Notes under the pieces: model-generated
What the model saw: the letters and a program-made list of their open reading frames with translations, nothing else
The model's database searches: none
What the model was told of the DNA's origin: nothing
Shown: positions 1 through 64,000 of the stretch, in pieces
Numbering within the stretch: the first letter of the stretch is position 1
Layout: the number at the start of each line of letters is the position of its first letter
Assembly (NCBI GenBank): GCA_964514135.1
Contig: CAZEPL010000008.1
Span: 5,701 to 69,700 of the forward strand
DNA length: 64,000 nucleotides
Direction of reading: 5' to 3'
Origin: an uncultured Spirochaetaceae bacterium
GTDB taxonomy: Bacteria; Spirochaetota; Spirochaetia; SZUA-6; RPPD01
Position numbers and translations under genes: made by a program

Positions 1-456
1 GTTTCGCATATTCCTTCGTATGGTGCGGAGATGAGGGGCGGTACTGCTAACTGTACGGTAGTGATTGCTACCGAAGAGATACCTTCACCTCTGGTTTTTA
101 ATCCGTCCGTCTGTGTTGCCTTGAATATTCCTTCTTTAAGAAAATTTGAATCGCGTGTCCTTCCCGGGGGAGTGTTGATTTATAATTCATCACTTATCGC
201 AGACGAACCGCAGCGAAAGGACATTATTAAAGTTCCCGTGAAAGCAAACGAGTTGGCCGAACAAGCCGGCTCGTACAAAGCGGCTAATATGGTAGCTATA
301 GGAGCTTTGTTAAAAGCGAGAACACAGATTGCCTCTTTACAGACTGTAAAAGACGCTTTGGCTGAAGCTGTGTCCAAACGCAATATTGCATTCAATGATA
401 TTAATAAAAAAGCCTTAACCTTGGGTTTTGAAAGCGTAAAAGTACCTATTAATTAA
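1..456 (+). CDS. 2-oxoacid:ferredoxin oxidoreductase gamma subunit (POR/KOR gamma family), 3' portion; the gene begins upstream of the window
   Basis: Frame 1 is open from nt 1 (VSHIPSYGAEMRGGTANCTV...). It shows the POR gamma-domain pattern: a PGGVLIYNSSL segment, then ...KVPVKANELAEQAGSYKAANMVAIGALL. It ends at TAA 454-456. Confidence 0.6.
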   Translation, partial: VSHIPSYGAEMRGGTANCTVVIATEEIPSPLVFNPSVCVALNIPSLRKFESRVLPGGVLIYNSSLIADEPQRKDIIKVPVKANELAEQAGSYKAANMVAIGALLKARTQIASLQTVKDALAEAVSKRNIAFNDINKKALTLGFESVKVPIN

Positions 457-528
457 TTTTACCACACAAATATATAGTCTTTTTTACTAAAAACTGCTCA
501 TTTTTTCTCTTTTTATCGAAATAATTAG

Positions 529-556
529 TTGACAGAAAATCTTTTGGGAATAAAAT
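529..556 (+). promoter_or_regulatory. sigma-70-type promoter for the mraZ/dcw operon (TTGACA-N16-TAAAAT)
   Basis: TTGACA at 529-534, a 16-nt spacer, then TAAAAT at 551-556, about 40 nt upstream of mraZ. Confidence 0.5.
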
Positions 557-565
557 GATGGATAT

Positions 566-600
566 GTGGGAAAAAGTGGGATATTTTAGTAGAATGTGGT
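566..600 (+). promoter_or_regulatory. Direct GTGGG repeats at 10-bp periodicity (MraZ-box-like operator)
   Basis: GTGGG at 566-570 and 576-580, and GTGGT at 596-600, directly downstream of the putative -10 and overlapping the mraZ start. MraZ is known to bind spaced TGGGN repeats. Confidence 0.45.
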
Positions 601-610
601 AGGAGTATGG

Positions 611-1060
611 ATGTTAACCGGTGAATTTAAATATTCTTTGGATGATAAAGGTCGCCTTATGATACCTGCTCGCATGAGATCGGCAATAGTGGGAAATGTT
701 CTTATTGTCACACGCGGTGTTGAAAAGTGTATCTGGCTGTTCTCACCGGAAGAGTGGAAGAGAATTTCACAGGATATGCTGCTCTCATCATCACTTTTTC
801 ATGAAAAAGCCAGGCTTATTCAAAGAAGAATATTGGCGCCTGCTCAAGAGATTGAAATTGATAAATCAGGAAGGATGAGCATTCCGCAGACTTTACGGGA
901 GTATTCAAATCTAAAAAAGGAATGTATTATTTTAGGAATGTTGAAATACATGGAAATTTGGGATGAGGAAAATTATCAGGATTATTGGAATGAAAATGAA
1001 AGTAAATTCCGTGACGCTGCGGAAGAATTGGGTGGTAAGGTAACATTTAGAGATGAGTAA
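611..1060 (+). CDS. mraZ: Transcriptional regulator MraZ
   Basis: MLTGEFKYSLDDKGRLMIPARMR... duplicated MraZ-type domain. First gene of the dcw cluster. The ORF track starts at 596; the ATG at 611 gives the typical MraZ N-terminus. Confidence 0.9.
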   Translation: MLTGEFKYSLDDKGRLMIPARMRSAIVGNVLIVTRGVEKCIWLFSPEEWKRISQDMLLSSSLFHEKARLIQRRILAPAQEIEIDKSGRMSIPQTLREYSNLKKECIILGMLKYMEIWDEENYQDYWNENESKFRDAAEELGGKVTFRDE

Positions 1061-2039
1061 AGCTATTAACCGGATATTCAAAGACAAGATAACTCATACA
1101 CCGGTATTGTTGGATGAAGTCTTGGATTTCCTTAAACCGGAATCCGCTGATAACACTGCTGCTGCTCAGAACATAATGGTTGATGCCACATGCGGTGAGG
1201 GTGGTCATGCGGAAGCTTTCTTGAGTCGCTATACAGATATAATATTACTTTGTGTGGATGCCGACAAAAAGCAGATTGAAAGTGCACGCAGGCGTTTGAA
1301 AAAATTCAGCTCGCGTGTAGAAATGTTTACGATGTGGTTTTCTGAGTTCTTCTCCAATTATCATATTTATAATAGAGAATCACCGGATAGAATATTGCTG
1401 GATTTGGGAATTTCACGCTTTCATTACGAGAAGAGCGGAAGGGGATTTTCATTCCAGAAAGATGAGTATCTTGATATGCGTATAAACGAAAACCTGCAGC
1501 AGACAGCATATGATATCGTCAATCAAGCTTCAGAGCAGGAACTGACTGGTATTTTGCGGGAATATGGAGAAGAACGCTATGCTTATGCTATTGCCCGGGC
1601 AATATGTCGGGAACGTAAAAGTGAGCCTGTCCGCACGAGTGTTAAATTAGCTCATCTAGTGTGCGAGGCTGTACCACGGCAATCCTCAAGGAAAAGAATA
1701 CATCCTGCCACAAAAACCTTTCAGGCTCTGCGTATTGCCGTGAACGGTGAACTCAGTGAGCTGGAAAAAGGTCTTGCGGCGGGATTTCAGGTGCTCAAAA
1801 AAGGCGGCAGATTCGGTGTTATATCATTCCACTCACTGGAGGACAGAATAGTAAAACGCTTTTTTAAGAGTAAAAATAAGTCCTGTACCTGCCCCCCTGA
1901 GTGGCCGATTTGTCAATGTAGAGGAGAAAAAGAACTGATTTTGCTCACAAAAAAACCGATTACACCGCAGGAAAGTGAGGTAAGAGCAAATCCTGCGGCA
2001 CGTAGTGCAAAACTAAGAGTAGTGGAGAAATGTGTATGA
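1053..2039 (+). CDS. rsmH: 16S rRNA (cytosine1402-N4)-methyltransferase RsmH (MraW)
   Basis: VDATCGEGGHAEAFL SAM-binding motif. Overlaps the mraZ stop by 8 nt. Canonical dcw position. Confidence 0.92.
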   Translation: MSKAINRIFKDKITHTPVLLDEVLDFLKPESADNTAAAQNIMVDATCGEGGHAEAFLSRYTDIILLCVDADKKQIESARRRLKKFSSRVEMFTMWFSEFFSNYHIYNRESPDRILLDLGISRFHYEKSGRGFSFQKDEYLDMRINENLQQTAYDIVNQASEQELTGILREYGEERYAYAIARAICRERKSEPVRTSVKLAHLVCEAVPRQSSRKRIHPATKTFQALRIAVNGELSELEKGLAAGFQVLKKGGRFGVISFHSLEDRIVKRFFKSKNKSCTCPPEWPICQCRGEKELILLTKKPITPQESEVRANPAARSAKLRVVEKCV

Positions 2040-2308
2040 TATTTAAAAGATTTCTTATGCTCATTTTTGTCTGTACCATACCGGTTGTACTTTTTTTCAG
2101 CAGTGTTCAGGCTTATGATTATGTAAAGCTTAGGAATGAAATTGAAGAACTGGAAGCCCGGCAGAAAGAATGGATAGAAAAGAATAAGAAGCTTATCGCC
2201 AGTATTGAGGTTTTAAGGACGCCAAAACGTATAGAAAAAATTGCCCGGGATGATCTGGGGCTGAAGAAGATCGATAAGGAGCGGATACGAAAAGTGGTCT
2301 TTGAATAA
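2030..2308 (+). CDS. ftsL: Cell division protein FtsL-like (septum formation initiator family)
   Basis: 92 aa with an N-terminal TM helix followed by a coiled coil (EIEELEARQKEWIEKNKKL). Position between rsmH and the mur genes. Confidence 0.7.
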   Translation: MCMIFKRFLMLIFVCTIPVVLFFSSVQAYDYVKLRNEIEELEARQKEWIEKNKKLIASIEVLRTPKRIEKIARDDLGLKKIDKERIRKVVFE

Positions 2309-3728
2309 AAGGAGAAAACATAATAGAGTGAGGGGAACTAAGCTAGAACAAAATCTGTTTTCCTGTAATGAGCTGGTCAGCGCTACGCATGGAACATGTA
2401 TGAGGACGGGTGGAGAGCATATTTTCCATGTATCGATTGATTCCCGTGAAATTGCTCCGGGCGATCTCTTTGTTCCGTTAAAAGGTGAAAAGGTTGACGG
2501 TCATGATTATCTGGAAGCGGCCATAAATAATGGTGCCAGAGCAGTAATTGTAGGACATGAAGAGTGGAAAGCGCGCGAATCGCGGCTTGTGCCGCTCTTG
2601 GAAAACCGCGATGTAATATGTGTTGCGGTAGACGATACTTTGCGAGCCTTGCAAAGGCTTGCCGAGTATCACATGCGGCGTCTAAAAAATGTATTTCGTA
2701 TTGGAATAACGGGCAGCAGCGGCAAGACAACAACTAAGGAAATAATCGGAGCGGTTCTGGCGGGAGCAGCTTCTACCATTATAAATCCAGGCAACCTGAA
2801 TTCTGAAATTGGCGTACCGCTTACCGCATTTCAGGTAAACTCTTCTTATGAATATGCGGTATTTGAGATGGGAATAAATCATAGCGGTGAGATGGATATA
2901 TTAGCTGATATCGTAAGGCCGGATCTGGTTGTAATAACCAATATCGGAACAGCCCATATAGGATTACTGGGATCAGGGAACAATATTGCTTCAGAAAAAA
3001 AGAAAATAACCCGGCATTTTAACGGTCAGCAGAAGTTATTTATTTATGAAGATGAGAAATATTTTAGCTACTTTTCAGAAAACATCCGGGGGCAGGTAAT
3101 TGCCTACGGACAAAAAAGTGTACAAGGGCTTTTAGGGAGTGAGGATCTGGGGTTAGATGGAACCATTATTAACTGGGAGGAGCTCCAGATCCACTTCCCG
3201 CTTATTGGAAAGCATAATTATATAAATGCTTTATCTGCAATCGCAGTAGCGGAGGAGTTGGGTATCGCTCAACATCATATCAAGCATGGAATCGAAGCGG
3301 TTAAACCGCTTTTTGGGCGATCTGAAATTCTAAAAGGAAGGGTAACAATTATTAAAGACTGCTATAACGCCAATCCCGATTCTGTTTCCAAAGCGCTTGA
3401 GTTTATGCATACGCTTTCTTGGAAAGGAAAAAAGATTGTAGTATTGGGCAGTATGCTCGAACTTGGGCTTAAGAGTGAATCCGCCCATAAGCACATAGGC
3501 AGGCTTGCGGCAGGATTTGATTTTGACTGCGTATTTTTTTCTGGTATTGAATCGCTGGATGCATTTAAAGCTTGTAAGGAAAATAAGTTTAAAGGCATAA
3601 CAGTTTGGAAGGAATCCGTGATGGATCTGACGCCCATATTAACACAGCATGCCGACTCAGGCGATATTGTGCTTATAAAAGGCTCGCGTGCTTTAGAATT
3701 AGAAAGACTGATTCAGTCATTTAGTTAA
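2301..3728 (+). CDS. murF: UDP-N-acetylmuramoyl-tripeptide--D-alanyl-D-alanine ligase MurF
   Basis: IDSREIAPGDLFVPLKGEKVDGHDY, a GITGSSGKTTTKE P-loop, and a C-terminal YNANPDS motif. The true start may be a few codons downstream. Confidence 0.88.
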   Translation: MNKRRKHNRVRGTKLEQNLFSCNELVSATHGTCMRTGGEHIFHVSIDSREIAPGDLFVPLKGEKVDGHDYLEAAINNGARAVIVGHEEWKARESRLVPLLENRDVICVAVDDTLRALQRLAEYHMRRLKNVFRIGITGSSGKTTTKEIIGAVLAGAASTIINPGNLNSEIGVPLTAFQVNSSYEYAVFEMGINHSGEMDILADIVRPDLVVITNIGTAHIGLLGSGNNIASEKKKITRHFNGQQKLFIYEDEKYFSYFSENIRGQVIAYGQKSVQGLLGSEDLGLDGTIINWEELQIHFPLIGKHNYINALSAIAVAEELGIAQHHIKHGIEAVKPLFGRSEILKGRVTIIKDCYNANPDSVSKALEFMHTLSWKGKKIVVLGSMLELGLKSESAHKHIGRLAAGFDFDCVFFSGIESLDAFKACKENKFKGITVWKESVMDLTPILTQHADSGDIVLIKGSRALELERLIQSFS

Positions 3729-3757
3729 CATTGTCTTTAAGAAAGGGAGGGGGTGCA

Positions 3758-4897
3758 ATGTTATTAAAGCTGCTTTATCCGCTTGTTAAATATATCACCT
3801 TCTTCAATGTCTTTCAGTACATTACATTTCGTGCCGCATATGCGGCCGTAACAGCCCTCCTTATATCATTTTTATTCGGACCGAAAATAATTAGAAAATT
3901 ACAAGAATTACGGGTAGGTCAAAAAGTGAGACGCGACGGTCCGGAAACTCATCTATCCAAATCAGGCACACCGACCATGGGTGGTATTCTTATAATCCTT
4001 TCGATAGTAATTGCTATTCTGCTCTGGCAGAATCTTGATAATACCTATACCTGGATTATTCTCCTGGCCGTAATCGGTTTTGGCAGTATAGGTTTTGTTG
4101 ATGATTATTTGAAAATAAAGCGCAAAAACGCAGTAGGCTTAAAAAGTAGTTTTAAATGGATTGCTCAGTTTGTGTTGGCATTTGCTGTTGCACTCCTCAT
4201 TTTTAATTTCAGGAATTACCACACTGTAAGCGTAACACCCCCCCTGTTTTCTTCTATGAAATTAATCATCCATTATGATTACACCACCCTGCTGTATATT
4301 CCGTTTATAAAGAATCCGGTATTGGATTTTTCATACTTTTATATTCCTTTTTCCATTCTCCTGCTCCTTGCTACCTCGAATGCGGTTAATCTTACCGACG
4401 GTTTGGATGGTTTAGCAACGGGGCTTGTCATTATGGTCGGCATCACTTTTGCAATATTAGCGTACCTTACCGGTAATATAAAATTCGCGGAGTATCTGGG
4501 CATACCTTTTATAGCAAATAGCGGAGAACTTACCATCGCGGGTTTAGCTTTGGTAGGCGCATGTGTGGGATTTTTATGGTTCAATGCCCATCCGGCGGAA
4601 ATAATGATGGGAGATACCGGAAGTCTTGCTTTAGGCGGAATGATCGGGGTTTTTGCTCTTATTTTAAAAAAGGAAATTCTTATTATCATAATCGGAGGTG
4701 TATTTGTAATTGAAACCCTCTCTGTAATTATTCAGATAGTATACTATAAATTTACCAAGAAAAGGGTATTTCTCATGGCGCCCCTTCATCATCATTTTGA
4801 ACTGAAGGGATGGAAAGAGTCTAAAGTAGTAACCCGTCTTTGGATTTTGGGCGGTTTGTTCGCGCTCTTGGGTCTTTCTACCTTGAAAATACAATAG
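3758..4897 (+). CDS. mraY: Phospho-N-acetylmuramoyl-pentapeptide transferase MraY
   Basis: Polytopic membrane protein with a VNLTDGLDGLA motif. RBS GGGAGGGGG upstream of the ATG at 3758; the ORF-track start at 3731 reads through the RBS. Confidence 0.9.
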   Translation: MLLKLLYPLVKYITFFNVFQYITFRAAYAAVTALLISFLFGPKIIRKLQELRVGQKVRRDGPETHLSKSGTPTMGGILIILSIVIAILLWQNLDNTYTWIILLAVIGFGSIGFVDDYLKIKRKNAVGLKSSFKWIAQFVLAFAVALLIFNFRNYHTVSVTPPLFSSMKLIIHYDYTTLLYIPFIKNPVLDFSYFYIPFSILLLLATSNAVNLTDGLDGLATGLVIMVGITFAILAYLTGNIKFAEYLGIPFIANSGELTIAGLALVGACVGFLWFNAHPAEIMMGDTGSLALGGMIGVFALILKKEILIIIIGGVFVIETLSVIIQIVYYKFTKKRVFLMAPLHHHFELKGWKESKVVTRLWILGGLFALLGLSTLKIQ

Positions 4898-4909
4898 AAG
4901 AATGAGGCA

Positions 4910-6037
4910 GTGTTAGTGGAAAAGGTTTCCAGAGGACAAGTAGATTATTTTTTACTCGTGATAATCATTCTTTTATTTGGAGTAGGAATGGCTATTCTGT
5001 TTTCCGCCTCGTATAACCACGCTGAAAAACTGGGGAAAAATCCGCATTATTTTTTCAACAAACAGGTTGTCTGGCTGCTCTTGGGAGGATTTATCGCATA
5101 TGGTATATCGCGAGCTCCCTTGACGCTTATCAGAAAATGCATACCTTTTGTGTTGATCAGTGCTTTTTTAATCTCTCTTCTGCCTTTTGTCACGGGCCTC
5201 GGAAAAGATATTAATGGCGCACGACGCTGGATATTCTTTTTTGATTATTCCTTTCAACCCTCAGAGTATGTAAAACTGGCGCTCATCCTTTATTTGGCAT
5301 CTATACTCAATAAGAAAGAGAGCCGGCTGAATGATCCTCTAAATGCTCTGCTTCCGCCATTGCTTATTGTTTCGCTATTTGTTGTCGTGATTTTTTTGCA
5401 AAATGATCTTTCCACCGCTGCCTTCATATTTTTTATCGCCATTTCTTTATTTTATATTGCCAAGATTAAACTCATATATTTCTTTTATTTGGCAACTGTG
5501 GTACTGCCGATCGGTATAATCATCCTCTTTACAAAAACATACTGGGTAGAAAAGATCATGGCTTTTCTCGATCCCAGTCGCAATCCGGAAGGCGCAGGAT
5601 ATCAAATATTAACATCACGCATAGCGCTTGCCAGCGGGGGATTATGGGGCAAGGGATTAGGCTTGGGTGTTCGAAAGAAGCACCTGCCTGAAGCGAGCTC
5701 AGATTTTATCTTCTCTGTGGCCGGAGAGGAGATGGGGTTTATTGGTTTGTTTTTCATTATTGTTCTGTTTATGCTTTTTGCGCTGCGTGGTTTTCTGATC
5801 GCATTTAAAAGCAAAGACGGTTTTTCTTTTTTCTTGGCATTTGGCATAACATCATCCATCCTGATTCAGGCGCTGCTTAATATGTTTGTGGTAGCGGGTC
5901 TTATGCCCACAACCGGCATACCTCTGCCCTTTTTTTCACATGGCGGTTCATCGATTGTAATCACCCTTATTATGTGTGGATTGCTTATCAATTTATCGCG
6001 CACAACAAGCTCTCATGAAGGAGCGCGCTATGGCTGA
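4910..6037 (+). CDS. ftsW: SEDS-family peptidoglycan glycosyltransferase FtsW
   Basis: GTG start. About 10 TM helices. Characteristic SEDS segments (PSEYVKLALILYLA..., SDFIFSVAGEEMGFIG). Confidence 0.88.
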   Translation: MLVEKVSRGQVDYFLLVIIILLFGVGMAILFSASYNHAEKLGKNPHYFFNKQVVWLLLGGFIAYGISRAPLTLIRKCIPFVLISAFLISLLPFVTGLGKDINGARRWIFFFDYSFQPSEYVKLALILYLASILNKKESRLNDPLNALLPPLLIVSLFVVVIFLQNDLSTAAFIFFIAISLFYIAKIKLIYFFYLATVVLPIGIIILFTKTYWVEKIMAFLDPSRNPEGAGYQILTSRIALASGGLWGKGLGLGVRKKHLPEASSDFIFSVAGEEMGFIGLFFIIVLFMLFALRGFLIAFKSKDGFSFFLAFGITSSILIQALLNMFVVAGLMPTTGIPLPFFSHGGSSIVITLIMCGLLINLSRTTSSHEGARYG

Positions 6038-6854
6038 TGTGCTGACCTTTGCTTCCAAGAAAAAACACAAAACTGATAATCTGCTGCGTAAAATATTATG
6101 GGGATTTATTATTATTCTCGTTATTTTTTCAATTGCACAGCTTTTTTTCCATTTTTTTATAGCTCCGCGGGTAACAATAAAGAATATAATTATCACAAGT
6201 GATATTCCTTTTACGGAACAAGAGATATTGCGTATTGCAGGAATTTCCAGAAAGGAGTATTATTTTCTCATTAATACGCATGAGGTGCAAGAAAGGCTTA
6301 TGGCGCATCCCCTGGTACGAAACGCTTTTGTTCAAAAGATTTTTCCGGATACCATTTCATTAAAGCTTGAGGGAAGAGTGCCGTTAATGATCGCTTTGGT
6401 AGACAGACAGAATAAAACAGTACCCGTAACTATTGACGAAGAGGGAGTCGTATTTCAGATAGCAGATACGGTAAGCAATTGGAATCTTCCCGTGCTGTCC
6501 GGGCTGCAGTTCGATTCATTAGATTTCGGGATAAAACTGCCGCGCGATATTATTCCTTTTTTAAAAGATTTTAAAAATATAAGTGAACAGCATCCTGGCC
6601 TTGCAAGTCTCATTTCGGAGATAAAAATAGTAAAAGAAGAAACAGGGGATTTTGAATATATTATTTATCCGCTTAACTTTCCTAAAGGTGTATGTGTGGG
6701 AAGAAAAATAGACGCGAGTATTCTTAAATATATTTTGCTTGCCTTGAAAATTTTGCAGCAAGAAGGTATTTTGCATCTGGTTAAGGATTTGGATTTTAGA
6801 ACTGGCGAGCTTGTGTACAAAATGAAGGAGGATGAAGCTATTGCCTCAAGATGA
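6030..6854 (+). CDS. ftsQ: Cell division protein FtsQ/DivIB (POTRA domain)
   Basis: N-terminal TM helix, then a POTRA-like VTIKNIIITSD...EILRIAGI region. Position between ftsW and ftsA. The ATG at 6030 overlaps the ftsW stop (ATGGCTGA). Confidence 0.75.
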   Translation: MADVLTFASKKKHKTDNLLRKILWGFIIILVIFSIAQLFFHFFIAPRVTIKNIIITSDIPFTEQEILRIAGISRKEYYFLINTHEVQERLMAHPLVRNAFVQKIFPDTISLKLEGRVPLMIALVDRQNKTVPVTIDEEGVVFQIADTVSNWNLPVLSGLQFDSLDFGIKLPRDIIPFLKDFKNISEQHPGLASLISEIKIVKEETGDFEYIIYPLNFPKGVCVGRKIDASILKYILLALKILQQEGILHLVKDLDFRTGELVYKMKEDEAIASR

Positions 6855-8073
6855 TATTATCGTAGGATTGGATATTGGAACGACTAAGGTAAGTGCTGTT
6901 ATCGGCCAATATAATGAAAATAATATTCTCGAAGTAACCGGTGTGGGCTCTTCTCCTACCCGCGGCCTTAGACGAGGCATTATTATAAATATCGAATCAA
7001 CTGTAAAATCTGTTATTCAAGCCGTGGAAGCGGCTGAAATGATGTCGGGCCGCGAAGTTGACGAGGTCTGTACGGGTATTTCAGGCGCTCATATCGAAGG
7101 TATTAATTCACGCGGAGTGGTAGCCGTAACCGGTAAAGGCCGGGAAATAATCAGAGAGGATGTGGATCGGGTCATCGATGCGGCTAAAGCAATTGTGGTT
7201 CCCATGGACAGGGTAATACTTCATGTGATTCCGCAGGAGTTCGTCGTGGATGATCAGGGCGGAATAAAAAATCCCGTCGGCATGATAGGTGTACGCCTTG
7301 AATCCGAGGTACATATTGTAACGGGTTCGCTTTCTGCGGCCCAGAACATCATGAAAAGTGTAAACCGTGCCGGTTTCAAAGTAAATGAGCTTATTCTGGA
7401 ATCTCTCGCTGCTTCAAAAGCAGCATTATCCCAAGATGAAAAAGAGCTGGGTGTGCTGCTGATAGATTTGGGAGGCGGTACTACCAATATCCTGGTACAC
7501 ATCGAGGGTTCTCCGTATCACAGCTCAATCCTTTCTATTGGCGGTGATCAGGTTACCAGTGATCTCTCAATAATGCTTAAAACACCGCTGGATTCGGCTG
7601 AGAAAATAAAAAAGGATGCGGGTTGTTGTTATTTGGATTTGGTAGCTGATGACGAGGAAGTGCAAATACCACGTGTGGGTGGGAGGCCTCCTGAGCGAAT
7701 ATCACGCAGGCGGATAGCCCAGATTATTCAGCCGCGGATGGAAGAGATATTTCGCTTAACCAAGGAACAGATAGAGAATAAGGGATATTTAAACAGATTG
7801 GGCGGAGGTGTTGTTGTTGTGGGGGGCGGAGCCCTCTTGCCTGGCATTGTGGAACTGGCCACCGAAACCTTCGGTCTGCCTGTACGCATCGGGTATCCCA
7901 TGAAACTGGGCGGTCTGGTTGAAGAGTATTCAAGTCCGGAGTTTGCCACTGCGGTAGGGCTTTTGCTTTTCGGATCTCGAAGAGAAGAAACTGTGGGTAT
8001 AGATATCCAGCGCAAAGATCGATCTCAAGGGTTGTTTACCAGGTTGAAAGAGTGGTTTCAAGAATTTTTTTAA
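6832..8073 (+). CDS. ftsA: Cell division protein FtsA
   Basis: Actin-like ATPase. IVGLDIGTTKVSAVIG phosphate-1 motif and LIDLGGGTTN phosphate-2 motif. RBS AAGGAGG precedes the start. Confidence 0.93.
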   Translation: MKLLPQDDIIVGLDIGTTKVSAVIGQYNENNILEVTGVGSSPTRGLRRGIIINIESTVKSVIQAVEAAEMMSGREVDEVCTGISGAHIEGINSRGVVAVTGKGREIIREDVDRVIDAAKAIVVPMDRVILHVIPQEFVVDDQGGIKNPVGMIGVRLESEVHIVTGSLSAAQNIMKSVNRAGFKVNELILESLAASKAALSQDEKELGVLLIDLGGGTTNILVHIEGSPYHSSILSIGGDQVTSDLSIMLKTPLDSAEKIKKDAGCCYLDLVADDEEVQIPRVGGRPPERISRRRIAQIIQPRMEEIFRLTKEQIENKGYLNRLGGGVVVVGGGALLPGIVELATETFGLPVRIGYPMKLGGLVEEYSSPEFATAVGLLLFGSRREETVGIDIQRKDRSQGLFTRLKEWFQEFF

Positions 8074-8118
8074 GATTTATAAAATTTTGATATAAACAAC
8101 ATATTTCGGGAGGGGAGT

Positions 8119-9276
8119 ATGACAATCGAAATGCTTGATGATGAATTATCAAGCCCTACAATTATAAAAGTAATTGGCGTGGGCGGTGGGGGAAATAATG
8201 CATTAAACCGCATGATTTCAGCAGGACTGAACCATGTACAGTTTATTGCCGTAAATACGGATGTTCAGGCACTGCAGACTTCAAAGGCGGAAATTAAAAT
8301 ACCGATAGGTTCTAAACTCACGGGCGGACTCGGCGCCGGCGGTATTCCGGAAATCGGTGAAAAAGCCGCATTGGAAAATCAAGAAGAAATAAAACAGGCC
8401 TTAAAAGGCTCGGACATGCTGTTTATCACGGCAGGCATGGGCGGAGGTACGGGTACCGGTGCGGCACCGATTATGGCACATATTGCCAGAGAACTCAATA
8501 TCTTAACGGTAGCTGTTGTAACAAAACCGTTTGATTTTGAAGGCCGTAAAAAAATGGTGCTTGCCGAACAAGGTCTCAAGCGTCTGCGGGAAGCCGTAGA
8601 TACACTTATTGTAATTCCAAACCAGTATCTGCTCAAAATCGTTGAAAAACGTACACCGATTAAAGAAGCCTTTTTTATGGCAGACGATGTACTGCGTCAG
8701 GGTGTACAGGGTATTTCCGATCTCATCACCGTTCCGGGAGAGATAAATATTGATTTTGCCGATGTAAAAACCATAATGAATGGCCGCGGCGATGCCATGA
8801 TGGGTGTTGGTGTCGGGCATGGTGATAATCGTGCTGTGGATGCAGCCACACAGGCTATCAATAACCCTCTGCTGGAAGACTCGAGTATTGAAGGAGCCAA
8901 GGGTGTGCTGGTTAATGTAAGCGGCGGAGAAGATCTTTCGCTCACCGAGTATGAGGAGATCGTAAAGATAATCACTGCCAATGCGGATGAGGATGCACTC
9001 ATTATAGCCGGGAATGCAGTGGATAACTCGTTAAGCGATCAGATTAAGGTTACGGTAATTGCTACGGGATTTAACAAAAGTATTCCTCACCTGAAAAAAG
9101 AGGTCATACCGGAAAATGAATCCGAGATAATTTCTTATAATGAGTGGATTGCTATGAGTAAAGGCATAAGCAATAAATCCCAAAATGATTATCTGTTAGG
9201 CAGGAATTCCAAAGAGACCGAACTGTGGGTGCCTACGATCTTACGAAATAAAAGAGCAATGGGGCAAAATGAGTAA
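8119..9276 (+). CDS. ftsZ: Cell division GTPase FtsZ
   Basis: GVGGGGNNA tubulin signature and T7 loop ([15 protein letters not shown]). C-terminal variable tail. Confidence 0.97.
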
Positions 9277-10169
9277 TGAAAGCTCTAACTGAAAAAATAT
9301 TACAGCAGTTCGAAGAGTACATGCATGTGGAGATGAGATTAGCCGCGCGCAGTATAAGTACCTATCTTACGGAATGCCGTATGTTTTTAGCGTACATTAA
9401 CAAGATGAATAAAGTACTAAGTGATACAACTGCTGTAGATATTATAGAATACTTAGTTGCTCGTCAGATTGACGGTCTCGATCAACGGACAATATCTAAG
9501 ATATTGAGCAGCCTGAGGGCTTTTTATAAATATTGTATGTTAGAAGAACTTCACAAGACAAATCCTGCCATACTCGTGGAAACGCCGCGCATTCCTAAAA
9601 AATTACCCGCTGTGTTTTCTAAAGAAGAGGTTGATAGATTCTTGGCTGCTATTGACGACACTACCCCTTTAGGCTTGAGGGATCGTGCTTTGTTTGAATT
9701 AATCTATTCCTGTGGTTTGCGTGTTTCTGAGGCTGTGAATTTGAAGATTGAAGAACTATATTTAAAAGAAGGCATTATAAAAGTATTGGGCAAAGGCGGG
9801 AAAGAACGCCTGGTGCCGATTGGTGAACACGCGACATATTGGCTTATCCAATATTTAAGCAGAGCCCGGTCTAAAATAGCCGGAAACAAAATAAGGCAGA
9901 ACTTTGTTTTCTTAAATAGATGGGGCAAAAAGCTGTCGAGAAAAGGCATGTGGAAGCGCTTTAAGGAGATCGCAGATCTCTCAGGAATTGAAGGTAAAAT
10001 ACATACGCTCCGGCATTCTTTTGCCACTCATATGCTTAAAGGGGGAGCGGATTTGCGCTCGGTTCAGGAGCTTTTAGGCCATGCCGATATCGGTACAACT
10101 CAGATTTATACGCACTTGGAAAAAGAGGATTTACATAACTATCATAAACGCTATCATCCCAGGGGATGA
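9276..10169 (+). CDS. xerC: Tyrosine site-specific recombinase XerC/XerD family
   Basis: The R..H..R..Y catalytic set is identifiable (RHSFATHML...LGHADIGTTQIYTHL). The start overlaps the ftsZ stop as taATG. Confidence 0.85.
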   Translation: MKALTEKILQQFEEYMHVEMRLAARSISTYLTECRMFLAYINKMNKVLSDTTAVDIIEYLVARQIDGLDQRTISKILSSLRAFYKYCMLEELHKTNPAILVETPRIPKKLPAVFSKEEVDRFLAAIDDTTPLGLRDRALFELIYSCGLRVSEAVNLKIEELYLKEGIIKVLGKGGKERLVPIGEHATYWLIQYLSRARSKIAGNKIRQNFVFLNRWGKKLSRKGMWKRFKEIADLSGIEGKIHTLRHSFATHMLKGGADLRSVQELLGHADIGTTQIYTHLEKEDLHNYHKRYHPRG

Positions 10170-10208
10170 TGCTTTAGAATATTATTTGGAGGTTTTAAAG
10201 AAAGCAAA

Positions 10209-11084
10209 ATGATGAAAAATCATGGATTGGTTTTATTTTTGTGTTGCCTGCTTGTTGTGGTCGGTATATGTATAGAGAGCTGCAGACCGCGCAGTGAGGA
10301 GGAAAATATTTTAGAGACCTTAGCTCAGATGAATGATTTTACTTATAAAGGAAAACCGGTACCGCGGGAGACCATTGAAGAATTAAAAAGTACAATTCTC
10401 TTGTTTGAAGAAAAAATTGAAGATGCGGTAAAAGTAACAGGCGAATTAGGGCTGTATTATAAGATGTTGGCAAAAAGATATTTGGAGATCGAAGAGCTGA
10501 AAGAAAAGATTGCAGAATTAAAGCAGCGGCAGCAGGAACAGGAGCAGGACACTCCTGAAACGGAGGGGGGGTACCGTAATATATTAATTGTAAAATACGT
10601 AAAAGAGAAAATGCTGTATAAAGCTTTGGAAAACTTACATCTGGCCATTGAAATCAATCCGGAAAACCCTATTCTGTTTTATTTGGCCGGAAACTGTGCG
10701 GCTCGTGTTGCCAAATCTATGGTGAGCGGGAATCAGCGTATTGAACGGGATCGTAATTTTTCCGAGGCTTATGCCTATTATAAACGGGCGATTGAGCTCG
10801 ACCCGGGTTATGTTGATGCACTGAAAGGACTGTCGGTCTTATTAATCTTTGAGCTCGGGCGGGCAACAGAAGCTGAAAGTTATATCCAACGTATTTTAGA
10901 AAAAGAAAAGCGCAATACCGAAGCCATGGCACTCTTAGCCAGAGTATATTTTGAACAAGACAGGTTCGAGGATGCTAAAGAGCTGTATGAGAATATTGTG
11001 GCGGAGAGTTCGGATAAAGAGATGGTGGAGGAAGCGAACAAGAATATTCAATATATAAAGGATATTGTAGGTGAGTTATACTAA
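10209..11084 (+). CDS. TPR-repeat protein with N-terminal signal peptide (probable lipoprotein)
   Basis: Hydrophobic leader with a Cys (LVVVGICIESC). Coiled-coil and TPR-like repeats (YYKRAIELDPGYVDALKGL...). Confidence 0.6.
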   Translation: MMKNHGLVLFLCCLLVVVGICIESCRPRSEEENILETLAQMNDFTYKGKPVPRETIEELKSTILLFEEKIEDAVKVTGELGLYYKMLAKRYLEIEELKEKIAELKQRQQEQEQDTPETEGGYRNILIVKYVKEKMLYKALENLHLAIEINPENPILFYLAGNCAARVAKSMVSGNQRIERDRNFSEAYAYYKRAIELDPGYVDALKGLSVLLIFELGRATEAESYIQRILEKEKRNTEAMALLARVYFEQDRFEDAKELYENIVAESSDKEMVEEANKNIQYIKDIVGELY

Positions 11085-12096
11085 CGAACTTTTATTTTTA
11101 GCCATTAACAGAGTCCCGTTTTTCAAAGCCCGCGATAAATTATTGCTGGCGGAAGTGGTTTCTTCGGTTTCTGAATTTTCAAGATTTTCTAAAGCTGATA
11201 TCAGCCGCTGTTTAGGTCGGGTAGTACGGGATGGACGGTGGGAACCCCAAGTTTATCTTAAATTCGCAGAATGTGATAGAAAATACTTGACGAAAGCACA
11301 TATTAAATACACTTTTTACAGTGAAGATAATTATCCGAAGCAGTTGAGAGAGATATACGATCCGCCGCTGGTTCTGTATTATCGGGGTAATGATTTTAAA
11401 CTAAAGCAGCCGCTTGTGGCTGTAGTGGGAACCAGAAGACCAACCGGTGATGCTCTCATGCGGGCTTATGCCTTAGGTGTGGAAATGAGCGCGTGCCATG
11501 TCGGAGTAATTTCAGGGCTGGCAAAAGGAATTGATACTGCGGTACATTCAGGCTGTGTATCTGTTGGCGGATATGGAATCGCCGTAATGGGGAACGGAAT
11601 TGATATGGTCTATCCTGCGTCGAGTAAAGGTACGGCTCATAAATTGTTAGACAGTGGAGGTACCCTGGTAAGCGAGTATCCTCCCGGAATGAGCCCGTGT
11701 AAATACCATTTTCCTGAGCGAAATCGCATAATAAGTGGTTTGGCTCAGGCTGTTGTTGTTGTGCAAGCTCCCAAAAAATCGGGAGCCCTGATAACCGCGG
11801 ATTTTGCATTGGAACAGGGTAGAGAGCTTTATATTCATAAAGTAGGTCTTAAGGATATATATGGTGAAGGTACGACCATGCTGCATGAGCAGGGAGCGGT
11901 TGCCATAGATAGTGCCTACACTGTTATAAAAGAATTAAGGGGTGGAAAGATGATGAACAGTGTGCCTAGTGATAACAGAAAGATAGATAGACATAAAACG
12001 GGTGGCAAGCCGGGTCATGAACTCGCGGATCTGCTTGAACTTGAAATCAATAAAAAAGTATCTGTTTATAACGGAGAATACTACTGGAGTGAATAG
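11071..12096 (+). CDS. dprA: DNA processing protein DprA (Smf)
   Basis: GTG start. Rossmann-like DprA core (VAVVGTRRPT...GLAKGIDTAVHSG...IAVMGNGIDMVYP). Confidence 0.88.
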   Translation: MSYTNELLFLAINRVPFFKARDKLLLAEVVSSVSEFSRFSKADISRCLGRVVRDGRWEPQVYLKFAECDRKYLTKAHIKYTFYSEDNYPKQLREIYDPPLVLYYRGNDFKLKQPLVAVVGTRRPTGDALMRAYALGVEMSACHVGVISGLAKGIDTAVHSGCVSVGGYGIAVMGNGIDMVYPASSKGTAHKLLDSGGTLVSEYPPGMSPCKYHFPERNRIISGLAQAVVVVQAPKKSGALITADFALEQGRELYIHKVGLKDIYGEGTTMLHEQGAVAIDSAYTVIKELRGGKMMNSVPSDNRKIDRHKTGGKPGHELADLLELEINKKVSVYNGEYYWSE

Positions 12097-14241
12097 ATGA
12101 AAGAGAACAAGAATATTTTATTAATAGTTGAATCACCTGCCAAAGCGCGTACCATAGAGAAGTATCTGGGTAAAGGCTATCAGGTTGAGGCTTCAATGGG
12201 ACATTTGATTGATCTGCCCAAATCACGGCTTGCAGTAGATGTTAAGCATAATTTTACTCCCGAATATATTACAGTACGCGGAAAAGCCAAGATTCTTAAA
12301 AACCTGATCCAGAAGGCCAAGCACACGGAAAAAATACTTCTTGCTTCCGATAATGACCGGGAAGGTGAGGCCATCTCATACCACATCAAAAATGCTATTT
12401 TAAAGAAGTATCCACAGCTTGAATTCGAGCGCATAGTGTTTAATGAAATCACACCATCGGCAATTCGTGAGGCAATCGGAACCTCTCGGGATATTGATCA
12501 GGACAAGGTTGCTGCCCAGAAAGCCAGACGTATTTTAGACAGGCTTGTCGGATATCATTTATCACCTATCCTTTGGGCAAAAGTTAAAAACGGACTATCT
12601 GCGGGAAGGGTGCAATCGGTAGCTTTACGTCTGCTGTGTGAAAGGGAAATAGAGGTTGAGAATTTTATTCCGGAAGAGTATTGGTCTTTACAGGTAAACC
12701 TTGAGAAAAAAAGCAAAAAAATTCTGGCACAGCTTGTAGAGTATAAAAAGCTGAAACCGGAGCTCAAGTTGCAAAAAGATGTAGAAGCGATAATCAAAGA
12801 GCTTAAAAACATTGAATTTACTGTAAAAGACATAAGACAGGTTGAAAAAGTCATAAAGCCGAAGGCTCCGTTCACCACATCCAAACTACAGCAGGCCGCA
12901 GCAACCCGATTAGGATTTACTTCACGAAAAACCATGCGCATAGCGCAGCAGCTCTATGAAGGTATAAATATCGGTAGCGAACATGTGGGATTGATTACGT
13001 ATATGCGTACCGATTCAACACGGATTGCAGGCAGTGCCCTTGGGCAGGTGCGTGATTTTATAAAGCAATATTATGCTCTGGAGCTGCCTCCGAAAGCGCT
13101 TTTTTATAGTGTAGCCAAAGGTGCAGAGGATGCTCATGAAGCTATCAGGCCTACTTATGTTGATAAGACCCCTGAATCTCTACGCTCAAGTTTAAGCAGC
13201 GAACAATTTAAACTGTATGCCATAATATGGGAGCAGTTTGTGGCGTCACAGATGAAACCGGCTAAATCTTCAACCATTTCTGTGGATTTTGAAGCCGGAG
13301 CTGCCGTGTTTAGATCCTCAAGTACAAAAATGATAGAGAAGGGTTTTCAAAAGGTTTTAAAGCAATTAGCATCAAAGGAGAAAAAAAACGTACTGCCCAA
13401 ACTTACTGTGGGTGAGAAGGTGGAATGCACCGGCTTCAAACCGGAACAGCATTTTACTTCGGGGCCTGCGCGCTATACCGATGCTTCAATTATAAAGACA
13501 CTTGAAGAAAATGGAATCGGGCGCCCCTCTACCTATGCGCCTATTATTTCAGTACTGCAGGATCGCTATTACATAGTAAGAAAGAATAAGCAGCTTGTTC
13601 CCACCACTCTGGGGAGAATTATCAATGACATTTTAATCAAATCCTTTCCTGACATTCTCAATGTGAATTTTACGGCAGAAATGGAGAGCAAGCTGGATAA
13701 AATAGAGGAGCATAGCCAGGAGTGGATAGCGATGCTCAAAGAGTTTTATCCGCCTTTTAAAATACAAGTTGATCATGTCATGGAGACATTGGAATCACTA
13801 AAGGGTGTACTGGATGAGGAAACCGATTACACTTGCGAAAAGTGCGGTAGGAAAATGATTAAAAAGCTGGGAAGATTCGGTTTTTTCCTTGCCTGCGGCG
13901 GTTTTCCCGAATGCAGAAACACAAAATCCGTACCGCTGGCCGATTGCCCTCGCGATAACTGTGATGGAAAAATTATTACACGCCGCAGACAGGGGGGAAG
14001 AGGAAGAGAATTTTACGGGTGCACCAATTATCCTGAATGTGATTTTATTTCACACTTTAAACCCATAAATCAGAGCTGTCCTAAGTGCGGCAAGTTTCTT
14101 GTTGAAAAAACCGATAAAAAGCGCGGTTCATACAAGTCATGCATTAATCCTCTGTGTAATTATTTGCATACAGCAGATGAATATGAGAATGGGAATAAAC
14201 AGTCAGCAATTTTAGATGAGGAGTCGCGTAACAGTGCTTAA
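12097..14241 (+). CDS. topA: DNA topoisomerase I with C-terminal zinc ribbons
   Basis: TOPRIM N-terminus (ILLIVESPAKARTIEKYLG). Active-site region. Three C4 zinc-ribbon repeats (CEKCGRKM..., CPRDNCDGK..., CPKCGKF...). Confidence 0.96.
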   Translation: MKENKNILLIVESPAKARTIEKYLGKGYQVEASMGHLIDLPKSRLAVDVKHNFTPEYITVRGKAKILKNLIQKAKHTEKILLASDNDREGEAISYHIKNAILKKYPQLEFERIVFNEITPSAIREAIGTSRDIDQDKVAAQKARRILDRLVGYHLSPILWAKVKNGLSAGRVQSVALRLLCEREIEVENFIPEEYWSLQVNLEKKSKKILAQLVEYKKLKPELKLQKDVEAIIKELKNIEFTVKDIRQVEKVIKPKAPFTTSKLQQAAATRLGFTSRKTMRIAQQLYEGINIGSEHVGLITYMRTDSTRIAGSALGQVRDFIKQYYALELPPKALFYSVAKGAEDAHEAIRPTYVDKTPESLRSSLSSEQFKLYAIIWEQFVASQMKPAKSSTISVDFEAGAAVFRSSSTKMIEKGFQKVLKQLASKEKKNVLPKLTVGEKVECTGFKPEQHFTSGPARYTDASIIKTLEENGIGRPSTYAPIISVLQDRYYIVRKNKQLVPTTLGRIINDILIKSFPDILNVNFTAEMESKLDKIEEHSQEWIAMLKEFYPPFKIQVDHVMETLESLKGVLDEETDYTCEKCGRKMIKKLGRFGFFLACGGFPECRNTKSVPLADCPRDNCDGKIITRRRQGGRGREFYGCTNYPECDFISHFKPINQSCPKCGKFLVEKTDKKRGSYKSCINPLCNYLHTADEYENGNKQSAILDEESRNSA

Positions 14242-15145
14242 AAAATATTTCGAGTACTTAAAGAGTGTAAGAAAGCTTTCTTTTAATACGATAAACTCAT
14301 ATAAACGAGATTTGGCACTGTTTATGGATTTCTTAAGTGACAATAAATGCAAAGAGGATGAGCTCAGTATGGGGCAGGTCCGAGCTTTTATTACTCTGCT
14401 ATCCAAAAAAAATCTTTCATCTCGATCTATTAACAGGACTATTTCTTCAATTAGAAGTTATTATAGATTTATGCAGCGTTATGAATTCTGTAATGCGAAT
14501 CCGTTTAAAGATATTAAATGCTTAAGGGTGGATAAATGGCTTCCTGTGTTTTTATTCGAAGAAGAGGTTCTTGAATTTTTAAACATACCTACACATGATT
14601 TTTTTAGCCTAAGAGATAAGTTGATTTTTGAATTTCTCTATTCAACAGGTTGCCGGGTCTCGGAAGTTGTCAGTTTGGATGTGATGGATATTAACCTGAA
14701 AGACCACTGTGTAAGAGTAAGGGGCAAGGGAAATAAGGAGCGTATAGTATATATTGGAAAAATGGCGCATAAAATCCTTATTGAATATATAAAGCGGCGC
14801 TCACATCATATACATAAAAATAGCATATCGGGAACTAATGCCCTTTTTATAAATAAAAGGGGTTTTCGCTTAAGTGCCAGAGGAATACGCTATGTGGTGT
14901 ACAAATATTTAAAACAAAGCGCCTGTCAAAAGAAGGTGAGTCCTCATACCTTCCGGCACACCTTTGCAACTCACCTGCTTAACCGGGGAGCTGATATCAG
15001 AGTTGTCCAGGAATTGTTGGGACACGCAAGCCTTTCGACCACGCAAGTGTATACTCATGTTGGTGTCGAGAAGCTGAAATCAATTTATCGCGAGAGTCAT
15101 CCTCATGCAAAGATGAAAAGTCAAGAAACGCAAGGAGAGAAATAA
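14216..15145 (+). CDS. xerD: Tyrosine site-specific recombinase XerD/CodV family
   Basis: RHTFATHLL...[15 protein letters not shown] catalytic motifs. Sits where B. subtilis has codV, after topA and before hslV. The start may be the GTG at 14234. Confidence 0.85.
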
Positions 15146-15147
15146 AC

Positions 15148-15681
15148 ATGGAACAGTTTCGTGGTACAACAATCCTCGCCGTACTCAAAGACGGTAAACT
15201 GGCGATCGGAGGAGATGGTCAGGTTACCTTAGCAAATACCGTAATGAAGGCCAATGCCCGGAAGGTACGCACCATTTATGAAGGGAAGATTCTGGTAGGC
15301 TTCGCTGGAGCCACGGCAGATGCTTTTACACTCTTTGAGCGCTTTGAAGTCAAAGTAAAGGAGTACGCGGGTGATCTTGCCCGTGCGGCCGTAGAGCTGG
15401 CCAAAGACTGGAGAACCGACAGGGTATTACGAAGATTGGAAGCTATGCTCTTGGTAGGCGATAACAAGAAAATACTCTTAATCTCAGGCACGGGCGATGT
15501 GGTTGAGCCTGAACTAGGAGTGGTTGGAATCGGCTCCGGCGGCAACTATGCCTATGCTGCAGCCTTAGCATATCTTGATTCTGCAAAACTGTCTGCAAAA
15601 GAAATTGTTGAAAAATCATTGAAAATCGCAGCTAGAATATGTATTTATACTAATGAAACAATTATGGTGGAGGAATTATAA
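15148..15681 (+). CDS. hslV: ATP-dependent protease subunit HslV (ClpQ)
   Basis: N-terminal TTIL after Met-Glu-Gln-Phe-Arg-Gly (Thr nucleophile). GGDGQ motif. Confidence 0.93.
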
Positions 15682-17060
15682 TGCAGATTGATACAGACAA
15701 GCTCACACCCAAAGAAATAGTGGCCGCATTAGATAAATATATTATCGGACAGGAAAAAGCAAAGCGGGCCGTGGCTATTGCACTTCGCAATAGATACCGC
15801 CGCACTAAACTGCCGGAAGAACTCAAAGACGAAGTGGCTCCTAAAAATATTATTATGATCGGCCCCACAGGTGTGGGAAAAACCGAAATTGCCCGTAGGC
15901 TTTCCAAGCTGACCGGTGCGCCGTTTATTAAGGTTGAGGCAACAAAATATACGGAAATAGGTTATGTGGGCCGGGATGTGGAATCAATGGTCAGAGATCT
16001 GGTTTCGGTGGCCATATCCATGGTGAAAGCGGAATTTCAAGAAAAGGTGGAAGAAGAAGCGGAAAAGCGGGCTGAAGAAGCTCTGCTGGATTTACTTTTA
16101 CCGGGGATGAATAAACCTGTAATCAAACCCGGAAAACAGCTTAACGCACCGGCGGAAACCGCTCCTGATCAGGGAATACAGTCCACAACACGCGAAAAAT
16201 TTAGAGAAAAATTACATAACGGTGAACTTGACGAAAAATTAGTGGAAGTAAACATAACTAAACAGGCTTTTCCCTCGGTAGAGATTTTTTCCGGTACAAG
16301 TTTTGAAGAGATGGGCATTAATATAGGTGGAAATCTTTCCAACCTGCTTGGTGGAGGAAAAAAGAAAAAACGGGTTACAGTCAAGCAGGCCAGGGAGATT
16401 CTTTTAGCAGAGGAAAGAGATAAGCTCATAGATATGGACAGGGTGTCCGAGATAGCTAAGGAGCGCACGGAACAGATGGGAATTATCTTTATCGATGAGC
16501 TGGATAAGATTGCCTCAAGCCATAGTAAAATCGGTGTTGATGTGTCGCGCGAAGGAGTACAGCGCGATATTCTGCCCATTGTTGAGGGATCCCAAGTGAA
16601 CACACGCTACGGCATCATCGATACTGCGCATATTCTCTTTATCGCGGCAGGCGCTTTCCATATGAGCAAACCCTCGGATCTGATACCCGAACTGCAGGGA
16701 CGGTTTCCGTTACGGGTGGAATTGAATGCCTTAACGAGCGAAGATTTTATTAAAATACTCACCCAGCCTAAAAATGCGCTTATTAAGCAGTATGTAGAAT
16801 TATTAAAAACGGAAGATGTCATACTGGAATTTAAAGCTGAAGCAATAGAACGGATTTCGGAGATCGCAACCGAGGTTAATACCAAAACGGAAAATATCGG
16901 TGCGCGGAGACTGCACACTATATTGGAAAATTTATTAGAGGAGGTTTCTTTTCACGCACCCGATTTAAAGGGCCAGACAATTAATATTACGAAAAAATAT
17001 GTAAATGACAAATTGAATGCTATTATCGAGGATCGAGATGTTACCCGGTATATACTGTAA
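15681..17060 (+). CDS. hslU: ATP-dependent protease ATPase subunit HslU (ClpY)
   Basis: Walker A (GPTGVGKTEIARRLS), intermediate I-domain, Walker B (IIFIDELDKIA). Confidence 0.95.
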   Translation: MQIDTDKLTPKEIVAALDKYIIGQEKAKRAVAIALRNRYRRTKLPEELKDEVAPKNIIMIGPTGVGKTEIARRLSKLTGAPFIKVEATKYTEIGYVGRDVESMVRDLVSVAISMVKAEFQEKVEEEAEKRAEEALLDLLLPGMNKPVIKPGKQLNAPAETAPDQGIQSTTREKFREKLHNGELDEKLVEVNITKQAFPSVEIFSGTSFEEMGINIGGNLSNLLGGGKKKKRVTVKQAREILLAEERDKLIDMDRVSEIAKERTEQMGIIFIDELDKIASSHSKIGVDVSREGVQRDILPIVEGSQVNTRYGIIDTAHILFIAAGAFHMSKPSDLIPELQGRFPLRVELNALTSEDFIKILTQPKNALIKQYVELLKTEDVILEFKAEAIERISEIATEVNTKTENIGARRLHTILENLLEEVSFHAPDLKGQTINITKKYVNDKLNAIIEDRDVTRYIL

Positions 17061-17078
17061 AGGTATTGTTAATTAAGC

Positions 17079-17106
17079 CTAATTTTTGGAAATAGTGTTC
17101 CGACAA
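17079..17106 (+). promoter_or_regulatory. Candidate sigma-28 (FliA)-type promoter upstream of flgB (cTAAt-N15-TCCGACAA)
   Basis: TCCGACAA at 17099-17106, preceded at 15 nt by TAAT. A near-identical TCCGACCA element sits upstream of flaB. CCGA is the core of the sigma-D/sigma-28 -10 consensus GCCGATAT. Confidence 0.3.
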
Positions 17107-17125
17107 TTGTAGGTAAGAAGAAAGA

Positions 17126-17551
17126 TTGGTTATGTATTATACTAATGCTTTTGAAAAGAATTTAAGTATTCTCCAAAGAGGTATGGACGTCTCGCTGTTA
17201 CGCTACAATGTCATCGCCAATAATATTGCCAACTCCGAAACTCCAAACTTCAAGCGGTCGGTGGTGAACTTTGAGGCACAGCTCAAGCGCGCACTTGATG
17301 CGGAAAAAATAAAACCGTCGTTTCCCGGCAGGTTGAGATATAAGCGCGGGGTTTCATTCTTTACGGAGAGAAAGTACAGCGATGTAAAACCCAAAGTTGT
17401 GTTGGATTATCTGACTACCGCTAAAAATAACGGAAATAACGTTGATATTGACGTAGAGATGATGAATGCGGTTTCCACTCAGCTGCAGTATCAGACTATG
17501 CTGCATGCGGTGAATAATGAATTTGTACGTTTAAACCTTGTACTGCGATAG
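17126..17551 (+). CDS. flgB: Flagellar basal-body rod protein FlgB
   Basis: Rod-protein N-terminal motif (SLLRYNVIANNIANSETPNFKR). Confidence 0.9.
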   Translation: MVMYYTNAFEKNLSILQRGMDVSLLRYNVIANNIANSETPNFKRSVVNFEAQLKRALDAEKIKPSFPGRLRYKRGVSFFTERKYSDVKPKVVLDYLTTAKNNGNNVDIDVEMMNAVSTQLQYQTMLHAVNNEFVRLNLVLR

Positions 17552-17566
17552 GAGATTTAAGAATAA

Positions 17567-18025
17567 ATGGGTATGTATACAACATTGAATACAGCATCGT
17601 CCGGTCTCACAGCTCAGAGATTGCGGCTGGACACGATTGCCGATAATCTGGCTAATATCGATACCACACGCACAACAGAAGGTGGGGCTTACAGACGCAG
17701 CAGGGTGGTGTTTAGGCCGCGGGTAACGCAGCCGTATTGGAGAAGTCCGTTCCTGCCCAAATATTTGGAGAATCAAATTGGGAAAGGTGTGCGTGTAGTA
17801 AAAATTGAAAAAGATTATATGTCAAAAACACGATGGGTATATGATCCCACTCATCCGGATGCTCTTAAAACCGGACCGCAGCAAGGGTATGTGGAATATC
17901 CGAATGTCAATGTGGTCTCAGAGATGGTGGATATGATCTCTGCATCACGGTCGTATGAAGCTAATGTTACAATAATAAATGGGGCTAAAAGTATGTTCCT
18001 TAAAGCCCTGGAGATAGGGAGGTAA
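17567..18025 (+). CDS. flgC: Flagellar basal-body rod protein FlgC
   Basis: ASSGLTAQRLRLDTIADNLANIDTTRT N-terminus and conserved C-terminal segment. Confidence 0.92.
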   Translation: MGMYTTLNTASSGLTAQRLRLDTIADNLANIDTTRTTEGGAYRRSRVVFRPRVTQPYWRSPFLPKYLENQIGKGVRVVKIEKDYMSKTRWVYDPTHPDALKTGPQQGYVEYPNVNVVSEMVDMISASRSYEANVTIINGAKSMFLKALEIGR

Positions 18026-18028
18026 TAG

Positions 18029-18370
18029 ATGCCTGGCTTTTATAACACATTTACATCCGGTCTTTTCAGACACAAAACAGGGCCTGTAGAGGTGCAGCCC
18101 AAGTACTTTGAACGGTTGAAGTTTAAAAAAATGAAAGAGCAGCCAAAAGGCCTAGGATTCGGAGAAATGCTGGCCGGTGCTTTAAACGGAGTCAACGACA
18201 CGCAGATGAACGCTTACAGGCTGACCGAGCAGTTTATGACCGAGCCGGGATCTGTTGATGTACACGATGTAACTCTGGGCACAGCAAAGGCCAATCTGTC
18301 GCTTTCTATTACCAAAGCCTTATTTGACAGGGCACTGCGGGCGTATAAAGAAATTATTAATATGCGATAA
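18029..18370 (+). CDS. fliE: Flagellar hook-basal body protein FliE
   Basis: FGEMLAGALNGVNDTQ...VDVHDVTLGTAKANLSLSITKALFDRALRAYKEI, typical of FliE. Confidence 0.88.
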   Translation: MPGFYNTFTSGLFRHKTGPVEVQPKYFERLKFKKMKEQPKGLGFGEMLAGALNGVNDTQMNAYRLTEQFMTEPGSVDVHDVTLGTAKANLSLSITKALFDRALRAYKEIINMR

Positions 18371-18436
18371 AAAAAGTGGATGATTGATGCGAAGTTTAGC
18401 ATCAAATAAATATTACGTTCATTAAAGGGGGGGGAG

Positions 18437-20155
18437 ATGAACGAATGGCTTAAAAAAATCATAGAGCAGATAAAGACGCTTTGGAAAAAGTGGTCAATCA
18501 ATCAAAAAATAATCATCTTGGCTGTTACGGGTGTGTCTATAGTTGCACTGATATTATTATTTACATTAAGTGCGGCACCGTCACGGCCACCGTTATTCAG
18601 AAGTCCGATCACAGATGAAAATCAACTTATACGTATCACAAACCGTTTAGACGAAGAAGGTGTGAACTACACGGTGGAGGATAATATTATCTACATGCGG
18701 GATGAAAAAACCGCAATGCGGATGAGGAGCGTACTCATTCGCGAAGATCTGGTACCGGATTATGTGGATCCCTGGGATGTATTCGACACCGACAGCTGGA
18801 CGATTACCGACTATGTACGTGATAAGAATTTTAAACGTGCCATAGAAGCTAAACTGAGACAACACATAGTAGCTTTAGATGATGTGGATTCGGTAAGCCT
18901 GAATCTATTTATACCGGATAAAGAGCTGCTGGAGGAAGACCAGGATCCCATAACATGTTCCGTTATTATCACTCCAAAGCCCGGTTCGGATATCACAACC
19001 AACAGAAGAAAGATTGAAGGTATCGAGAAACTCATAATGTTTGCCGTCTCCGGACTGCAAAAGGAAAATATCTTCATAACGGATGAGATCAGCGGAGTAC
19101 ATTTAAACGATTTCGATTCTGATATTGTGAAAGAAGGAGAAAGACTGGAGATTGCCAAAAAAGAATTAAAAATCAAGGCTGATGAAGAAAAAAAGATGAA
19201 GGCGGAAATCTACAAAGAATTGAGTAAAATATTTACACCGGATAGAATCCGTATCGTTCGTATAGACATCGATCTCGATATGAGCAAGAAAACTACGGAA
19301 ACCGAGGAATACTTTCCCATAGAAATGAGGCCGGATAATCCTAAAACACCATGGGATGAGACGGAATATGAGCCATCTATTACCAGAACAAAGGCCACTG
19401 AAAACGAATCATTCAAAGGCACAGGCTTTAATCCCGAAGGCCCTCCGGGTACCGAGGGACAGGTGCCGCCTGCTTTTAAGGATCTTTCCAGTCTGCAGGG
19501 TACTTACGATCGAAGTGTGGAAGAGTTAGAAAATGCGATTAATTCACGTACAATTAAGATGCAGGATAGGCCGTGGGTTATTAAACGTCTTACACTGGGT
19601 GTGGCGGTTGACGGGCGCTGGAAAAAGCTGCGTGATGAAGTGTCGGGTGAACTGCTGTTTAATCCGGACGGCAGCTTGCAGAGAGAATATATAGCTGTAT
19701 CCGACGAAGAAATAGCCACTGCTACAAAAATTATCGAAGGCGCCGTGGGTTATAAACGAGAGCGCGGTGATATTGTAACCGTAGAGCATATGCAATTTGA
19801 CAAGACAGCCATGTTTTTGGTTGAAGATGAACAGTATCGCGGTCAGAGGGCATTGCAGAGAGTTGTTTTTTGGATCATAATAGGTATAGGGCTTATCTTT
19901 GTAGCGATAATTGCCTTTAGAATACTTTCGAGGTATCTTGAAAGAAGAAGGCGTTTAAAAGAAGAAGAGCTCGCACGTCAGCACCAGGCTATGCGTGAGG
20001 CAGCCTTACGCAGCGCCGAGGAGAAGGGTGTTGAAGTTGAGCTCTCGGTGGAAGAGCGGGCACGTCTGGAGATGCAGGAGAATGCCATTAATATGGCACG
20101 CGAGCATCCGGAGGATGTTGCTCAGCTTATAAGATCATGGTTATTGGAGGAATAG
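18437..20155 (+). CDS. fliF: Flagellar MS-ring protein FliF
   Basis: 572 aa. N-terminal TM helix, periplasmic ring-building domains, second TM helix (VVFWIIIGIGLIFVAIIAF), charged C-terminus. Confidence 0.92.
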   Translation: MNEWLKKIIEQIKTLWKKWSINQKIIILAVTGVSIVALILLFTLSAAPSRPPLFRSPITDENQLIRITNRLDEEGVNYTVEDNIIYMRDEKTAMRMRSVLIREDLVPDYVDPWDVFDTDSWTITDYVRDKNFKRAIEAKLRQHIVALDDVDSVSLNLFIPDKELLEEDQDPITCSVIITPKPGSDITTNRRKIEGIEKLIMFAVSGLQKENIFITDEISGVHLNDFDSDIVKEGERLEIAKKELKIKADEEKKMKAEIYKELSKIFTPDRIRIVRIDIDLDMSKKTTETEEYFPIEMRPDNPKTPWDETEYEPSITRTKATENESFKGTGFNPEGPPGTEGQVPPAFKDLSSLQGTYDRSVEELENAINSRTIKMQDRPWVIKRLTLGVAVDGRWKKLRDEVSGELLFNPDGSLQREYIAVSDEEIATATKIIEGAVGYKRERGDIVTVEHMQFDKTAMFLVEDEQYRGQRALQRVVFWIIIGIGLIFVAIIAFRILSRYLERRRRLKEEELARQHQAMREAALRSAEEKGVEVELSVEERARLEMQENAINMAREHPEDVAQLIRSWLLEE

Positions 20156-20159
20156 AACC

Positions 20160-21251
20160 ATGGCAAAAAAAGCAACAAGCACAACAGCACAGGCAACCAG
20201 TGTAGTCCATACACCGACGCGTAAACATACAACTACGCACGGTACACATAAGAAACAGCTGACCGGCAGACAAAAAGCCGCTATTTTTCTTGTCACATTA
20301 GGTTCGGAAATATCGGCCGAAATATTTAAACACCTGCGGGAAGATGAAATAGAACAACTTACATTTGAAATTGCACGTTTGGAAAGTATTGAGCCGGAAG
20401 ATAGGGATAAGGTTCTTATGGAGTTCCAAGAGCTGATGATGGCTCAGGATTTTATAACTACCGGTGGTATAGATTACGCGCGTGAGCTTCTGGAAAAAGC
20501 ATTGGGAACACAGAAGGCTGTCGATATTATTAACCGTCTTACCAGCTCACTGCAGGTACGGCCGTTTGATTTTATTAGAAGAACGGATCCTGCACACCTG
20601 TTAAACTTTATTCAACAGGAGCACCCGCAGACGATTGCTTTGATTCTGGCCTATTTAGAACCGCAGAAAGCAAGTGTTATTTTAGGGAGCTTGCCGCATG
20701 AAATCCAATCCGATGTTGCCAAACGAATTGCAACCATGGATAGAACATCACCGGAGGTACTGCGTGAGGTAGAACGTGTTCTTGAGAAAAAATTATCTAC
20801 CCTATCATCCGAAGACTATACCGCAGCCGGTGGTGTGGAAAGTATCGTTGAGATCTTAAACCTGGTAGACAGGTCTACTGAAAAAACTATTATTGAGTCG
20901 TTGGAAGAAGACGATCCTGAATTAGCCGAAGAAATCAAAAAGAGAATGTTTGTATTCGAAGATATTGTACTGCTTGATGACAGGGCGATTCAAAAGGTTC
21001 TTCGTGAAGTTGATACGACCGAACTGGCCAAGGCACTTAAAGCCGTTGATTCGGAAGTGCAGGATAAAATATTCAGAAACATGTCACGCAGAGCTTCTAC
21101 GCTGCTCAAAGAAGATATGGAATACATGGGGCCGATTCGTTTAAAAGATGTGGAAGAATCTCAGCAGAAAATTGTTGCCATTATTCGAAAACTGGAAGAG
21201 CAAGGTGAAATTGTAGTTGCACGAGCGGGTGAGGACGAACTGGTTGTATAA
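20160..21251 (+). CDS. fliG: Flagellar motor switch protein FliG
   Basis: Armadillo-like FliG middle and C domains (EHPQTIALILAYLEP...). N-terminal T/H/K-rich extension. Confidence 0.92.
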   Translation: MAKKATSTTAQATSVVHTPTRKHTTTHGTHKKQLTGRQKAAIFLVTLGSEISAEIFKHLREDEIEQLTFEIARLESIEPEDRDKVLMEFQELMMAQDFITTGGIDYARELLEKALGTQKAVDIINRLTSSLQVRPFDFIRRTDPAHLLNFIQQEHPQTIALILAYLEPQKASVILGSLPHEIQSDVAKRIATMDRTSPEVLREVERVLEKKLSTLSSEDYTAAGGVESIVEILNLVDRSTEKTIIESLEEDDPELAEEIKKRMFVFEDIVLLDDRAIQKVLREVDTTELAKALKAVDSEVQDKIFRNMSRRASTLLKEDMEYMGPIRLKDVEESQQKIVAIIRKLEEQGEIVVARAGEDELVV

Positions 21252-21285
21252 TAATGAACAAGTAATTTAGTAAAAGGAGACAACT

Positions 21286-22200
21286 TTGGCAAAGAATGTT
21301 TTTCGTCCGACAGAAGTAGTTAACGTAAATAAAAAAGTATTCATCGAACCTCCCAAAGTGATAGAAAAAGAAGAGCCCAAAGTAGTTGAAAGAACAGTAG
21401 AAGAATATACCGGCCCTTCTTTGACCGACTTAAGACAGGAAGCGGAAGAGTTTAAGGAGCGCTGGGAAGATGAACGGTCTCAGAAAATCAAAGATGCCGA
21501 AGCCGAAGCGGAACGCATTATAAAAGAAGCGGAAGCTGTGGCTTTCGAAGAGGTTAAGAAAAAGAACAATCAAGCGCAAAAGATTAAACAGGAAGCCGAA
21601 GCAGAAGCAAAGCAGACAGTTGAGAATGCCAAAAAAGAAGCTCTCGAGCTTGAAGGCGAGGTAAAGCAGCGGGTTGAACGGATAGAAAATCAGGCATATG
21701 AAAAGGGATACCGCGACGGACATGAGCAGGGTTTTAATGCGGGCAAGGATGAAGTGCAGCGACTTATCGACAGGCTGCATGTGATTATGACCAAAGCAAT
21801 AGACAAGCGTAATGAAATAATAGAAGAATCGGAAACTCAAATAATAAATTTGGTATTACTTATCGCCAAAAAGGTTATAAAAGTGATTTCAGAGAATCAA
21901 AAGAATGTTGTGATTAATAATGTTATTCAGGCGCTCCGGAAGTTAAAGAGCCGCGGTGATGTGGTAATCCGTGTTAATTTAAGTGATTTGGATCTTACCA
22001 CCGAACATATTAAGGATTTTATGAGTATGGTGGAAAATCTAAAATCCATTACTGTTTTGGAAGATTCTTCAGTTGATAAAGGCGGATGTATCATCGAAAC
22101 GGATTTCGGACAGATAGATGCACGTATTTCAAGTCAGCTGCATGAAATAGAAGAAAATATCATAGAGCTCATGCCCATACGTGCCAAAGGTGAACAGTAA
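21286..22200 (+). CDS. fliH: Flagellar assembly protein FliH
   Basis: TTG start with a good RBS. E/K/A-rich coiled coil and FliH/YscL-like C-terminal domain. Position before fliI. Confidence 0.8.
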   Translation: MAKNVFRPTEVVNVNKKVFIEPPKVIEKEEPKVVERTVEEYTGPSLTDLRQEAEEFKERWEDERSQKIKDAEAEAERIIKEAEAVAFEEVKKKNNQAQKIKQEAEAEAKQTVENAKKEALELEGEVKQRVERIENQAYEKGYRDGHEQGFNAGKDEVQRLIDRLHVIMTKAIDKRNEIIEESETQIINLVLLIAKKVIKVISENQKNVVINNVIQALRKLKSRGDVVIRVNLSDLDLTTEHIKDFMSMVENLKSITVLEDSSVDKGGCIIETDFGQIDARISSQLHEIEENIIELMPIRAKGEQ

Positions 22201-22235
22201 CAAATATTTAAACTTTAAGCGGAGGGGAACAAGCA

Positions 22236-23552
22236 TTGAATATTTTTGACAAGTATACTTCTGTTCTGGAAAAAATAGATCCCATAAAATGTACGGGTGT
22301 TGTTGAGCGTATCCGCGGTTTGCTTATCGAGAGCAATGGCCCTCAGGCTGTTGTAGGTGAGTTGTGCCAGATCTTCATTCCCAAGGGGAGCGGTGTGGTA
22401 TGGGCAGAGGTAGTGGGATTAAACGGAAAAATCGTACAACTTATGCCCTATGATGAGATGGAAGGTATCGAGGTAGGTTGTATTGTAATCGCTATGGGTC
22501 AAAATTTAACAGTCCCTGTTTCACAGAAGTTACTGGGCAGGGTGCTGGACGCCATGGGCAAACCCCTAGACGGTAAAGGCGATATCGGTTCAGCAGAGTG
22601 GTATTCGATCTTTAATACGCCGCCCCACGTGCTTAATCGCAAGAGAATATCCCAGGCCGTAGCTACGGGCGTCAGATCCATTGACGGACTGCTGACTGTG
22701 GGAAAAGGACAACGTTTGGGTATTTTTTCCGGCAGCGGTATCGGCAAATCAACCATGCTCGGCATGATCGCGCGCAATACATCTGCTGATATAAATGTAA
22801 TAGCACTTATCGGAGAAAGAGGACGCGAGGTCAGAGAATTCATTGAGAACGATTTGGGTGAAGAAGGTTTAAAGCGTTCGGTAATTATAGTGGCCTCTTC
22901 CAATAAACCCCCGCTTTCAAGGATTAGGGGTGCTTTCGTGGCAACTGCAATCGCCGAATACTTCCGCGACAGCCATAAAGATGTCATGTTGATGTTTGAC
23001 TCAGTGACCAGATTTGCCAGAGCTCAGAGGGAGATCGGGCTGGCTGTAGGAGAACCTCCGGCTAACCGGGGATTTACGCCGTCCGTTTTTTCCATGCTGC
23101 CCAAGCTTTTGGAAAGATGCGGTACATCGGAGAACGGTACCATTACGGGATTTTATACTATCCTGGTCGAAGGCGATGATATGGATGAACCGGTATCGGA
23201 TGCGGTACGGGGCATTTTGGACGGCCATCTAGTACTTGCGAGAAAGCTTGCTCAAAAGAATCATTATCCGGCGGTTGACGTTCTGCAGTCTATCTCGCGC
23301 TTAAGTGTTTATGTAACAACACCTGCAGTGCAGAAAGCAGTGGGCTATATAAAACACATGCTTGCTGTTTTTTATGAAGCGGAAGATTTAATCAATGTCG
23401 GTGCCTATGCTGCGGGATCCAATCCCGAGATTGATGAGGCAATTGAAAAAATGCCGGAGATTAATAAATTTTTAAGACAAGACATATTTGAAAAGTCGAC
23501 ATTAAAAGAAACGTTTACAGAGATCGGGAAGATAGCGGGTGTGGAATTATGA
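22236..23552 (+). CDS. fliI: Flagellum-specific ATP synthase FliI
   Basis: TTG start. Walker A (GSGIGKSTMLGMIA) and Walker B. F1/V1-ATPase beta-like fold. Confidence 0.95.
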   Translation: MNIFDKYTSVLEKIDPIKCTGVVERIRGLLIESNGPQAVVGELCQIFIPKGSGVVWAEVVGLNGKIVQLMPYDEMEGIEVGCIVIAMGQNLTVPVSQKLLGRVLDAMGKPLDGKGDIGSAEWYSIFNTPPHVLNRKRISQAVATGVRSIDGLLTVGKGQRLGIFSGSGIGKSTMLGMIARNTSADINVIALIGERGREVREFIENDLGEEGLKRSVIIVASSNKPPLSRIRGAFVATAIAEYFRDSHKDVMLMFDSVTRFARAQREIGLAVGEPPANRGFTPSVFSMLPKLLERCGTSENGTITGFYTILVEGDDMDEPVSDAVRGILDGHLVLARKLAQKNHYPAVDVLQSISRLSVYVTTPAVQKAVGYIKHMLAVFYEAEDLINVGAYAAGSNPEIDEAIEKMPEINKFLRQDIFEKSTLKETFTEIGKIAGVEL

Positions 23553-23995
23553 GGCGTTTTCAGTTTAGGCTGGAAAAGCTTTTAAAGATCAGACAGTACA
23601 GAGAGCGGGAGTGGGAGCTTAAACTGGCGGATATTACAGGACAGTGTATTGTGCTTGAAAAGAGAATATTAACAAGCAAAGATAATATTTCTCATACCTT
23701 AGACGAACGTTCTGCCTTTAGCGGTAGTATTGATATTTACGGTCTTATTGCCAATGAAATGTATATAGCACGCATGAAGCAGGATATTATAAATTCCGGA
23801 ATAGAGCTTGAGCAAAAGAAAAGAAAGAGAGAACAGGTTAAACAAAAGTTCCTTGAAGTATCAAAACAAAAGAAAATCTTGGAAAAGCTGAAACAAAGGA
23901 AAGAAGAAGAATATTACAAAGAAGCAAAAAGGGAAGAGTTTAAAAATGTCGATGAAATTAATGCGGGAGATTTAATCCGTAAACATGTTACTTAA
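23549..23995 (+). CDS. fliJ: Flagellar export chaperone FliJ
   Basis: 148 aa, all coiled coil. Overlaps the fliI stop. Canonical position. Confidence 0.75.
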   Translation: MRRFQFRLEKLLKIRQYREREWELKLADITGQCIVLEKRILTSKDNISHTLDERSAFSGSIDIYGLIANEMYIARMKQDIINSGIELEQKKRKREQVKQKFLEVSKQKKILEKLKQRKEEEYYKEAKREEFKNVDEINAGDLIRKHVT

Positions 23996-24007
23996 AAGCT
24001 AGGAGGA

Positions 24008-24619
24008 ATGAATATGGCTGAATATAGTACCATACCGATTGGACTGAGAATATTCGTTCTTATTTTGATTGTAATCCTTTTAATCATTTTAGGATTTTTT
24101 ATTTTAAACAGTTTGGGGATTGTTGATGCGCGTTTATTATTGGCGCCCATTAACAGTCTGTTTAATATCGGGCCGGAAACAAAAATAGATGTGGATGATC
24201 CCATGCTTTTAACAAAACAAAGGCTGGCTAAAGACTATGAAGCCGTTGATCTTTTACAGCAGGAAGTGGCAAAACTGCAGCTGGAGGTTGATACCAAGAG
24301 CGGTGAGATAAACCAACAAATGGAGGAGCTTACAGAGCGTGAAAAACAGTTAGAAGAACGAGAAAAATTGATTAAGCAACAAACCAAAGAGGGCGATGAT
24401 AGAAGGATACGGCTGGAACAGATGTCAAAGCAGTTTTCTGAGATGCCTCCAAAAAAAGCTGTTGAGATAATGAGCACTATGAACGTGCAGGAAGTGATTG
24501 ACATTCTTAAGGTTACCGAAGAACTGGCAGCCAAAGAAGGGGAAGCTTCTATTGTACCCTTCTGGTTAAGCGAGATGGATAAAGAAAAAGCAGCCGAGAT
24601 TCAGGAAAAGTGGAGGTAA
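24008..24619 (+). CDS. FlbB/YlxF-like flagellar protein (N-terminal TM anchor, coiled coil, MgtE-N-like C-terminal helices)
   Basis: Single N-terminal TM helix, a central coiled coil, and a C-terminal segment resembling the MgtE intracellular N-domain (AVEIMSTMNVQEVIDIL...WLSEMDKEKAAEI). It occupies the same post-fliJ slot as Borrelia flbB and B. subtilis ylxF. Confidence 0.55.
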   Translation: MNMAEYSTIPIGLRIFVLILIVILLIILGFFILNSLGIVDARLLLAPINSLFNIGPETKIDVDDPMLLTKQRLAKDYEAVDLLQQEVAKLQLEVDTKSGEINQQMEELTEREKQLEEREKLIKQQTKEGDDRRIRLEQMSKQFSEMPPKKAVEIMSTMNVQEVIDILKVTEELAAKEGEASIVPFWLSEMDKEKAAEIQEKWR

Positions 24620-24635
24620 AAACCTTCAAGGGAGG

Positions 24636-25862
24636 TTGCCTTTGGCAATGACAAACACATCTATGGTAAATATGCTGTTTAGTAAACAGGATAAAAATAT
24701 CACGGAATTACTAAGCAGCAGTCCTGGTGATAAGCTTTATGACAATAAATCTCTGAAGAATAAAGAAGCTCCGAAAGTCGATGGTAATAAAGAGCCGAAC
24801 AAAGATAAGCCGGTGTCGTTTAAAACGGTTTTGGAGAATGAGGTTAAAAAGCAGACCGGAGATAAAAAACAAAAAGACAACAATTCGATTGAAGATCTGA
24901 AAAAAAGAAAAGACATAAAACCTTTCTATATTATACCCAAAGATAAAAAGAAAACGGAATCTCTCTTAATCAAAGCGGATAAAAAAGTAGCGGAAGAACT
25001 TTTAAAGAAATTAGGTGAAGGAAAATCAATTAAGCATGAGCTGAATCACCTCGCCGTGAATCCTGAACTTTCCCCAATGCTCAAAAACAACAATACTGGT
25101 AAAAAGGGTGCGGAACTGTTAGCTAAGCAGCTCTTAAAAACAATTAAGACAGAGAACAAAAAGGAAAACAAACTTTCTGCAAACCCCCGACTTGTTGTAG
25201 TTGATTTGAGGGAGAAGGCTCCTCTTAAAAAGCATACATATAATGCAAAAAACAATAAGCTTAATAAGATCGGGTATGATCCCAAAGCGGATAAGAACGC
25301 AAACACGAAATATAACGAAAATGTTTTAGATAAAGAAGAAATAAAATTATTTACCAAGAATACCAATACCCAGGAGAGTATTGCCGAGCTTAAAACGGAT
25401 GTTCAAAACAAACACATTCCCGTAAAACAACCCAATCCGCAGTTTTCGCAATTGCAGAAAAACCTAAGCTCGGAGCTGGTAAAGCACACAAGGCTCATCA
25501 TTAAGGACGGCGGTAACGGTGAGATACGCTTGGTGCTTAAACCAAAAACGTTGGGCAGTGTGAGAGTTCGGGTAAATATTCAAGATAACAATATAGCAGG
25601 CAAAATATTTGTCGACAATAATATTGTGAAGGAACTAGTGCAGAGCAGTCTTTCCAATCTCTATAATGCGTTCAAGGAGGACGGTTTTAATCAGGCCATG
25701 ATTAATGTATTTGTGGGCAGTGAAAAGAACCAGGAGCAAGCTGAGACGGAAGATTTTGAGACTAAGCTCGCTCACGATAAATCAAGTGATTTCCGGAGTA
25801 ATGACGAAGTTATTTCAGAAGAGCTTGTATCCGTAGATTCCTTGGTGAATATAGTAGTTTAA
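24636..25862 (+). CDS. fliK: Flagellar hook-length control protein FliK (Tap1-like)
   Basis: K/N-rich disordered N-terminal part. C-terminal Flg_hook-like domain (GEIRLVLKPKTLGSVRVRVNIQDNNIAGKIFVDNNIVKELVQSSLSNL). Position immediately before flgD-flgE. Confidence 0.65.
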   Translation: MPLAMTNTSMVNMLFSKQDKNITELLSSSPGDKLYDNKSLKNKEAPKVDGNKEPNKDKPVSFKTVLENEVKKQTGDKKQKDNNSIEDLKKRKDIKPFYIIPKDKKKTESLLIKADKKVAEELLKKLGEGKSIKHELNHLAVNPELSPMLKNNNTGKKGAELLAKQLLKTIKTENKKENKLSANPRLVVVDLREKAPLKKHTYNAKNNKLNKIGYDPKADKNANTKYNENVLDKEEIKLFTKNTNTQESIAELKTDVQNKHIPVKQPNPQFSQLQKNLSSELVKHTRLIIKDGGNGEIRLVLKPKTLGSVRVRVNIQDNNIAGKIFVDNNIVKELVQSSLSNLYNAFKEDGFNQAMINVFVGSEKNQEQAETEDFETKLAHDKSSDFRSNDEVISEELVSVDSLVNIVV

Positions 25863-25873
25863 AGGAGAAAAAA

Positions 25874-26344
25874 ATGAGTGTTGAGGGTTTAAATAATTCT
25901 TTGTTATCTGAAAAAGATTTGGCAGTAACAAAACGTCTTGCCGATTCGCTGAATAAAAACGTAAATAACGGCAAAGGCTTTAAACAGATTATGGGTCAGG
26001 AAGAGTTTTTGCGCTTACTTACCGAAGAGTTTAAAAATCAGGATCCCACACAGCCCATCAAGGATCGGGATTTTATCGCTCAGATGGCACAGATTTCGCA
26101 GCTGGATCAAGTAACGAAAATGACCAAACAGATAACTGCTATGAACCAATCACTCAATAATGTATCTTTATTGATTCAAAAAAATAATGCGCTTTCCCTG
26201 TTAGGGAAAGTTGTAGATATAGTAGAGGGAGGGAAGATCATAAGTGGTACGGTAGAGGAAATAATAGGAGGGGATTTCCCTCAACTGCTTGTGAACGGAA
26301 AATACTATGACTATCAAAATGTGAGCAAGTTGCGAAATAAATAG
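25874..26344 (+). CDS. flgD: Flagellar hook assembly/capping protein FlgD
   Basis: Conserved FLRLLTEEFKNQDPTQP...FIAQMAQISQLDQV motif. Confidence 0.88.
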   Translation: MSVEGLNNSLLSEKDLAVTKRLADSLNKNVNNGKGFKQIMGQEEFLRLLTEEFKNQDPTQPIKDRDFIAQMAQISQLDQVTKMTKQITAMNQSLNNVSLLIQKNNALSLLGKVVDIVEGGKIISGTVEEIIGGDFPQLLVNGKYYDYQNVSKLRNK

Positions 26345-26356
26345 GGGGAAAAGACT

Positions 26357-27724
26357 ATGATGCGATCACTCTACTCCGGTGTAGCCGGACTACAAAACCA
26401 TCAGATCAGGATGGATGTCATTGGAAACAACGTAGCCAATGTCAATACCACGGGCTTTAAAAAAGGACGTGTAACCTTTCAGGACATGATTTCACAGATG
26501 ATATCGGGAGCGGCAAAACCTACGAATGAGGTTGGCGGTGTTAATCCCAAGCAGGTGGGTTTAGGAATGCTTATATCCGCGATCGATACCATTCACACTC
26601 AGGGAAGTCTGCAGACCACAGGAAAGAAAACGGACGTCTCAATTAGCGGTGAAGGATTATTCATTATACAGGACGGCGAACGCCGCTTTTTTACCCGTGC
26701 GGGCGCGTTTTCTCTGGATGAGAACGGTACTCTGGTAAATCCGTCCAACGGCATGCGTGTGCAGGGCTGGCTGGCTGAAAACATAGCTGGCGAAAACGTT
26801 ATTAACACTTCCGGTGATTTAAACGATATAGTCATTCCCGTGTACAGCAAGGATCTTCCCCTCGCTACGGACAATATTGTCTATAGGTGTAACCTGGATC
26901 AGCGGGCGCTACCTATAGCAGAAGGTGCAAGCCCTAAAGAAATATTAGAGAATACACATACCGCAACCATCGAGATTTTTGACTCTTTGGGCAATACTCA
27001 TGAAATGAGGCTCAATTTCAGGAAGAACCCTGACCTTAACAACAGCTGGATAGTCGCTGTAACAGTTGATGGTATCGATGCCAATGCCAATCTGGGAGTG
27101 GAAGCCGGTGGGGCAAATACCTTTACCATTAATTTTGACAATAACGGTAATATTATCTCAGTGCTTGATACTGATGGAGATACCGTAGGTGGTACTGAGG
27201 CTACAAATCTATTAGAAATATTAATTACCTACGATGTGCCGGGAACAGAACCGGCTGAAACCCAGGATTTCAGGTTGAATTTAGGTAATGCTAATATGGC
27301 AAATGGAGTAACCCAGGCAGCGGACTTCTTTACCACCAAGGCCATCAAGCAGGATGGACACGGTCTGGGCTATTTGGAAGATTTCAAAATTGATCAAAAC
27401 GGAGTGATCACAGGTGTGTACTCAAACGGAGTAGACCGCGCTCTTGGTCAGATTGCCCTGGCTACTTTTACCAATCCGGGAGGACTTGAGAAAGCCGGAG
27501 AAAACAACTACATTATTTCCAATAACTCAGGTCTGGCCCTCATCAGTCCTTCGGGAACCGAAGGAAAGGGCAGAATACTTTCCGGCACACTGGAAATGAG
27601 TAATGTGGATCTGGCCGAACAGTTTGTAGATATGATTGTAACCCAAAGAGGTTTCCAGGCCAACTCACGCTCGATCACAACATCGGATCAAATGCTGCAG
27701 GAGATCTTAACATTAAAACGATAA
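26357..27724 (+). CDS. flgE: Flagellar hook protein FlgE
   Basis: SLYSGVAGLQNHQIRMDVIGNNVANVNTTGFKK N-terminus and conserved C-terminal helices. K165 and C178 are present, the spirochete lysinoalanine cross-link positions. Confidence 0.95.
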   Translation: MMRSLYSGVAGLQNHQIRMDVIGNNVANVNTTGFKKGRVTFQDMISQMISGAAKPTNEVGGVNPKQVGLGMLISAIDTIHTQGSLQTTGKKTDVSISGEGLFIIQDGERRFFTRAGAFSLDENGTLVNPSNGMRVQGWLAENIAGENVINTSGDLNDIVIPVYSKDLPLATDNIVYRCNLDQRALPIAEGASPKEILENTHTATIEIFDSLGNTHEMRLNFRKNPDLNNSWIVAVTVDGIDANANLGVEAGGANTFTINFDNNGNIISVLDTDGDTVGGTEATNLLEILITYDVPGTEPAETQDFRLNLGNANMANGVTQAADFFTTKAIKQDGHGLGYLEDFKIDQNGVITGVYSNGVDRALGQIALATFTNPGGLEKAGENNYIISNNSGLALISPSGTEGKGRILSGTLEMSNVDLAEQFVDMIVTQRGFQANSRSITTSDQMLQEILTLKR

Positions 27725-27743
27725 GGATATATAATCGTGTAGC

Positions 27744-27941
27744 ATGATAGAAGTAACAAAGCTTGACGGAAAGATTTATTATTTAAATCCGCATCATATA
27801 GAATATATTGAGTGTAATCCGGATACGACATTGGTTATGCTTTCAGGAAGACGACTGGTGGTTAAAGATGACTACCAGTCTATTTTTAAGCGGATAATCG
27901 AGTATAGAAGACTTATCGGCGCCTTTAAAAACGAGGAGTAA
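27744..27941 (+). CDS. flbD: Flagellar protein FlbD
   Basis: 65 aa. MIEVTKLDGKIYYLNPHHIEYIE... is the classic FlbD signature. Position between flgE and motA. Confidence 0.85.
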   Translation: MIEVTKLDGKIYYLNPHHIEYIECNPDTTLVMLSGRRLVVKDDYQSIFKRIIEYRRLIGAFKNEE

Positions 27942-27946
27942 GTGGT

Positions 27947-28729
27947 ATGGATCTTGGAACAATATTAGGTGTAATTGCAGGTATCTTATTGGTTGCGTTC
28001 GGTATACTGGTTATGGGGGCCTCGCTTACCACATACATCGATCCGGCATCGGTTCTCATTACTTTCGGAGGATCATTGGCAGCTATTATGATATCTAATC
28101 CGCTGTCAAGGACGTTGGGAATATTCAGATACGTACGCCAGACCTTGAGCATACCAAGCTGGGAAGAAGAACGCATTATCTCCCGCCTGGTCGCTTTTTC
28201 GGAAAAAGCACGAAGAGACGGCCTGCTTGCTTTGGAAGATGATCTGGATGAGGTTGAAGATGAATTCTTACGCAAAGGCATTCAGCTGGTTGTTGACGGA
28301 ACGGACCCGGAGATAATTAAAAATGTTTTGTATAACGAGCTGAGTAAAATACAGGAACGTCACGGAATCGGGATAAAAGTATTTGAAGATTGGGGTAAAC
28401 TGGCGCCTGCATTCGGAATGATCGGAACACTTATCGGTCTTATCTCCATTATGGGAAATATTGAAGATAAATCCGCTATCGGTCCCGGTATGGCCACGGC
28501 ACTGCTTACCACATTATACGGAGCCTTGTTTGCCAACTTGATTCTTATTCCTATTGCTAATAAATTAGAAGATAGGGATATCGCAGAGAGCCTGATAAAA
28601 GAGATTATGATCGAAGGTATACTTTCCATTCAGCAGGGTGATAATCCGAGAATTCTTGAAGAAAAGCTCATCGCTTTTCTTCCTCCGGCTCGAAGAGAAG
28701 CTATTAAACAGGAATCAGGAAGGGATTAG
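27947..28729 (+). CDS. motA: Flagellar motor stator protein MotA
   Basis: Four TM helices and a conserved C-terminal helix region (GPGMATALLTTLYGALFANLILIPIANKL). Confidence 0.92.
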   Translation: MDLGTILGVIAGILLVAFGILVMGASLTTYIDPASVLITFGGSLAAIMISNPLSRTLGIFRYVRQTLSIPSWEEERIISRLVAFSEKARRDGLLALEDDLDEVEDEFLRKGIQLVVDGTDPEIIKNVLYNELSKIQERHGIGIKVFEDWGKLAPAFGMIGTLIGLISIMGNIEDKSAIGPGMATALLTTLYGALFANLILIPIANKLEDRDIAESLIKEIMIEGILSIQQGDNPRILEEKLIAFLPPARREAIKQESGRD

Positions 28730-28740
28730 GAGAAACAAAC

Positions 28741-29469
28741 ATGCCGTTTAAAAGAAAGAAAAAAGCAAAAGGAGAGGGTTCACCGTATTGGATGATTACC
28801 TATGGCGATATGACAACGCTTTTACTGGTTTTTTTCGTGGTTATGTTTACCACAGCCGAGATTGACGGAAGCGAACTGCGTATGATTTTAGCTGCATTTC
28901 AAGGATTGGGCGTGATGAGGGGAGGTAATACCCTTCAGGTCGGTAAACTGGCGGAACTCGGCAATAACATCATGACTCTGCCCTCGGTAGAAAGAGGAAG
29001 AGCACTGGATAAGGCACGTAAATTAGCCAAATCCATCTTCGAACCGGAGATATCGGTTCGTAAAGTAAGGTTGAAAGAAGACGAACGAGGGTTAATAATT
29101 TCACTCTCTGCAGAGCTGTTTTTTGATCCGGCGAGTGCGGTGCTGAAAATTGAAGAAGCCAGGCCCATACTTTATAAGGTAAGGGATCTCCTGCTTTCCG
29201 AAGATGTTCGTGATAAAAAAGTAAGAATAGAGGGACATACGGATGATATAAAAATGGCTCCCGATTCCGAGTTCACTACTAATTGGGATCTTTCCGCAGC
29301 ACGCAGTCTCGAGGTACTGAAGTATTTAATAGAATACGGAGTGAACGAACAAAATATGCAGGTGGCGGGTTATGCCGATACGGTCCCGGTTTCGAATAAC
29401 AGTACGGAAGAGGGCAGAGCGGATAATCGAAGGGTGGATATTGTAATATTAACAGAGGGCCATTTATAG
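28741..29469 (+). CDS. motB: Flagellar motor stator protein MotB (OmpA-like C-terminal domain)
   Basis: N-terminal TM helix with the conserved Asp (WMITYGDMTTLLLVFFVV). OmpA-like peptidoglycan-binding C-terminus (NWDLSAARSLEV...NRRVDIVI). Confidence 0.92.
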   Translation: MPFKRKKKAKGEGSPYWMITYGDMTTLLLVFFVVMFTTAEIDGSELRMILAAFQGLGVMRGGNTLQVGKLAELGNNIMTLPSVERGRALDKARKLAKSIFEPEISVRKVRLKEDERGLIISLSAELFFDPASAVLKIEEARPILYKVRDLLLSEDVRDKKVRIEGHTDDIKMAPDSEFTTNWDLSAARSLEVLKYLIEYGVNEQNMQVAGYADTVPVSNNSTEEGRADNRRVDIVILTEGHL

Positions 29470-29501
29470 AACGGCAGTTTAAAAATAAATTATTAAGTAT
29501 T

Positions 29502-29538
29502 GAGCTTTTTGCAAAAATGTTATTTTTGCAAAAAGCTC
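29502..29538. repeat. Perfect 16-bp-arm inverted repeat (GAGCTTTTTGCAAAAA-N5-TTTTTGCAAAAAGCTC) between motB and fliL
   Basis: Read directly from the sequence. Arms 29502-29517 and 29523-29538, loop TGTTA. No mismatches. Confidence 0.8.
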
Positions 29539-29570
29539 CTAATATTATATGAAGATAGAGAGGTGAGAAA

Positions 29571-30128
29571 ATGGCTGATGAAGATCGTTTTTTAGACAGC
29601 GAAGCCGATCAAGCGACCGAAGAGGTTGAAGTTGGCCGGAAAGTTGGTTTTGTTCCCGCTCTGGTATTAAAGGCCTTAAAATGGGCAGCTATCGGAATTA
29701 TCGTGGTATTACTCGTCATTATTGTGGCCTATTTAACAGTAGAAATTGCCATGCAGGGCAGGGTGCCGGCACAGGATTTACCTCCTGTATCCCAGCAGAT
29801 CGCCGCATCAACTGAGATCTATCAGATCTATAAGAATCTAAAACCGTTAAGAGGACAGACATCGGATAATCCGCCATATATTTATACGGCGGAAATACAT
29901 ATCGCTTATGAAAAAGGTAATAATGCCATGACTACAGAGATTAATGAAAGAGATTCGCAAATACATAATCTTATTTTGAAAATATTGGGCAGCAAAAAAT
30001 CGAGTGAGCTTAATACCAATGATTTTAGTTTACTGGAAAGGGATATTACCTATAGTCTGAATCAAATTATGCGAAGCGGGAAAATAAAGGCTATATTTAT
30101 TCAGGAGATGCAGACTTTTCCACAGTAA
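29571..30128 (+). CDS. fliL: Flagellar basal body-associated protein FliL
   Basis: 185 aa. Single TM helix (IGIIVVLLVIIVAYL). Position between motB and fliM. Confidence 0.75.
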   Translation: MADEDRFLDSEADQATEEVEVGRKVGFVPALVLKALKWAAIGIIVVLLVIIVAYLTVEIAMQGRVPAQDLPPVSQQIAASTEIYQIYKNLKPLRGQTSDNPPYIYTAEIHIAYEKGNNAMTTEINERDSQIHNLILKILGSKKSSELNTNDFSLLERDITYSLNQIMRSGKIKAIFIQEMQTFPQ

Positions 30129-30190
30129 GAGTAATGATAAACACTTTGCTTAAAATAAAAAAAGTTGTATAATGGAATAAGAGGATGTAG

Positions 30191-31216
30191 ATGACTGAAG
30201 TTCTCTCTCAAGATGAAATAGATCAACTGCTTTCGGCCATATCATCAGGAGAAGTGGAAACCCCTGACACACAGGCCATGCCTGCTCAGCGCAATATCAA
30301 AATCTATGATTTTAAAAGACCGGATAAATTCTCCAAAGATCAAATACGAACCGTCTCCATTATGCATGAGACCTTCGCCAGACTTACCACCACATCGCTT
30401 TCGGCACAACTAAGAAGTCTGGTGCATGTGCATGTCGCCTCTGTAGATCAGCTTACCTACGAGGAGTTTATACGATCTATTCCCAATCCCACTACTCTGG
30501 CTGTGATTAATATGGATCCGCTTAAAGGCTCGGCCATACTTGAAATCGATCCTTCGGTTACATTTTCCATAATTGACAGACTTTTTGGGGGACAGGGCGA
30601 AGAAACAAAACTATCGAGAGATCTTACTGATATCGAGCAATCGGTCATGGAAGGAATAATTGTGCGGATATTGGGCAATATGCGTGAAGCCTGGAGCACG
30701 GTTATTGATTTAAGGCCCCGCTTAGGACAGATTGAAACAAATCCACAATTCGCACAGATTGTACCTCCTACCGAAATGGTGGTACTTGTGACACTTGAGA
30801 CGAAAGTCGGGGATGTAGACGGGCTTATGAATTTTTGCATTCCGTACCTGACTATCGAACCGATTATCTCGAAATTATCCGCGCAATACTGGTATTCTTC
30901 TGTACGGCGAGGGACTACAACCGAGAACCTGAATATTTTGAGAGAACGTCTGGAAACGGTGAGCGTGAATATAGTGGCGGAGATAGGCAGCATGATGCTC
31001 AAAGTAAAAGATGTGTTGGCTTTAAAAAAAGGGGATGTGATACGGCTGCCCAATGTGAGAATAAACGATCCTATGGGTTTGAAAATAGGAGATAGAAAGA
31101 AATTTTTATGCAGACCGGGAATAGTTGGTAATAAAACGGCGATTCAAGTTATAAAGAAGCTTGAAGAAACAAAACCCGAAGAGTTTGAAGAACTTAAAGT
31201 AGAAGGGGAGGAGTAA
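30191..31216 (+). CDS. fliM: Flagellar motor switch protein FliM
   Basis: N-terminal LSQDEIDQLL CheY-binding motif, CheC-like middle domain, C-terminal SpoA-like domain. Confidence 0.93.
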   Translation: MTEVLSQDEIDQLLSAISSGEVETPDTQAMPAQRNIKIYDFKRPDKFSKDQIRTVSIMHETFARLTTTSLSAQLRSLVHVHVASVDQLTYEEFIRSIPNPTTLAVINMDPLKGSAILEIDPSVTFSIIDRLFGGQGEETKLSRDLTDIEQSVMEGIIVRILGNMREAWSTVIDLRPRLGQIETNPQFAQIVPPTEMVVLVTLETKVGDVDGLMNFCIPYLTIEPIISKLSAQYWYSSVRRGTTTENLNILRERLETVSVNIVAEIGSMMLKVKDVLALKKGDVIRLPNVRINDPMGLKIGDRKKFLCRPGIVGNKTAIQVIKKLEETKPEEFEELKVEGEE

Positions 31217-31218
31217 GT

Positions 31219-32337
31219 ATGAGTGAAGGCTATCTTTCGCAAGATGAAATAGATGCTCTGTTGCAGGGTACGGAAGAAATAACCGACGCAAAAGACTTAA
31301 GCAGCGGCGGTCCGCTTGCAGCAAATGAAAAAAATGTGTTTAAATCAATAATTCAAAGTACGATTGAATCGCAAAGCTCAAACATATCTATGGTTACCGG
31401 TAAATCGGTTATAATCGGGGCACCGAGTATAGAAGTAAAATCAAAACAACAATTGCTCGCCGAACTGATGAATGAAGTCGTGGAAGTGAAGATTGATTTT
31501 ACAGACGGAATTGTGGGCGAGCATTCATATCTGCTTGTACCGGATTTCGCAACAAAACTGGCGGGTTATATCATGGGACAGTCGGGAGTCGAGCTCAACG
31601 AAGCCGCACTGTCAGGTGTGGCTGAAGCGATTTCCAATATTGTAGGCGCAATTGCCACAACTTTGGGCAATCAGATAAATCAAACAGTAATGATATCAAG
31701 TGCACAGTGTGCTAAGGTAAAAAAAGAGAAAATAAAATTTCCGCCTGGTGATAATTTAATAAAAGTAGAATATCCAATTTCGATTGAGGGAGAAAAACCT
31801 GCAACTCTTATTGAGTTGTTTGCATTGTCCTCGGTCAAAGAAGTCGTAGCACGATCGACCGGTAACGGGATGGCGACAGGTCAGCCAGTCGCTGCGGGCA
31901 GTAAAAAGGGTGGAAAAGGAGATGTTATGTCACAAGGAATGTCAAATATCACGGGAGGTGACTCAGGGCAGGGAGGCGATCAATCGATTCTTGATGGATT
32001 AAACAGCATGATGCCAAATCCCAATGTACAGTCAGTTCAACTGCCTAATCTGCAGACATCGCAGGCATCACAAGAACAGAGTAACATCGGATTACTTATG
32101 GATGTATATATGGAGATGACTGTAGAGTTGGGAAGAACCAAGAAGCTTATTCGCGATATTCTGGGTATCGGTGAAGGAACAATCATCGAATTGGATAAAT
32201 TAGCAGGGGAACCTGTAGATATACTGGTAAATCATAAGTTGATTGCCAAAGGTGAAGTGGTAGTTATTGATGAAAACTTCGGTGTACGTGTAACTGAAAT
32301 TGTATCACCATTGGAGAGGATGGCGGATCTCAAATAA
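31219..32337 (+). CDS. fliY: Flagellar motor switch protein FliY (CheC-like N-domain plus FliN C-domain)
   Basis: N-terminal LSQDEIDALL, CheC-like phosphatase-type domain, Q/G/S-rich linker, C-terminal FliN/SpoA domain (GEVVVIDENFGVRVTEIV). Confidence 0.9.
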   Translation: MSEGYLSQDEIDALLQGTEEITDAKDLSSGGPLAANEKNVFKSIIQSTIESQSSNISMVTGKSVIIGAPSIEVKSKQQLLAELMNEVVEVKIDFTDGIVGEHSYLLVPDFATKLAGYIMGQSGVELNEAALSGVAEAISNIVGAIATTLGNQINQTVMISSAQCAKVKKEKIKFPPGDNLIKVEYPISIEGEKPATLIELFALSSVKEVVARSTGNGMATGQPVAAGSKKGGKGDVMSQGMSNITGGDSGQGGDQSILDGLNSMMPNPNVQSVQLPNLQTSQASQEQSNIGLLMDVYMEMTVELGRTKKLIRDILGIGEGTIIELDKLAGEPVDILVNHKLIAKGEVVVIDENFGVRVTEIVSPLERMADLK

Positions 32338-32353
32338 AAAAGTACAATATAGT

Positions 32354-32382
32354 TGACAGAAATTATTTTACATGCCATAATT
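32354..32382 (+). promoter_or_regulatory. Internal sigma-70-type promoter (TTGACA-N17-CATAAT) ahead of fliZ/fliO-fliPQR-flhBAFG
   Basis: TTGACA at 32354-32359, a 17-nt spacer, CATAAT at 32377-32382. Sits in a 150-bp non-coding gap, unusual within this tightly packed operon. Confidence 0.5.
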
Positions 32383-32489
32383 AAAAAAAGTAATTAAAAA
32401 TATTAGTTTTTAGTATCGGGAGGGGAAAACTGAAAACTACATCTCTTTTATTAACAATAATATTAATAACATTAGTAACATGCTCGGTA

Positions 32490-33020
32490 ATGTATGCGCA
32501 AGAACAACAGGATATTCTTAGCGAAGACTATGCAGCCTCGGATCAGGCTGATACACAAACCGGCCCGGCAGTACAGCAAATGGAACCGATTGGTCCTTCT
32601 TTTTGGGATTATCTTTCCATGGTACTGGGCCTCGGGGTTGTGGTCGTTATAATCGTTGTGATATTTTATGCAATTAAAAGGGGCATTAATAAAAAAATAG
32701 TTCAAAACGAATTGATAAAGATATTGGGTTCAAAAATAGTAACCGGAAATAAGGTGCTCCATTTAATTGAAGTGGGAAATGCGGTGTACTTAATCGCTTC
32801 TTCAAATGAAGGTATCTCTTTGATTTCAGAGGTTTCAGATAAAGAGACAAAGGATACTATAAAATTGAAAGCAAGCCAACGCCCTGAAAATCCGGTAAAA
32901 GGATTCGGTGATCTTATTGTAGGTTTTTTAAACCGTAAAAGTCAAAAAAAACAGGTTATTGACCACAGTATAAATTTTATGAAGGAACAAAGGAGCAGAT
33001 TGCATAAGATGAATAAGTAA
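32490..33020 (+). CDS. fliO: Flagellar biosynthesis protein FliO/FliZ
   Basis: Single TM helix (LSMVLGLGVVVVIIVVIFYAI) and FliO-family C-terminal region. The in-frame sequence upstream of the first ATG encodes a signal-peptide-like segment, so the true start is probably near 32430 (CTG after the GGGAGGGG RBS). Confidence 0.7.
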   Translation: MYAQEQQDILSEDYAASDQADTQTGPAVQQMEPIGPSFWDYLSMVLGLGVVVVIIVVIFYAIKRGINKKIVQNELIKILGSKIVTGNKVLHLIEVGNAVYLIASSNEGISLISEVSDKETKDTIKLKASQRPENPVKGFGDLIVGFLNRKSQKKQVIDHSINFMKEQRSRLHKMNK

Positions 33021-33049
33021 AAAATAGAATTGAAATCCTGGGAGGGGAC

Positions 33050-33811
33050 ATGAAAAAAATTATCGTGCTGATTGTACTTGTTATCTGCTGCAGTACAGTC
33101 GGTATATCTGCGCAAGAAGATGCAAATATAAATATTCCCTATTTTGATATCGGTATACGAAATGCCGCTAACAATGAAGAAGTTGCTTTGTCACTGCAGC
33201 TTCTCTTACTGCTGTCAATAATCACTATTGCTCCATCAATTATTGTACTCACAACAGCGTTTTTAAGGATTGCCATCGTTTTTAATTTCATAAACAGATC
33301 GCTTTCATTGCAAAACGTCCCTCCTACCCATGTGCTTATGGGGATTGCTCTCTTTTTAACATTTTTTATTATGTGGCCTACCTTCAGCGCAGTATATGAA
33401 ACCGCGTTTAAGCCTTTTGCCGATGGAACTATCGGAATTGAAAAAATGTATGAGAATGCTGAACAGCCGGTTAAAACGTTTATGTGGAAGCAGTTGGGAA
33501 GGGATTATAAGAATGTCGAGTTGTTTTTAAAGTTAGGTAATTACCCGAAACCTAAAACCAAGGGAGATGTACCCATTCATGTACTCATACCGGCATTTAT
33601 CCTTAATGAATTGGGTATCGCTTTTAAAATTGGCATAATGCTGTTTATTCCTTTCATTGTTATCGATATGGTCATTGCATCGACATTAATGTCAATGGGA
33701 ATGATCATGCTCCCGCCGATTATGATTTCGTTACCTTTCAAACTCATTCTCTTTGTACTGGTTGACGGCTGGAGTCTGATTACAATGCAGTTGGTAAAAA
33801 GCTTTATGTGA
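33050..33811 (+). CDS. fliP: Flagellar type III export apparatus protein FliP
   Basis: Signal peptide plus conserved FliP TM regions (LQLLLLLSIITIAPSIIVLTTAFLRIAIV...). Confidence 0.95.
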   Translation: MKKIIVLIVLVICCSTVGISAQEDANINIPYFDIGIRNAANNEEVALSLQLLLLLSIITIAPSIIVLTTAFLRIAIVFNFINRSLSLQNVPPTHVLMGIALFLTFFIMWPTFSAVYETAFKPFADGTIGIEKMYENAEQPVKTFMWKQLGRDYKNVELFLKLGNYPKPKTKGDVPIHVLIPAFILNELGIAFKIGIMLFIPFIVIDMVIASTLMSMGMIMLPPIMISLPFKLILFVLVDGWSLITMQLVKSFM

Positions 33812-33852
33812 CCGCAAACGCCATACGTATGAGCGTACTATAAGGAGGAATT

Positions 33853-34122
33853 ATGAGCTTAGGCATGGCAGTAAATCTTTTGAGGGGCGGGGTTCTGCAG
33901 GTGCTTGTAATAGCATCTCCAATTTTGCTTATTGGAATGCTTACCGGCTTAATTATTTCTATTATTCAGGCTACCACAAGCATTCAGGAACAGACTCTCA
34001 CTTTTGTTCCCAAGATAGCTGCTATTTTGGGAGCAGTCATAATTTTTGGACCGTGGATAATCTCATCAATGGTACAGTTTACCATCAGGTTGTTTCAACA
34101 GATATCTGCTATACCGGGATAA
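33853..34122 (+). CDS. fliQ: Flagellar type III export apparatus protein FliQ
   Basis: 89 aa, two TM helices. Canonical FliQ sequence (LLIGMLTGLIISIIQATTSIQEQTLTFVPKI). Confidence 0.93.
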   Translation: MSLGMAVNLLRGGVLQVLVIASPILLIGMLTGLIISIIQATTSIQEQTLTFVPKIAAILGAVIIFGPWIISSMVQFTIRLFQQISAIPG

Positions 34123-34194
34123 CGGAGGAAGACAATAGAAATATATCTGGTACAGTTTCAAATATTTCTTTTAATATTCGTAAGGATTACAGCT

Positions 34195-34920
34195 ATGGTA
34201 CATGTAGCTCCGTTGCTGTCTTCCAGTGCCATACCTGAGGTTGCAAAAATAGGTCTTTCGCTTTTTACTTCCTTGGCCGTTTTTCCGTGGGTGTATGCTA
34301 TGGGTTTTGAGATGCCTGCCAATATTATCGATTATTTTTTGCTGATTGTAGGAGAAATGTTTATAGGCATTATCATTGGTTTTTTCTTGGCAATCATTTA
34401 TGTCGCATTTCAAGTTGCGGGGAAATTTTTTTCACTGCAAATGGGATTCGGAGCTTCATCTGTATTTGATCCTCTGGCACAAATAGAAGTTCCGCTGATG
34501 GGCCAGCTGTTAAATATAATCGGGATGTTTGCCTTTATTTCCATAGGAGGTTTTCAGAAAATATTTTTAATCGGAGTTTACAAATCATTTAAATCGATAA
34601 GAGCGGTTGATCTGGTAAACGGGAAGCCGTTCCTGCTGAAATTATTTATGGGCAGTTTGGGTAAATTGTTTGACAGTGCGATTACCATCGCCTTTCCCAT
34701 CCTGGGAACACTCTTTATCGTTTCGGTGTGTATGGGACTGCTGGCAAAAGCAGCCCCGCAGATGAACCTGCTTATGTTGGGTTTTCCGATTGCAATCGGG
34801 GTAGCCTTTCTTATTTTGTTTTTCAGTATACCGTTTCTGGTTGAGGCGTGTGCCGGGCTTATCGACTCAAGCTTCAGGCAATTAATAAATATTTATCAAG
34901 GTATTACAGGCGGAGGATAA
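34195..34920 (+). CDS. fliR: Flagellar type III export apparatus protein FliR
   Basis: Polytopic FliR. The in-frame upstream sequence (IYLVQFQIFLLIFVRITAMV) matches the conserved FliR N-terminus. The true start is therefore probably near 34135-34147, a non-ATG codon after the GGAGGA RBS. Confidence 0.85.
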   Translation: MVHVAPLLSSSAIPEVAKIGLSLFTSLAVFPWVYAMGFEMPANIIDYFLLIVGEMFIGIIIGFFLAIIYVAFQVAGKFFSLQMGFGASSVFDPLAQIEVPLMGQLLNIIGMFAFISIGGFQKIFLIGVYKSFKSIRAVDLVNGKPFLLKLFMGSLGKLFDSAITIAFPILGTLFIVSVCMGLLAKAAPQMNLLMLGFPIAIGVAFLILFFSIPFLVEACAGLIDSSFRQLINIYQGITGGG

Positions 34921-36074
34921 TGGCGAGCGAACTATTGTTTTACACATACAGATTGAATAAGCTGCCGCCAGAACTGATCTCTGTGCATTTGCAGTGGTTT
35001 GCCGCAGAAGATGAAGGACGCACAGAAGAACCAACAGAGCATAAAATACGGAAGGCCAGAGAAGAAGGTAGGGTTGTAAAATCTGCTGAGTTTAGTTCAG
35101 CGCTCATTCTGCTTGTGGGAATAGGGGCGCTTGCACTGCTTGCCACCTATATGTTGGAAACATTTTTAGCTATGATAAGATATTTTTTAGTAAACTCATA
35201 TAAAATAGATATAACAACTAATGCGATTAGCGTACAAGCTGTTTTCAGCTTTTTAATTCGACTTACGCTGCCTGTTGTGGCTGTGGTGTTTATTACCGCA
35301 CTTATGAGTAATTTACTGCAAGTAGGTTTTTTATTTACGGTAAAACCCATAACACCGGATTTTACCAAGATTATACCCAAATTCGGTAAATTCTTTAAGA
35401 GAGCAATGTTTTCTGCAGAAGCGGGATTCAATTTATTCAAATCGCTTATTAAAGTTGTATTGGTGGCAATTTTAGCATTCTTAAATATACAGGCGGAACT
35501 GCCAAAGATAATGAATCTGCTTAAAGTGCATTTCTTCAACGGTGTTGAGCTTATTTCTTCAGTGGTTTTCAGAATAATTTTTGAAGCTGGTATTTTACTG
35601 TTAATGCTCTCTGTATTGGATTACATGTTTCAAAAAAGACTGCACAGAGAGCGTTTAAAAATGTCGCGCCAGGAGCTGAAAGAAGAAAGAAGAATGTACG
35701 AAGGCGATCCACTGGTGAAAAGCAGGTTGCGTGAACGTATGCGCGAGATAATGACCAGAAATATGCTGCAGGCTGTGCCCAAGGCTGATGTGGTAATTAC
35801 CAACCCCACGCATTTTGCTGTTGCCTTGGAATGGGAACGCTTAATCATGGCTGCCCCGACGCTTGTGGCCAAGGGTGCTGATATGATAGCGCATAAAATT
35901 AAAGAGATTGCACTGGAGAACGAGGTTCCCGTCGTGGAAAATAAACCGCTTGCTCAAGCCTTATATGATGAAGTTGAAATCGGAGAAATAATTCCTGAAA
36001 AATATTATGAAGTAATCGCCACAATACTGGCTGAGATTTATAAACTTAAAGGAGTTAGCAAAGAGGTGATTTAG
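34920..36074 (+). CDS. flhB: Flagellar type III export apparatus switch protein FlhB
   Basis: N-terminal EEGRTEEPTEHKIRKAREEGRVVKS. Four TM helices. NPTH autocleavage motif (VITNPTHFAVAL). Start overlaps the fliR stop (taATG). Confidence 0.95.
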   Translation: MASELLFYTYRLNKLPPELISVHLQWFAAEDEGRTEEPTEHKIRKAREEGRVVKSAEFSSALILLVGIGALALLATYMLETFLAMIRYFLVNSYKIDITTNAISVQAVFSFLIRLTLPVVAVVFITALMSNLLQVGFLFTVKPITPDFTKIIPKFGKFFKRAMFSAEAGFNLFKSLIKVVLVAILAFLNIQAELPKIMNLLKVHFFNGVELISSVVFRIIFEAGILLLMLSVLDYMFQKRLHRERLKMSRQELKEERRMYEGDPLVKSRLRERMREIMTRNMLQAVPKADVVITNPTHFAVALEWERLIMAAPTLVAKGADMIAHKIKEIALENEVPVVENKPLAQALYDEVEIGEIIPEKYYEVIATILAEIYKLKGVSKEVI

Positions 36075-36114
36075 CATGAATATATACAAGATAAAAACTG
36101 TATGGAGTAACTAA

Positions 36115-38202
36115 ATGGCAGATATGCAACGGGTATTCGGGTATTTAACTAAAAGAAAAAGCGATCTTGCCATAGCAGCAGGTGTAATTACTATTGTACT
36201 GATGCTGCTTATTCCGCTTCCCGAATTCATTCTCGATACATTCATGTCCGTAAACCTGGTAATAAGCTTATTGGTCATACTCATAGTCTTATTTTCCAAG
36301 AAGGTCCTTGATTTTTCCGTGTTCCCGACCGCTCTGCTTATTTTAACAGTGTACGGACTGGCACTTAATGTTTCTTCTACCAGATTGATTTTAGCTAAGG
36401 GGAAGGAATTTCAGGGTCAGATTGTTAGAGCGTTTGGAGCCTTTGTCACAGGATCTGAGCACGAGTTTACCGGTTATGTGATCGGTCTCATTATCTTTAT
36501 TGTGATTATTGCGGTTCAGTTTATCGTCATAACAAAGGGTTCAACTCGGGTTGCAGAAGTAGCAGCACGTTTTACTTTGGATGCCCTGCCAGGAAAGCAG
36601 ATGGCTGTTGAAGCTGAATATAATTCGGGTTTAATTACGGAAGAAGAGGCAATCAGAAGAAAGCATGAAATCCAGCGTGAAGTTGACTTTTACGGAGCAA
36701 TGGATGGTGCTTCAAAATTTGTTTCCGGTAATGTTAAAGTTGGAATCCTCATCACGTTGATTAATATGATAGGTGGTCTCATTGTCGGCATGACGATACA
36801 TGGTGAAACCTGGTCGGAAGCTGTTAATACCTATATTTCACTCACTATAGGCGACGGTCTGGCAGCACAGCTGCCGGTTCTCTTAATATCTACCGCGACC
36901 GGTATTGTTGTAACAAGAGCGGTGTCGGACGCCAGCTTCGGAACGGATGTGACATCACAGTTCTCAAGTCAATCAAAACCATTTTTAATCGGTATGGTAT
37001 TTTTAATTCTGATGGGTTTTTTACCGGGCTTCCCCTGGTATTTATTATGGCCGATGGGCGCACTGTTTGGATTTTTGGCATATACTCTTTCAAAAAATAT
37101 GATGGTCAAAGAAGAGAAGGTAAAGCTAAAAGAAGCCTCGGAACAAGAAAGAAAGCTGCCTGCGGAAATATCACCGGTAGTACCATTGGATCCTCTGTCG
37201 CTGGAGTTGGGCTATGGTCTTATTCCGTTAGTGGATAAGGAGCATGGGGCGGAACTGTTGGATAGGATAACACGAATTAGAAGGGAAGCTGCCTTGGATC
37301 TGGGGCTTGTGGTGCCGCGGATTCGTATCATAGATAATATGCGTCTCGATCCGCCCGAGTACTGCTTTAAAATCAAGGGTGTTGAGGTGGGGAGAGGAAA
37401 GATCAGAATGGGACGCTATCTGGCAATTAATCCAAGCGGAGAAAAGGAAGAACTGCCGGGAGAAAAAACACATGATCCGACATTTGGGCTTCCGGCTGTT
37501 TGGATTTCGGAGGAGCATAGAGATAAGGCTGAGCAGTTGGGTTATACCGTAGTAGACCCGCCGTCAATAATAGCGACACATCTTACTGAAATTATAAAAC
37601 AGCATGCTGAAGAATTATTAGGCAGACAAGAAGTACAATCGATTATGGATGCATTACGTGCTGATTATCCTGCTGTTGTGGAAGAGGTTGTAAAGACACT
37701 GTTAGTCGGTGAAATACAAAAAGTCCTGCAGGGATTATTAAAGGAACAGGTATCGATAAGGAATATTGTGGTCATACTGGAGACTCTGGCGGATTTCGGC
37801 CCGGTTACAAAAGATTTAAGCTATCTGACAGAAAAAGCCCGTCAGGCTTTGGGACGTCAGATATGTTTTCAGTATGCAGATGAAAACAGAATATTACGAG
37901 TGCTGACGATTGATCCTGATGTAGAGAAAAGAATTATTGATTCGCGGGTTGAAACAGGCAAGGGTTTAACTGCTGCTTTGGAACCCGCTCTGCAGCGTAA
38001 GTGGATAAATTCATGTCATAATTTCATAAAAAGTGTACAAGAACAGGGATATCTGCCTATAATCCTCTGTTCGGAAGCCGCACGGCCCTTGGTTAAAGAC
38101 AGTACAAAACGTGAGCTACCGCAGCTGGCGGTAATGTCTGTGCCGGAAATAGTTACGGAAGTAACTGTAGAATCTTTGGGATCAATATCAATAAATGAGT
38201 AA
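36115..38202 (+). CDS. flhA: Flagellar type III export apparatus protein FlhA
   Basis: 695 aa. N-terminal TM domain and large cytoplasmic FlhA-C domain. Confidence 0.96.
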   Translation: MADMQRVFGYLTKRKSDLAIAAGVITIVLMLLIPLPEFILDTFMSVNLVISLLVILIVLFSKKVLDFSVFPTALLILTVYGLALNVSSTRLILAKGKEFQGQIVRAFGAFVTGSEHEFTGYVIGLIIFIVIIAVQFIVITKGSTRVAEVAARFTLDALPGKQMAVEAEYNSGLITEEEAIRRKHEIQREVDFYGAMDGASKFVSGNVKVGILITLINMIGGLIVGMTIHGETWSEAVNTYISLTIGDGLAAQLPVLLISTATGIVVTRAVSDASFGTDVTSQFSSQSKPFLIGMVFLILMGFLPGFPWYLLWPMGALFGFLAYTLSKNMMVKEEKVKLKEASEQERKLPAEISPVVPLDPLSLELGYGLIPLVDKEHGAELLDRITRIRREAALDLGLVVPRIRIIDNMRLDPPEYCFKIKGVEVGRGKIRMGRYLAINPSGEKEELPGEKTHDPTFGLPAVWISEEHRDKAEQLGYTVVDPPSIIATHLTEIIKQHAEELLGRQEVQSIMDALRADYPAVVEEVVKTLLVGEIQKVLQGLLKEQVSIRNIVVILETLADFGPVTKDLSYLTEKARQALGRQICFQYADENRILRVLTIDPDVEKRIIDSRVETGKGLTAALEPALQRKWINSCHNFIKSVQEQGYLPIILCSEAARPLVKDSTKRELPQLAVMSVPEIVTEVTVESLGSISINE

Positions 38203-38212
38203 GGGAGATACT

Positions 38213-39394
38213 ATGCAATATTTTACCATACAAGCAAAATCGCATAGAGAGGCAATCGATAAGATGAGAATACAACATGGTGAGAATGGGAAAATACTTA
38301 CCTATCGTAATATTCGTTTGGGCGGATTTTTAGGCTTGTTTTCAAAAGACGGAGTAGAGATTACAGGCTATGTTTCTGAAAAAAACCATAAACAGAATAA
38401 TATTCAAAACGAAAAAATGAAAGTATTGGAGACGGCAAAAAAAGAACAAACACTCAACTATATACTTAAAGAATTAAAGGAATTGAAGTATGGTATCGGT
38501 AAGTCGATAGGAATACAGCAACAAGATCCGCCGGCAATTAAAAGAGTAAAGGAAATATTGTTGGAAAACGATTTTTCTTTGGAATACATCGGGCAGATAA
38601 CCGATAAGATGTGCAATAGATTTTCTATGATGGAGTTAGAAAATATAAATAAAATACAGGGTGATCTGATTGATTGGATTGCAGAGAGTGTTTCCATATA
38701 TGATGTTGATGAACAGAATGCTAAAAAACCCAAAATAATAACTGTAATAGGACCTACGGGAGTTGGCAAAACCACAACTGTTGCCAAACTGGCTGCACTT
38801 TATGGGTTAGAAAATAACGGGAAAAAGCCCTTAAATGTGAGGATAATTACTATTGATAATTATAGAATAGGAGCAAAACAGCAAATTGAGACATATGGTA
38901 ATATCATGCGTATTCCGGTATCTTTTGCAGAAACGCCCTCGGATTTAAAAAAACTGATTGCTCTGTATAATGATATTGATATAATTTTGATTGATACGAT
39001 TGGTAAAAGCCAAAAAGATTATAAAAAATTAGCGGAAATGAAAGAATTATTGGACTATTGCGGGAGTAAAACGATTACGATATTGGCGGTAAGTGCAACA
39101 ACAAAATGTAAAGATCTTGAAGAAATATTTCAGCAGTATGAACCGTTTAAATATGTTTCTATAATTATAACCAAGCTTGACGAGACTTCACAAATAGGTA
39201 ATATCATAAGTGTTATAGCTAAAAAGAAGAAATCGATTTCTTTTGTTACAGACGGTCAGAAAGTGCCGCAGGATATTGAAAAAGCTTCAATCCTGCGCTT
39301 TTTGCTGCAACTGGAAGGATTGCATATAAATCGCGAGTATTTAGAAAAAAAGTATGGTAAAAGAGAAAATGTTTTAAATGAGGTGTGGAGCTAA
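38213..39394 (+). CDS. flhF: Flagellar biosynthesis GTPase FlhF (SRP-type)
   Basis: SRP-GTPase G domain (VIGPTGVGKTTTVAKLAA). The ATG at 38213 has a well-spaced RBS (AAGGGAG); the ORF-track start at 38195 overlaps the flhA end. Confidence 0.9.
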   Translation: MQYFTIQAKSHREAIDKMRIQHGENGKILTYRNIRLGGFLGLFSKDGVEITGYVSEKNHKQNNIQNEKMKVLETAKKEQTLNYILKELKELKYGIGKSIGIQQQDPPAIKRVKEILLENDFSLEYIGQITDKMCNRFSMMELENINKIQGDLIDWIAESVSIYDVDEQNAKKPKIITVIGPTGVGKTTTVAKLAALYGLENNGKKPLNVRIITIDNYRIGAKQQIETYGNIMRIPVSFAETPSDLKKLIALYNDIDIILIDTIGKSQKDYKKLAEMKELLDYCGSKTITILAVSATTKCKDLEEIFQQYEPFKYVSIIITKLDETSQIGNIISVIAKKKKSISFVTDGQKVPQDIEKASILRFLLQLEGLHINREYLEKKYGKRENVLNEVWS

Positions 39395-39397
39395 GGT

Positions 39398-40255
39398 GTG
39401 GCTGATCAGGCAGAAAAACTCAGAGAATTAATGCAGAACCGAAAAGAAGATACTCGCTTGAATACACGAATTATAGCAGTCTCAAGCGGAAAAGGCGGTG
39501 TAGGAAAGACAAATATTGCCATAAATTTAGCTCTGTCGTATGCGGAATTGGGTAAAAAAGTAACCGTGATGGATGCGGATCTGGGGCTGGCTAATGTCAA
39601 TGTTGTACTGGGAGTTATTCCAAAGTATAATCTGTACCACGTAATAAGACAGCAGAAAAAAATGAAAGATATCATTATGGACACAAGTTACGGGATTAAA
39701 ATTGTAGCCGGTGCATCAGGTTTTTCCAAAATTGCAAATCTTTCCGAAGATGAAAGAAAGATATTTATACAGGAATTGGATGAACTTGCCAATGCGGATA
39801 TCATAATTATCGATACAGGTGCGGGAGTATCAAATAACGTCATTTCTTTTATCGCTGCTGCAGATGATGTTATTATTGTTACTACACCGGAACCCACGGC
39901 TATCACAGACGCCTACGGTATTATAAAGATTATTGCAACAGAAATAGAAAATATTGATTTAGGATTGAAATTAGTAGTAAACAGGGTGAATTCAGTAACT
40001 GAAGGCAAAAAGGTAGCTCAGCGAGTAATTTCAATCGCGAATAATTTCTTGAATATAAAAGTAGATTATCTCGGTTTTATATATAACGATAAATTGGTTC
40101 ATAATGCTGTAATAAAGCAAAAACCGTTTTTTTCAATCGATCCTCACAGCAAAGCTTCAATATGCATTAAACATATAATTAGCAGATTAGAAAATATCGA
40201 TTATCGTGAAGGCAGCGGTATTTCACGTTTTTTAAAAAAGCTTTTTGGTAATTAA
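39398..40255 (+). CDS. flhG: Flagellar number regulator FlhG/YlxH (MinD-like ATPase)
   Basis: GTG start. Deviant Walker A ([18 protein letters not shown]). MinD/ParA fold. Confidence 0.9.
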
Positions 40256-40267
40256 GTTCTTACCCGC

Positions 40268-40296
40268 TTGACGGTAAAGGCTTTTTCTCATAATCT
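40268..40296 (+). promoter_or_regulatory. Candidate sigma-70-type promoter (TTGACG-N17-TAATCT) ahead of the acidic-protein/fliA cassette
   Basis: TTGACG at 40268-40273, a 17-nt spacer, TAATCT at 40291-40296. Confidence 0.3.
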
Positions 40297-40326
40297 TTTA
40301 TTAAGGAGTGGTGGGAGATAAAATAT

Positions 40327-41166
40327 ATGATACGCTGGAATATAGCGGTATACTCAGGTTTAGGAGCTTTTTGTTTATCATTTATTATAGGAATATTGAG
40401 CGGGAATCCTTTTCTTGCTATTCTTTTTCGTGCTTTTATATTCGGTGTTATATTTGCAGGGATGGGAGCTGCGGGGAGCTTTATAATAAATAAGTTTTTA
40501 CCTGAAATATTTAATGCTGATTATAAACAGACAGCAGAAGCAACTAATAGTAAAAATGTTGATATCGTGCTTCCGGAAGAGAATCCTGTTTTAGGTGAAT
40601 CTTTATTTGAAGAAAAAGAAAAAAGTGGTGATGAGATTATTGAAGATGTTGACATGGCAGAAGAGCTGGAGACCGCAGAAGAGATTGAAGCAACTGATGG
40701 TATTGATGAGTATGAAGATGTTGATGCGGATGAGAATATAAATCAATATGAAGAGCCGGAAGAACAGGAAGAAGAAGTAACAGCAGAGGAAAAACTTGAA
40801 AACGGTTATGATAATATTGTCGTAGAAGAAATGGATCATGATAAAAATGAAAATATAGATGTAACGGATAAGACAAATCAAAAAAATCAGCTTCAGGAGC
40901 AGGCAGTTCAGGCTCCGGAAAGCGCTGAAGCAAGCTCTGAAAAAATAGCCGACGAAGAATTGGATGAGCTTCCGGATATGGGGGTATTGGAAAATTCATT
41001 TATGGTAATAAGCAGTGATGAGGGCTCAGAAAATAATCCTCTCGCCGGAGTAAAGTCACAACTTTCCGGTAAAATAACAAAAAAAGAAGATCCGGCGGTA
41101 TATGCACAAGCAGTGCGTACAATCATAAAAAGAGATGAGGAAGGACCAAAAAAATATGGCCGATGA
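40327..41166 (+). CDS. Hypothetical membrane protein: two N-terminal TM helices plus a long highly acidic (E/D-rich) low-complexity tail
   Basis: [24 protein letters not shown]...[24 protein letters not shown], then about 200 aa that are extremely E/D-rich. The 3' end overlaps the fliA start by 11 nt. Confidence 0.6.
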
Positions 41167-41944
41167 ACTTTTTAAAAAAAAGTCAGAGGAAGAGCTTTGG
41201 AGATCTTATAGAAAGAAAAAAGATCCCAAGATACGTGATTTCTTTGTTAAACAATATGCACCATTAGTAAAATATGTTGCAGGTAAAGTTGCCATAGGAA
41301 TGCCTCAAAATGTGGAGTTTGATGATCTGGTCGGTTATGGAGTATTCGGTTTGTTTGATGCGATAGAGAAATTCGATCCTGAAAAGCATGTAAAATTTAA
41401 GACATATGCCGTAACGCGAATTCGTGGATCTATCTTTGATGAATTGAGATCTATCGACTGGGTTCCCAGATCAGTAAGGCAAAAGACGAGAGAAGTAGAA
41501 GATACAATTTCTCACTTAGAAGGACAATTAGGAAGATCTGCTTCTGATAATGAAATTGCAAAGGCCTTAAATCTTACTATAGACGATTATCAAAATCTTA
41601 TGCTTAAAATCAGTGGTACCTCAATAATGTCGATTCATGATGTCTGGTATACCGGAGAGGATAATGATAAAATATCCATTGCAGAAAGCATAGAATCACC
41701 CTCAAGTCTTAATCCTGATACGATTGTAGAAAAAAACGAAATTAAGCGTGTTATTATTGAAGTTATTAATGAGCTTCCGGAAAAAGAGAAAAAAGTTCTT
41801 GTCCTTTACTATTATGAAGACTTAACTTTAAAGGAGATAGGTGAAGTACTCGATGTAACCGAATCGAGAGTATCACAGTTGCATACTAAGGCGATATTGC
41901 GCTTAAGAGCAAAACTTACGAGCTTAAAGAAGGGTATAATGTAA
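41156..41944 (+). CDS. fliA: Flagellar RNA polymerase sigma factor FliA (sigma-28/WhiG family)
   Basis: Region 2 ([37 protein letters not shown]). Region 4 HTH ([25 protein letters not shown]). Confidence 0.92.
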
Positions 41945-41945
41945 A

Positions 41946-43895
41946 GTGATTAAAATAGATCAATTAAGAAAATATATGAAAACACTCTATGAAAAAGATA
42001 AAAAAAATAAAACCATACATGCAAAAGGAAAAACTTTAGACGATGCATTACGCGAAGCGGCTATTCAATTGGGATTACCAATAAAAAAGATAGAGTATGA
42101 AATTATCAAAAGAGGTACTAAAAAAGTACTCGGTATGGGCGGCGGAGAATGGGAACTTGTTGCTTATGCTGCAGCAGAAGACCTGGATGCAAAAGATATA
42201 TTTGAAGAAGAGATTGCTTTTGATATGAATCTCAAATCAGAATATCTTGAGAAGGCTAAAAATAAAGACGGCAAAATAAGTGTCCGCCTGCAGCCGGACG
42301 GTGTCTTTTTAAAAGTAAACAAACCTATAGGCAGCGGGAAAAAAGCAAATATTGCAGCTGCTAAAAATATAATTATGAAAAGAAATATCACAAGTTATGA
42401 CGAAGCGCTTGTCGATAAAGTTGTACGCTATGCAGACGATAAGTATGTTAAAATTGCCAATTTTGAATACAATCCCGGTCAAGATCCCGTTCTTTCGGTG
42501 AGTATTGCAGATATGGAGATGAAAGCTTTTTTACTTTTACAGGCACCGGGACCTGGTGGTGCAGATTTAGCCGCGGAAACAATAAAGGGTTATCTAAACA
42601 ATAATAGAGTTGTTTTCGGAATTAAAGAAGAGGTGCTAAGGAGTTTGCAAGAAAATCCTGTTTATAATGAAGAAATCCTGGTTGCCGAAGGTCAGAAACA
42701 AGCCAACGGAAACGATGCAAAACTAGTTTATAATTTCAAGACTGATCATACGACTATTATTTTTAAGGAAAAAAACGGTCGTGTGGATTTTAAGGACCTT
42801 AATTTAATTGAGAATGTAGTTGCCGGTCAGCAGTTGGCAAAAAAAGTACCGCCGGAACGCGGCAAAGAAGGACAGACAGTTACGGGAAAAACATTACCTG
42901 CAAAGCCCGGTAAAGATAGTACAATCGGAGTGGGAAAAAATGTAAAACTCTCGGAAGATGGAACGACAGTAATATCGGAAATCAACGGTCAGGTAATCCT
43001 CCTTAATGGAAAATTAAACGTAGAGCCCGTATACACAGTCCCGGGAGATGTAAATCTTCATACCGGTAATATTTTATTCTTGGGTACGGTTATAGTACGC
43101 GGAAATGTTGAAGACGGATTTTCAGTAAAAGCTGCGGGAAATATAGAGGTAATGGGGAATATCGGAAAAGCAATGCTTGATGCGGAAGGAGATATTATTG
43201 TACACCAAGGTATACTGGGCAAGAATGAAGGTAAAGTAAAATGTGGAAAAAATATATATGCAAAATTTATTGAGCATGCTTATGTTGAGGCAGAGAATAA
43301 TGTAATTGTAACCGATGGAATACTGCATTCATATGTCGATTCAAATAAAAAAATAATCTGTCAAGGAAGAAGAGCTTCGATTGTTGGAGGGAGACTACGG
43401 GCAGCAGAAGAAATTAATGCCAAAAACCTAGGATCGGTTGCAGGTGCTGAGACTATTTTAGAAGTAGGATATGATCCGAAAAGTAAGAAAAGACTCATAG
43501 AACTGCAGTCACAGAATGAGATATTAAGTAAAGAATTGGAAGAAATCGAGAGAAATGTAAACACATTAGAGAATCTAAAGAAGGTACAAAAAACACTACC
43601 GGAAGAAAAAGAGAAATATCTTATAGAACTCAATGAAAAGCGTATGAAAATATTATCGGAAATGAAAGAGATAAAGAACCAGATTGATGAAATAAAACAT
43701 CACCTCGCATCGCTTAAAGTGAAAGGTAAAATATCAGCCTCTGAAAGAGTATTCCCCGGAGTGAAGATATATCTTAAAGATGTTATGGATAAAGTTCGTG
43801 TAGAACAAAAATCGGTTACCTATATATTAGAGGGTAAGCGTATAAGGATGACAAAATATGAGCCTGTAGAAGGAGAATACTTGAGGAAAAGATAA
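41946..43895 (+). CDS. FapA/DUF342-family protein (Jag-N-like N-terminal domain, beta-helical repeat core, C-terminal coiled coil)
   Basis: GTG start 2 nt after the fliA stop. N-terminal KTLDDALREAAIQLGLPIKKIEYEII (Jag_N-like). Repetitive GN-rich beta-solenoid segment (GNILFLGTVIVRGNVEDGFSVKAAGNIEVMGNIG...). Coiled-coil tail. Confidence 0.65.
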   Translation: MIKIDQLRKYMKTLYEKDKKNKTIHAKGKTLDDALREAAIQLGLPIKKIEYEIIKRGTKKVLGMGGGEWELVAYAAAEDLDAKDIFEEEIAFDMNLKSEYLEKAKNKDGKISVRLQPDGVFLKVNKPIGSGKKANIAAAKNIIMKRNITSYDEALVDKVVRYADDKYVKIANFEYNPGQDPVLSVSIADMEMKAFLLLQAPGPGGADLAAETIKGYLNNNRVVFGIKEEVLRSLQENPVYNEEILVAEGQKQANGNDAKLVYNFKTDHTTIIFKEKNGRVDFKDLNLIENVVAGQQLAKKVPPERGKEGQTVTGKTLPAKPGKDSTIGVGKNVKLSEDGTTVISEINGQVILLNGKLNVEPVYTVPGDVNLHTGNILFLGTVIVRGNVEDGFSVKAAGNIEVMGNIGKAMLDAEGDIIVHQGILGKNEGKVKCGKNIYAKFIEHAYVEAENNVIVTDGILHSYVDSNKKIICQGRRASIVGGRLRAAEEINAKNLGSVAGAETILEVGYDPKSKKRLIELQSQNEILSKELEEIERNVNTLENLKKVQKTLPEEKEKYLIELNEKRMKILSEMKEIKNQIDEIKHHLASLKVKGKISASERVFPGVKIYLKDVMDKVRVEQKSVTYILEGKRIRMTKYEPVEGEYLRKR

Positions 43896-44216
43896 ATGTC
43901 TATTCTGCCCATTGACCTCCAGATTCTTTTCTCTCAGATGAATCAAGTGGGAAAAGAGCAGGCCATACAGAAAGATGGCAATGCAATTCATCAGTCACTT
44001 CAGGGGATGGAGCTGGTAAAAAATACCGAGCAGAAAGATAGTTCTGTAAATCAAAGTAAAGATATCGGCGAAGGCTTAGAAAAAATAAAGAATGAAGAAA
44101 ACAAAAAGAAGGAAGAGCGGGAAAGAGAAAAAAATGAAAAAAAAGAACAAGCAGAGCATAAAAAAACAGTATTTGCAGATCCTGATTTAGGTAAGCATAT
44201 TGATATAATGGGATAA
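43896..44216 (+). CDS. Hypothetical small K/E-rich protein
   Basis: 106 aa. ATG directly abuts the FapA stop. Highly charged (NEENKKKEEREREKNEKKEQAEHKK). No recognisable motif. Confidence 0.45.
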   Translation: MSILPIDLQILFSQMNQVGKEQAIQKDGNAIHQSLQGMELVKNTEQKDSSVNQSKDIGEGLEKIKNEENKKKEEREREKNEKKEQAEHKKTVFADPDLGKHIDIMG

Positions 44217-44226
44217 TAAACATTTT

Positions 44227-44676
44227 ATGGAATCCTTTCTTTTTATTATAGCATGTCAGTTGATCAGTTTTTTATTACTCTATATTTTTTTAAAGCGCAA
44301 ACTCGATAAGCAATATTCGAAACAGGGTCAAATTGAAAGCATTGAACATGAAGTTGAAAAGATAATTATCGAGTTAAATCAAACAACAGCACGTAATATA
44401 GGATTGATTGAAAATAAGTTAAAAGAAATCGAAGCACTGATGGGTACCACGGACAAAAGACTGAATATTCTTAGGCGTGAAAGCGAGAAGCATGATTTAA
44501 GTAAAAAAGTATATAATAATCTTATGGAAAGCAGTAATCAACATAAGAACAGGAACATCAAAGATGAAGTAATCAGACTCTATTCCAGCGGCTTTCCATC
44601 CGAGATGATTGCCAATCAGTTAGGAGCTTCAGTCGGAGAAGTTGAGCTTATTATATCCTTAGCAGAGAAAAAGTAA
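44227..44676 (+). CDS. Hypothetical single-pass membrane protein with coiled coil and C-terminal HTH-like segment (positional analog of B. subtilis SwrB)
   Basis: N-terminal TM helix (FLFIIACQLISFLLLYIFL), a coiled coil, and a C-terminal DEVIRLYSSGFPSEMIANQLGASVGEVELIISLA segment. Confidence 0.5.
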   Translation: MESFLFIIACQLISFLLLYIFLKRKLDKQYSKQGQIESIEHEVEKIIIELNQTTARNIGLIENKLKEIEALMGTTDKRLNILRRESEKHDLSKKVYNNLMESSNQHKNRNIKDEVIRLYSSGFPSEMIANQLGASVGEVELIISLAEKK

Positions 44677-44700
44677 TAACTATACTGCTCTCTTTCTACC

Positions 44701-44731
44701 TTGACAACATAATAAATAATAGGTATATAAT
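44701..44731 (+). promoter_or_regulatory. Strong sigma-70-type promoter for the ffh-rpsP-rimM-trmD-rplS operon (TTGACA-N17-TATATAAT)
   Basis: TTGACA at 44701-44706, a 17-nt spacer, extended -10 TATATAAT at 44724-44731. Confidence 0.55.
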
Positions 44732-44757
44732 CATAGGTTAGGTAGTTTGGTGGTACA

Positions 44758-46086
44758 ATGTTAGATGGATTAAGTAAAAAATTTACAGATATTATTCGAC
44801 ACATAAGCGGCAAGGCAGCAATAAGCGAGAAGAATATTGAAGCTGTAATTAATGAAATTAAAATTGCCTTACTTGAAGCGGATGTTAATTTACGGGTAGT
44901 AAGAAGATTTGTAAATCATACTACTGAAGACGCATTGGGCGCGAAGGTAGTATCGGGAGTAACTCCAAGTCAACAGTTTATTAAAATAATTCATGACCGT
45001 CTGGTAGGGCTGTTGGGCGAAAACAGGCAGGAGCTCATGTTAAAAGGACCGGATACTCAATCCGTAATTCTTTGTTTGGGGCTTCAAGGTTCGGGTAAAA
45101 CTACTACTGCCGCAAAATTGGCAAGTCTGCTAAAGAGTAAAAACAGAAAAACTCTCTTGGTAGCAGCGGATCTTATAAGGCCGGCTGCAATCGAGCAGTT
45201 ATCAATATTGGGCAAACAGGTCGGAGTGGAAGTATATAAGGAAGAAAAAAGCAATCCGCTTAAAGTAGTAAAAAACTCTATTAAATATGCTGAAAAAAAT
45301 CAGTTTGATACGATCATCATCGATACATCCGGGAGATTACATATTGATGAGTATATGATGAAAGAAATTGAAGATATTAAAAAGACAGCCAAGGCGGATG
45401 AAGTACTATTGGTTGCCGATGCTATGACAGGACAACATGCGGTAGATATTGCCAAAGAATTTAATGAAAGAGTAGAAATTACAGGTGTTATTTTAACTAA
45501 ATTTGATTCTGATACCCGCGGCGGTGCCGCTCTTTCTATAAAAAGCGTTACCGGAAAATCGATAAAGTTTATAGGGGTTGGAGAAAAGATAGAAGATATT
45601 GAGCCTTTTTATCCGGATCGAATTGCCTCACGCATATTAGGTATGGGCGATATTGTAACACTGGTGGAAAAGGCACAAGAAACAATAGAGCTTAAAGAAG
45701 CCGAAGATTTACAGAGAAAGATTGAATCAAAAACATTTGATTTTGAAGATTATTTGGATCAATACAGAAGAATGAAAAAAATGGGCAATATGCGCTCACT
45801 TATTGAAATGATTCCCGGTTTAAAAGGAAATATCGATCCTGATGGCATCGATATGAACGATATGAAAAGAGAAGAGGCAATAATTCTTTCTATGACAAAA
45901 AAAGAAAGGAAAAATCCGCGAATTATTGGTCCGGGCAGACGGAAGAGAATCGCAAAGGGATCGGGAACAGCAGTGTTCGATGTAAATAAACTACTTAAGA
46001 AATTTGAAAAAACCAAAGCTATGATGAAGAAAGTAAGTAAAAATAAAGAATATCAAACACAAATGATGTCTCGTTTAGGCATGTAG
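44758..46086 (+). CDS. ffh: Signal recognition particle protein Ffh (SRP54)
   Basis: N domain, G domain (GLQGSGKTTTAAKLA, DTSGR), and methionine-rich M domain (RRMKKMGNMRSLIEMIPG). Confidence 0.96.
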   Translation: MLDGLSKKFTDIIRHISGKAAISEKNIEAVINEIKIALLEADVNLRVVRRFVNHTTEDALGAKVVSGVTPSQQFIKIIHDRLVGLLGENRQELMLKGPDTQSVILCLGLQGSGKTTTAAKLASLLKSKNRKTLLVAADLIRPAAIEQLSILGKQVGVEVYKEEKSNPLKVVKNSIKYAEKNQFDTIIIDTSGRLHIDEYMMKEIEDIKKTAKADEVLLVADAMTGQHAVDIAKEFNERVEITGVILTKFDSDTRGGAALSIKSVTGKSIKFIGVGEKIEDIEPFYPDRIASRILGMGDIVTLVEKAQETIELKEAEDLQRKIESKTFDFEDYLDQYRRMKKMGNMRSLIEMIPGLKGNIDPDGIDMNDMKREEAIILSMTKKERKNPRIIGPGRRKRIAKGSGTAVFDVNKLLKKFEKTKAMMKKVSKNKEYQTQMMSRLGM

Positions 46087-46122
46087 TGATATTATAGATA
46101 ATCTATGAAGGAGGTTAACACT

Positions 46123-46368
46123 TTGAGTGTAAAAATAAGGTTAAAAAGACTTGGAACAAAAAAGCGACCTTATTATCGAATTGTGGTGATGGATTCACGT
46201 GAGCCTCGTGATGGGCGCTCACTTGAGGAAGTTGGATTCTATCATCCGATAGAAGTTGAAGAAAAACAACTCATGATAAAGGAAGATCGTATAAATGAGT
46301 GGTTACAAAAAGGGGCAAAACCGAGTCACACCGTTAAAAAACTCTTAAAACGAAAGAATATTCAATAA
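46123..46368 (+). CDS. rpsP: 30S ribosomal protein S16
   Basis: TTG start after an AAGGAGG RBS gives MSVKIRLKRLGTKKRPYYRIVV. The ORF-track start at 46105 reads through the RBS. Confidence 0.93.
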   Translation: MSVKIRLKRLGTKKRPYYRIVVMDSREPRDGRSLEEVGFYHPIEVEEKQLMIKEDRINEWLQKGAKPSHTVKKLLKRKNIQ

Positions 46369-46401
46369 TTTTAAACACTTAATATATGAAAGGAGTTAAT
46401 C

Positions 46402-46635
46402 GTGGAGAAAGATCTTGTTGAGTACATTGCAAAAGCACTGGTTGATGACCCGAGTGGAGTTAATGTTAATGTTATTGAAGGAGAAAAATCAACCATCCTG
46501 GAACTTAAAGTCGCCGATGGCGACATCGGGAAGGTCATTGGTAAACATGGTAGAATTGCCAAAGCAATTAGAACCATATTAAGTGCTGCGGCAACAAAAA
46601 AGGAGAAGAGGGTAGTATTAGAGATCCTGGATTAA
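46402..46635 (+). CDS. KH-domain RNA-binding protein (YlqC/UPF0109 family)
   Basis: GTG start. [20 protein letters not shown]-type motif. Conserved position after rpsP. Confidence 0.85.
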
Positions 46636-46655
46636 GTGATTTAATCGCAGTTGGG

Positions 46656-47135
46656 ATGGTTCTCTCGAGTTATGGCACAAAAGGTTTTTTAAAAGTAAAG
46701 AGTTTTTCGGGAGAAACCAAACATTTTTTTAAAATTCAAAAAGTGTATTTACTAAAAAATAAACAATATGAAACTTTTTTTATAGAAAAGATTCAAAACG
46801 CCCATAAAGCGCTTTTAATAAAAGTGCAGGGTATTAATTCACCTGAGCAGATTAATAAATATCTCAGGTGTGAAATATGGGTAGAAAAGAAATATGCAAG
46901 TCCTTTACATAAGGGCGAATATTATATCAGCGATCTTTATAAATGTAATGTTTTTTTAAAAAGGAAAATGGTGGGACATGTCAAATCCGTATGTGAAGGC
47001 GCACATGCAGATCTGCTTGAAGTATTAGATGAGAATAATAAATTAATTATAATACCATTTTTGGATCATTTTATCGGAAAGGTTGATATAAAAAATCAAC
47101 GTATTTATTTAAGAGAGGATTGCATGCTGCTGTGA
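46656..47135 (+). CDS. rimM: 16S rRNA processing protein RimM
   Basis: Conserved position between the KH protein and trmD. N-terminal beta-barrel-like GxxxKxxG pattern (YGTKGFLKVKSF). Confidence 0.75.
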   Translation: MVLSSYGTKGFLKVKSFSGETKHFFKIQKVYLLKNKQYETFFIEKIQNAHKALLIKVQGINSPEQINKYLRCEIWVEKKYASPLHKGEYYISDLYKCNVFLKRKMVGHVKSVCEGAHADLLEVLDENNKLIIIPFLDHFIGKVDIKNQRIYLREDCMLL

Positions 47136-47818
47136 TTTTTACGGTCATCACTCTTTTTCCTGAGGTGTTTAAAGAATTTTTAGGCTGCTCTATAATTGGC
47201 AGGGCTCTTGAAAAAGAGTTAGTATGGGTAAACCTGGTAAACTTAAGGGATTATGCATATGATAAGCATAAGACCTGTGACGACAGCCCTTATGGAGGCG
47301 GTGCCGGTATGGTGCTCAAGGCAGAACCGTTGGCTTTAGCTCTAAATGCAGTAGGAGTAAAAGGAAAAAGAATTATTTATCCGTCAGCAGGCGGGAGACT
47401 GCTTAATCAAGAGAGAGCAGCACAGTTGGCAGCCGAAATAGAATTAGTTATCGTTTGCGGGCATTACGAAGGTATTGATCAAAGGATAATTGATACATAT
47501 ATTACAGATGAGATATCTATTGGTGATTATATTGTTTCATCCGGAGAAACAGCTGCTATGGTAATGATAGATGCCATAACACGATTATTAAAGGGTGTGA
47601 TTAGTGAAGATTCATTAGAGGAAGAAAGCTTCCAACAAGGTCTTTTAGAATATCCGCAATATACGAGACCGAGAGAAATATTGGGCTTAAAAGTTCCGGA
47701 AGTATTGTTGAACGGAAACCATAAAGAAATACAAAAATGGCGTTTGGAACAGAGTTTTAAAAAAACGCTCAAAAATAGATCTGATTTAATTACGGAAAAC
47801 AATTTACAGGAAAGCTAA
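47120..47818 (+). CDS. trmD: tRNA (guanine37-N1)-methyltransferase TrmD
   Basis: SPOUT knot motifs (IFTVITLFPEVF, DDSPYGGGAGMVLK, VCGHYEGIDQR). Confidence 0.95.
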   Translation: MHAAVIFTVITLFPEVFKEFLGCSIIGRALEKELVWVNLVNLRDYAYDKHKTCDDSPYGGGAGMVLKAEPLALALNAVGVKGKRIIYPSAGGRLLNQERAAQLAAEIELVIVCGHYEGIDQRIIDTYITDEISIGDYIVSSGETAAMVMIDAITRLLKGVISEDSLEEESFQQGLLEYPQYTRPREILGLKVPEVLLNGNHKEIQKWRLEQSFKKTLKNRSDLITENNLQES

Positions 47819-47846
47819 GAAAAATAAATAAGAAGGGAGAAAAGAA

Positions 47847-48476
47847 ATGGATCTTATAAAGGCTTGTGAAGCAGAACAGATAAGAGATGATATAAAGAAT
47901 TTTAATATTGGTGATACGGTTAAAATTCATTTCAAAATCATTGAGGGGAAAACAGAGAGGGTACAAGTATTCGAAGGTCTGTGCATAGCAAAGAAGAATA
48001 CAGGTATTAGGAAAACTTTTACCGTAAGGAAGATATCCTATGGGATTGGCGTGGAGAGAACCTTCCCTCTGCATTCACCCAAAATTGTAAATGTAGAAAT
48101 TATTCGGGTTGGACGTGTAAGAAGAGCAAAACTTTACTATATCCGGAGCAGGGTGGGTAAAGCTGCCAAAGTAAAAGAGTATATTCAGAAAAAGGAATCC
48201 AAAGAAACTCTTAAGAAGAGTAAAAAAGCCACGAAGACCAAACCAGCTGAAATTGAAGCTGTAAAAGAAACGGTACAACAAGAACAAAAAGTAAAGACGG
48301 AGGGCAAGACCAACTCAATTAAAACGAAAACTATGGTCAAGAAAGAGACCGAAGATACAAAAGTTAAAAAAGCGACCACGGAGTTAAAAACCAAAAAAGA
48401 GACTAAAGAAACTGCAGTTAAAAAGAAAGCTGCTCCTACGGTAATAAAAGAGGATAATAAGAAAAAAGAGCAATAA
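47847..48476 (+). CDS. rplS: 50S ribosomal protein L19 with roughly 90-aa lysine-rich C-terminal extension
   Basis: The L19 core spans residues 1 to about 115 ([23 protein letters not shown]...[13 protein letters not shown]...RRAKLYYIR). It is followed by a K/E/T-rich tail ([27 protein letters not shown]...[18 protein letters not shown]). Confidence 0.9.
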
Positions 48477-49492
48477 TGGATCCAATTGATATAGACAGAA
48501 ATGTCCAAATAAAATTAACCGCCGGATTTCAAGCTGCCCTGAAATCCGGCGATTTTGTTTATATAAGTGTTATAAAAAAAGTGGCCGTTCATAAATGGGC
48601 AATTGGTATCCATGGGAAAACCGTGCCTGCCTATTCAGATATTGAGCTGCAACCTGGTGATATAATTAAGGCTCAGGTGCGTATTCAGGGTAATAAAATA
48701 AATCTAAAATTAGTAGAAGATAAAGAAAGCTTATTACAGGAAAAATTAATACATCAGGGCATAGCAAACGATAAACTTTCTTTACTTATTATCTCCAGCT
48801 TAATAAAAGGTGGATTGGCAGTAGACGCCCATATTATAAGTAAAATAAAGCAGTTATTAAAAACACTTAAAAAAGAGGACAGAGGTATAATTGCATTGCT
48901 TATTCAGGTATTAAAAAAAGGCATTTCGTTGGATTCGCCACAGATTCATGAATTGTTATCACTGTTAAATTACGGTGAAAAGAGAAAAGAAAATAAGCAA
49001 CGAAAAAGAAAGCAAGAAAATGATTCGCACAAAGTCAAAGCAGAACAAGCAATAAAAGAGTCTATTATAAGGTGTGATGACAGTATCAATAATATACTGG
49101 CACTTTTTAATCAGCTCAAAGCGGAAGGTGAAAATTGGATTATCATTCCGTTTGATTTTAGCTTAGAACAAACTGATCTAAGCGGAACAATCAGATTGCT
49201 TTATGATGCATATAACAAAAAAGTATTAAAAGTGTGTGTGATTGTATGGGCAAATGAAGAACAAAAGTGGAGTTTTTTTATAAATTCTGAAAGCATACCC
49301 CGGACTATGACGATATATTGCAGTAAAAAGCATATGCTTAAGAAAGCAGCAGGCGGACTTCATGAATTAGCATTAAAATTAGATAACAACAATGTAAAAA
49401 TTGACGATACTAAATTTGAGGACGAAAATTTAGATGGTTTTTATCCCTTGGATGAGGTAAACTATTATAAAAGTATTAATACACTGCAATAG
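48476..49492 (+). CDS. YlqG-like protein (putative FliK-like, Flg_hook-type C-terminal region)
   Basis: Position after rplS and before a FlhB-C-like gene, as for B. subtilis ylqG-ylqH. The C-terminal segment (GTIRLLYDAYNKKVLKVCVIVWANEEQKWSFFI) shows the alternating pattern of FliK C-domains. The match is weak. Confidence 0.45.
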   Translation: MDPIDIDRNVQIKLTAGFQAALKSGDFVYISVIKKVAVHKWAIGIHGKTVPAYSDIELQPGDIIKAQVRIQGNKINLKLVEDKESLLQEKLIHQGIANDKLSLLIISSLIKGGLAVDAHIISKIKQLLKTLKKEDRGIIALLIQVLKKGISLDSPQIHELLSLLNYGEKRKENKQRKRKQENDSHKVKAEQAIKESIIRCDDSINNILALFNQLKAEGENWIIIPFDFSLEQTDLSGTIRLLYDAYNKKVLKVCVIVWANEEQKWSFFINSESIPRTMTIYCSKKHMLKKAAGGLHELALKLDNNNVKIDDTKFEDENLDGFYPLDEVNYYKSINTLQ

Positions 49493-49527
49493 GATGATTT
49501 TGATAAAATGGTGAGTGAATAGAGAAA

Positions 49528-49770
49528 ATGGAAAAAGCTGTTGCTCTTAAATACACCCGTGAACTTCCTGCTCCGTTCATCATAGCTAAAGGGAAAGGCG
49601 ATCTTGCACGCAAAATCAGGACAATAGCGGATGCTAATGGAATATCCATTGTAGAAAATCATATGTTAACTGAAGGACTTATTGAATTGGAATTGGGATC
49701 TTTAATACCAGAAGAGTATTATGAAATAATCGCAAAAATATTTGTCTTTGTAGCACAATTTGGAGTGTAA
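49528..49770 (+). CDS. Stand-alone FlhB C-terminal-domain homolog (YlqH/FhlB-like)
   Basis: 80 aa. [48 protein letters not shown]...[16 protein letters not shown] aligns with FlhB after the NPTH site. Compare this window's own FlhB (AVALEWERLIMAAPTLVAKGADMIAHKIKEIALENEVPVVENKPLAQALY...IPEKYYEVIATILAEIY). Confidence 0.85.
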
Positions 49771-49771
49771 A

Positions 49772-50896
49772 ATGATTGAAATCGCTACTGTAAATCTTAA
49801 ACCCGGAATGAAATTTGATGCTCCAGTATACATTGATGATAAAAATATTCTCGTGCCTCCGGGAATACCAATAAAAGCAAAAGATATTGAAAGATTGAAA
49901 AGGTGGGAAATAAATACCGTACGCACTAATGGGAGTGAAATCAAGGATGAGAGTGACCAGACAAAGGTTTCACATGAGCTGCTTTTTGAATTGGAGCCGG
50001 AAGAGAAACAATGTCTCGATGCATATTATCAATTCTTAACAAAATTAACCGAGGTGTTTACAGACATTAGAAAGCAGAATAAGATTTCCCATGATAAAAT
50101 TGATAGAATTGTCAATGATTTATATTTACATGTAAAAGAACATAAAAATAAAATGATCCAACTCGTACTGCAGTCGGAAAAACATGCAGACGATCTCACA
50201 ACAAACTCTATTAATTGCACGATTATCTCAATAGTAATCGGCTTGATTTTGAAGACCATAAGTCACAGGATCCTTATCCTCGCTACGGGAGCATTACTTC
50301 ATGATGTAGGAATGCTGCGGATTCCGGAAGAAATTGTCAACAAGAAAGCGGATCTGACGGCTAAAGAACTAAATATGATTAAAACTCATCCAATATATTC
50401 GTATACGATAATTTCCAAGGAATTAAAATTTGCTGATGAAATTGCTCAGATCGGGCTTTACCATCAAGAAAGGTGGGATGGTAAAGGATATCCTAAACAA
50501 TTAAATAAAGAAAACATACCTCTCTTTGCCCGAATTGTAGCAGTAGCTGATTCATATGTGGCTATGGTAAAAGAAAGACCATATAGAGGGCATATGATAG
50601 GGTACGACGCTATTAAAACTATAATCAGTGATAATTTTAAAAGATTTGATCCCAACGTTGTTAAAGCATTCTTGAAAGGTATGGGAATATATCCCATCGG
50701 TAGTATCGTACTGCTCAATAACGGCGCTCTTGGGAGGGTAAACGAGATAAATAGTGACGCACCGTTAAGGCCTAAGATTGATATATTAATTGACGAATAT
50801 GGAGATAAATTACAGGAGAGCACGAAGATGGATTTATTAAAAAGTGGGGATTTTTTTATTGTACGCGCTGTTGATAAAAAAGTAGTGCAGATGTGA
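49772..50896 (+). CDS. HD-GYP domain cyclic-di-GMP phosphodiesterase-type protein
   Basis: HD motif ([17 protein letters not shown]) and GYP motif ([11 protein letters not shown]). N-terminal accessory domain. Confidence 0.85.
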
Positions 50897-50900
50897 AATA

Positions 50901-51248
50901 ATGAATAAGAGATTAAAAGGGGCAGAAGGGGAGAAGAAAGCGATTAAAAAGCTGATAGATGAAGGGTACACAGTACTTACTCAAAATTATAGATCAAAAT
51001 ATGGAGAAATAGACATTATTGCTTTGAAAAATGATACATTAGCTTTCGTTGAAGTAAAGGTATTCGATAGCTTGGATAGAGAAAATCTGGAATATATGAT
51101 AAATTCGGTAAAGAAGAGGCATATTGTAAATACTGCCAAATTATATCTTATGAATAATGCACATTTTATGGAGAAACATAAAAGATTTGATGTCATTTTA
51201 TTTCAAAACAATTTTACACAAGTACATCATTTTAAAAATGCATTTTAA
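50901..51248 (+). CDS. yraN: YraN-family (UPF0102) predicted endonuclease
   Basis: GAEGEKKAIKKL...GYTVLTQNYRSKYGEIDIIA...AFVEVK, the typical YraN core. Confidence 0.8.
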   Translation: MNKRLKGAEGEKKAIKKLIDEGYTVLTQNYRSKYGEIDIIALKNDTLAFVEVKVFDSLDRENLEYMINSVKKRHIVNTAKLYLMNNAHFMEKHKRFDVILFQNNFTQVHHFKNAF

Positions 51249-51253
51249 ATTAA

Positions 51254-51282
51254 CATACTACCAGCAAAGCTGGTGGTATGTT
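51254..51282. other. Strong 13-bp-stem hairpin (ACATACTACCAGC-AAA-GCTGGTGGTATGT) after yraN
   Basis: Read directly. One G·T-type mismatch. Confidence 0.6.
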
Positions 51283-51296
51283 GGAGCAAGGTGGAA

Positions 51297-51328
51297 GAAA
51301 AAGCCACCACCTATGGTGGTAGCTTTTT
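51297..51328 (+). terminator. Rho-independent terminator (AAAAAGCCACCACC-TAT-GGTGGTAGCTTTTT), potentially bidirectional
   Basis: 14-bp stem with one mismatch, flanked by an A-run upstream and a T-run downstream. Confidence 0.55.
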
Positions 51329-51352
51329 CGGAAGTAAAGGAGTGGGGGCGGT

Positions 51353-51484
51353 TTGAAAATCGCTAAACAAAGCGATAAAGATAAATTAGAAGAGCTCAAA
51401 AAAAAGATCCATGATGAGGAATATTTATCTGACGCTATTAAAAAATTAGCCCAAAAATTAACAGAAGACTTGATTAATGAGGAT
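51353..51484 (+). CDS. Candidate 43-aa micro-ORF resembling the C-terminal sigma-28-binding helices of FlgM
   Basis: TTG start after an AAGGAG RBS. MKIAKQSDKDKLEELKKKIHDEEYLSDAIKKLAQKLTEDLINED. The pattern E-x-L-K-x-x-I-x-x-[GE]-E-Y-x-x-D-x-x-K-[IL]-A-x-x-L recalls the FlgM C-domain. Too short for the ORF track. Confidence 0.25.
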
Positions 51485-51490
51485 TAGCTT

Positions 51491-51871
51491 ATGTCATATC
51501 ATAACCGGAGAAAAACAAATTACAGTGATCATAGAAATAAATTTAGACAAAATAGAGAATCGCGTAGGGAAACAGATAATAAAAACTATCCTCCATGCCC
51601 AATCTGTAAAAATAAAATTAAAGAGATTTCATCTGCCATTAATTACCGGGAAACGGAAGAGCCGGCACATTTTGATTGTATTCTAAAATCTATTGAAAAC
51701 AGTGAGGAGTTGGCTTCTCACGAAAAAATATGCTATTTAGGGAATGGCAGTTTTGGTATTGTCCGATTTCAAAAAGATCCCTCTGTTTTCCCTTTTATTA
51801 TTAGGAAAAGAATACAATATGAAGATCCGAGCGCGTTACTTTCATGGCGTAATAGACTTTTTAAAAAGTAA
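51491..51871 (+). CDS. Hypothetical basic protein with CPxC...HxxC zinc-ribbon-like motif
   Basis: 126 aa. R/K-rich N-terminus. CPIC-N20-HFDC. Confidence 0.4.
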   Translation: MSYHNRRKTNYSDHRNKFRQNRESRRETDNKNYPPCPICKNKIKEISSAINYRETEEPAHFDCILKSIENSEELASHEKICYLGNGSFGIVRFQKDPSVFPFIIRKRIQYEDPSALLSWRNRLFKK

Positions 51872-51915
51872 TTTCGCTCAATTAATGAAGAGATTAACTA
51901 AGTAATAATATACTT

Positions 51916-52653
51916 TTATTTACTATACTGCTTGAGCTGTTCAAGTACCTCTAAAGCTTTATTTTTGACAACTCTACTATAGTTACCTTGAGCAATTCGT
52001 ATCAGTGATCTGTATGCTCGGGGTTCATAGATTCCGTCATTTGACTCAGCTATTTTACCAAAAGCTAATGCCGCGACATAAGCAAAGTTATCGTTAGGGG
52101 CCAAAGTATCTTGAACTTCAACCGCTTCTGCCAGCGCTCTCACCGCTCGATTATCCTCATTAAGACCAATTTCCCCCAGGGCATATGCGGCGTTCGATTT
52201 TACGATGGGGTCCACATCATTTATAAGAACACCAATAAGGATATTTACGGCTTTTTCTTTAGCTTTATCACTCTTTACAAATTGTAATGCATTACACGCT
52301 TGGCTGCGCACTTCAGGAAAATAGTTGATAATTCTCCCTCTTTCTGAATGCAATGTTGTAGTTCCCTCACCGGCTAAACGACCTAGAATAAGTGCCATAG
52401 TGAATTCTTCATCGGTAGATTTTCCTTCTTTTAATGTCTTTTCAACACGGGTTATTGCTCTTAGTTTCGCTTCTCTATCGTTTGATGTAGCCTCTTCGCT
52501 GATAATTTGCAGTTCGGGATTCTTAAAAAATAACTCTTCGATAGGCGGTTCTTTATCTGATGAATCATCACCATCGTTGCTTTGGGCTATCAACATGGCG
52601 GGTGATACCAGAAATATTAGCATAAGAAATATATAGAGCACATTAATCTTCAT
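51916..52653 (-). CDS. Secreted HEAT/PBS-lyase-repeat protein
   Basis: Signal peptide (MKINVLYIFLMLIFLVSPAMLIAQS). Repeated HEAT-like units (VRSQACNALQFV, SNAAYALGEIG, RAVRALAEA, AYVAALAFGKIA). Confidence 0.6.
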   Translation of the reverse strand: MKINVLYIFLMLIFLVSPAMLIAQSNDGDDSSDKEPPIEELFFKNPELQIISEEATSNDREAKLRAITRVEKTLKEGKSTDEEFTMALILGRLAGEGTTTLHSERGRIINYFPEVRSQACNALQFVKSDKAKEKAVNILIGVLINDVDPIVKSNAAYALGEIGLNEDNRAVRALAEAVEVQDTLAPNDNFAYVAALAFGKIAESNDGIYEPRAYRSLIRIAQGNYSRVVKNKALEVLEQLKQYSK

Positions 52654-52709
52654 CTTTACACTCCATTCATAAAAGATTACTTATGAATCATTATGGTAAT
52701 GATTATATA

Positions 52710-53219
52710 CTACCATACACCAATTTTCCATAACTTATTATTATCTTTTTCCAATAAATATATCACATAGTTGGTATTATTTACAATAGCAATTACTTTT
52801 ACACTGTTCTGGTCTAAGAATTCAATTCTATCCATTTTTATGCCTGTACGGCTAGGTATGAATACAAAAAGAAAGAAATCTTTTAAATTTTTTATGGTAA
52901 TATTACTATTTTTCAAACTTGGTTCTTCTGATACCTGTTTTAGATAAAAAGGATCACTGTTTTTCAGGACATATTCTTTGGTTAATATGCTTTTCCACGT
53001 CTCGTAATCTTCACGGTCCATAATTTTTTGTATTTTCTCTATGAATTGATAGATTTCATTGAAAGTTATATTATAGGTTTCCTGGCTAACTTTATAAGTA
53101 TTATTGCTTAAATTTTCTGTCTGGTTTTCGCTGTCATTACTTTTTTTTACAGTAGTACAAAACGTACATATTACCGATACTATGCAAAATACTGCGATAA
53201 TTAACGGTTTGTTTCTCAT
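52710..53219 (-). CDS. Hypothetical secreted/lipoprotein
   Basis: N-terminal hydrophobic leader with Cys residues (LIIAVFCIVSVICTFCTT). No recognisable domain. Confidence 0.45.
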   Translation of the reverse strand: MRNKPLIIAVFCIVSVICTFCTTVKKSNDSENQTENLSNNTYKVSQETYNITFNEIYQFIEKIQKIMDREDYETWKSILTKEYVLKNSDPFYLKQVSEEPSLKNSNITIKNLKDFFLFVFIPSRTGIKMDRIEFLDQNSVKVIAIVNNTNYVIYLLEKDNNKLWKIGVW

Positions 53220-53408
53220 TTTAATATAAGTTTATATGAGGAAATTGCAAAAATCAATATGTTTGACTGTTTTTTTGGCAAAGTAGTTTATTCATTCTCA
53301 TTTAAAATGGGAATTGCCATTGTTGACCATACTATTTAATTTGTGTAGACTCTATGTACGAAAATTGCGGTTTTACGCAATGTGCAAAAATTAATTGTGA
53401 GTTATGGC

Positions 53409-53891
53409 ATGAGACGTGTAATATATCCGGGAACATTTGATCCTCCAACCAACGGACATTTAAATGTTATATCAAGAGCCGCCAAAATATTTGATCAGAT
53501 AGAGATTGTCATAGCGGTAAATTCCGAAAAGCACTGTGTGTTTACCCCCCAAGAACGTTTTGATATGTTAAAGAACCTGGTAAAAAAGCATAAAAATGTC
53601 AATGTCCACTTATGGGAAGGTCTTATAGTGAATTTTGCACAGAAAATGAAGGCAAATGTGATATTGAGGGGAGTACGGGCACTTTCTGATTTTGATCATG
53701 AGTTTGAGTTATCTATGATGAACAAGGCTCTTAATCCGGATATTGAAACGATTCTTTTACCAACGGATAAAAAGTACTTTGTTTTAAGGTCCTCTGCCAT
53801 AAAAGAAGTAGCGCATTTTAAGGGAGACATCTCTGAAATGGTGCCTAAACTTGTGGCAGATGCTTTAAAGTTAAGATTACAAAGTTCTTGA
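53409..53891 (+). CDS. coaD: Phosphopantetheine adenylyltransferase CoaD
   Basis: MRRVIYPGTFDPPTNGHLNVISRA (nucleotidyltransferase H-x-G-H motif). The ORF-track start at 53382 is probably too far upstream. Confidence 0.92.
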   Translation: MRRVIYPGTFDPPTNGHLNVISRAAKIFDQIEIVIAVNSEKHCVFTPQERFDMLKNLVKKHKNVNVHLWEGLIVNFAQKMKANVILRGVRALSDFDHEFELSMMNKALNPDIETILLPTDKKYFVLRSSAIKEVAHFKGDISEMVPKLVADALKLRLQSS

Positions 53892-53916
53892 CATTAACTT
53901 AACAATAGTGTAATTT
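53888..53916 (+). promoter_or_regulatory. Sigma-70-type promoter (TTGACA-N17-TAATTT) for rpmF-acpP-rnc, overlapping the coaD stop
   Basis: TTGACA at 53888-53893, TAATTT at 53911-53916. Confidence 0.4.
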
Positions 53917-53954
53917 TTGCTATCTTAACTAACAACTACACGTGAGGATAAAAT

Positions 53955-54143
53955 ATGGCAGTACCAAAGCATAAAGCATCAAAGGCCAGGACTCGAAGAC
54001 GAAGGACTATTAATATGCGTTTGCAGCCTCCACATCCAGTTGAATGCAACAATTGTGGTAATTTAACTCTTTTACATAAAATATGTACAAAATGTGGTTT
54101 CTATCGGGGAAAACAAATCCTTAAGCCTGAAGATATGGCTTAA
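53955..54143 (+). CDS. rpmF: 50S ribosomal protein L32
   Basis: MAVPKHKASKARTRRRR and a C4-type ribbon (CNNCGN...CTKCG). Confidence 0.93.
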   Translation: MAVPKHKASKARTRRRRTINMRLQPPHPVECNNCGNLTLLHKICTKCGFYRGKQILKPEDMA

Positions 54144-54171
54144 TCAATAAAAACAATAAAAGGAGTTATAT

Positions 54172-54420
54172 ATGGATAAAAATGAACTATTAGGGAAGAT
54201 GAAAAAATTGATTGCGGAAAGACTTGAAATCGATGAAAGTAAAATTACACCGAATGCCTCCTTTAGAGAAGATCTCGGTGCCGACAGTTTGGATACATAC
54301 GAGTTAGTGTATGCAATTGAAGAAGAACTAGGAATTACAATTCCTGATGAAAAAGCAAATGAATTCGAAACAGTAGGAGATGCTTTAGAATATATTAAAT
54401 CGGAACTCGATAAGAAATAG
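54172..54420 (+). CDS. acpP: Acyl carrier protein
   Basis: DLGADSLDTYELV phosphopantetheine attachment motif. Confidence 0.95.
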   Translation: MDKNELLGKMKKLIAERLEIDESKITPNASFREDLGADSLDTYELVYAIEEELGITIPDEKANEFETVGDALEYIKSELDKK

Positions 54421-54436
54421 CGTCTACTAGTATTAC

Positions 54437-55195
54437 ATGCTTAAATACACAATAAAAGGTAACGTACCTCCGATAGACCAGGAAAGAAAGAAAGAATTAA
54501 AATTATTTCAAAAACTCGCTGGATTAAGGTTCAAGAGTGCTAACTTCTTGAACCTCGCTTTTGCGCATAGATCATACGCAAATGAAATACCGGGCGATAG
54601 TGAAAATAATGAGAAATTAGAATTTTTAGGCGATTCGGTTCTTGGGCTCATCGTAAGCGAATATTTATTTATTAATTTAGAGGATAAAACCGAAGGCGAT
54701 CTGGCAAAGATTAAATCATTTGTAGTCAGTGAAGATATTCTCGCATCGGTGGCAAAAAAAATCCGCGTCGATAATTATATACTTATCGGCAAGGGAGAAG
54801 AATACTCAGGTGGAAGAAGTAAAAAAGCCCTTATAGCTGATGCAATGGAAGCTATTTTTGGAGCCTATTATTTGGACTCAGGCTACACTGCAGTAAGAGA
54901 ATTCGTATTAAAACTGTTAATGCCTGAGATTGATAAAGTAGTAGAAGATAGACACAAAAAAGATTATAAAAGCTTATTACAAGAATTGGTTCAAAAGAAA
55001 TTTAAGGCTTACCCCAGATACAGCGTCATAAGAAAAACCGGACCTGACCATGATAAAACATTTGTTATAGAGGTGAGTATAAACAATATATCATATGGTA
55101 AGGGTGTGGGAAAGAATAAAAAAGAAGCGGAACAACAGGCTGCCGGTATTGCGTATAATACGTTAACTAAGCAGTCTACGTTAAAAAAGACTTAA
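54437..55195 (+). CDS. rnc: Ribonuclease III
   Basis: ERLEFLGDSVLGL catalytic signature and C-terminal dsRBD. Confidence 0.95.
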   Translation: MLKYTIKGNVPPIDQERKKELKLFQKLAGLRFKSANFLNLAFAHRSYANEIPGDSENNEKLEFLGDSVLGLIVSEYLFINLEDKTEGDLAKIKSFVVSEDILASVAKKIRVDNYILIGKGEEYSGGRSKKALIADAMEAIFGAYYLDSGYTAVREFVLKLLMPEIDKVVEDRHKKDYKSLLQELVQKKFKAYPRYSVIRKTGPDHDKTFVIEVSINNISYGKGVGKNKKEAEQQAAGIAYNTLTKQSTLKKT

Positions 55196-56540
55196 GGCGT
55201 TGTTCATAAAATCTTTTTGCAATATTCAATAATGTTTCACGCGTATTCAACGCAGGATCATCGAGTACACATTCCAGAAGATAATCTAATATTTTTCCTA
55301 CATACACACTCTGAGAGATAGCAAGCTCCTGCATAACATCGTGACCATTTATACAAAGATCTTGAACTGAAAAAATTCTACTGTCTTGCAGTAATTTATT
55401 AATTCGCGCTCGAAACTGCCCAAGATTATAAGAAATCACCGGATGATTACACATCCCCATCTGATCCGCCTTTCTTAAAGCGAACAGATCATCTATATGC
55501 GTGGGGCCAATCCGGCGGATAAATCGTCTAACTGCCGCATCGGACCATGATTCATCATAGCTCCACATATGCTGTAAAATAAGATGACATGTGTTTTCCA
55601 TGATTACATTAGAAAATATAAGACGCTTAAGGATTCGATATGCAAGTTGCTTGGATTTTATTTCATGACTGTAAAAACGAAGTTCGCTGTTTTCGTTCTG
55701 GGTAATTGAAATTGGCTTTCCAATATCATGGAAAAGAGCGGCTAATCTTACCGGTAAATTGGAGGGTGGTGCTGCATCGCATGAATAAAGTGAATGATAA
55801 TAAACATCAAAACAGTGCATGGCAGGTTGTTCCACATCTTTACAGGCCTCAAGCTCAGGAAGTATGTAATGCATCAGGCCTGTTGTTCGCAGTAATTCAA
55901 AACCCTGTGAGGGAGTATGAGTTTCAAGAATTTTAATCAGTTCATCTCGTATACGTTCTTGTGAAATATTTTTAATCAGGTGAGCGGTTTGGGTGATGCC
56001 GTGAAAAGTTTCATCTTCAATGTTGAATCCCAAAACACAGGCAAAACGGCATGCTCTTAGCGTGCGCAGAGCATCCTCCTCAAAGCGTCGGACCGGATCG
56101 CCGATGGCTCTTATAATCTTTTTTTTAAGATCGGCTCTGCCATTAAACGGATCATGCAAAGCATGAGTGTTTAAATCATAGGCAAAAGCGTTTATGGTAA
56201 AATCTCTTCGTTTAAGATCTTCATAGAGCGAGGGTGAAAAATCTACTTTGTCCGGTCTTCTATGATCCGTATAGTTACCATCTATTCTAAAAGTGGTAAC
56301 TTCAAACTGGTGAGTTTTAAAAAGAACGGTAACCGTACCATGCTGTATTCCGGTGGGAATAACCCTGCTAAACAATTGACTGACTTGTTGAGGTAAGGCA
56401 TCAGTAGCAATGTCAAAATCTTTAATTTTCTTCCCCAATAAAAGATTGCGAATAGCTCCACCTACCACATAGCACTGGAATCCTTTTGTTTTAAAACGGG
56501 ATGCTAACTTCTTTAAGTCATTCAGCAACTTTATCTTCAT
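55176..56540 (-). CDS. cca: CCA-adding tRNA nucleotidyltransferase (Pol-beta NT domain plus HD domain)
   Basis: GGAIRNLLLGKKIKDFDIATDALP head domain. HD-domain region (LAALFHDIGKP). Confidence 0.85.
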   Translation of the reverse strand: MKIKLLNDLKKLASRFKTKGFQCYVVGGAIRNLLLGKKIKDFDIATDALPQQVSQLFSRVIPTGIQHGTVTVLFKTHQFEVTTFRIDGNYTDHRRPDKVDFSPSLYEDLKRRDFTINAFAYDLNTHALHDPFNGRADLKKKIIRAIGDPVRRFEEDALRTLRACRFACVLGFNIEDETFHGITQTAHLIKNISQERIRDELIKILETHTPSQGFELLRTTGLMHYILPELEACKDVEQPAMHCFDVYYHSLYSCDAAPPSNLPVRLAALFHDIGKPISITQNENSELRFYSHEIKSKQLAYRILKRLIFSNVIMENTCHLILQHMWSYDESWSDAAVRRFIRRIGPTHIDDLFALRKADQMGMCNHPVISYNLGQFRARINKLLQDSRIFSVQDLCINGHDVMQELAISQSVYVGKILDYLLECVLDDPALNTRETLLNIAKRFYEQRLKSFLT

Positions 56541-56597
56541 CTTAACAAGTTAGAATCTCTTGCTGACCTTGTCAATAAAAGAATAATTGTTGAAAGC

Positions 56598-56632
56598 AAA
56601 AAAAGGCGGCCAAAGATGCAAGGCCGCCTTTT
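56598..56632. terminator. Bidirectional rho-independent terminator between flaB (3' end) and cca
   Basis: AAAAAAA-GGCGGCC-N10-GGCCGCC-TTTT. GC-rich 7-bp stem with an A-run on one side and a T-run on the other. Confidence 0.7.
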
Positions 56633-56642
56633 ATAGTGAAGT

Positions 56643-57515
56643 TTATCTAAACAACTGGAGTACAGATTGAGGTTTGGTATTTGCCTGTGCCAGCATGGCG
56701 GTAGCAGACTGTACCAAGATCTGGTTTTTCACGAAACTAACCATCTGCTCTGCCATATCTGCATCCCTAATGCGGGATTCAGCTGCCTGCATGTTTTCCG
56801 CTCCTGTTAACAGACCAAAAACAGCGTACTCCATTCTGTTTTGAGAAGCACCGAGATCGGCACGCTGCTTGCTGACCTTTTTTAAGGCCTCATCAATGAC
56901 TCCGATCGAGCGGTTTGCACTGTCGGGAGTTTCCAGCGAGAGAAAAGTAGCATCATGCGGATATCCGTCGGCTCCTTGAATTCCCAATCCTTGAGCAGTC
57001 ATGGTGCCAATGAATACTCTTTCTCTTTGATCCATATTTGCACCGATGTGAAACCACATACTACCTGTAATTGAATTTTCACCGGTAAATCTGGCGAAGC
57101 GGCCGGTGAGAAAGTTCATACCGTTAAACTGAGCATGAGACGCAATACGGTTCACTTCATCGACAAGCTGTGAGACCTCTACCTGAATCTGCATACGGTC
57201 TTCATCCGAATAGATTCCGTTTGAGGCCTGAATAGCCAACTCGCGCAAGCGCTGCAGGATATCCTGTGATTCCTGTAAATAACCTTCAGCTACCTGGATA
57301 AAAGAAATACCGTCTTCCGCATTCATGGCTGCTCTGTTTAAACCGCGTATTTGTGAGCGCATCTTTTCAGATACGGCTAAACCGGATGCGTCATCACCAG
57401 CTCTGGTTATTCGTAAGCCAGAGGAAAGTTTCTCCATATCTTTGTCTAATCCTATGCCATTGGATTTTAAGTGCCGAAATGCAAACATGGCACTTAGGTT
57501 GTGGTTAATAATCAT
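56643..57515 (-). CDS. flaB: Flagellar filament core flagellin FlaB
   Basis: [20 protein letters not shown]...[34 protein letters not shown]-terminus and conserved C-terminal helices ([16 protein letters not shown]). Spirochete FlaB length of 290 aa. Confidence 0.95.
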
Positions 57516-57560
57516 ACAATCCTCCTTGATTGTTTTACCTGGACATCCTTGTCCAGTATG
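57516..57560 (-). promoter_or_regulatory. flaB 5' leader with two CsrA-type binding sites (hairpin-loop ACAAGGAUGU, and AAGGAGGA at the SD)
   Basis: Minus-strand mRNA: ...CUGGACA-AGGA-UGUCCAG..(17 nt)..AAGGAGGAUU-AUG. 7-bp perfect stem with GGA in the loop. ACAAGGAUGU matches the CsrA SELEX consensus RUACARGGAUGU. Confidence 0.5.
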
Positions 57561-57570
57561 CCTACTTAGA

Positions 57571-57597
57571 TGGTCGGAAAATAAATAAACTGCTTTA
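57571..57597 (-). promoter_or_regulatory. Candidate sigma-28-type promoter for flaB (TAAA-N15-TCCGACCA)
   Basis: Minus strand: TAAA (57597-57594), a 15-nt spacer, TCCGACCA (57578-57571). Compare the sigma-D consensus TAAA-N15-GCCGATAT and the sibling element upstream of flgB. Confidence 0.4.
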
Positions 57598-57710
57598 GCT
57601 TTTAATCTTAGAGTTAATAAATATACATATGGGATAAAAATTGTATAGTTGTTTATTTATGCATTATGTGGTAAACTAATAATAATTTTGGCGTAATGCG
57701 GATGTAGGGT

Positions 57711-59507
57711 GTGAGCAAAAAATCAACGCTTCGTGAATTATCGAGCAATCTCACAGAAAAAGAACGAAAAGAGTTGCTTGAGAAAATATATAACAGTCAA
57801 AAGAATGAAGAGCAGGAATATATTGTTCCCATAGAGCTTGAAGAAGATGAACGGCGCAGAATAATTCACTCTGAAATCAGGCAGTTAAAATGGTGGAAAA
57901 AATTTATTCTCTGGCTGCAGACCTTGTTGAGTGGAAAGGATAAAGAAAAGCTTTTCCTTTCTATGAAGATTACTGAGCTTAAAAAAACTATTAGATGCAT
58001 TAATCCGGGATTAACAGGATTTGAAACGCGTGATTTAACGATTAAATTTGCCCAACATATCTATGATATATACTGTACTGCATTTCCACTCATTCATTTT
58101 TATTACAATTTTACCGGGAAACCAGATTTTAAAGATAAATTAATAATTCGCTTAATTGATGAGAGTAATCCTCACGCTAAAAAGAATATAAAAGATTTTT
58201 TTAATATCGATGAAATGGAGGAGATATATGCAGCTTCCGGAAGAGAGAAATTGGAAAAAATACTCTATAAACGGGTCGATGATTATTTAAAAGCAATTCC
58301 GGTTAAGATATTTAATAAAGTGGAAGCAGAAATAAAACCTATTTTCTCATTAAAAAACATTGTTCTTTTTCACTATCGCGAAATATTTAATTTTTTTAGT
58401 TACCTGCTGCCGTCTGAAATGCTCGATAAAAAATATCCGTTTTTTAAGAGCGCACCGGCACTCATAATTATTGATCATCTGGAAAGACTGTACTACGCTC
58501 TATTTTTTGCCTTATCCAATCTGGAGAGTGGTTTTGTGATAAGTGATGAATTGTTATGGTGCGCAGTGCTGCTACAGAATAATTTAGGCATTGATGTACA
58601 TATTGAAGAAGATAACAATCTCTATTCAAGACTTGAACAGGAGAAGTCGTTATTACAAAATCACTTTTTAGCACTGATTTCGGAAGTAACCAAGTTTAAT
58701 GCAGTTGTACCGCTTTTAGATCTTATTAAGTATTTTAGGAAGGATCCGTACTACCGTCTTAAATTTTATCTGCCGACTCTTCCTATAAAAACCATTTATT
58801 TTAAAGCATGCAAGTTAAAATTAGAAAAACAGCTAAACGATAAAATAATGCTTATTAAAGAGAGAGTTATTAATAGAAAAATAATGGAATTATTTAGTGA
58901 TAAGGATATAATCCCTTTGCGTTATTATACAGAAGAAAGAGAAGAAATATTCACTAAACTGGGATTAGCGTATTTTTCTAAAATCAAATCACTTACCCTG
59001 CTTTATAATTATATTAAAAAAGTATACCGAGTTGTTATACAGGATATCCTTCAGGTAATAAATGATTACTTTTTTGCTCATAATAAACGTAATCAACATA
59101 AACTACTTAATTTTGCTTCCACACTGGAAGAGCTTGAAGATAAAATATTACATTTCGATAAAGCACTATCACCTGAAGAAGAGGATGGCAAAGCGCTTAT
59201 GAGACTGAGATACAATATAGCGACAGACCTTACTCATCAAAAATTATATAGGAACATTGTATCTGAAAAAGATAAAGATGCGAGTGATCTGGTAGAAAAA
59301 GGCGTAGAATGTCTTACAGGAATAAATGAAATATTTGATGAGATACTTCATAATCCCATAGAGAGTGTAAAATTCACACTGAAAACATTGCAGACCTATA
59401 AAACAAAGAATTATACAATGGAACAGCTTTTACAAACTGTTATTAATAGTGTTACTGACTTCTTGGCTGTTTTTCATCAAGTAGTAGAAATGGAGAAGGG
59501 AAAGTGA
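57711..59507 (+). CDS. Hypothetical protein (598 aa, predominantly alpha-helical, no recognisable motif)
   Basis: Long ORF with a GTG start, divergent from flaB. Codon usage matches its neighbours. No motifs recognised. Confidence 0.5.
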   Translation: MSKKSTLRELSSNLTEKERKELLEKIYNSQKNEEQEYIVPIELEEDERRRIIHSEIRQLKWWKKFILWLQTLLSGKDKEKLFLSMKITELKKTIRCINPGLTGFETRDLTIKFAQHIYDIYCTAFPLIHFYYNFTGKPDFKDKLIIRLIDESNPHAKKNIKDFFNIDEMEEIYAASGREKLEKILYKRVDDYLKAIPVKIFNKVEAEIKPIFSLKNIVLFHYREIFNFFSYLLPSEMLDKKYPFFKSAPALIIIDHLERLYYALFFALSNLESGFVISDELLWCAVLLQNNLGIDVHIEEDNNLYSRLEQEKSLLQNHFLALISEVTKFNAVVPLLDLIKYFRKDPYYRLKFYLPTLPIKTIYFKACKLKLEKQLNDKIMLIKERVINRKIMELFSDKDIIPLRYYTEEREEIFTKLGLAYFSKIKSLTLLYNYIKKVYRVVIQDILQVINDYFFAHNKRNQHKLLNFASTLEELEDKILHFDKALSPEEEDGKALMRLRYNIATDLTHQKLYRNIVSEKDKDASDLVEKGVECLTGINEIFDEILHNPIESVKFTLKTLQTYKTKNYTMEQLLQTVINSVTDFLAVFHQVVEMEKGK

Positions 59508-59986
59508 GTTATTCTTTGTCTTATTTTTTTTGCCGTGACTTCCGGATTCTCAACTAAGACACGCTTGCCAGCTATAAGATCAGCTATCCCAATTTCATGC
59601 GGGTAACGCGGTATAATATGCAGATGGAGATGCTTTATCGACGCACCGGCTTCTAATCCCATATTGTAACCGATGTTATAACCACATGGGTTATGAGTAT
59701 AATCTAAAATATCCAAAAAATAATGAGTGAGCTTACCAAGGTGCTCATTTTCTTTGTTTTTATACTGTCTTATATCCTCAATATGCTTTTTAGGAAAAAT
59801 CAGTATATGACCGGGATTATACGGGTAAAGATTGAGGCTTACAATGAAAAGATCGTCGTGAAAAACAGTGAGGTCGGTTTCGGAATTATTCTGCTTTGCT
59901 AGGCTGCACAGAATACAACCTGAAGTTTTTTTATGCTTGATATAAGCTAATTTTCTAAAATTATAAAAATATCCCTCACTCAACAT
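59477..59986 (-). CDS. HIT-family (histidine triad) nucleotide hydrolase/transferase
   Basis: HLHLHIIPR histidine-triad motif. N-terminal CILC zinc-binding-like motif. Confidence 0.85.
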   Translation of the reverse strand: MLSEGYFYNFRKLAYIKHKKTSGCILCSLAKQNNSETDLTVFHDDLFIVSLNLYPYNPGHILIFPKKHIEDIRQYKNKENEHLGKLTHYFLDILDYTHNPCGYNIGYNMGLEAGASIKHLHLHIIPRYPHEIGIADLIAGKRVLVENPEVTAKKIRQRITHFPFSISTT

Positions 59987-60910
59987 TTATTCCGCTTTTT
60001 CAAAGAGTTCAGTCTGGGGAACTTTAAGGAGATCTTGGCCCCCGAGCTTCTCAATATAGAGAAATTTCAAGAGAATCGGATATTTATTGAGTAATTCCCC
60101 ATATTCTTTCAGCTGATTCAGTCTGTATTGTGCCCTTTGATAATCGAAATCTTTTTGATCGATCGAGGCTTTTTGCCTTTCAATAAGTTCAATTTCATAG
60201 TCTTTGCGCGCTGTTAATATTTCCAAATATTGAGATTTTGTCAGTAGATATAGTTCGGGATCCGGCAGATTAAGAGGTGATAACGGGGTTGCCTGGATTA
60301 TTTTCAATTCCGGATGATTTTCTTGCAGCTGCATAATCATTTGCTTTTCCAAATCCTTAAGGTTAATGAGAAGCCTTAAATCTTCTTCTGTTTTGAGTGC
60401 TAAAAGAAGGGTGTAGATCTCACTGGTAAGCTGACCTTCTTTTAATATATACCACTGAGGGAGTGTCTCAGGTGTAATCTTCTCATCTTTAACTAAAGAA
60501 ACTAAATATCTTTCATTGAAGCAAAAGGCAAGCGCTATATCGATACTAAATGAAAAATCAGCTTTTTCTTCAAGTTGAGCGTAAACTTCTGCCGAAGGAA
60601 ACTTCCCGGATGTTTGAATTTTACTTGAATGAACTTCCGTTTTAAAGATATAAAGAGTCATATTTGTGGGAATAATATTTTCCCATCGCCATATAAAATC
60701 ACTATCGGGTTGGATCAACTCTTGGTCATAGCCTCCGGTTTTTGTAACCATAACTCCAAATGCGTCTGCAGGAACGAAGAGATTCATCCAGCCAAAAATA
60801 AAACACACACCACCCAATATGATTAAGATAAATAAGATGATTATTAGTTTTTTCATAATATCCTCTTTGTCTGTATATAATAAAGAATATTCATTAAAAT
60901 TCAATATCAA
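59987..60910 (-). CDS. Hypothetical protein with N-terminal signal/TM segment
   Basis: MKKLIIILFILIILGGVCFIFGW leader; the probable start is the internal Met at about 60856. Rest unrecognised. Confidence 0.45.
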   Translation of the reverse strand: MILNFNEYSLLYTDKEDIMKKLIIILFILIILGGVCFIFGWMNLFVPADAFGVMVTKTGGYDQELIQPDSDFIWRWENIIPTNMTLYIFKTEVHSSKIQTSGKFPSAEVYAQLEEKADFSFSIDIALAFCFNERYLVSLVKDEKITPETLPQWYILKEGQLTSEIYTLLLALKTEEDLRLLINLKDLEKQMIMQLQENHPELKIIQATPLSPLNLPDPELYLLTKSQYLEILTARKDYEIELIERQKASIDQKDFDYQRAQYRLNQLKEYGELLNKYPILLKFLYIEKLGGQDLLKVPQTELFEKAE

Positions 60911-60945
60911 TTCTTAAATAAATATGATATTCAGGGCTAATGGTA

Positions 60946-61275
60946 CTATATCAATGCTCTTAAAACCTTAATACTAAATAGAAGTATTAAGGAAAATGTC
61001 ACAGAACAAGTACAAAGTATAAATCTCCTTATATTTACCTGCCTATTTTTAATGGCTAATATAATAGTAAGAAATAGATAATAGATTCCGAGGAGGCAGT
61101 GTAATATGAGAAAAATGTTGAGAATATCAAGAAGAAAAAGCTGAGTACTGTCTAAAAATTTTTGGTAATTACCTACTAAATAAAATGAAAAAAGGAATAA
61201 GATAAAAACAAAAGTGAATAACGCTCCTCGATTAGTTAACGTATAGATGAGGTTTATTTTTATTTGCCTTTTCAT
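60946..61275 (-). CDS. Hypothetical small membrane protein (3 TM helices)
   Basis: 109 aa, very hydrophobic and AT-rich. Low confidence that it is a real gene. Confidence 0.3.
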   Translation of the reverse strand: MKRQIKINLIYTLTNRGALFTFVFILFLFSFYLVGNYQKFLDSTQLFLLDILNIFLILHCLLGIYYLFLTIILAIKNRQVNIRRFILCTCSVTFSLILLFSIKVLRALI

Positions 61276-61350
61276 CTTATCCTATACTATACTATATTAA
61301 TAAATAAGTCATTATTAATATGAGATTATATACTACCCGGGATAGTTATA

Positions 61351-62256
61351 GTGCAAATCGAGAAAGACATAGACTACACTGCTATATTTAATGAGTATTG
61401 TCGGCCGCTTAAACCGCTTGCTACAAAACTAAAGGAATCCTTAGGAATTTTAGAGAACATTCGTGCTTTGATATTTGATATCTATGGTACGCTTTTTATT
61501 TCCGACTCCGGTGATATCGGAACGGCTCGGAATAGCGGAAATAAAAACATCTTTACAAGTGCTTTAGAGAAAGCTGGAGTGAATATTACGTCGGAAAATC
61601 GAAAAAAAGCCGGTATACACCTGCTTCATGATGCTATAAAGCACGAGCATGTAAGGCTTAAAAACAAAGGAATAGATTATCCCGAAATCGATATTATTGA
61701 GATATGGAAATCAGTATTAAATGAGATTGATGACAATCATACCCATGCCGGAGAGTATGACGACTCATTTATTAAAAAACTAGCTTTGAGCTTTGAACTT
61801 CAGGTTAATCCTGTTTGGCCAATGCCCGGTATCTTAGATGTGCTGTCATGGTTTACGAACAAAAAATATTTTTTAGGCGTAGTTTCCAATGCACAATTTT
61901 ATACCCCTCTTATATTCAAAGGTCTATTGCGCTGTTCTCTGTCCGCTTTAGGTTTTAATGAAGATCTGCTGATTTTTTCTTATAAACATTCAATGGCCAA
62001 GCCCTCGCTCCGGTTTTTCGAGCTGCTCTTGGAAAGGCTACAGAATACCTACTCCGTATTACCTGAGCAGATTATTTATATCGGAAATGATATGCTCAAT
62101 GATATATATCCCGCTCTACAGCTTGGAATGCGCACGGCATTATTTGCCGGAGATGCGCGATCGCTGCGCTTGCGGAAAGACAATCCATTATGTAAAGATA
62201 TTAAACCGGATATTGTGATTACAAATTTGAAACAATTAATTGAAGTGATAAGATAG
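61351..62256 (+). CDS. HAD-superfamily hydrolase (motif I DxYGTL variant)
   Basis: LIFDIYGTLF (motif I with Tyr replacing the second Asp, as in L-2-haloacid-dehalogenase-type HADs). GNDMLNDI motif IV. Confidence 0.6.
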   Translation: MQIEKDIDYTAIFNEYCRPLKPLATKLKESLGILENIRALIFDIYGTLFISDSGDIGTARNSGNKNIFTSALEKAGVNITSENRKKAGIHLLHDAIKHEHVRLKNKGIDYPEIDIIEIWKSVLNEIDDNHTHAGEYDDSFIKKLALSFELQVNPVWPMPGILDVLSWFTNKKYFLGVVSNAQFYTPLIFKGLLRCSLSALGFNEDLLIFSYKHSMAKPSLRFFELLLERLQNTYSVLPEQIIYIGNDMLNDIYPALQLGMRTALFAGDARSLRLRKDNPLCKDIKPDIVITNLKQLIEVIR

Positions 62257-62276
62257 CGTCGAAGATAGGTGTTGTT

Positions 62277-63308
62277 GTGGATAAGATAAAAGAAGTAAAG
62301 AAAACAGATTTAGTCCGCTTAGAAAGAACAGAAGTTAAAATATGGAAGAACAGTTTTGCACAGAGCCCTATTCCTGTCCTCATTCTTAATAAACATTTAC
62401 GAATTATTTGGGTTAATAATAAGTTTTCACATCTTTTTGGCGATAACACAAACGTCTTAGGCTTACCTATTGAAAAATTTTATTTTTCTTCTCTTGATGA
62501 AAGCAAAATAAAAGAACTCCGCAAGAATATCTATTCAGCCCATTATGGGTTTAGCTGGACAGGTAAGGTTGAGAAAAAAGGAGTAAAGCAGTTTTCGGTA
62601 ATTACTAATCTCCTCATTTTACCGATTATTAATTCACTCAGTCAGGGTGCAAAACCAACTGCTTATGCTTGTATTTTAGATAATATAAGTGATGAATATA
62701 AGCAGATGCTTAAAAGCACTTTCTTAAGTTTACTTGAGGCCTCTCGTTTAAAGGATAATGATACGGGAAATCATATTGAACGTGTTAATCGCTATGCCAG
62801 ATGTATGACTGAAAAACTGCATGGTGATGAGCGGTACCCTTTGGTTGATAGAGAGTTTATAGAAGATATTGGTTTTTTAGCAGCGTTGCATGATGTGGGA
62901 AAAATAGGAACTCCGGATGACATATTAAACAAAAAAAATCAACTGCATGATTGGGAATGGAATATTATGAAAGAGCATACAATTAATGGTGCGTATATTT
63001 TAAGTACATATCCGAATCCCATGGAAAAAGAGATTGCACTATATCATCATGAAAAATGGGATGGCTCCGGATATCCTTATGGTTTAAGAGAAGAGATGAT
63101 TCCGCTTTCTGCCAGAATCGTAGCTATCGGAGATGTATATGATGCCTTGAGGATGCAGAGGAGTTGTAAAGATCCGATGGGGCACAAACAGGCTTTGGAA
63201 CTTATTCAAAAAGGCATAGGTACGCATTTTGAACCAAAACTTATAGATTATTTCCTCTATTTAGAAAAAGATTTCCAACATATATTTACAAAACTCCGCG
63301 ATGAATAA
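62277..63308 (+). CDS. HD-GYP domain protein with N-terminal PAS-like sensor region
   Basis: HD motif (LAALHDVGKIGTPDDIL) and GYP motif (HHEKWDGSGYPYGL). About 150 aa of N-terminal sensor-like domain. Confidence 0.85.
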   Translation: MDKIKEVKKTDLVRLERTEVKIWKNSFAQSPIPVLILNKHLRIIWVNNKFSHLFGDNTNVLGLPIEKFYFSSLDESKIKELRKNIYSAHYGFSWTGKVEKKGVKQFSVITNLLILPIINSLSQGAKPTAYACILDNISDEYKQMLKSTFLSLLEASRLKDNDTGNHIERVNRYARCMTEKLHGDERYPLVDREFIEDIGFLAALHDVGKIGTPDDILNKKNQLHDWEWNIMKEHTINGAYILSTYPNPMEKEIALYHHEKWDGSGYPYGLREEMIPLSARIVAIGDVYDALRMQRSCKDPMGHKQALELIQKGIGTHFEPKLIDYFLYLEKDFQHIFTKLRDE

Positions 63309-63328
63309 TTCGCTAAAAGGTAATAGTG

Positions 63329-64000
63329 ATGTCCCTGATACAAATGCAACAGGTATGTTTTGGCTTTGGCGCACAGCAGTTATTAACTGACATAACTTTA
63401 CACATTGAACTCGAAATGTGCACAGCGCTTGTTGGTGCAAACGGGAGCGGGAAAACAACATTACTAAAAATTATCTGCGGCAAAATAAGGCCTGATTCCG
63501 GCGTAGTACAAATCCGAAAAAATATTAAGGTTGCATACCTTCCTCAGTCAGGTGTGAAGTTGAGTAATTTAAATCTGTATGAAGAGGTGGAAAAAGTTTT
63601 TGCGCATGAAAAAGACCTCACAGAGAATTTGAAATGTATCGAGGAGAAATTAGCGAACAACTCTATTAAAGATGTGGAACAGAGGGGATTAATTAATGAA
63701 TATGCAGCTTTACAGACTCGCATTGAATCTAGTGAATACTATTTAAAGGATAAATTCATCCATCGTGTGCTGTTGGGATTAGGATTTAAAAAGAAACAGT
63801 TTACATTATGCTGCAGGCATTTTTCAGACGGGTTTAAAATGCGAATTGCTTTGGCTAAAGTGTTATTGCAAAATGCACAAGTGCTCTTATTAGACGAACC
63901 CACAAATTATTTGGATCTGGATGCGTGTGAATGGTTAAAAAATTATTTATTAACATATAAAGGCGCAGTTATTCTGGTATCGCATGATAAATATTTCTTA
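63329..64000 (+). CDS. ABC-F family ATPase (EttA/Uup-like), 5' portion; the gene continues past the window end
   Basis: Walker A (GANGSGKTTLLKIICG). ABC-F-type signature (FSDGFKMRIALAKVLL). Walker B (LLLDEPTNYLD). No stop before nt 64000. Confidence 0.7.
   Translation, partial: MSLIQMQQVCFGFGAQQLLTDITLHIELEMCTALVGANGSGKTTLLKIICGKIRPDSGVVQIRKNIKVAYLPQSGVKLSNLNLYEEVEKVFAHEKDLTENLKCIEEKLANNSIKDVEQRGLINEYAALQTRIESSEYYLKDKFIHRVLLGLGFKKKQFTLCCRHFSDGFKMRIALAKVLLQNAQVLLLDEPTNYLDLDACEWLKNYLLTYKGAVILVSHDKYFL

Follow-up and report, generated by a model that had tools for sequence, protein, structure and literature searches.

A perfect palindrome of 37 bp lies between the flagellar genes motB and fliL in the 64-kb stretch of spirochaete DNA analysed here (hereafter the window). 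Its position raises the question of whether it belongs to the control machinery of the flagellar operon or was brought there from elsewhere. The evidence given below argues for the latter: the palindrome is very probably the terminal hairpin of a MITE family (miniature inverted-repeat transposable elements, small mobile repeats that are non-autonomous) resident in this lineage of uncultured Spirochaetales, left by a recent and truncated insertion, and is a passenger and no conserved flagellar regulator.

The palindrome and its genomic setting

The features on which the description of the locus is based are as follows.

28741..29469, plus strand: motB (Pfam MotB), the upstream gene, with its stop codon 32 nt before the hairpin
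29502..29538, minus strand: GAGCTTTTTGCAAAAATGTTATTTTTGCAAAAAGCTC, a perfect hairpin with a 17-bp stem and a 3-nt loop, equivalent to consensus positions 85-121 of a 121-nt repeat
29560..29566, plus strand: GAGGTGA, the ribosome-binding site of fliL, starting 21 nt downstream of the hairpin
29571..30128, plus strand: fliL (Pfam FliL), the downstream gene

The gene names proposed in an earlier note on this DNA were confirmed by Pfam, whose labels also placed flgE, flbD, motA, fliM, fliY (FliN-like) and fliO around motB and fliL. Intergenic gaps from flgE to fliY measured 19, 5, 11, 101, 62 and 2 nt. The motB-fliL gap, which the same note had singled out at about 100 bp, is thus the largest of the six at 101 nt, a size that we attribute to the mobile-repeat footprint sitting there. 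The gap between fliY and fliO, just past this stretch, is 152 nt long. A gene for RNase III is found in the same window at 54437-55195 on the plus strand. It is followed on the minus strand by a gene for a nucleotidyltransferase of the poly(A)-polymerase/CCA-adding type with an HD domain (55176-56540) and by a flagellin gene (56643-57515), the group lying about 25 kb downstream of the palindrome. The flagellar gene row has a G+C content of about 0.42, and downstream of it, at window positions of about 38000-64000, lower values of about 0.33-0.37 were observed.

Analysis with a repeat finder resolved the palindrome into two arms of 17 nt (29502-29518 and 29522-29538), 100% complementary and separated by the loop GTT. 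The 37-bp perfect palindrome of the earlier note therefore stands, while its division into 16-nt arms around a 5-nt centre gives way to a 3-nt loop and one additional pair. The 12-bp self-palindrome TTTTTGCAAAAA is present in both arms, which makes them direct repeats of each other as well, 17 bp apart. The strand of the hairpin is weakly assigned, given two symmetric arms and a loop that flips from one copy of the repeat to another. The stem is A+T-rich, with G-C pairs at four of its 17 positions.

The occurrence of such a palindrome is far outside chance expectation. It was the sole perfect short-spacer inverted repeat of at least 13 nt in the scanned 64-kb window. Folded as RNA it reached -20 kcal/mol, against -5.8 +/- 2.3 for shuffled sequences (z = -6.2), and none of 200 shuffles folded as well; the folding energy as DNA was -16.8 kcal/mol. 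In the predicted RNA fold the flanking bases pair too and lengthen the hairpin, and the GAGGTGA of fliL does not pair with it. The statement that no T-tract follows the hairpin also held, on either strand, the tail being CUAAUAUUAUAU. No terminator-like or sigma-70-like promoter site was called at the hairpin in a scan of positions 28500-30500. A search of the 64-kb window for a second exact copy of the palindrome arm returned none; loose matches only were seen, one of them within a coding region at 5389-5408.

Authenticity of the sequence

A sequence of this kind might be suspected of being a hairpin chimera created by an assembler, and two Logan contigs do break off at precisely the final palindrome base (window position 29538), as would be expected where assemblers struggle: a 35.6-kb contig from SRR8556697 and one from SRR9706179. 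However, the MotB sequence of the window was found, identical, on nine metagenome contigs, and four independent JGI contigs from different samples traverse the palindrome with identical sequence. In addition, motB and fliL are collinear on either side and the orthologous gene order continues on both flanks. Since four JGI contigs cross it, the palindrome is real DNA that is hard for assemblers and not a chimera, and an artefactual origin is scarcely conceivable. As an assembly break point in two assemblies, the palindrome is of practical interest for both annotation and assembly.

Absence from related flagellar operons

The motB-fliL junctions of the nearest relatives found by protein search were compared with the window. 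They represent six close and three distant lineages, and the MotB homologues come from MAGs labelled 'Spirochaetales bacterium' or 'Spirochaetia bacterium'.

Lineage; MotB identity; motB-fliL gap; palindrome
L007 (sister MAG GCA_016930675.1); 94%; 55 nt; absent
L016-19; 94%; 41 nt; absent
L008-10; 83%; 24 nt; absent
L011-13; 82%; 23 nt; absent
L014-15; 82%; 23 nt; absent
L020-21; 80%; 62 nt; absent
L071; 70%; 60 nt; absent
L072; 65%; 59 nt; absent
L073; 65%; 88 nt; absent

Neither the palindrome nor anything similar to it occurred at this site in the nine lineages examined, whose gaps extend over 23-88 nt compared with 101 nt here. The palindrome is therefore a lineage-specific addition. Orthologous presence in relatives, the property by which a conserved flagellar cis-element would be recognized, was found in none of the nine. 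The GAGGTGA ribosome-binding site and the start of fliL were kept in all relatives examined. These results are at odds with the earlier note, in which three readings were put forward (a dimeric-regulator operator, an attenuating RNA hairpin and an RNase III-type processing site), all implying an element proper to the flagellar operon, which every examined relative lacks. That note had itself held absence from the clade, as one part of the contrary evidence, to speak against its proposals, and on this part nine of nine relative lineages were without the palindrome.

Stem-loops of another kind were observed in the distant lineages. The whole 88-nt gap of L073, from a 4.5-Mb genome (positions 1727-1814), has a predicted fold of -28 kcal/mol that includes a G+C-rich stem-loop with a GCCGGT-ATAA-ACCGGC core, and weaker stem-loops are present in the gaps of L071 and L072. 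As these stem-loops are unrelated, structured spacers at the motB-fliL junction arose independently.

A dispersed repeat family

The check that the earlier note had proposed, a search for other copies, was carried out and turned up a dispersed repeat in the sister MAG and in metagenomes, of MITE rather than REP character. Metagenome contigs were scanned with the pattern TTTTTGCAAAAA-N5-TTTTTGCAAAAA (20 loci) and the genome contigs of GTDB species-representative genomes with TTGCAAAAAT-N3-ATTTTTGCAA (at least 29 loci). Both scans used exact patterns, which miss diverged copies, and the metagenome collection has gaps, as shown by the absence of the JGI contigs of the window itself from the matches; the copy numbers given here are therefore lower bounds. 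Most matches were unrelated palindromes sharing just the core set by the search pattern. Among these, a longer palindrome with a variable 3-nt loop, ATAATGGGATGG-TTGCAAAAAT-NNN-ATTTTTGCAA-CCATCCCATTAT, was present in six Microcoleus species (L044, L046, L049, L051, L056 and L063); it is unrelated to the MITE and has only the search-pattern core in common with it. Likewise unrelated are tandemly arranged units of about 17 nt, AAATCATTTTTGCAAAA, at positions 1861-1923 of Ga0208946_1000713 (L041), a contig of 29% G+C.

Members of the family proper are hairpins of the form GAGC/GAGT...GCTC/ACTC with a 3-nt loop, preceded by a common module of about 84 nt. The sister MAG GCA_016930675.1, in which the motB-fliL site is empty, holds at least seven hairpin copies on at least five contigs. 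Four further family loci were found in the metagenome samples Ga0315549, Ga0307422 and Ga0307430, a sample series related to the samples that contain the motB of the window. In all the loci noted from the sister MAG and from this series, the hairpin forms the right end of an intergenic element of 121-130 nt. Copies are found in both orientations, all of them intergenic and many directly after the 3' end of a gene. The neighbouring genes are unrelated (a sigma factor, mltG/yceG, an MBL-fold hydrolase), and BLAST similarity between family loci stops at the borders of the element. One more full-length copy lies on a 2.7-kb contig (CAZDVE010000092.1) of a MAG labelled Pirellulales; its presence there is likely due either to a mis-binned contig or to recent transfer. 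This copy was observed to be 97.5% identical to one in the Spirochaetales MAG.

Incomplete copies were also encountered. The sister genome contains one copy without its left part (L042) and a solo left-end fragment (L045, at about 2955-2984), and the family profile revealed a degenerate fragment in the window itself:

53238..53321, plus strand: GAGGAAATTGCAAAAATCAA, degenerate family fragment found as a profile match, with no hairpin

Its left end, GAGGAAATTGCAAAAaTCAA, agrees with 19 of 20 consensus positions, after which the match decays. The fragment is intergenic, between divergent genes, and is located upstream of a cytidylyltransferase-like gene (53382-53891). At one locus sampled twice, an insertion of about 70 nt directly after a full-length MITE was seen in one sample (L030, 4695-4763) relative to the other (L029, 2641). 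It has nested inverted repeats of its own (TAATCATTG...CAATGAT and ATAATTTTTGT...ACAAAAATTA) and could represent another small, palindromic mobile element.

No match to the 121-nt element or to the hairpin pattern was obtained in viral contigs or in the plasmid and phage collections. No Rfam family reached gathering score in the window, and in five family loci the repeat gave sub-threshold noise alone. The 121-130-nt repeat family appears to be undescribed.

Anatomy of the element and signature of transposition

Eleven independent full-length copies could be aligned across 121-130 nt, with a mean column identity of 87%. Their 121-nt consensus is GAGGAAATTGCAAAACTCAAAATATATTAAGTTAGTAAAATACTTATTCTTTATACCATAATAAGTTAGCAATTTCCATTTTAG followed by GAGCTTCTTGCAAAAAT-NNN-ATTTTTGCAAGAAGCTC. 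A full-length element consists of the left end GAGGAAATTGCAAAA, an imperfect stem-loop of about 77 nt, a 7-nt spacer and the perfect 37-nt hairpin. The consensus folds into two domains, of which one is a 9-bp closing stem (GGAAATTGC/GCAATTTCC) round an A+T-rich interior and the other the perfect 17-bp hairpin. The terminal inverted repeats are imperfect, short and conserved among copies: of 15 positions, 11 agree between GAGGAAATTGCAAAA and the right end in its inverted form, GAGCTTCTTGCAAAA. The outer arm of the hairpin, which is GAGCTTCTTGCAAAA when read inwards, is in this way an imperfect inverted repeat of the left end.

On both sides of each of the 11 independent full-length copies stands an exact direct repeat of 4 bp, never longer, which differs by locus (GGCT, AATT, TTTT, ACTA, ATCT, TTCT, ACTT, AGCT, AAAT, TATA and ACAT). 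By chance such flanking repeats would be expected with a probability of about 0.0044 at a single locus and of about 1e-26 at all 11 together. Given 4-bp duplications at 11 of 11 copies, inverted-repeat ends and dispersal, the family is a MITE. No ORF of at least 100 aa spans any of its copies. The exact 4-bp duplications, the two orientations and the lack of a U-tract also led to the rejection of another identity, that of a small RNA gene or riboswitch composed of the 84-nt module with the hairpin as its terminator.

Substitutions in the hairpin stem are compensated. Alignment columns 100 and 124 form a C-G pair in seven copies and a T-A pair in four, with pairing kept, and columns 97 and 127 are C-G in eight copies, T-A in two and T-G in one. 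The loop varies freely (GTT, AAC, CTT, AAG, TTT, AAT, GTC), its variants often being reverse-complement pairs such as GTT/AAC and CTT/AAG. At columns 100/124, the C-G variant is found in all seven listed sister-genome copies and T-A in the window and in the metagenome copies of the related series, a distribution that suggests lineage-specific subfamilies marked by stem variant. From the shared stem variant and the related sample series we infer that the full-length T-A metagenome copies belong to the organism of the window.

No transposase gene was found beside the terminal-repeat motif GAGNNNNTTGCAAAA in any fetched locus, where MITE copies and fragments only were present. A cognate autonomous element would be expected to have the ends GAGNNNNTTGCAAAA...TTTTGCAANNNNCTC and to generate 4-bp duplications. 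The sole transposase encountered, a gene with an IS91-type transposase zinc-binding domain, was noticed in a G+C-richer segment 134 nt from one MITE copy (L040, 1869-2762). As a partner of the MITE it was rejected, for it is not bounded by MITE terminal repeats.

The truncated copy at the motB-fliL site

Applied to the window, the family profile matched positions 29543-29502 on the minus strand (E = 3.5e-8) over consensus positions 80-121. Three short features adjoin the hairpin.

29498..29501, no strand: TATT, left copy of a putative 4-bp target-site duplication
29539..29542, minus strand: CTAA (TTAG in minus-strand reading), a tetranucleotide found ahead of the hairpin in nearly every full-length copy
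29543..29546, no strand: TATT, putative right-hand counterpart in that duplication

On the plus strand the arrangement reads ...AAG TATT [GAGC...GCTC CTAA] TATT ATATG.... The hairpin together with CTAA makes up a retained piece of 41 nt, consensus positions 81-121. Lacking the element's first 80 nt, the window copy is a truncated member of the family. It is an atypical one, being the sole hairpin-only copy among the 13 loci of the matches listed.

The TATT bracket is shifted by 4 nt relative to the hairpin and fits the 4-bp rule only if TTAG belongs to the copy, so that the duplication reading consists of a 4-nt TATT match and a 4-nt interior match to TTAG, in AT-rich DNA. The TATT match alone was judged to arise by chance at an order of a few percent when alternative registers are allowed. 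Another parsing is an imperfect 8-nt duplication, TAAGTATT and CTAA-TATT, directly flanking the bare hairpin; it is less parsimonious than a duplication of TATT. Removal of 45 nt from the window leaves a gap of 56 nt, AACGGCAGTTTAAAAATAAATTATTAAGTATTATATGAAGATAGAGAGGTGAGAAA, that lines up by eye with the 55-nt gap of the sister, ...GCAGTTTAGAATTATTGTTAGCAGTATCATGTAAATAGAGAGGTGAGAAC, including AGTAT(T/C)AT at the point of insertion.

Two simple deletions were considered as the origin of the 41-nt copy, one between the direct repeats GAG...TTGCAAAA and one at a TAG microhomology. Both were rejected because neither yields the observed junction AATA|TTAG|GAGC. The flanks of the window copy resemble those of two other copies (L029 and L035), with ATACTTAA and CTAAGTATT beside the hairpin; these shared flanks are too short and A+T-rich to carry weight, and the likeness may reflect target preference.

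Relation to known mobile repeats

MITEs are reported to be numerous in the genomes of Spirochaetes (PMC11602168), and the family matches the definition of these elements (PMC3184786, PMC11602168). It shows each of the tested MITE traits: size, inverted repeats at the ends, duplication of the target site, dispersed copies, and filled and empty sites. Several bacterial MITEs were used for comparison, namely Correia/NEMIS of Neisseria, ERIC of enterobacteria, RUP of Streptococcus pneumoniae, MITEAba12 and Nezha. As in MITEs generally, the family is short, without coding capacity, bounded by terminal inverted repeats and by an exact target-site duplication at every full-length copy. Its dispersed intergenic copies, in both orientations, are present or absent between sister genomes and are predicted to form long stem-loops if transcribed. 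On the other hand, its sequence is unrelated to Rfam or to the searched plasmid, phage and viral collections. Correia and RUP elements duplicate TA and MITEAba12 duplicates 9 bp, whereas the duplication here is 4 bp. The family further departs from the named MITEs in its right end, a perfect back-to-back double terminal repeat that gives the element three end-like sequences, in the reduction of the window copy to the terminal 41 nt, and in the fact that no partner insertion sequence was identified for it.

A short extragenic palindrome of about 35-40 nt that lies between two cistrons of an operon, and that would presumably be transcribed along with them into a hairpin, also recalls the REP/BIME elements of enterobacteria and pseudomonads, which are mobilised by RAYT tyrosine transposases. 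The classic REP in malE-malF stabilises the upstream mRNA. REPs are, however, G+C-rich imperfect palindromes with a conserved 5' tetranucleotide of the GTAG type and no target duplication, whereas the hairpin here is A+T-rich and perfect and starts with GAGC, in a family with terminal inverted repeats and 4-bp target-site duplications. A REP identity was accordingly rejected on the grounds of the missing GTAG-type head, the A+T-rich and perfect arms, and the target-site duplications of the family. In PMC3184786, Stern et al. 1988 is cited for an influence of BIMEs on the stability of mRNA.

Like an intrinsic terminator, the palindrome gives a stable stem-loop shortly after a stop codon. Unlike a Rho-independent terminator, it has four G-C pairs out of 17 and no U-tract on either strand, it was not called in the scan, and the same strand carries further essential flagellar genes beyond it. 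An intrinsic terminator or attenuator was therefore rejected, there being no G+C-rich stem with a U-tract and no such site called in 28500-30500.

Alternative explanations

A mobile origin is compatible with a function acquired afterwards. The MITE hairpin could have been co-opted as a stability barrier, or as an RNase III or RNase E site, in a polycistronic flagellar mRNA, where it would uncouple the flgE-motAB message from that of fliL-fliM-fliY. Such a role is unlikely, even though several observations agree with it. The RNA hairpin is stable at -20 kcal/mol, and flank pairing in the predicted fold extends it further; its intercistronic position leaves the ribosome-binding site of fliL free; and an RNase III gene is present at 54437-55195. 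Repeats such as REP, ERIC and Correia can affect mRNA stability or processing, and unrelated stem-loops occupy this gap in each of the three distant relatives (that of L073 being the strongest, at -28 kcal/mol for the whole gap). The insertion is also identical in contigs from six samples (JGI 3300031278, 3300031624, 3300031650 and 3300031643; SRR8556697 and SRR9706179); the flanks of these six contigs are identical too, and this identity is therefore silent on selection. Against co-option, the palindrome is absent from the six close lineages, whose operons work with gaps of 23-62 nt. Moreover, RNase III substrates typically comprise roughly two helical turns, and the 17-bp stem is shorter. 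A literature search on Correia elements and RNase III returned no directly useful paper. As elements of the operon's own, neither the attenuator of read-through from motAB into fliL-fliM-fliY nor the RNase III site setting stator/switch stoichiometry, both suggested in the earlier note, is supported by the comparison: all examined relatives lack the palindrome, and no terminator-like site was called.

An operator composed of two 12-bp half-operators TTTTTGCAAAAA, 17 bp apart, might bind a dimeric or tetrameric regulator at an internal promoter of fliL-fliM-fliY. The double-palindrome architecture is indeed present, and similar TTTTTGCAAAAA-N5-TTTTTGCAAAAA arrangements occur in unrelated bacteria. 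Yet no sigma-70-like promoter was called in or beside the palindrome, the orthologous sites of relatives are without it, the same sequence ends a transposed repeat near a sigma factor, mltG/yceG and an MBL-fold hydrolase, and the changes in loop and stem preserve complementarity and not a fixed DNA sequence. An operator is thus very improbable, and the dimeric-regulator operator of the flagellar operon proposed previously has against it its absence from the relatives' sites and the identity of its sequence with the end of a transposed repeat. Slighter still are the prospects of a palindrome that arose in place, by a replication template switch from a quasi-palindrome. Perfect arms around a free loop are the product to be expected of such a switch, and the loop flips among copies (GTT/AAC, CTT/AAG) show that events of this type happen within the hairpin. 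But the 37 nt are identical or nearly so to the terminal hairpin at no fewer than 12 other loci, including 4 nt outside the stem; the empty site of the sister holds no precursor quasi-palindrome; and the adjoining 84-nt module common to the other copies excludes independent convergence.

Origin of the insertion and its consequences

The insertion of a truncated MITE, which we prefer, would involve the following course of events. The family would have been moved by a transposase supplied in trans and making a 4-bp staggered cut. At the motB-fliL site, 45 nt, made up of the terminal 41 nt of the repeat and the TATT duplication, joined an ancestral gap of about 56 nt after the lineage of the window had split from its closest sampled relatives. 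Transposition of a copy with an internal deletion is one conceivable route, and insertion of a full copy that afterwards shed its first 80 nt is the other. The insertion lies between the stop codon of motB and the intact ribosome-binding site of fliL, and the flagellar row presumably reads through it, judging by the gene order here and by what is generally known of spirochete flagellar operons.

On the transcript, the insertion would appear as an AU-rich hairpin of -20 kcal/mol with no U-tract. Such a hairpin is presumably tolerated because it has no U-tract and does not overlap the ribosome-binding site. The most likely effect on the mRNA would be nil, or a mild shift in local or segmental stability or processing, and we infer that the insertion is neutral. 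Cleavage is possible in principle, since the organism encodes RNase III, and any such effect would be incidental to the insertion. A bolder proposal, also quite unlikely, holds that the hairpin of 37-41 nt is a minimal mobile unit moved alone by the family transposase, that it was co-opted to tune the motAB:fliLMY message, or both. If this were true, a minimal mobile hairpin made of two terminal repeats back to back would be among the smallest transposable DNAs known, and the copy in the flagellar operon would set the ratio of stator to switch message in this species.

The 45-nt difference between sister genomes constitutes a natural test, by which one could measure directly what an added hairpin does to a flagellar transcript spanning several genes. 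The main value of the present analysis lies in a correction: what resembles a regulatory palindrome in a conserved operon is very probably the footprint of a mobile repeat. The family to which it belongs adds one case to the many MITEs reported in Spirochaetes, and its traits are a length of 121-130 nt, 4-bp duplications, a doubled right end in the form of a perfect hairpin, compensated stems and flipping loops.

Follow-up and report, generated by a model that had tools for sequence, protein, structure and literature searches.

A known flgV–fliA–fapA cassette at the 3' end of a spirochete flagellar superoperon, closed by a DUF6115 protein probably related to SwrB

Introduction

FlgV (BB0268) of Borrelia burgdorferi is located at the junction of the MS ring and the C ring and is known to control the number and the length of the flagellar filaments (PMC11607428). 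Borrelia has lost sigma-28, yet it keeps flgV and fapA, and the deletion of flgV has a filament phenotype (PMC11607428). The same paper also describes the neighbourhood FlhF/FlhG – FlgV – sigma-28 – FapA – YjfB – TM+HTH across phyla (Zamba-Campero et al., 2024, PMC11607428).

SwrB is a second described protein of relevance, whose gene closes the fla/che operon of Bacillus subtilis immediately after sigD, in the order sigD-swrB-rpsB. Its N-out/C-in topology has been shown experimentally, mutation of L155 abolishes its function, and it acts post-transcriptionally, on type III secretion (PMC4526659; bioRxiv 10.1101/2021.04.30.442225). It does so through FliP, FliF, and FliG, not directly on SigD (PMC4526659), and the SwrB literature regards it as confined to Bacillus.

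Superoperon context and gene order

The window analyzed here is a 64-kb stretch of metagenomic DNA from an uncultured Spirochaetales bacterium, with no sign that the organism belongs to Treponema. It carries a flgB-type flagellar superoperon at 17126..44676, identified by Pfam matches of the upstream open reading frames and by gene calls and Pfam on the identical public contig, with all genes on the + strand. The order upstream of the cassette is flgB, flgC, fliF, fliG, fliI, fliK-like, flgE, motA, motB, fliL, fliM, fliN, fliO, fliP, fliQ, fliR, flhB, flhA, flhF, and flhG, the last four being flhB (34920-36074, Pfam Bac_export_2), flhA (36115-38202, FHIPEP), flhF (38195 or 38213-39394, SRP54), and flhG (39398-40255, ParA/MinD-type families). 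They are followed by flgV (40327..41166), fliA (41156..41944), fapA (41946..43895), a 106-residue protein gene, p106 (43896..44216), and a 149-residue protein gene, p149 (44227..44676), all on the + strand. All open reading frames of the original prediction were present where it had placed them, and independent calls on the public contig gave the same genes. The next gene after p149 is ffh, across an 81-nt gap, and p149 ends the superoperon.

The predicted tight coupling around fliA was borne out at each junction read from the sequence. The flgV stop TGA (41164-41166) lies 11 nt inside fliA when the latter starts at ATG 41156, which is the start preceded by GAGGAAGG, gives the ortholog median length of 262 aa, and agrees with the gene call. 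An alternative fliA ATG is present upstream at 41135. The fliA stop TAA (41942-41944) is followed by the fapA GTG start at 41946, the fapA stop TAA (43893-43895) adjoins the p106 ATG at 43896, and the p149 ATG at 44227 comes 10 nt after the p106 stop (44214-44216). When 62-78 related loci are compared, the median gap is 7 nt for flgV→fliA, 8 nt for fliA→fapA, 0 nt for fapA→p106, and 9 nt for p106→p149, so the close packing is no local accident. Such overlaps and short gaps (0-10 nt) speak for co-expression of the genes and for coupling of their translation, as far as gene spacing can indicate.

The proposed check of gene order was run on 80 loci, all from Spirochaetales MAGs and none from Treponema, Borrelia, or Firmicutes; the genome scan returned Spirochaetales MAGs alone because family-specific peptide patterns were used as the query. 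The order flhA-flhF-flhG-flgV-fliA-fapA-p106-p149 was found in every long-enough locus of these 80 genomes, and flgV was placed between flhF/flhG and the sigma-28/fapA sub-module in the window and in 66/66 loci holding flgV. Synteny in all informative loci thus supports a conserved flagellar cassette whose genes are tightly coupled around fliA. As the comparison loci all come from one order, the conservation shown here is within Spirochaetales, and the broader conservation is that of PMC11607428.

The five-gene cassette is therefore real and largely ordinary, a further instance of the known FlgV–sigma-28–FapA–small protein–TM+HTH module. It agrees with the published module in the order of its genes, in closing the superoperon at the 3' end, and in the architecture of each protein, and it differs in its new host, the uncultured Spirochaetales bacterium, and in a small protein without a Pfam YjfB_motility match. 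The suggestion that the module was undescribed did not hold, since the same neighbourhood is already in PMC11607428; nor did the statement that none of the proteins has an established role in spirochetes, given FlgV (BB0268) and its filament control at the MS/C-ring junction in B. burgdorferi. The region is very probably the 3'-terminal part of a flgB-type flagellar superoperon, carrying the known sub-module flgV–fliA–fapA–YjfB-position protein–TM+HTH (DUF6115/SwrB family) and working as proposed below.

FlgV, the acidic two-TM protein

The gene directly 3' of flhG encodes a 279-aa protein with a pI of 4.05 and a net charge of -44, whose hydrophobic stretch at residues 5-55 fits two TM helices, in line with its description as an acidic two-TM protein. 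A database search with it found only seven relatives and no named protein. A B. burgdorferi flgV reference was rebuilt from sequences of a synthetic gene and of primers given in Supplementary Data 1 of PMC11607428. Against this reference, the family profile gave an hhalign score of 95.7% (E 9e-9, 61 gap-free columns) and BLASTP gave an E-value of 2e-6, while the negative controls FliQ and FliO remained at 0.3% in hhalign. The hydrophobic block is split by GNP and aligns without gaps to both TM helices of BB0268. The intramembrane Arg35 of TM helix 2 pairs with R38 of BB0268 and reaches at least 90% conservation across 45 sequences. Judging from these alignments, the 279-aa acidic protein is a type-1 FlgV.

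The alignment of the 45 sequences shows conserved R35, LPE(L), LPD, and DPxxxAxAxRTxxKRD with a variable linker between them. Residues 66-279 contain 64 D/E and 19 K/R, the linker is unalignable, and the orthologs range from 181 to 329 aa; by its composition, the acidic tail is probably disordered. The C-terminal peptide is conserved among the orthologs, and the BB0268 end, …IKTLMSKKE, has the same pattern. With the helices placed as in this alignment, the turn between TM1 and TM2 (SGNPF) shows no conserved acidic residue, and a Ser/Asn is seen close to the TM2 end.

The window and Borrelia proteins thus agree in their two-TM hairpin with an Arg in TM2, in a polar tail that is probably disordered, and in a basic/hydrophobic C-terminal peptide, and both genes lie directly 3' of flhG. 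They differ in length (279 aa in the window against 159 aa), in the much longer and strongly acidic (-44) tail of the window protein, in the conserved IDIVLPEE and ELDELPDMG motifs added in the window clade, and in the gene that follows, which is fliA in the window, a gene that Borrelia lacks.

The flanking proteins had been suggested as a module for the control of sigma-28, such as an anti-sigma-like factor or a membrane-tethered partner that binds FliA stoichiometrically. The tight coupling of the genes to fliA is consistent with this, as is the co-conservation of flgV with the sigma-28 gene across phyla (PMC11607428). FlgM-type anti-sigma-28 factors also resemble the cassette proteins in being small, partly disordered proteins of flagellar regulons. 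However, none of the four flanking proteins (0/4) matched FlgM or an anti-sigma family in Pfam and NCBIfam scans at E-values up to 1-10, and FlgV localizes to the MS/C-ring junction. In addition, Borrelia keeps flgV and fapA after the loss of sigma-28, and its filaments are altered by flgV deletion; since FlgV works there with no sigma-28 present, an anti-sigma role is unlikely. The membrane-tethered anti-sigma idea thus finds no support, and the sigma-28 control module as a whole is very improbable, also in the light of the p149 results given below.

FliA and FapA

The fliA product (262 aa) scored 292.6 bits against TIGR02479 (FliA_WhiG; cut-off 189.6) and 426.8 bits against NF004935 (cut-off 343) in NCBIfam, and it matches Pfam Sigma70 r2, r3, and r4. 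The 649-aa fapA product matches PF03961 (FapA; E 1.3e-78, 264.8 bits) and PF20250 (FapA_N; E 2.3e-47, 161.1 bits), both above the cut-offs. Like Vibrio vulnificus FapA and the Pfam FapA (DUF342) family, it thus matches FapA_N and the FapA beta-solenoid strongly, but it adds an N-terminal Jag_N domain (PF14804, E 2.4e-12). In Vibrio, FapA functions in polar localisation and glucose control.

The small K/E-rich protein p106

The K/E-rich character predicted for p106 is confirmed by a 38-residue segment that is 63% K/E/R. In its family, both the N-terminus (MPLLPIDLQTLFSQxNQVGKEQA) and the C-terminus (DPDLGxxIDIxG) are conserved, while the K/E-rich linker between them varies, and 78 orthologs occupy the same position. 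Approximately 300 cluster representatives of 1.84 billion are matched by p106, and among the 150 matches listed, nearly all are 100-116 aa long; by this sequence search, p106 belongs to a narrow family. Its AlphaFold2 model is one long helix spanning residues 5-89.

The published module has YjfB at this position. As a candidate, YjfB_motility (PF14070) was rejected: 0/46 members of the p106 family match at E-values up to 10, and three linker-deleted constructs are likewise without a Pfam match, the controls being YjfB-like sequences that scored 62-81 bits. Because p106 fails the YjfB_motility model, the published 'YjfB' label was not reproduced here. The DPDLGKHIDI of p106 aligns to HPTLGKSIDI of the YjfB-like sequences, with hhalign scores of 46-50% limited to 11-14 columns. 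The two are alike in small size, in flagellar setting, and in the C-terminal PxLGxxIDI, while p106 is about twice as long and has a K/E-rich insert and another conserved N-terminus.

p149, a member of the DUF6115/SwrB family

The last gene was predicted to encode a single-pass membrane protein with a C-terminal HTH-like segment. The TM segment occupies residues 1-24, and the AlphaFold2 model (mean pLDDT 83.9) supports this architecture, in which the TM helix at the N-terminus leads into a long helix and then into three helices at residues 111-148, the predicted C-terminal HTH. The N-out/C-in topology may be deduced from the KRK after the TM helix. Against Pfam DUF6115 (PF19610), p149 scored 35.3 bits (cut-off 27), with residues 53-145 on positions 41-133 of the 134-position profile. 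A weak DUF2802 match was seen as well. No solved DUF6115 structure was found, the sole match being a designed repeat protein, and no mention of DUF6115 was found in a literature search.

The same family connects p149 with SwrB. DUF6115 was the best family for 18/18 SwrB-family proteins tested, and database proteins named SwrB carry PF19610; B. subtilis SwrB itself scored 26.1 bits, 0.9 bit under the Pfam cut-off of 27, with residues 38-157 on profile positions 12-131. These conclusions rest on database SwrB proteins found at 96-99% identity to the SwrB query. In hhalign, the p149 family matched the SwrB family profile at 93.7% (E 1.9e-7, 43 C-terminal columns, 26% identity). With both proteins in or near DUF6115 and this profile match, the guess that p149 is SwrB-like is supported as a distant homology. 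As read from these sequence comparisons, the DUF6115 link contradicts the Bacillus-only view of SwrB. No paper treating SwrB and spirochetes jointly surfaced, although such a search does not establish absence, and SwrB has zero occurrences in the searched text of PMC11607428.

In both proteins, one TM helix at the N-terminus is followed by a helical linker and, at the C-terminus, an HTH-like domain. DUF6115 is the best family for each, and each is encoded by the last flagellar operon gene, downstream of the sigma-28 gene. The helix carrying L155 of SwrB is aligned to p149. It is also conceivable that the likeness reflects a shared generic TM-plus-HTH architecture only, p149 being no functional equivalent of SwrB. 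The identity of ~26-30% covers the HTH only (a 40-residue stretch in BLASTP, the 43 hhalign columns), SwrB falls just under the DUF6115 cut-off, and the TM histidine H13, important for SwrB function and invariant in the SwrB alignment, is replaced by Q11 in p149 and often by N in its relatives, which have no conserved His. In addition, fapA and p106 separate fliA from p149, whereas swrB adjoins sigD. Against a merely architectural likeness, the DUF6115 matches span nearly the whole profile in both proteins (41-133 and 12-131), both are ~150-180 aa long with the same domain order, and both end a flagellar superoperon downstream of the sigma-28 gene. The generic-architecture explanation is thus rather doubtful, and distant homology to SwrB is preferred.

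Alternatively, p149 could be a transcription regulator that, like ToxR/CadC, binds DNA from the membrane, here through a C-terminal HTH, and controls flagellar genes directly instead of activating secretion. Its predicted HTH superposes at ~1 A on the DNA-bound domains of NarL, DeoR, LiaR, and RcsB in Foldseek, and SwrB-family members weakly match HTH_7 and HTH_23. However, the Foldseek E-values for the LuxR/NarL/DeoR/sigma-region-4 HTHs (0.26-1) are not significant, owing to the small size of the domain; the last helix contains GEVELIISL, invariant in the p149 family, with no known DNA target; and SwrB is reported to be post-transcriptional, on type III secretion. A DNA-binding role is thus unlikely. 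The fold resemblance to sigma region 4 and LuxR-type HTHs makes sigma-domain mimicry possible and would suit the sigma-28 control module discussed above. Mimicry of region 4 of the host's sigma-28 was rejected, as hhalign found no similarity (0.5%) between the p149 profile and the window's own FliA, and the route of SwrB through FliP, FliF, and FliG also speaks against such control (PMC4526659).

A conserved promoter-like motif before flgV

The flhG→flgV junction (71 nt) is the only non-tight one and contains TTGACG-N17-TAATCT at 40268..40296 on the + strand. In the orthologous flhG→flgV intergenic regions, TTGAC is present in 60/66 (mean 5.2 and maximum 14 in shuffles) and TTGAC-N18-TAnnCT in 50/66 (mean 0.016, maximum 1), the latter sitting 42-61 nt ahead of the flgV start in most loci, and the window contains just two instances of the full pattern. 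This conservation suggests that the motif may be a sigma-70-type internal promoter, and a motif so sharply conserved suggests that sigma-28 and its four neighbours are expressible apart from the rest of the 27-kb superoperon. No description of it was found in the part of PMC11607428 drawn on here.

The -10 element, TAatCT, is atypical, and the motif at 40268..40296 is absent from the output of a generic sigma-70 scan. A scan of 39300-45000 gave no excess of promoter-like sites inside the cassette (24 against 19.4 ± 4.4 in shuffles) and few terminator-like hairpins, all within coding sequence or on the opposite strand. The sigma-28-type pattern TAAA-N14-16-CCGATA was matched once in the window, a long way from the cassette and at chance level.

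Proposed mechanism

The five genes would be transcribed both by read-through of the superoperon and from the putative internal sigma-70-type promoter before flgV. FlgV would form a two-TM hairpin in a ring at the MS-ring/C-ring junction and modulate filament assembly, as shown in Borrelia, with the acidic, probably disordered tail and the conserved peptide at its C-terminus presumably turned toward the cytoplasm. With one TM anchor and a cytoplasmic HTH, p149 might raise the odds that a completed basal body starts flagellar type III secretion, as shown for B. subtilis SwrB, its distant homolog. FliA would then drive the late (filament) genes, and FapA and p106 may be accessory assembly factors. 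These functions are transferred by analogy from Borrelia (FlgV) and Bacillus (SwrB) and are thus putative in this organism. From the proposed roles of its proteins, the cassette would join sigma-28 to membrane-proximal factors of the basal body and export gate, not to regulators of sigma-28 itself.

A further-reaching and tentative idea is that the spirochete DUF6115 protein is a true functional counterpart of SwrB, that SwrB-type licensing of type III secretion upon basal-body completion is ancient and widespread, and that the protein makes up, with FlgV and sigma-28, a single checkpoint cassette for late assembly, co-expressed from the conserved internal promoter.

Significance

The locus itself adds little, the module being already known from comparative genomics and Borrelia genetics. 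The new details are the conserved TTGAC-N18-TAnnCT before flgV and the placement of the 'TM+HTH' gene in SwrB's Pfam family, DUF6115. The conserved motif is relevant to the timing of late flagellar assembly in spirochetes. If the DUF6115 link holds, the well-developed genetics of B. subtilis (FliP, FliG, and FliF suppressors) would become relevant to a spirochete gene that is so far unstudied, pathogens included.

Organization and conservation of the cassette

The host is an uncultured Spirochaetales bacterium, with nothing to mark it as a Treponema. The flagellar run of the window lies on the + strand throughout and extends from flgB to a 149-aa ORF (17126 to 44676). Its order is flgB, flgC, fliF, fliG, fliI, fliK-like, flgE, motA, motB, fliL, fliM, fliN, fliO, fliP, fliQ, fliR, flhB, flhA, flhF, and flhG, followed by a cassette of five + strand genes: a 279-aa ORF (40327-41166), fliA (41156-41944), fapA with a GTG start (41946-43895), a 106-aa ORF named p106 (43896-44216), and the 149-aa ORF named p149 (44227-44676), which is the last gene of the run. 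The 279-aa gene overlaps fliA by 11 nt, a single nucleotide lies between the stop of fliA and the GTG of fapA, the ATG of p106 directly abuts the fapA stop, and p106 and p149 are 10 nt apart. These ORFs and junctions, as originally predicted, were borne out by junction reading and by an independent annotation of an identical contig from a public metagenome (L001), whose cassette coordinates all match, down to the start of fliA at 41156. Coupled translation is favoured because the junctions are tight. The G+C content is 0.40-0.43 in nearly all 2-kb bins up to ~38 kb of the window, falling to 0.38 at 24-26 kb and again at 32-34 kb; from flhF onward, it goes down to 0.33-0.37, except for 0.41 at 56-58 kb, and the cassette lies within this lower-GC part. 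GC skew is positive along the whole superoperon.

A conservation search for the p149 family, in which each species was represented by one genome, found 178 relatives, of which 80 loci, all from Spirochaetales MAGs, were kept for comparison. The order flhA-flhF-flhG-flgV-fliA-fapA-p106-p149 was kept in every locus of sufficient length; flgV was present within 66 loci, and ffh followed p149 only among the closest relatives. Median gaps were 7 nt for flgV→fliA, 8 nt for fliA→fapA, 0 nt for fapA→p106, and 9 nt for p106→p149. The flhG→flgV junction was the exception, with a median gap of 70 nt that was never 10 nt or shorter.

Identification of flgV

Type-1 FlgV, represented by BB0268 of B. burgdorferi, is a two-TM protein with a conserved intramembrane Arg in TM2 and a polar, disordered tail whose length varies; its gene has the flhF/flhG sub-module on one side and, on the other, a sub-module encoding sigma-28, FapA, YjfB, and a TM+HTH protein (Zamba-Campero et al., 2024; PMC11607428). 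The 279-aa protein of the window has a pI of 4.05, a net charge of -44, and a hydrophobic block at residues 5-55, and a database search returned only seven relatives, none of them named. For comparison, the B. burgdorferi FlgV sequence was rebuilt to 136 of its 159 residues from the synthetic gene and primers (Supplementary Data 1, PMC11607428). The profile built from the family of the 279-aa protein matched BB0268 with 95.7% probability (E 9e-9); the 61 aligned columns are free of gaps and span both TM helices, R35 of the 279-aa protein pairs with R38 of BB0268, and BLASTP between the two proteins gave an E of 2e-6. The match is not an artefact of hydrophobicity, since FliQ and FliO, control membrane proteins from the same window, scored 0.3% each. 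In an alignment of 44 orthologs together with BB0268, R35, LPE(L) after TM2, an LPD motif, and a C-terminal DPxxxAxAxRTxxKRD peptide are conserved, while the acidic linker is unalignable. By these sequence comparisons, the 279-aa gene is flgV.

Beyond the published features, FlgV of this clade has two extra conserved cytoplasmic motifs: (N/V)(I/V)DIVLPEE at residues 76-88, just after TM2, and E(L/I)DxLPDMGxLE at residues 208-222, before the C-terminal peptide. Both are candidate short linear binding motifs.

FliA, FapA, and p106

FliA and FapA are unambiguously identified by Pfam and NCBIfam profile matches. The N-terminus of FapA carries Jag_N (residues 27-69; window 42024-42152; PF14804, E 2.4e-12), and the same segment has an NCBIfam Jag/EloR match (E 3e-6), the domain order being Jag_N, FapA_N, and then the solenoid. 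Jag_N is otherwise known from Jag/EloR, an RNA-binding regulator of cell elongation.

The p106 protein has a K/E/R-rich middle, and its predicted structure is one long helix. Its family is narrow, with about 300 matching representatives among 1.84 billion, and nearly all of the 150 matches listed are 100-116 aa long. Both ends of the family are conserved, as MPLLPIDLQTLFSQxNQVGKEQA at the N-terminus and DPDLGxxIDIxG at the C-terminus. p106 occupies the slot given to "YjfB" in the published module (PMC11607428). Pfam YjfB_motility matched 0 of 46 p106-family members and none of the linker-deleted constructs; the positive controls, YjfB-like sequences, scored 62-81 bits. In hhalign comparisons of p106 with YjfB-like sequences, the C-terminal PxLGxxIDI motif alone aligns (46-50%).

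p149, DUF6115, and SwrB

The p149 protein passes Pfam DUF6115 (35.3 bits; cut-off 27), matches DUF2802 weakly, and has a single TM segment (residues 1-24); GEVELIISL near its C-terminus is invariant across the family. Its AlphaFold2 model (mean pLDDT 83.9) begins with the TM helix, continues as a helix of 70 residues, and ends in a three-helix bundle. In Foldseek, the bundle superposes at ~1 Å on the HTHs of LuxR/NarL/GerE, DeoR, and sigma-region-4, although, the domain being small, the E-values fall short of significance. On its fold this HTH could conceivably bind DNA, but SwrB is reported to act post-transcriptionally, which speaks against such a role.

The original description of the last gene as SwrB-like finds support as a case of distant homology. 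A SwrB query retrieves "swarming motility protein SwrB" and "DUF6115 domain-containing protein" entries carrying PF19610, and DUF6115 is the best Pfam family in 18/18 diverse SwrB-family members. For B. subtilis SwrB, the DUF6115 score is 26.1 bits, just below the cut-off, and the match takes in nearly the whole profile. The profile-profile comparison of the p149 and SwrB families gave 93.7% (E 1.9e-7), restricted to 43 C-terminal columns. Taken at the level of sequence families, these matches support p149 and SwrB as distant homologs. p149 is like B. subtilis SwrB in architecture and in its position at the operon end (sigD-swrB-rpsB in B. subtilis), but H13 of SwrB, which is functionally important, is not conserved in the p149 family. 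It is a real possibility that the two proteins share architecture only and are not functionally equivalent.

SwrB was described as conserved only in Bacillus (Phillips et al., 2015), whereas many SwrB orthologs are named "DUF6115 domain-containing protein" in NCBI and UniRef, and Pfam DUF6115 takes in the spirochete operon-end gene as well. The FlgV paper labels the neighbouring gene only "TM+HTH" and has no occurrence of SwrB (PMC11607428), and DUF6115 is not mentioned in the literature searched.

Promoter-like motif upstream of flgV

The flhG→flgV spacer (window 40256-40326) is the sole long junction of the cassette. Orthologous spacers share a sharply conserved two-part motif, TTGAC(G)-N17-TA(a/c)(t/g)CT, found in the window at 40268-40296 on the + strand and located 42-61 nt upstream of the flgV start codon in most loci. 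TTGAC occurs in 60/66 flhG→flgV regions (shuffles mean 5.2) and TTGAC-N18-TAnnCT in 50/66 (shuffles mean 0.016). The -10 hexamer is atypical, with a conserved C at position 5 that is unusual for a sigma-70 promoter. We infer that the motif is a sigma-70-type internal promoter of the five-gene cassette. A T-tract between its two elements and a conserved C two bases ahead of the TA also belong to the motif.

In the 81-nt p149–ffh gap (window 44677-44757), reading by eye shows TTGACA at 44701-44706 and, 17 or 19 nt further on, TATATA/TATAAT, which suggests that ffh may have its own promoter; the promoter/terminator scan found no terminator-like hairpin between the two genes. The cassette is followed by ffh-rpsP-KH-rimM-trmD-rplS and then a 338-aa ORF without Pfam matches. 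Some 5 kb past the cassette lies a stand-alone 80-aa FlhB C-terminal domain protein (Bac_export_2; window ~49528-49770, L001 19202-19444), directly followed by an HD_5/HD-domain protein (window ~49772-50896, L001 19446-20570).

Proposed function of the module

The cassette would be expressed by read-through and, in addition, from its own putative promoter. FlgV would form a ring at the MS/C-ring junction, modulating filament assembly, both of which have been demonstrated in Borrelia (PMC11607428). If it acts like SwrB, the DUF6115 protein would license type III secretion upon completion of the basal body, as demonstrated for SwrB in B. subtilis via FliP, FliF, and FliG (Phillips et al., 2015; PMC4526659), and FliA would then transcribe the late genes.

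The flanking proteins had instead been proposed as a sigma-28 control or anti-sigma-like module. This is improbable: flgV and fapA persist in Borrelia although sigma-28 is gone, and a filament defect is seen when flgV is mutated there (PMC11607428). Moreover, no anti-sigma family appears among the Pfam and NCBIfam profile matches of the cassette proteins, and the p149 profile is unlike the host's own FliA. The existence of the cassette is confirmed, and the SwrB guess proved a good one. The module is not undescribed, however, the same neighbourhood being already in PMC11607428, and the view that none of its proteins had an established role in spirochetes does not stand for FlgV. The locus is an already described module, to which two modest additions are made: the DUF6115/SwrB link, absent from both the SwrB and the FlgV papers, and the conserved putative promoter motif upstream of flgV.

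Follow-up and report, generated by a model that had tools for sequence, protein, structure and literature searches.

A protein that is very probably a Type-1 FlgV with a disordered acidic tail, encoded between flhG and fliA in an uncultured spirochaete

What is the protein encoded between flhG and fliA in the flagellar gene cluster of an uncultured Spirochaetaceae bacterium, and what could its acidic tail be doing there? The 64,000-nucleotide stretch of DNA analyzed here (the window) contains at this place an open reading frame (ORF), at 40327-41166, which the original prediction described as a membrane protein followed by an extremely acidic, low-complexity tail. Its position next to fliA had suggested a membrane-localised decoy or regulator of FliA. 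The reading frame itself was confirmed. It runs from ATG to stop on the plus strand and encodes 279 aa, organized into a hairpin of two transmembrane (TM) helices, an acidic disordered tail and a C-terminal helix, as expected for a flgV-type coding sequence (see below). The peptide quoted from the tail in the original prediction was found in this protein. The identical 279-aa protein was called on nine public metagenome contigs, on which the flanking genes were likewise the same.

A search with the single sequence returned only seven homologues. Each came from an uncultured spirochaete and was annotated as a hypothetical protein. Their alignment displayed four conserved blocks with variable acidic sequence in between. 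A profile made from this alignment was run against 1.84 billion representative proteins and matched 1793 clusters (50% identity) at E <= 1e-3; 846 of them passed E <= 1e-10. The comparisons reported below used, from the 1793 clusters, the 150 top-scoring complete sequences, which were approximately 190-310 residues long. When the alignment of these 150 sequences served as the query, 26 matches were obtained and the search was swamped by low-complexity words; the N-terminal part of the alignment alone gave ten matches, which were fragmentary. No protein from a named genus such as Borrelia or Treponema was present among the matches of the single-sequence, 150-sequence-alignment and N-terminal-only searches or in a cluster look-up of ten representatives. 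The search of PDB sequences with the family profile revealed no solved relative and gave chance acidic matches only. Pfam and NCBIfam scans of the 279-aa protein, and Pfam scans of the best 150 of the 1793 relatives, yielded nothing meaningful. The protein is unannotated in the databases because its family lacks a Pfam or NCBIfam model.

The two TM helices that had been predicted were recovered both by hydropathy and by AlphaFold2 (AF2). The first helix (aa 4-25, 40336-40401, plus strand) was modeled with a pLDDT of ~97, and its residues S18 and G22 were nearly invariant in the alignment of the relatives. The second (aa 29-57, 40411-40497, plus strand) carries an intramembrane arginine, Arg35, whose codon occupies positions 40429-40431. 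R35 was invariant across the seven close homologues; among the best 150 of the 1793 relative clusters, the position was occupied by R in 146 and by K in 4. With the 150-sequence alignment as input, AF2 gave the whole TM hairpin a pLDDT of ~97. The three-residue loop between the helices, together with R3 and K56, is consistent with an N-in/C-in topology. Near the end of the second helix the protein has the polar residues S51, N55 and K56, and these columns were polar in 105, 138 and 145, respectively, of the best 150 of the 1793 relatives. Overall, the AF2 model consisted of a helical hairpin plus disorder, with neither beta strands nor a folded domain.

The gene belongs to a flagellar superoperon located on the plus strand. 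In the window, flgB, flgC, fliE, fliF, fliG, fliI, fliK and flgE are followed by flhB, flhA, flhF (38195-39394, Pfam SRP54 GTPase) and flhG (39398-40255, Pfam ParA/MinD families). On the 3' side of the ORF come fliA, encoding sigma-28 (41156-41944, Pfam Sigma70 r2, r3 and r4), fapA (41946-43895, Pfam FapA and FapA_N), the gene for a small protein of 106 aa (43896-44216), that for a TM+DUF6115 protein (44227-44676, Pfam DUF6115), all on the plus strand, and then ffh. The order fapA, small protein and TM+DUF6115 protein corresponded to the FapA/YjfB/TM+HTH sub-module as described in PMC11607428. The synteny was compared in 35 loci, eight from genome assemblies and 27 from metagenomes, all retrieved via peptide motifs of the 279-aa protein alone (an alignment of eight sub-clade sequences was used for the metagenome scan). 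The flhG gene was directly upstream in 35/35 loci. Directly downstream was fliA wherever the contig reached that far; fapA came next, then the genes for the small protein and the TM+HTH protein. The predicted tie to the flagellar system and the close coupling to fliA were thus found again as an flhG-X-fliA order across the 35 loci.

This architecture and this position recall FlgV, which was described in 2023-2024 as a protein of the flagellar basal body. In the 2024 paper of Zamba-Campero et al. (PMC11607428), the Borrelia burgdorferi protein BB0268 was renamed FlgV, and a widespread family, Type-1, was defined. In the description of the family given there, Type-1 members possess two TM helices with a well-conserved intramembrane Arg in TM2, a tail that is disordered, highly polar and variable in length, and, at the C-terminus, a conserved peptide combining hydrophobic residues with a basic one. 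According to the same account, flgV is present in all spirochaete genomes and lies, without exception, at the junction between FlhF/FlhG and the sigma-28/FapA/YjfB/TM+HTH sub-module in the flagellar superoperon. The 2TM hairpin, the TM2 Arg, the disordered polar tail of variable length, the C-terminal peptide and the superoperon position were all found for the 279-aa protein, which is very probably the FlgV (Type-1, BB0268 family) of this uncultured spirochaete. The assignment rests on architecture and gene position rather than on an alignment with BB0268, and the clade deviates in one secondary signature, given in the Discussion of PMC11607428 only. No D or E was found within aa 24-34, with Asn27 at the expected place, and only 13 of the best 150 of the 1793 relatives had a D or E in this segment; the column is approximate, and the feature is absent from the family description in the Results of that paper. 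The protein is an unremarkable representative of a family that was described only recently and reveals no new kind of system. A "hypothetical protein" would in this way become a named flagellar component, all the named homologues found being labelled hypothetical. The original prediction had missed that the family was already named and characterized.

The closest known system is BB0268 itself, which shares with the window protein the 2TM hairpin with the TM2 Arg, the disordered polar tail and the C-terminal peptide. The locus is also shared: in both, the gene directly follows flhF-flhG and precedes fapA within a spirochaete superoperon of the flgB type (as described in PMC11607428). The two differ in size (279 aa here versus 159 aa for BB0268), the tail being much longer and strongly acidic here. 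Because BB0268 is much shorter, its tail may differ in charge. They differ as well in the presence of an overlapping fliA, whereas sigma-28 was lost in Borrelia according to the same source. The Type-2 FlgV of Helicobacter pylori and Campylobacter jejuni (PMC10655999) similarly shows a 2TM hairpin and a cytoplasmic tail, and its gene lies after flhF-flhG and next to fliA. Type-2 proteins, which are those of Campylobacterota, have GFFxG in TM1 and lack the TM2 Arg, whereas R35 is present in the window protein, with GLGAFCLSF in its TM1; a Type-2 identity was ruled out on these two features. Sequence similarity between Type-1 and Type-2 is marginal (e-value ~0.1) according to the paper on Type-2 FlgV (PMC10655999).

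The tail was acidic, but less so than had been stated. It had been put at about 75% E/D/Q/N over roughly 200 residues; the best 200-residue window reached 43%, and the value of 75% was never attained, with peaks of 62% in the best 50-residue window and 67% in the best 30-residue window. The segment aa 61-279 contained 41% E/D/Q/N and 30% E+D, and the segment aa 80-230 contained 47% and 36%, respectively, with a net charge of -47. The bias itself was strong and far above chance, with 54 E+D in 151 residues where the proteins of the window as a whole have 12.5% (binomial P = 2e-13). The most negative stretch of 151 residues had a net charge of -49, and no other protein of the window went below -18. 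The acidity was not uniform, as the last 50 residues of the protein had a net charge of +2 and ended in a conserved amphipathic helix. The disordered cytoplasmic part that precedes the C-terminal helix is ~195 residues long. Mean pLDDT values per 10-residue block were 45-67 over residues 61-250 in the AF2 model. Within this region, the acidic disordered linker (aa 88-212, 40588-40962, plus strand) had 125 residues, 38% E+D, a net charge of -41 and mean pLDDT values of 45-58 per 10-residue block. A tail was present and net negative in 150/150 of the best 150 of the 1793 relatives, with a length of 134-254 residues, i.e., an approximately twofold variation; this tally covers the best scorers to a spirochaete-derived profile, in a family whose more distant members include Firmicutes and PVC bacteria. 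The disordered acidic tail is very probably a family-wide trait, not the mark of a novel type of regulator.

Conserved segments lie on both sides of the linker. Short motif 1 (aa 78-87, 40558-40587, plus strand) was a block conserved in the relatives, in which DIVLPEE was invariant in the seven close homologues. Among the best 150 of the 1793 relatives, I80 was found in 141 and P87 in 116, and the mean pairwise identity of the block was 59%. Short motif 2 (D-LPD-G-LE--F, aa 213-225, 40963-41001, plus strand) was similarly conserved, with L215, P216 and D217 present in 139, 147 and 123, respectively, of the best 150 of the 1793. It was identical in the closest relative although dS was ~1, and AF2 placed a short helix at residues 219-222 (pLDDT ~66). 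Both motifs are conserved here and go without mention for the BB0268 family in the parts of PMC11607428 drawn on for this comparison. The C-terminal peptide (aa 255-273, 41089-41145, plus strand) forms an amphipathic helix with the consensus DPxxxAKAIRTxLKRDExG. In the best 150 of the 1793 relatives, D255, P256, A260, A262 and T265 were at least 95% conserved and R264 was present in 108. The corresponding AF2 helix covered residues 256-271 with a pLDDT of 74-89. A likeness of the FlgV C-terminus to the FliG-binding C-terminus of FliF (HPEDVAQLIRSWL) was visible by eye, but neither a family PSSM nor an HMM singled out the FliF C-terminus, and its reading as a mimic was rejected as unsupported.

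Published work on other FlgV proteins suggests where such a tail might act. In Borrelia, PMC11607428 reports FlgV at the basal body, with a cryo-ET density at the MS/C-ring junction, and a flgV deletion that left filaments fewer and shorter and basal bodies normal. In H. pylori, the MS/C-ring junction carries a ring of FlgV, coplanar with the cytoplasmic part of FliF and FliG-N; AlphaFold2 predicted contacts between the TM helices of FlgV and those of FliF, and a co-immunoprecipitation of FlgV with FliF in C. jejuni is cited in the same paper (PMC10655999). By analogy with these family members, the FlgV hairpins would sit beside the FliF TM helices as a ring at the MS-ring/C-ring junction, and loss of FlgV would result in fewer flagella or filaments with basal bodies retained, and, as in Borrelia, also in shorter filaments. 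We consider it quite probable that the window protein is a Type-1 FlgV at the MS/C-ring junction with a polyanionic tether as its tail. In this model, the tail would most likely be a flexible anionic tether presenting docking motifs at that junction. Its exact sequence would drift, the negative charge and the disorder would be selected, and repulsion from the anionic membrane and from the neighboring tails would keep it extended inside the C-ring. The tail would present the three motifs (aa 78-87, 213-225 and 255-273) to one or several flagellar partners, and may thereby tune the late, filament-stage assembly.

It might be argued that only the docking of the hairpin on FliF matters and that the tail is a neutral low-complexity spacer, its acidity being a by-product of a disordered, soluble composition. 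The linker is indeed variable, with a pairwise identity of 18% (the TM hairpin and the three blocks reached 39-59%) and a length of 42-155 residues (median 84.5) among the best 150 of the 1793 relatives. In one relative the tail contained a (TVEG)n repeat and was apparently frameshifted, and acidity correlated with a proxy of GC content (rho 0.53). However, the linker was negative in 150/150 of the best 150 of the 1793 relatives, with net charges from -8 to -47 and never zero or positive; that of the window protein lay at the long, acidic end of the family range. In the comparison with the closest relative (64% identity), dN/dS was approximately 0.38 in the acidic linker, 0.15 in the TM hairpin, 0 in motif 2 and 0.04 in the C-terminal peptide, values which are rough because they come from a single pair with biased composition (dS ~1). 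Between these two proteins the linker showed almost no indels (a single one of one residue in 117 positions). This gene has no tandem repeats of note, only two marginal 9-bp repeats being detected in the gene region, so the tail is not a microsatellite-like expansion. These observations at the sequence level point to a linker under relaxed purifying selection, which would not be neutral. The neutral low-complexity expansion, against which the original prediction had set its own proposal, appears disfavoured by the negative charge in all 150 relatives, the dN/dS and the absence of repeats, and the spacer explanation is in our opinion improbable. The strong conservation of the motifs on either side of the linker and the dN/dS of 0.04 in the C-terminal peptide imply that the distal end has to be delivered somewhere. 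A different possibility is that the negative charge itself is what is selected, in which case the FlgV ring would constitute, at the MS-ring/C-ring junction near the export gate, a dense polyanionic brush with the three docking motifs at its tips and act as an electrostatic gate or recruitment platform. Its clients could be cargo exported late, chaperones, FlhF through its basic N-terminal domain, or the sigma-28/FlgM system. The brush and this choice of cargo both seem rather doubtful to us. If they were true, the fliA overlap would couple sigma-28 production to the number of FlgV-equipped basal bodies, and motif 1 and D-LPD-G-LE--F would be new interaction modules.

The proximity of fliA had led to the idea of a membrane-anchored decoy or anti-sigma-like regulator, whose polyanionic tail would sequester FliA or another basic protein at the membrane or the basal body until assembly proceeds. 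The gene adjoins fliA wherever the contig extends past it, the family is reported to be co-conserved with sigma-28 in PMC11607428, and the tail is disordered like FlgM, with a conserved terminal helix that could bind a partner. Yet the FliA of the window is not basic, its net charge being -2, which makes an electrostatic capture implausible. The basic proteins invoked in support of the idea were correctly identified for L19 (net +28) and FliK (net +16), but not for the 106-aa protein, which has a mixed charge and is net -3. FlgM shares with the window protein its intrinsic disorder and a functional link to sigma-28, but it is soluble and secreted, lacks TM helices and binds sigma-28 via its C-terminal helices. 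Pfam scans of the protein and of the best 150 of the 1793 relatives gave no FlgM match at E <= 1, nor any match to another anti-sigma factor, to Hfq/LSM or to KH; an identity with FlgM was ruled out on this ground. In addition, PMC11607428 describes Borrelia as keeping FlgV in the absence of sigma-28, with a deletion phenotype in the filaments, and Turneriella as encoding sigma-28 elsewhere in the genome. A charge-based FliA decoy is unlikely, and the coupling to fliA is real and explained by the operon structure; we hold the broader anti-sigma-like regulator to be quite improbable. The old "Hfq" label of BB0268 and a 2026 report of in vitro chaperone activity would make the protein one that binds RNA or acts as an RNA chaperone. 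In vitro, Borrelia FlgV annealed and unwound RNA (PMC13285594), and the C-terminal consensus LAKAIRTVL resembles IAKAIRTIL, the helix after the GXXG loop of the KH-domain protein whose gene lies at 46390-46632 (E = 0.0026 within the window). Against this, a cytoplasmic tail with a net charge of -47 would repel RNA, the family is one of integral membrane proteins devoid of a folded domain, and the Nat Commun study (PMC11607428) reports no Hfq homology and no RNA co-immunoprecipitation. An Hfq/Sm-like identity was ruled out by the lack of any Hfq/LSM match in Pfam or NCBIfam and by an AF2 model free of beta strands. An RNA role is hard to reconcile with the -47 tail and the absent Hfq/KH profile match, and appears to us extremely improbable.

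The reading of the protein as a Type-1 FlgV whose tail tethers docking motifs would spell out three points left implicit in the published description of a variable-length "highly polar tail", as worded in PMC11607428. The tail was always net negative (in the best 150 of the 1793 relatives), two conserved motifs exist besides the C-terminal peptide, and the linker appears to be under purifying selection. The charge, the length and the three motifs offer handles on the effect of FlgV on filament assembly, a point left open by that 2024 paper. Whether FlgV binds RNA is disputed, and a tail this anionic is relevant to the question. An analogy can be drawn with B. subtilis, which has no flgV and in which swrB lies next to the flagellar sigma factor gene sigD, on its downstream side. 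SwrB is similarly a small, membrane-anchored protein with a cytoplasmic part, and once the basal body is complete it helps flagellar assembly to progress (PMC4526659). It is monotopic, with one TM helix, and the likeness is an analogy of role and placement only.

The junction with fliA (41137-41166, plus strand) contains an RBS-like GAGGAAGGA at 41137-41145, inside flgV codons. The start of fliA is most likely the ATG at 41156, which is used by the gene callers, lies downstream of this RBS-like sequence and opens an M-[AG]-D start conserved in the relatives. The predicted overlap of the two genes was confirmed, with an extent of 11 nt (ATGGCCGATGA) from the start at 41156 and of 32 nt if the first in-frame ATG, at 41135, is taken. 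In six genome-derived loci, the spacing to fliA ranged from an 11-nt overlap to an 8-nt gap. The overlap most simply reflects co-translation in one operon. Upstream, in the flhG-flgV gap, a TTGACG...CATAAT pair was considered as a sigma-70-like promoter and rejected, its spacer being 15 nt and the scan not reporting it; promoter-like sites in the region were no commoner than in shuffled sequence. Two antisense ORFs on the minus strand (40603-40881 and 40637-40999) are most plausibly mere shadows cast by the GA-rich coding strand. Most of the best 150 of the 1793 relatives ended in ...RDEKG, and the clade-specific C-terminal extension of six residues, PKKYGR, results from the overlap with fliA.

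The gene order on the forward strand at positions 14216–44676 begins with genes resembling integrase/XerC and the AAA protein HslU, continues through flgB and further genes to flhG-flgV-fapA, and appears to be collinear with the flgB superoperon of Borrelia B31. Presumably, the fliA gene between flgV and fapA is an additional gene in the window as compared to that superoperon.

Although the first ATG in frame with fliA is that at 41135, the gene most likely starts at position 41156 (MADELF). The putative ribosome binding site of fliA, GAGGAAGGA (41137–41145), is located inside the codons for the conserved RDEEG of the putative FlgV. With this start, flgV and fliA overlap by 11 nt, and this overlap gives rise to a clade-specific extension of FlgV, PKKYGR.

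Within the region coding for the FlgV acidic tail, two ORFs of 92 and 120 aa are present on the reverse strand (40603–40999). Their translations are rich in F, L, H and P, and the two ORFs seem to be artefacts that mirror the many GAA and GAG codons of the sense strand. In the related locus L003 (5001–6145), the tail of the flgV homologue contains a tandem peptide repeat, (TVEG)n; therefore, repeat expansion can alter the tail length in some lineages. This homologue is broken into two overlapping ORFs, an apparent frameshift or assembly error.

After fapA, a 106-aa protein (43896–44216, forward strand) occupies the place of the small protein "YjfB" in the published sub-module (PMC11607428). 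It had no Pfam match. Both its N-terminus, LPIDLQxLF, and its C-terminus, DPxLGxxIDI, are conserved, the middle is K/E-rich with mixed charge, and the protein, with a net charge of −3, was kept in every related locus of sufficient length.

The KH-domain (KhpA-like) ORF at 46390–46632 on the forward strand contains a 9-mer, IAKAIRTIL, almost identical to LAKAIRTVL in the C-terminal consensus of the FlgV family, and the HMM match had an E-value of 0.0026 in the six-frame translation of the window. The KH Pfam models matched none of the FlgV relatives, the 150 best-scoring diverse homologues, and the likeness is therefore probably that of a convergent amphipathic helix. A KH-like 9-mer in this family is curious beside the dispute on RNA binding by Borrelia FlgV.

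The 209-aa ORF at 47847–48476 (forward strand) is taken to be the L19 protein named in the original prediction. It carries a lysine-rich C-terminal extension of about 90 residues, an unusual length for L19, and the whole protein has a net charge of +28.

Follow-up and report, generated by a model that had tools for sequence, protein, structure and literature searches.

C-terminal extensions of the ribosomal protein bL19 are a known kind of feature: bacterial bL19 chains in the PDB are 113-130 aa long, with the exception of those from Thermus (146 aa) and Deinococcus (166 aa). In Thermus thermophilus and Deinococcus radiodurans, the additional residues are lineage-specific and lie past a core of ~113 aa, and the T. 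thermophilus extension has been described as species-specific (PMC5137454). In another bacterial group, the CPR, enlarged L19 has been reported among other ribosomal proteins, together with an S19 whose C-terminal region is rich in Ala and Lys (bioRxiv 10.1101/2022.01.07.475337). Within the spirochetes, new proteins and a uL30 extension were described for the Borrelia ribosome, and no bL19 extension (PMC10618245); literature searches turned up no description of a long bL19 tail in spirochetes. A more distant comparison is offered by eL24, which replaces bL19 in eukaryotes and has a C-terminal extension of ~60 aa that reaches h6/eS6, but which only partly resembles bL19 structurally and belongs to a different protein family (PMC10156603).

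Here we describe a bL19 with a 97-aa C-terminal tail rich in Lys, Thr and Glu, found in a 64,000-nucleotide stretch of DNA from an uncultured Spirochaetaceae bacterium (contig CAZEPL010000008.1; hereafter, the window). It has the features of a lineage-specific ribosomal-protein extension: it shares one ORF with the core, is restricted to a clade, keeps its reading frame and has a dN/dS below 1. Like the Thermus and Deinococcus extensions, it is an addition past the core of the same protein family, but those add only ~30-40 aa, and most Thermus PDB chains are modelled to about residue 131-138 (meaning that the extension is partly ordered), whereas the window tail is predicted to be fully disordered. 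No shared ancestry with these extensions is evident, since the tailed spirochete L19s nest among short spirochete L19s. The tails of CPR type are likewise compositionally biased, clade-restricted C-terminal additions to conserved proteins, with uncharacterized function, but they are A/K-rich and come from another phylum, while the window tail is K/T/E-rich and unusually long relative to its host protein. The likeness to eukaryotic and archaeal eL24 (bridge eB13), which sits beside uL14 in the place of bL19 and carries a basic C-terminal extension, goes no further than analogy: where eL24 has a conserved, mostly helical extension, the window tail is predicted to be coil and evolves fast. The window protein is bL19 by every profile and does not belong to the eL24 family. 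As bL19 extensions go, the 97-aa K/T/E-rich one of these spirochetes is new and unusually large.

The rplS gene and its C-terminal tail

The rplS ORF (47847..48476, + strand) has 209 codons and a TAA stop, and a Shine-Dalgarno-like AAGGGAG (47833..47839, +) lies 7 nt 5′ of its ATG. Residues 1-112 (47847..48182, +) make up the bL19 core. Pfam PF01245 (Ribosomal_L19) matches residues 3-111 (6.5e-48; 161.7 bits against a cut-off of 22; profile positions 2-110 of 111), the NCBIfam equivalog TIGR01024 (rplS_bact) matches residues 1-112 (5.3e-47; 158.6 bits against a cut-off of 90.7; profile positions 1-113 of 114), and L19 chains in the PDB match the protein at 1e-39. Because the profile matches end at residue 111-112, the extension comprises residues 113-209 (48183..48473, +). 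The first-pass annotation had placed the end of the L19 fold at about residue 115, which agrees well with this boundary; it had also described a K/E/T-rich, low-complexity continuation of the same ORF, correctly as to character, although its estimate of about 90 residues falls short of the actual 97. Across 52 relatives, 40 columns of the core are invariant. The gene is the last of a cluster in the order ffh, rpsP (S16), a gene for a KhpA-type KH protein, rimM, trmD and rplS, and S16, the KH protein, RimM and TrmD are found directly upstream of rplS in the window and in all relatives looked at. Profiles, core residues together with the predicted fold, and gene neighborhood all identify the protein as bL19, and by these sequence comparisons the gene is the organism's ordinary rplS with a complete bL19 core.

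The surroundings of the cluster also deserve a brief description. The trmD ORF is listed from a TTG (47120-47135 / 47132; 232 aa) and overlaps the end of rimM, and gene callers place the start four codons later (228 aa) on identical contigs; the true start is ambiguous. At its other end, rplS and its downstream neighbor share a TAATG (48474..48478, +) in which stop and start codon overlap, as opposed to a gap of 2-5 nt between the two genes in relatives. This neighbor encodes a conserved 338-aa protein without a Pfam or NCBIfam match (48476..49492, +) and is always followed by a gene for a stand-alone 80-aa protein resembling the FlhB C-terminus (49528..49770, +; TIGR00789 flhB_rel, below cut-off) and by one for an HD-GYP-type protein. 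These three genes keep their order in every spirochete relative looked at, tailed or tail-less, and the 338-aa and FlhB-like genes may be an uncharacterized flagellar-export-related pair. In the first part of the window (~1-44200), nearly all large ORFs lie on the + strand in one long, tight run, which ends before ffh with a sigma-70-family (FliA-like) gene, a Jag_N/FapA protein, a 106-aa unknown and a DUF6115 protein; the run resembles a spirochete flagellar/motility superoperon leading into the ffh-rplS cluster. No tRNA genes were found in the window.

The tail adds 87% to the length of bL19 and has a strongly biased composition: 31 of its 97 residues are Lys (32%), 16 are Thr (16%), 14 are Glu (14%) and 2 are Asp (E+D 16%), with no Arg and with 7% Ala, 7% Val and 2% Pro. 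Its net charge is +15, its pI 9.9 and its GRAVY −1.54. With a charged-residue fraction of 0.48 and a net charge of +0.15 per residue that is evenly distributed along its length, it can be classed as a net-positive, strong polyampholyte. Of the 173 ORFs in the window that reach 60 aa or more, this one contains the 40-aa stretch densest in lysine; such richness is not a general habit of every protein here. The coding DNA of the tail is 53% A, with T at only 3% of first codon positions. Internal structure at the sequence level is sparse. Relatives keep a proximal IQKK(E/D) motif (residues 113-117), and a small island, ETVQQE (residues 141-146; 48267..48284, +), is conserved in 7 of 8 aligned tails in the form (E/Q)-T-V-(Q/V/I)-(Q/E/K)-(E/Q). 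Further along lies a degenerate internal duplication (48338..48424, +; family D1 of the repeat search), consisting of two 33-nt copies that are 79% identical and 54 nt apart. Tandem Repeats Finder detected no tandem array in the tail, and a recent microsatellite-like expansion was rejected: the single degenerate duplication is all that there is.

AlphaFold2, run with a 52-sequence alignment, modelled the core with confidence as a beta-rich fold (residues 1-90, pLDDT 72-92), gave low confidence over residues 92-113, and left residues 129-209 as coil with pLDDT ~27-32. The sole secondary structure predicted in the tail is a short, low-confidence helix at residues 119-127 (KETLKKSKK; 48201..48227, +; DSSP on the AlphaFold2 model, pLDDT ~55-59), and the tail is predicted to be disordered. 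Searched alone, it matched nothing in Pfam or in the PDB at E ≤10, and an exhaustive phmmer search of 1.84 billion representative proteins gave no match at E ≤1e-3; HMMER bias correction blunts low-complexity queries, so these results mean only that the tail holds no recognizable domain. A word index of 5.8 billion proteins also returned no match to the tail alone, but this null is not evidence: local phmmer at the same database size recovers two relatives, P0001 (9.5e-29) and P0002 (6.8e-4), so the null reflects the limits that low-complexity sequence sets to word indexing.

An extension of this kind could in principle be produced by a sequencing or assembly error, a missed stop, a frameshift, or fusion with a downstream ORF. 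A-rich low-complexity DNA is error-prone, and two L19s in the database carry exact internal duplications of ~50-90 core residues on short contigs (P0009, 171 aa, 1.3-kb contig; P0010, 253 aa, 3.5-kb contig), which look like assembly artefacts rather than biology. For the window gene, however, an artefact is extremely unlikely. The identical 209-aa protein turns up on at least eight contigs, and the rplS DNA is 100% identical to that of the window in four fetched loci from independent assemblies: three SRA runs (SRR8556697, SRR8556701, SRR8557033) and one JGI metagenome (3300031356). Five diverged relatives also keep the tail frame open, with every indel in frame, whereas the +1 and +2 frames over the tail contain 5 and 10 stops. 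At the 39% GC of the window, the expected spacing of stops is ~15 codons, and the arithmetic probability that 97 codons stay open by chance is ~0.002; given this value and the same open frame in several diverged relatives, chance does not explain the tail ORF. Nor does the tail DNA contain any A-run longer than 6 nt. Avoidance of A-runs of 7 nt or more is significant in the window (p ~0.02), but two relatives show it only marginally and two others not at all, and this inconsistency makes it too weak as evidence for selection on translation or frame fidelity. Fusion with a separate downstream ORF was rejected, as gene order is unchanged in tail-less relatives and no additional ORF separates rplS from the conserved next gene there: in one relative with a short L19 (P0013, 126 aa; locus L010), the same downstream gene begins 94 nt after rplS with no ORF between them. 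The first-pass annotation had itself worried about a missed stop or frameshift, and about stops after the core in close relatives; neither of the former was found, and the closest relatives all keep the tail.

Two other readings of the same DNA were also considered and rejected. An antisense ORF of 107 aa (48185..48508, −) would encode a very hydrophobic, F/L/S/V-rich and meaningless-looking product, and since K/E/T-rich sequence lacks the sense codons TTA, CTA and TCA, the frame stays open in every relative, which makes the ORF a mirror artefact of codon usage and not a gene. An RNA element in or around the tail was rejected on the lack of any Rfam match at E ≤1 in 44000-50000.

Distribution and evolution of the tail

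The closest relatives of the window protein (92-68% identity) have in-frame tails of 86-102 aa, and a sister group has tails of 54-56 aa. The long-tailed proteins are P0001 (207 aa, 92% identity to the window protein), P0002 (208 aa, 72% identity, from the Spirochaetales MAG GCA_016930675.1), P0003 (198 aa, with an in-frame tail) and P0004-P0006 (204-214 aa, from uncultured Spirochaetaceae, CAZWKE01); P0007, P0008 and P0011 (166-168 aa) carry the shorter in-frame tails. In P0001-P0008 and P0011, the tail continues in frame past the core and is alignable with that of the window. On a neighbor-joining tree of the L19 core (52 sequences), the K/T/E-tailed proteins are monophyletic, in keeping with the clade specificity that had been suspected at first pass. 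Their nesting is regular: P0011 (54-aa tail) is followed by P0007 and P0008 (56 aa) and then by a long-tail subclade, in which P0004-P0006 (92-102 aa) stand beside P0002, P0003, P0001 and the window protein (86-97 aa). The median tail among all 52 spirochete relatives on the core tree is 14 aa, and early ends, such as that of P0013, occur only in more distant spirochete L19s. A scan of GTDB species genomes yielded one tail-bearing relative (L005), one ordinary 113-aa L19 (L006) and no more. Tail-bearing MAGs include GCA_016930675.1 and GCA_964638895.1, and GCA_007693945.1 is an example of a tail-less relative. The core tree indicates a single origin of the tail, within a small clade of uncultured Spirochaetales/Spirochaetaceae, where it was ~55 aa long at first and grew to ~90-100 aa in one subclade. 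The likely route is elongation of the short basic C-terminal end common to all bL19s, not gene fusion.

Other spirochete L19s have tails of a different nature. A second, separate clade (P0052, P0064, P0108, P0101 and P0073) has A/P/S-rich C-terminal tails of 23-44 aa, and P0010 ends in an acidic, Pro-rich tail of ~60 aa; the bL19 C-terminus has thus been extended repeatedly, with differing compositions. Separately, two 146-aa proteins (P0079 and P0081) have a 22-aa N-terminal extension (MRKKPPAGKVERVTNIEKGVTD) ahead of the normal MDLI start, which is probably a mis-called upstream start codon.

The tail and the core differ sharply in their rates of change. Between the window and P0002, the core has dN 0.043, dS 1.12 and omega 0.04, and the tail has dN 0.361, dS 1.15 and omega 0.31; between the window and P0001, the tail omega is 0.35. 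These are rough estimates, being pairwise Nei-Gojobori values over a low-complexity alignment with dS nearly saturated. The tail dN is ~8 times that of the core (p = 2e-14), and tail identity is 48% where core identity is 91%, falling to 28-32% in the next subclade. Still, the tail shows significantly less nonsynonymous than synonymous change (Fisher p = 4e-5 for the P0002 pair; binomial p = 0.033 for the P0001 pair), which points to relaxed but significant purifying selection. What is conserved is mostly general character: length within the long-tail subclade, the charged-residue fraction (0.41-0.48 across relatives) and positive charge, which is always kept, although the net charge ranges from +3 to +26 and falls as low as +0.08 per residue. 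The fast divergence and variable length fit a weak, mostly compositional constraint, and they could also fit the absence of any specific function. Taken together, the tail is almost certainly real, confined to one clade, maintained in frame, under relaxed but significant purifying selection, predicted to be disordered and without a detectable homologue.

Possible roles at the subunit interface

The position of bL19 in the ribosome gives some indication of what such a tail could do. bL19 and uL14 form bridge B8 with 16S h14 (PMC10156603), and the two proteins contact h14 and h44 (PMC11814078). Residues 104 and 106 of bL19 are exposed, YchF was bound in the groove between uL14 and bL19, and RsfS binds uL14/bL19/H95 (PMC11814078). 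Because residues near the C-terminus of bL19 are solvent exposed at the rim of the 50S interface, the tail probably emerges there, by extrapolation from other species. It would then be a flexible, basic arm that holds on to rRNA by electrostatics, and its target could be the 30S body (the h6/h14/h44 region) or neighboring 23S helices; such a contact would stabilize subunit association or ribosome integrity, as the eL24 extension crosses at the equivalent place. A disordered chain of 97 aa has a contour length of ~350 Å and an expected end-to-end distance of ~70 Å, so by this argument (which is one of length only) a tail leaving at residue 113 could reach either the 30S body or the 23S helices. 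The functions proposed at first pass were extra rRNA contacts, reach to the 30S subunit, membrane association and moonlighting; of these, contact with rRNA or the 30S subunit is the one that the literature on bL19 position makes plausible. We favor such a contact over the alternatives, though at somewhat less than even odds: the location of the tail is borrowed from other species, its sequence diverges quickly and its length varies, its net charge spans a wide range among relatives, and, where the eL24 extension is helical, the tail is predicted to be coil. As a whole, a translated, disordered bL19 tail of single-clade origin with a putative rRNA/30S contact is the best explanation, and one that we hold with confidence only a little below the halfway mark.

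A bolder form of the same idea would make the tail a bacterial counterpart of the eL24 extension, forming a new clade-specific intersubunit bridge or serving as an inter-ribosome tether in hibernation, possibly with co-evolving changes in 16S h6/h14 or 23S H62. This is rather improbable; if true, an eB13-like bridge would represent convergent evolution in a bacterium. Alternatively, the tail could act on factors that dock at uL14/bL19, such as the anti-association factor RsfS, YchF or bL38, rather than bridge to the 30S subunit; by occluding or recruiting them it would tune the silencing, hibernation or splitting of ribosomes. With its start at residue 113, the 97-aa tail would leave bL19 at this very docking site: YchF contacts residues 104 and 106, near the C-terminus, RsfS sits on uL14/bL19/H95 (PMC11814078), and Borrelia bL38 lies close to uL14 and bL19 (PMC10618245). 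A fast-evolving tail is a poor fit to a specific protein-protein interface, however, and we consider this role improbable. Least likely among the functional readings, and in our view very unlikely, is moonlighting in nucleoid or DNA binding in the manner of linker-histone tails or Hc1-/AlgP-type proteins. The label "histone-H1-like" in the first-pass annotation holds insofar as the tail, like the C-terminal domain of histone H1 and the bacterial H1-like proteins, is lysine-rich, basic and predicted to be disordered. H1-type composition combines very high Lys with Ala and Pro, almost no acidic residues and S/TPKK-like motifs, and the H1 C-terminal domain has a net charge of roughly +40 per 100 aa. 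The tail is more acidic and Thr-rich (16% each), poor in Ala (7%) and Pro (2%), devoid of S/TPKK or KPAA-type motifs, and of far lower charge density (+15 over 97 aa, and lower still in some relatives), so that the label fits only loosely. It likewise finds no homology behind it in Pfam, the PDB or the 1.84 billion representatives, and the attachment of the tail to a ribosomal protein that is stoichiometric and buried in the 50S subunit also speaks against DNA binding.

The serious rival to rRNA/30S contact is a largely neutral one: a tolerated low-complexity expansion without specific function, at an exposed bL19 C-terminus that allows additions. By this account, A-rich codons (AAA, GAA, ACN) would accumulate in an AT-rich genome after loss of the stop or through slippage or duplication, and selection would only keep the tail soluble, non-toxic and in frame. 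The rapid nonsynonymous change, the fall in identity to ~30% within the clade, the range of tail lengths from 54 to 102 aa and the degenerate internal duplication all favor it, as do the lack of a domain or strongly conserved motif and the independent tails of other composition on spirochete L19s (A/P/S-rich in the P0052 group, acidic in P0010). On the other hand, an omega of ~0.3 is significantly below 1, and the tail has outlasted the saturation of synonymous sites (dS >1), with its length roughly held at 86-102 aa across three sublineages and its net positive charge kept throughout. Even the short-tailed P0007 and P0008 retain the ETVQQE-like island. In addition, nearly doubling a protein present once per ribosome would be costly, and loss of a useless tail would be expected. 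Neutral expansion strikes us as somewhat unlikely.

If the tail is merely tolerated, it adds another ribosomal-protein C-terminus to those that accept low-complexity growth, and the finding is mainly a matter of annotation: long L19 genes like that of the window should not be "corrected". The place where it is attached is nonetheless a sensitive one (bridge B8, which is linked to ram phenotypes, the h44 contacts, and the docking of RsfS and YchF), and in this lineage the tail could alter how subunits associate, how faithfully they decode or how ribosomes are silenced. Should it contact the 30S subunit, nature would have provided a bacterial example of protein bridges of the eukaryotic type arising from low-complexity tails, and the series from 14 to ~55 to ~97 aa would document the path to such bridges.
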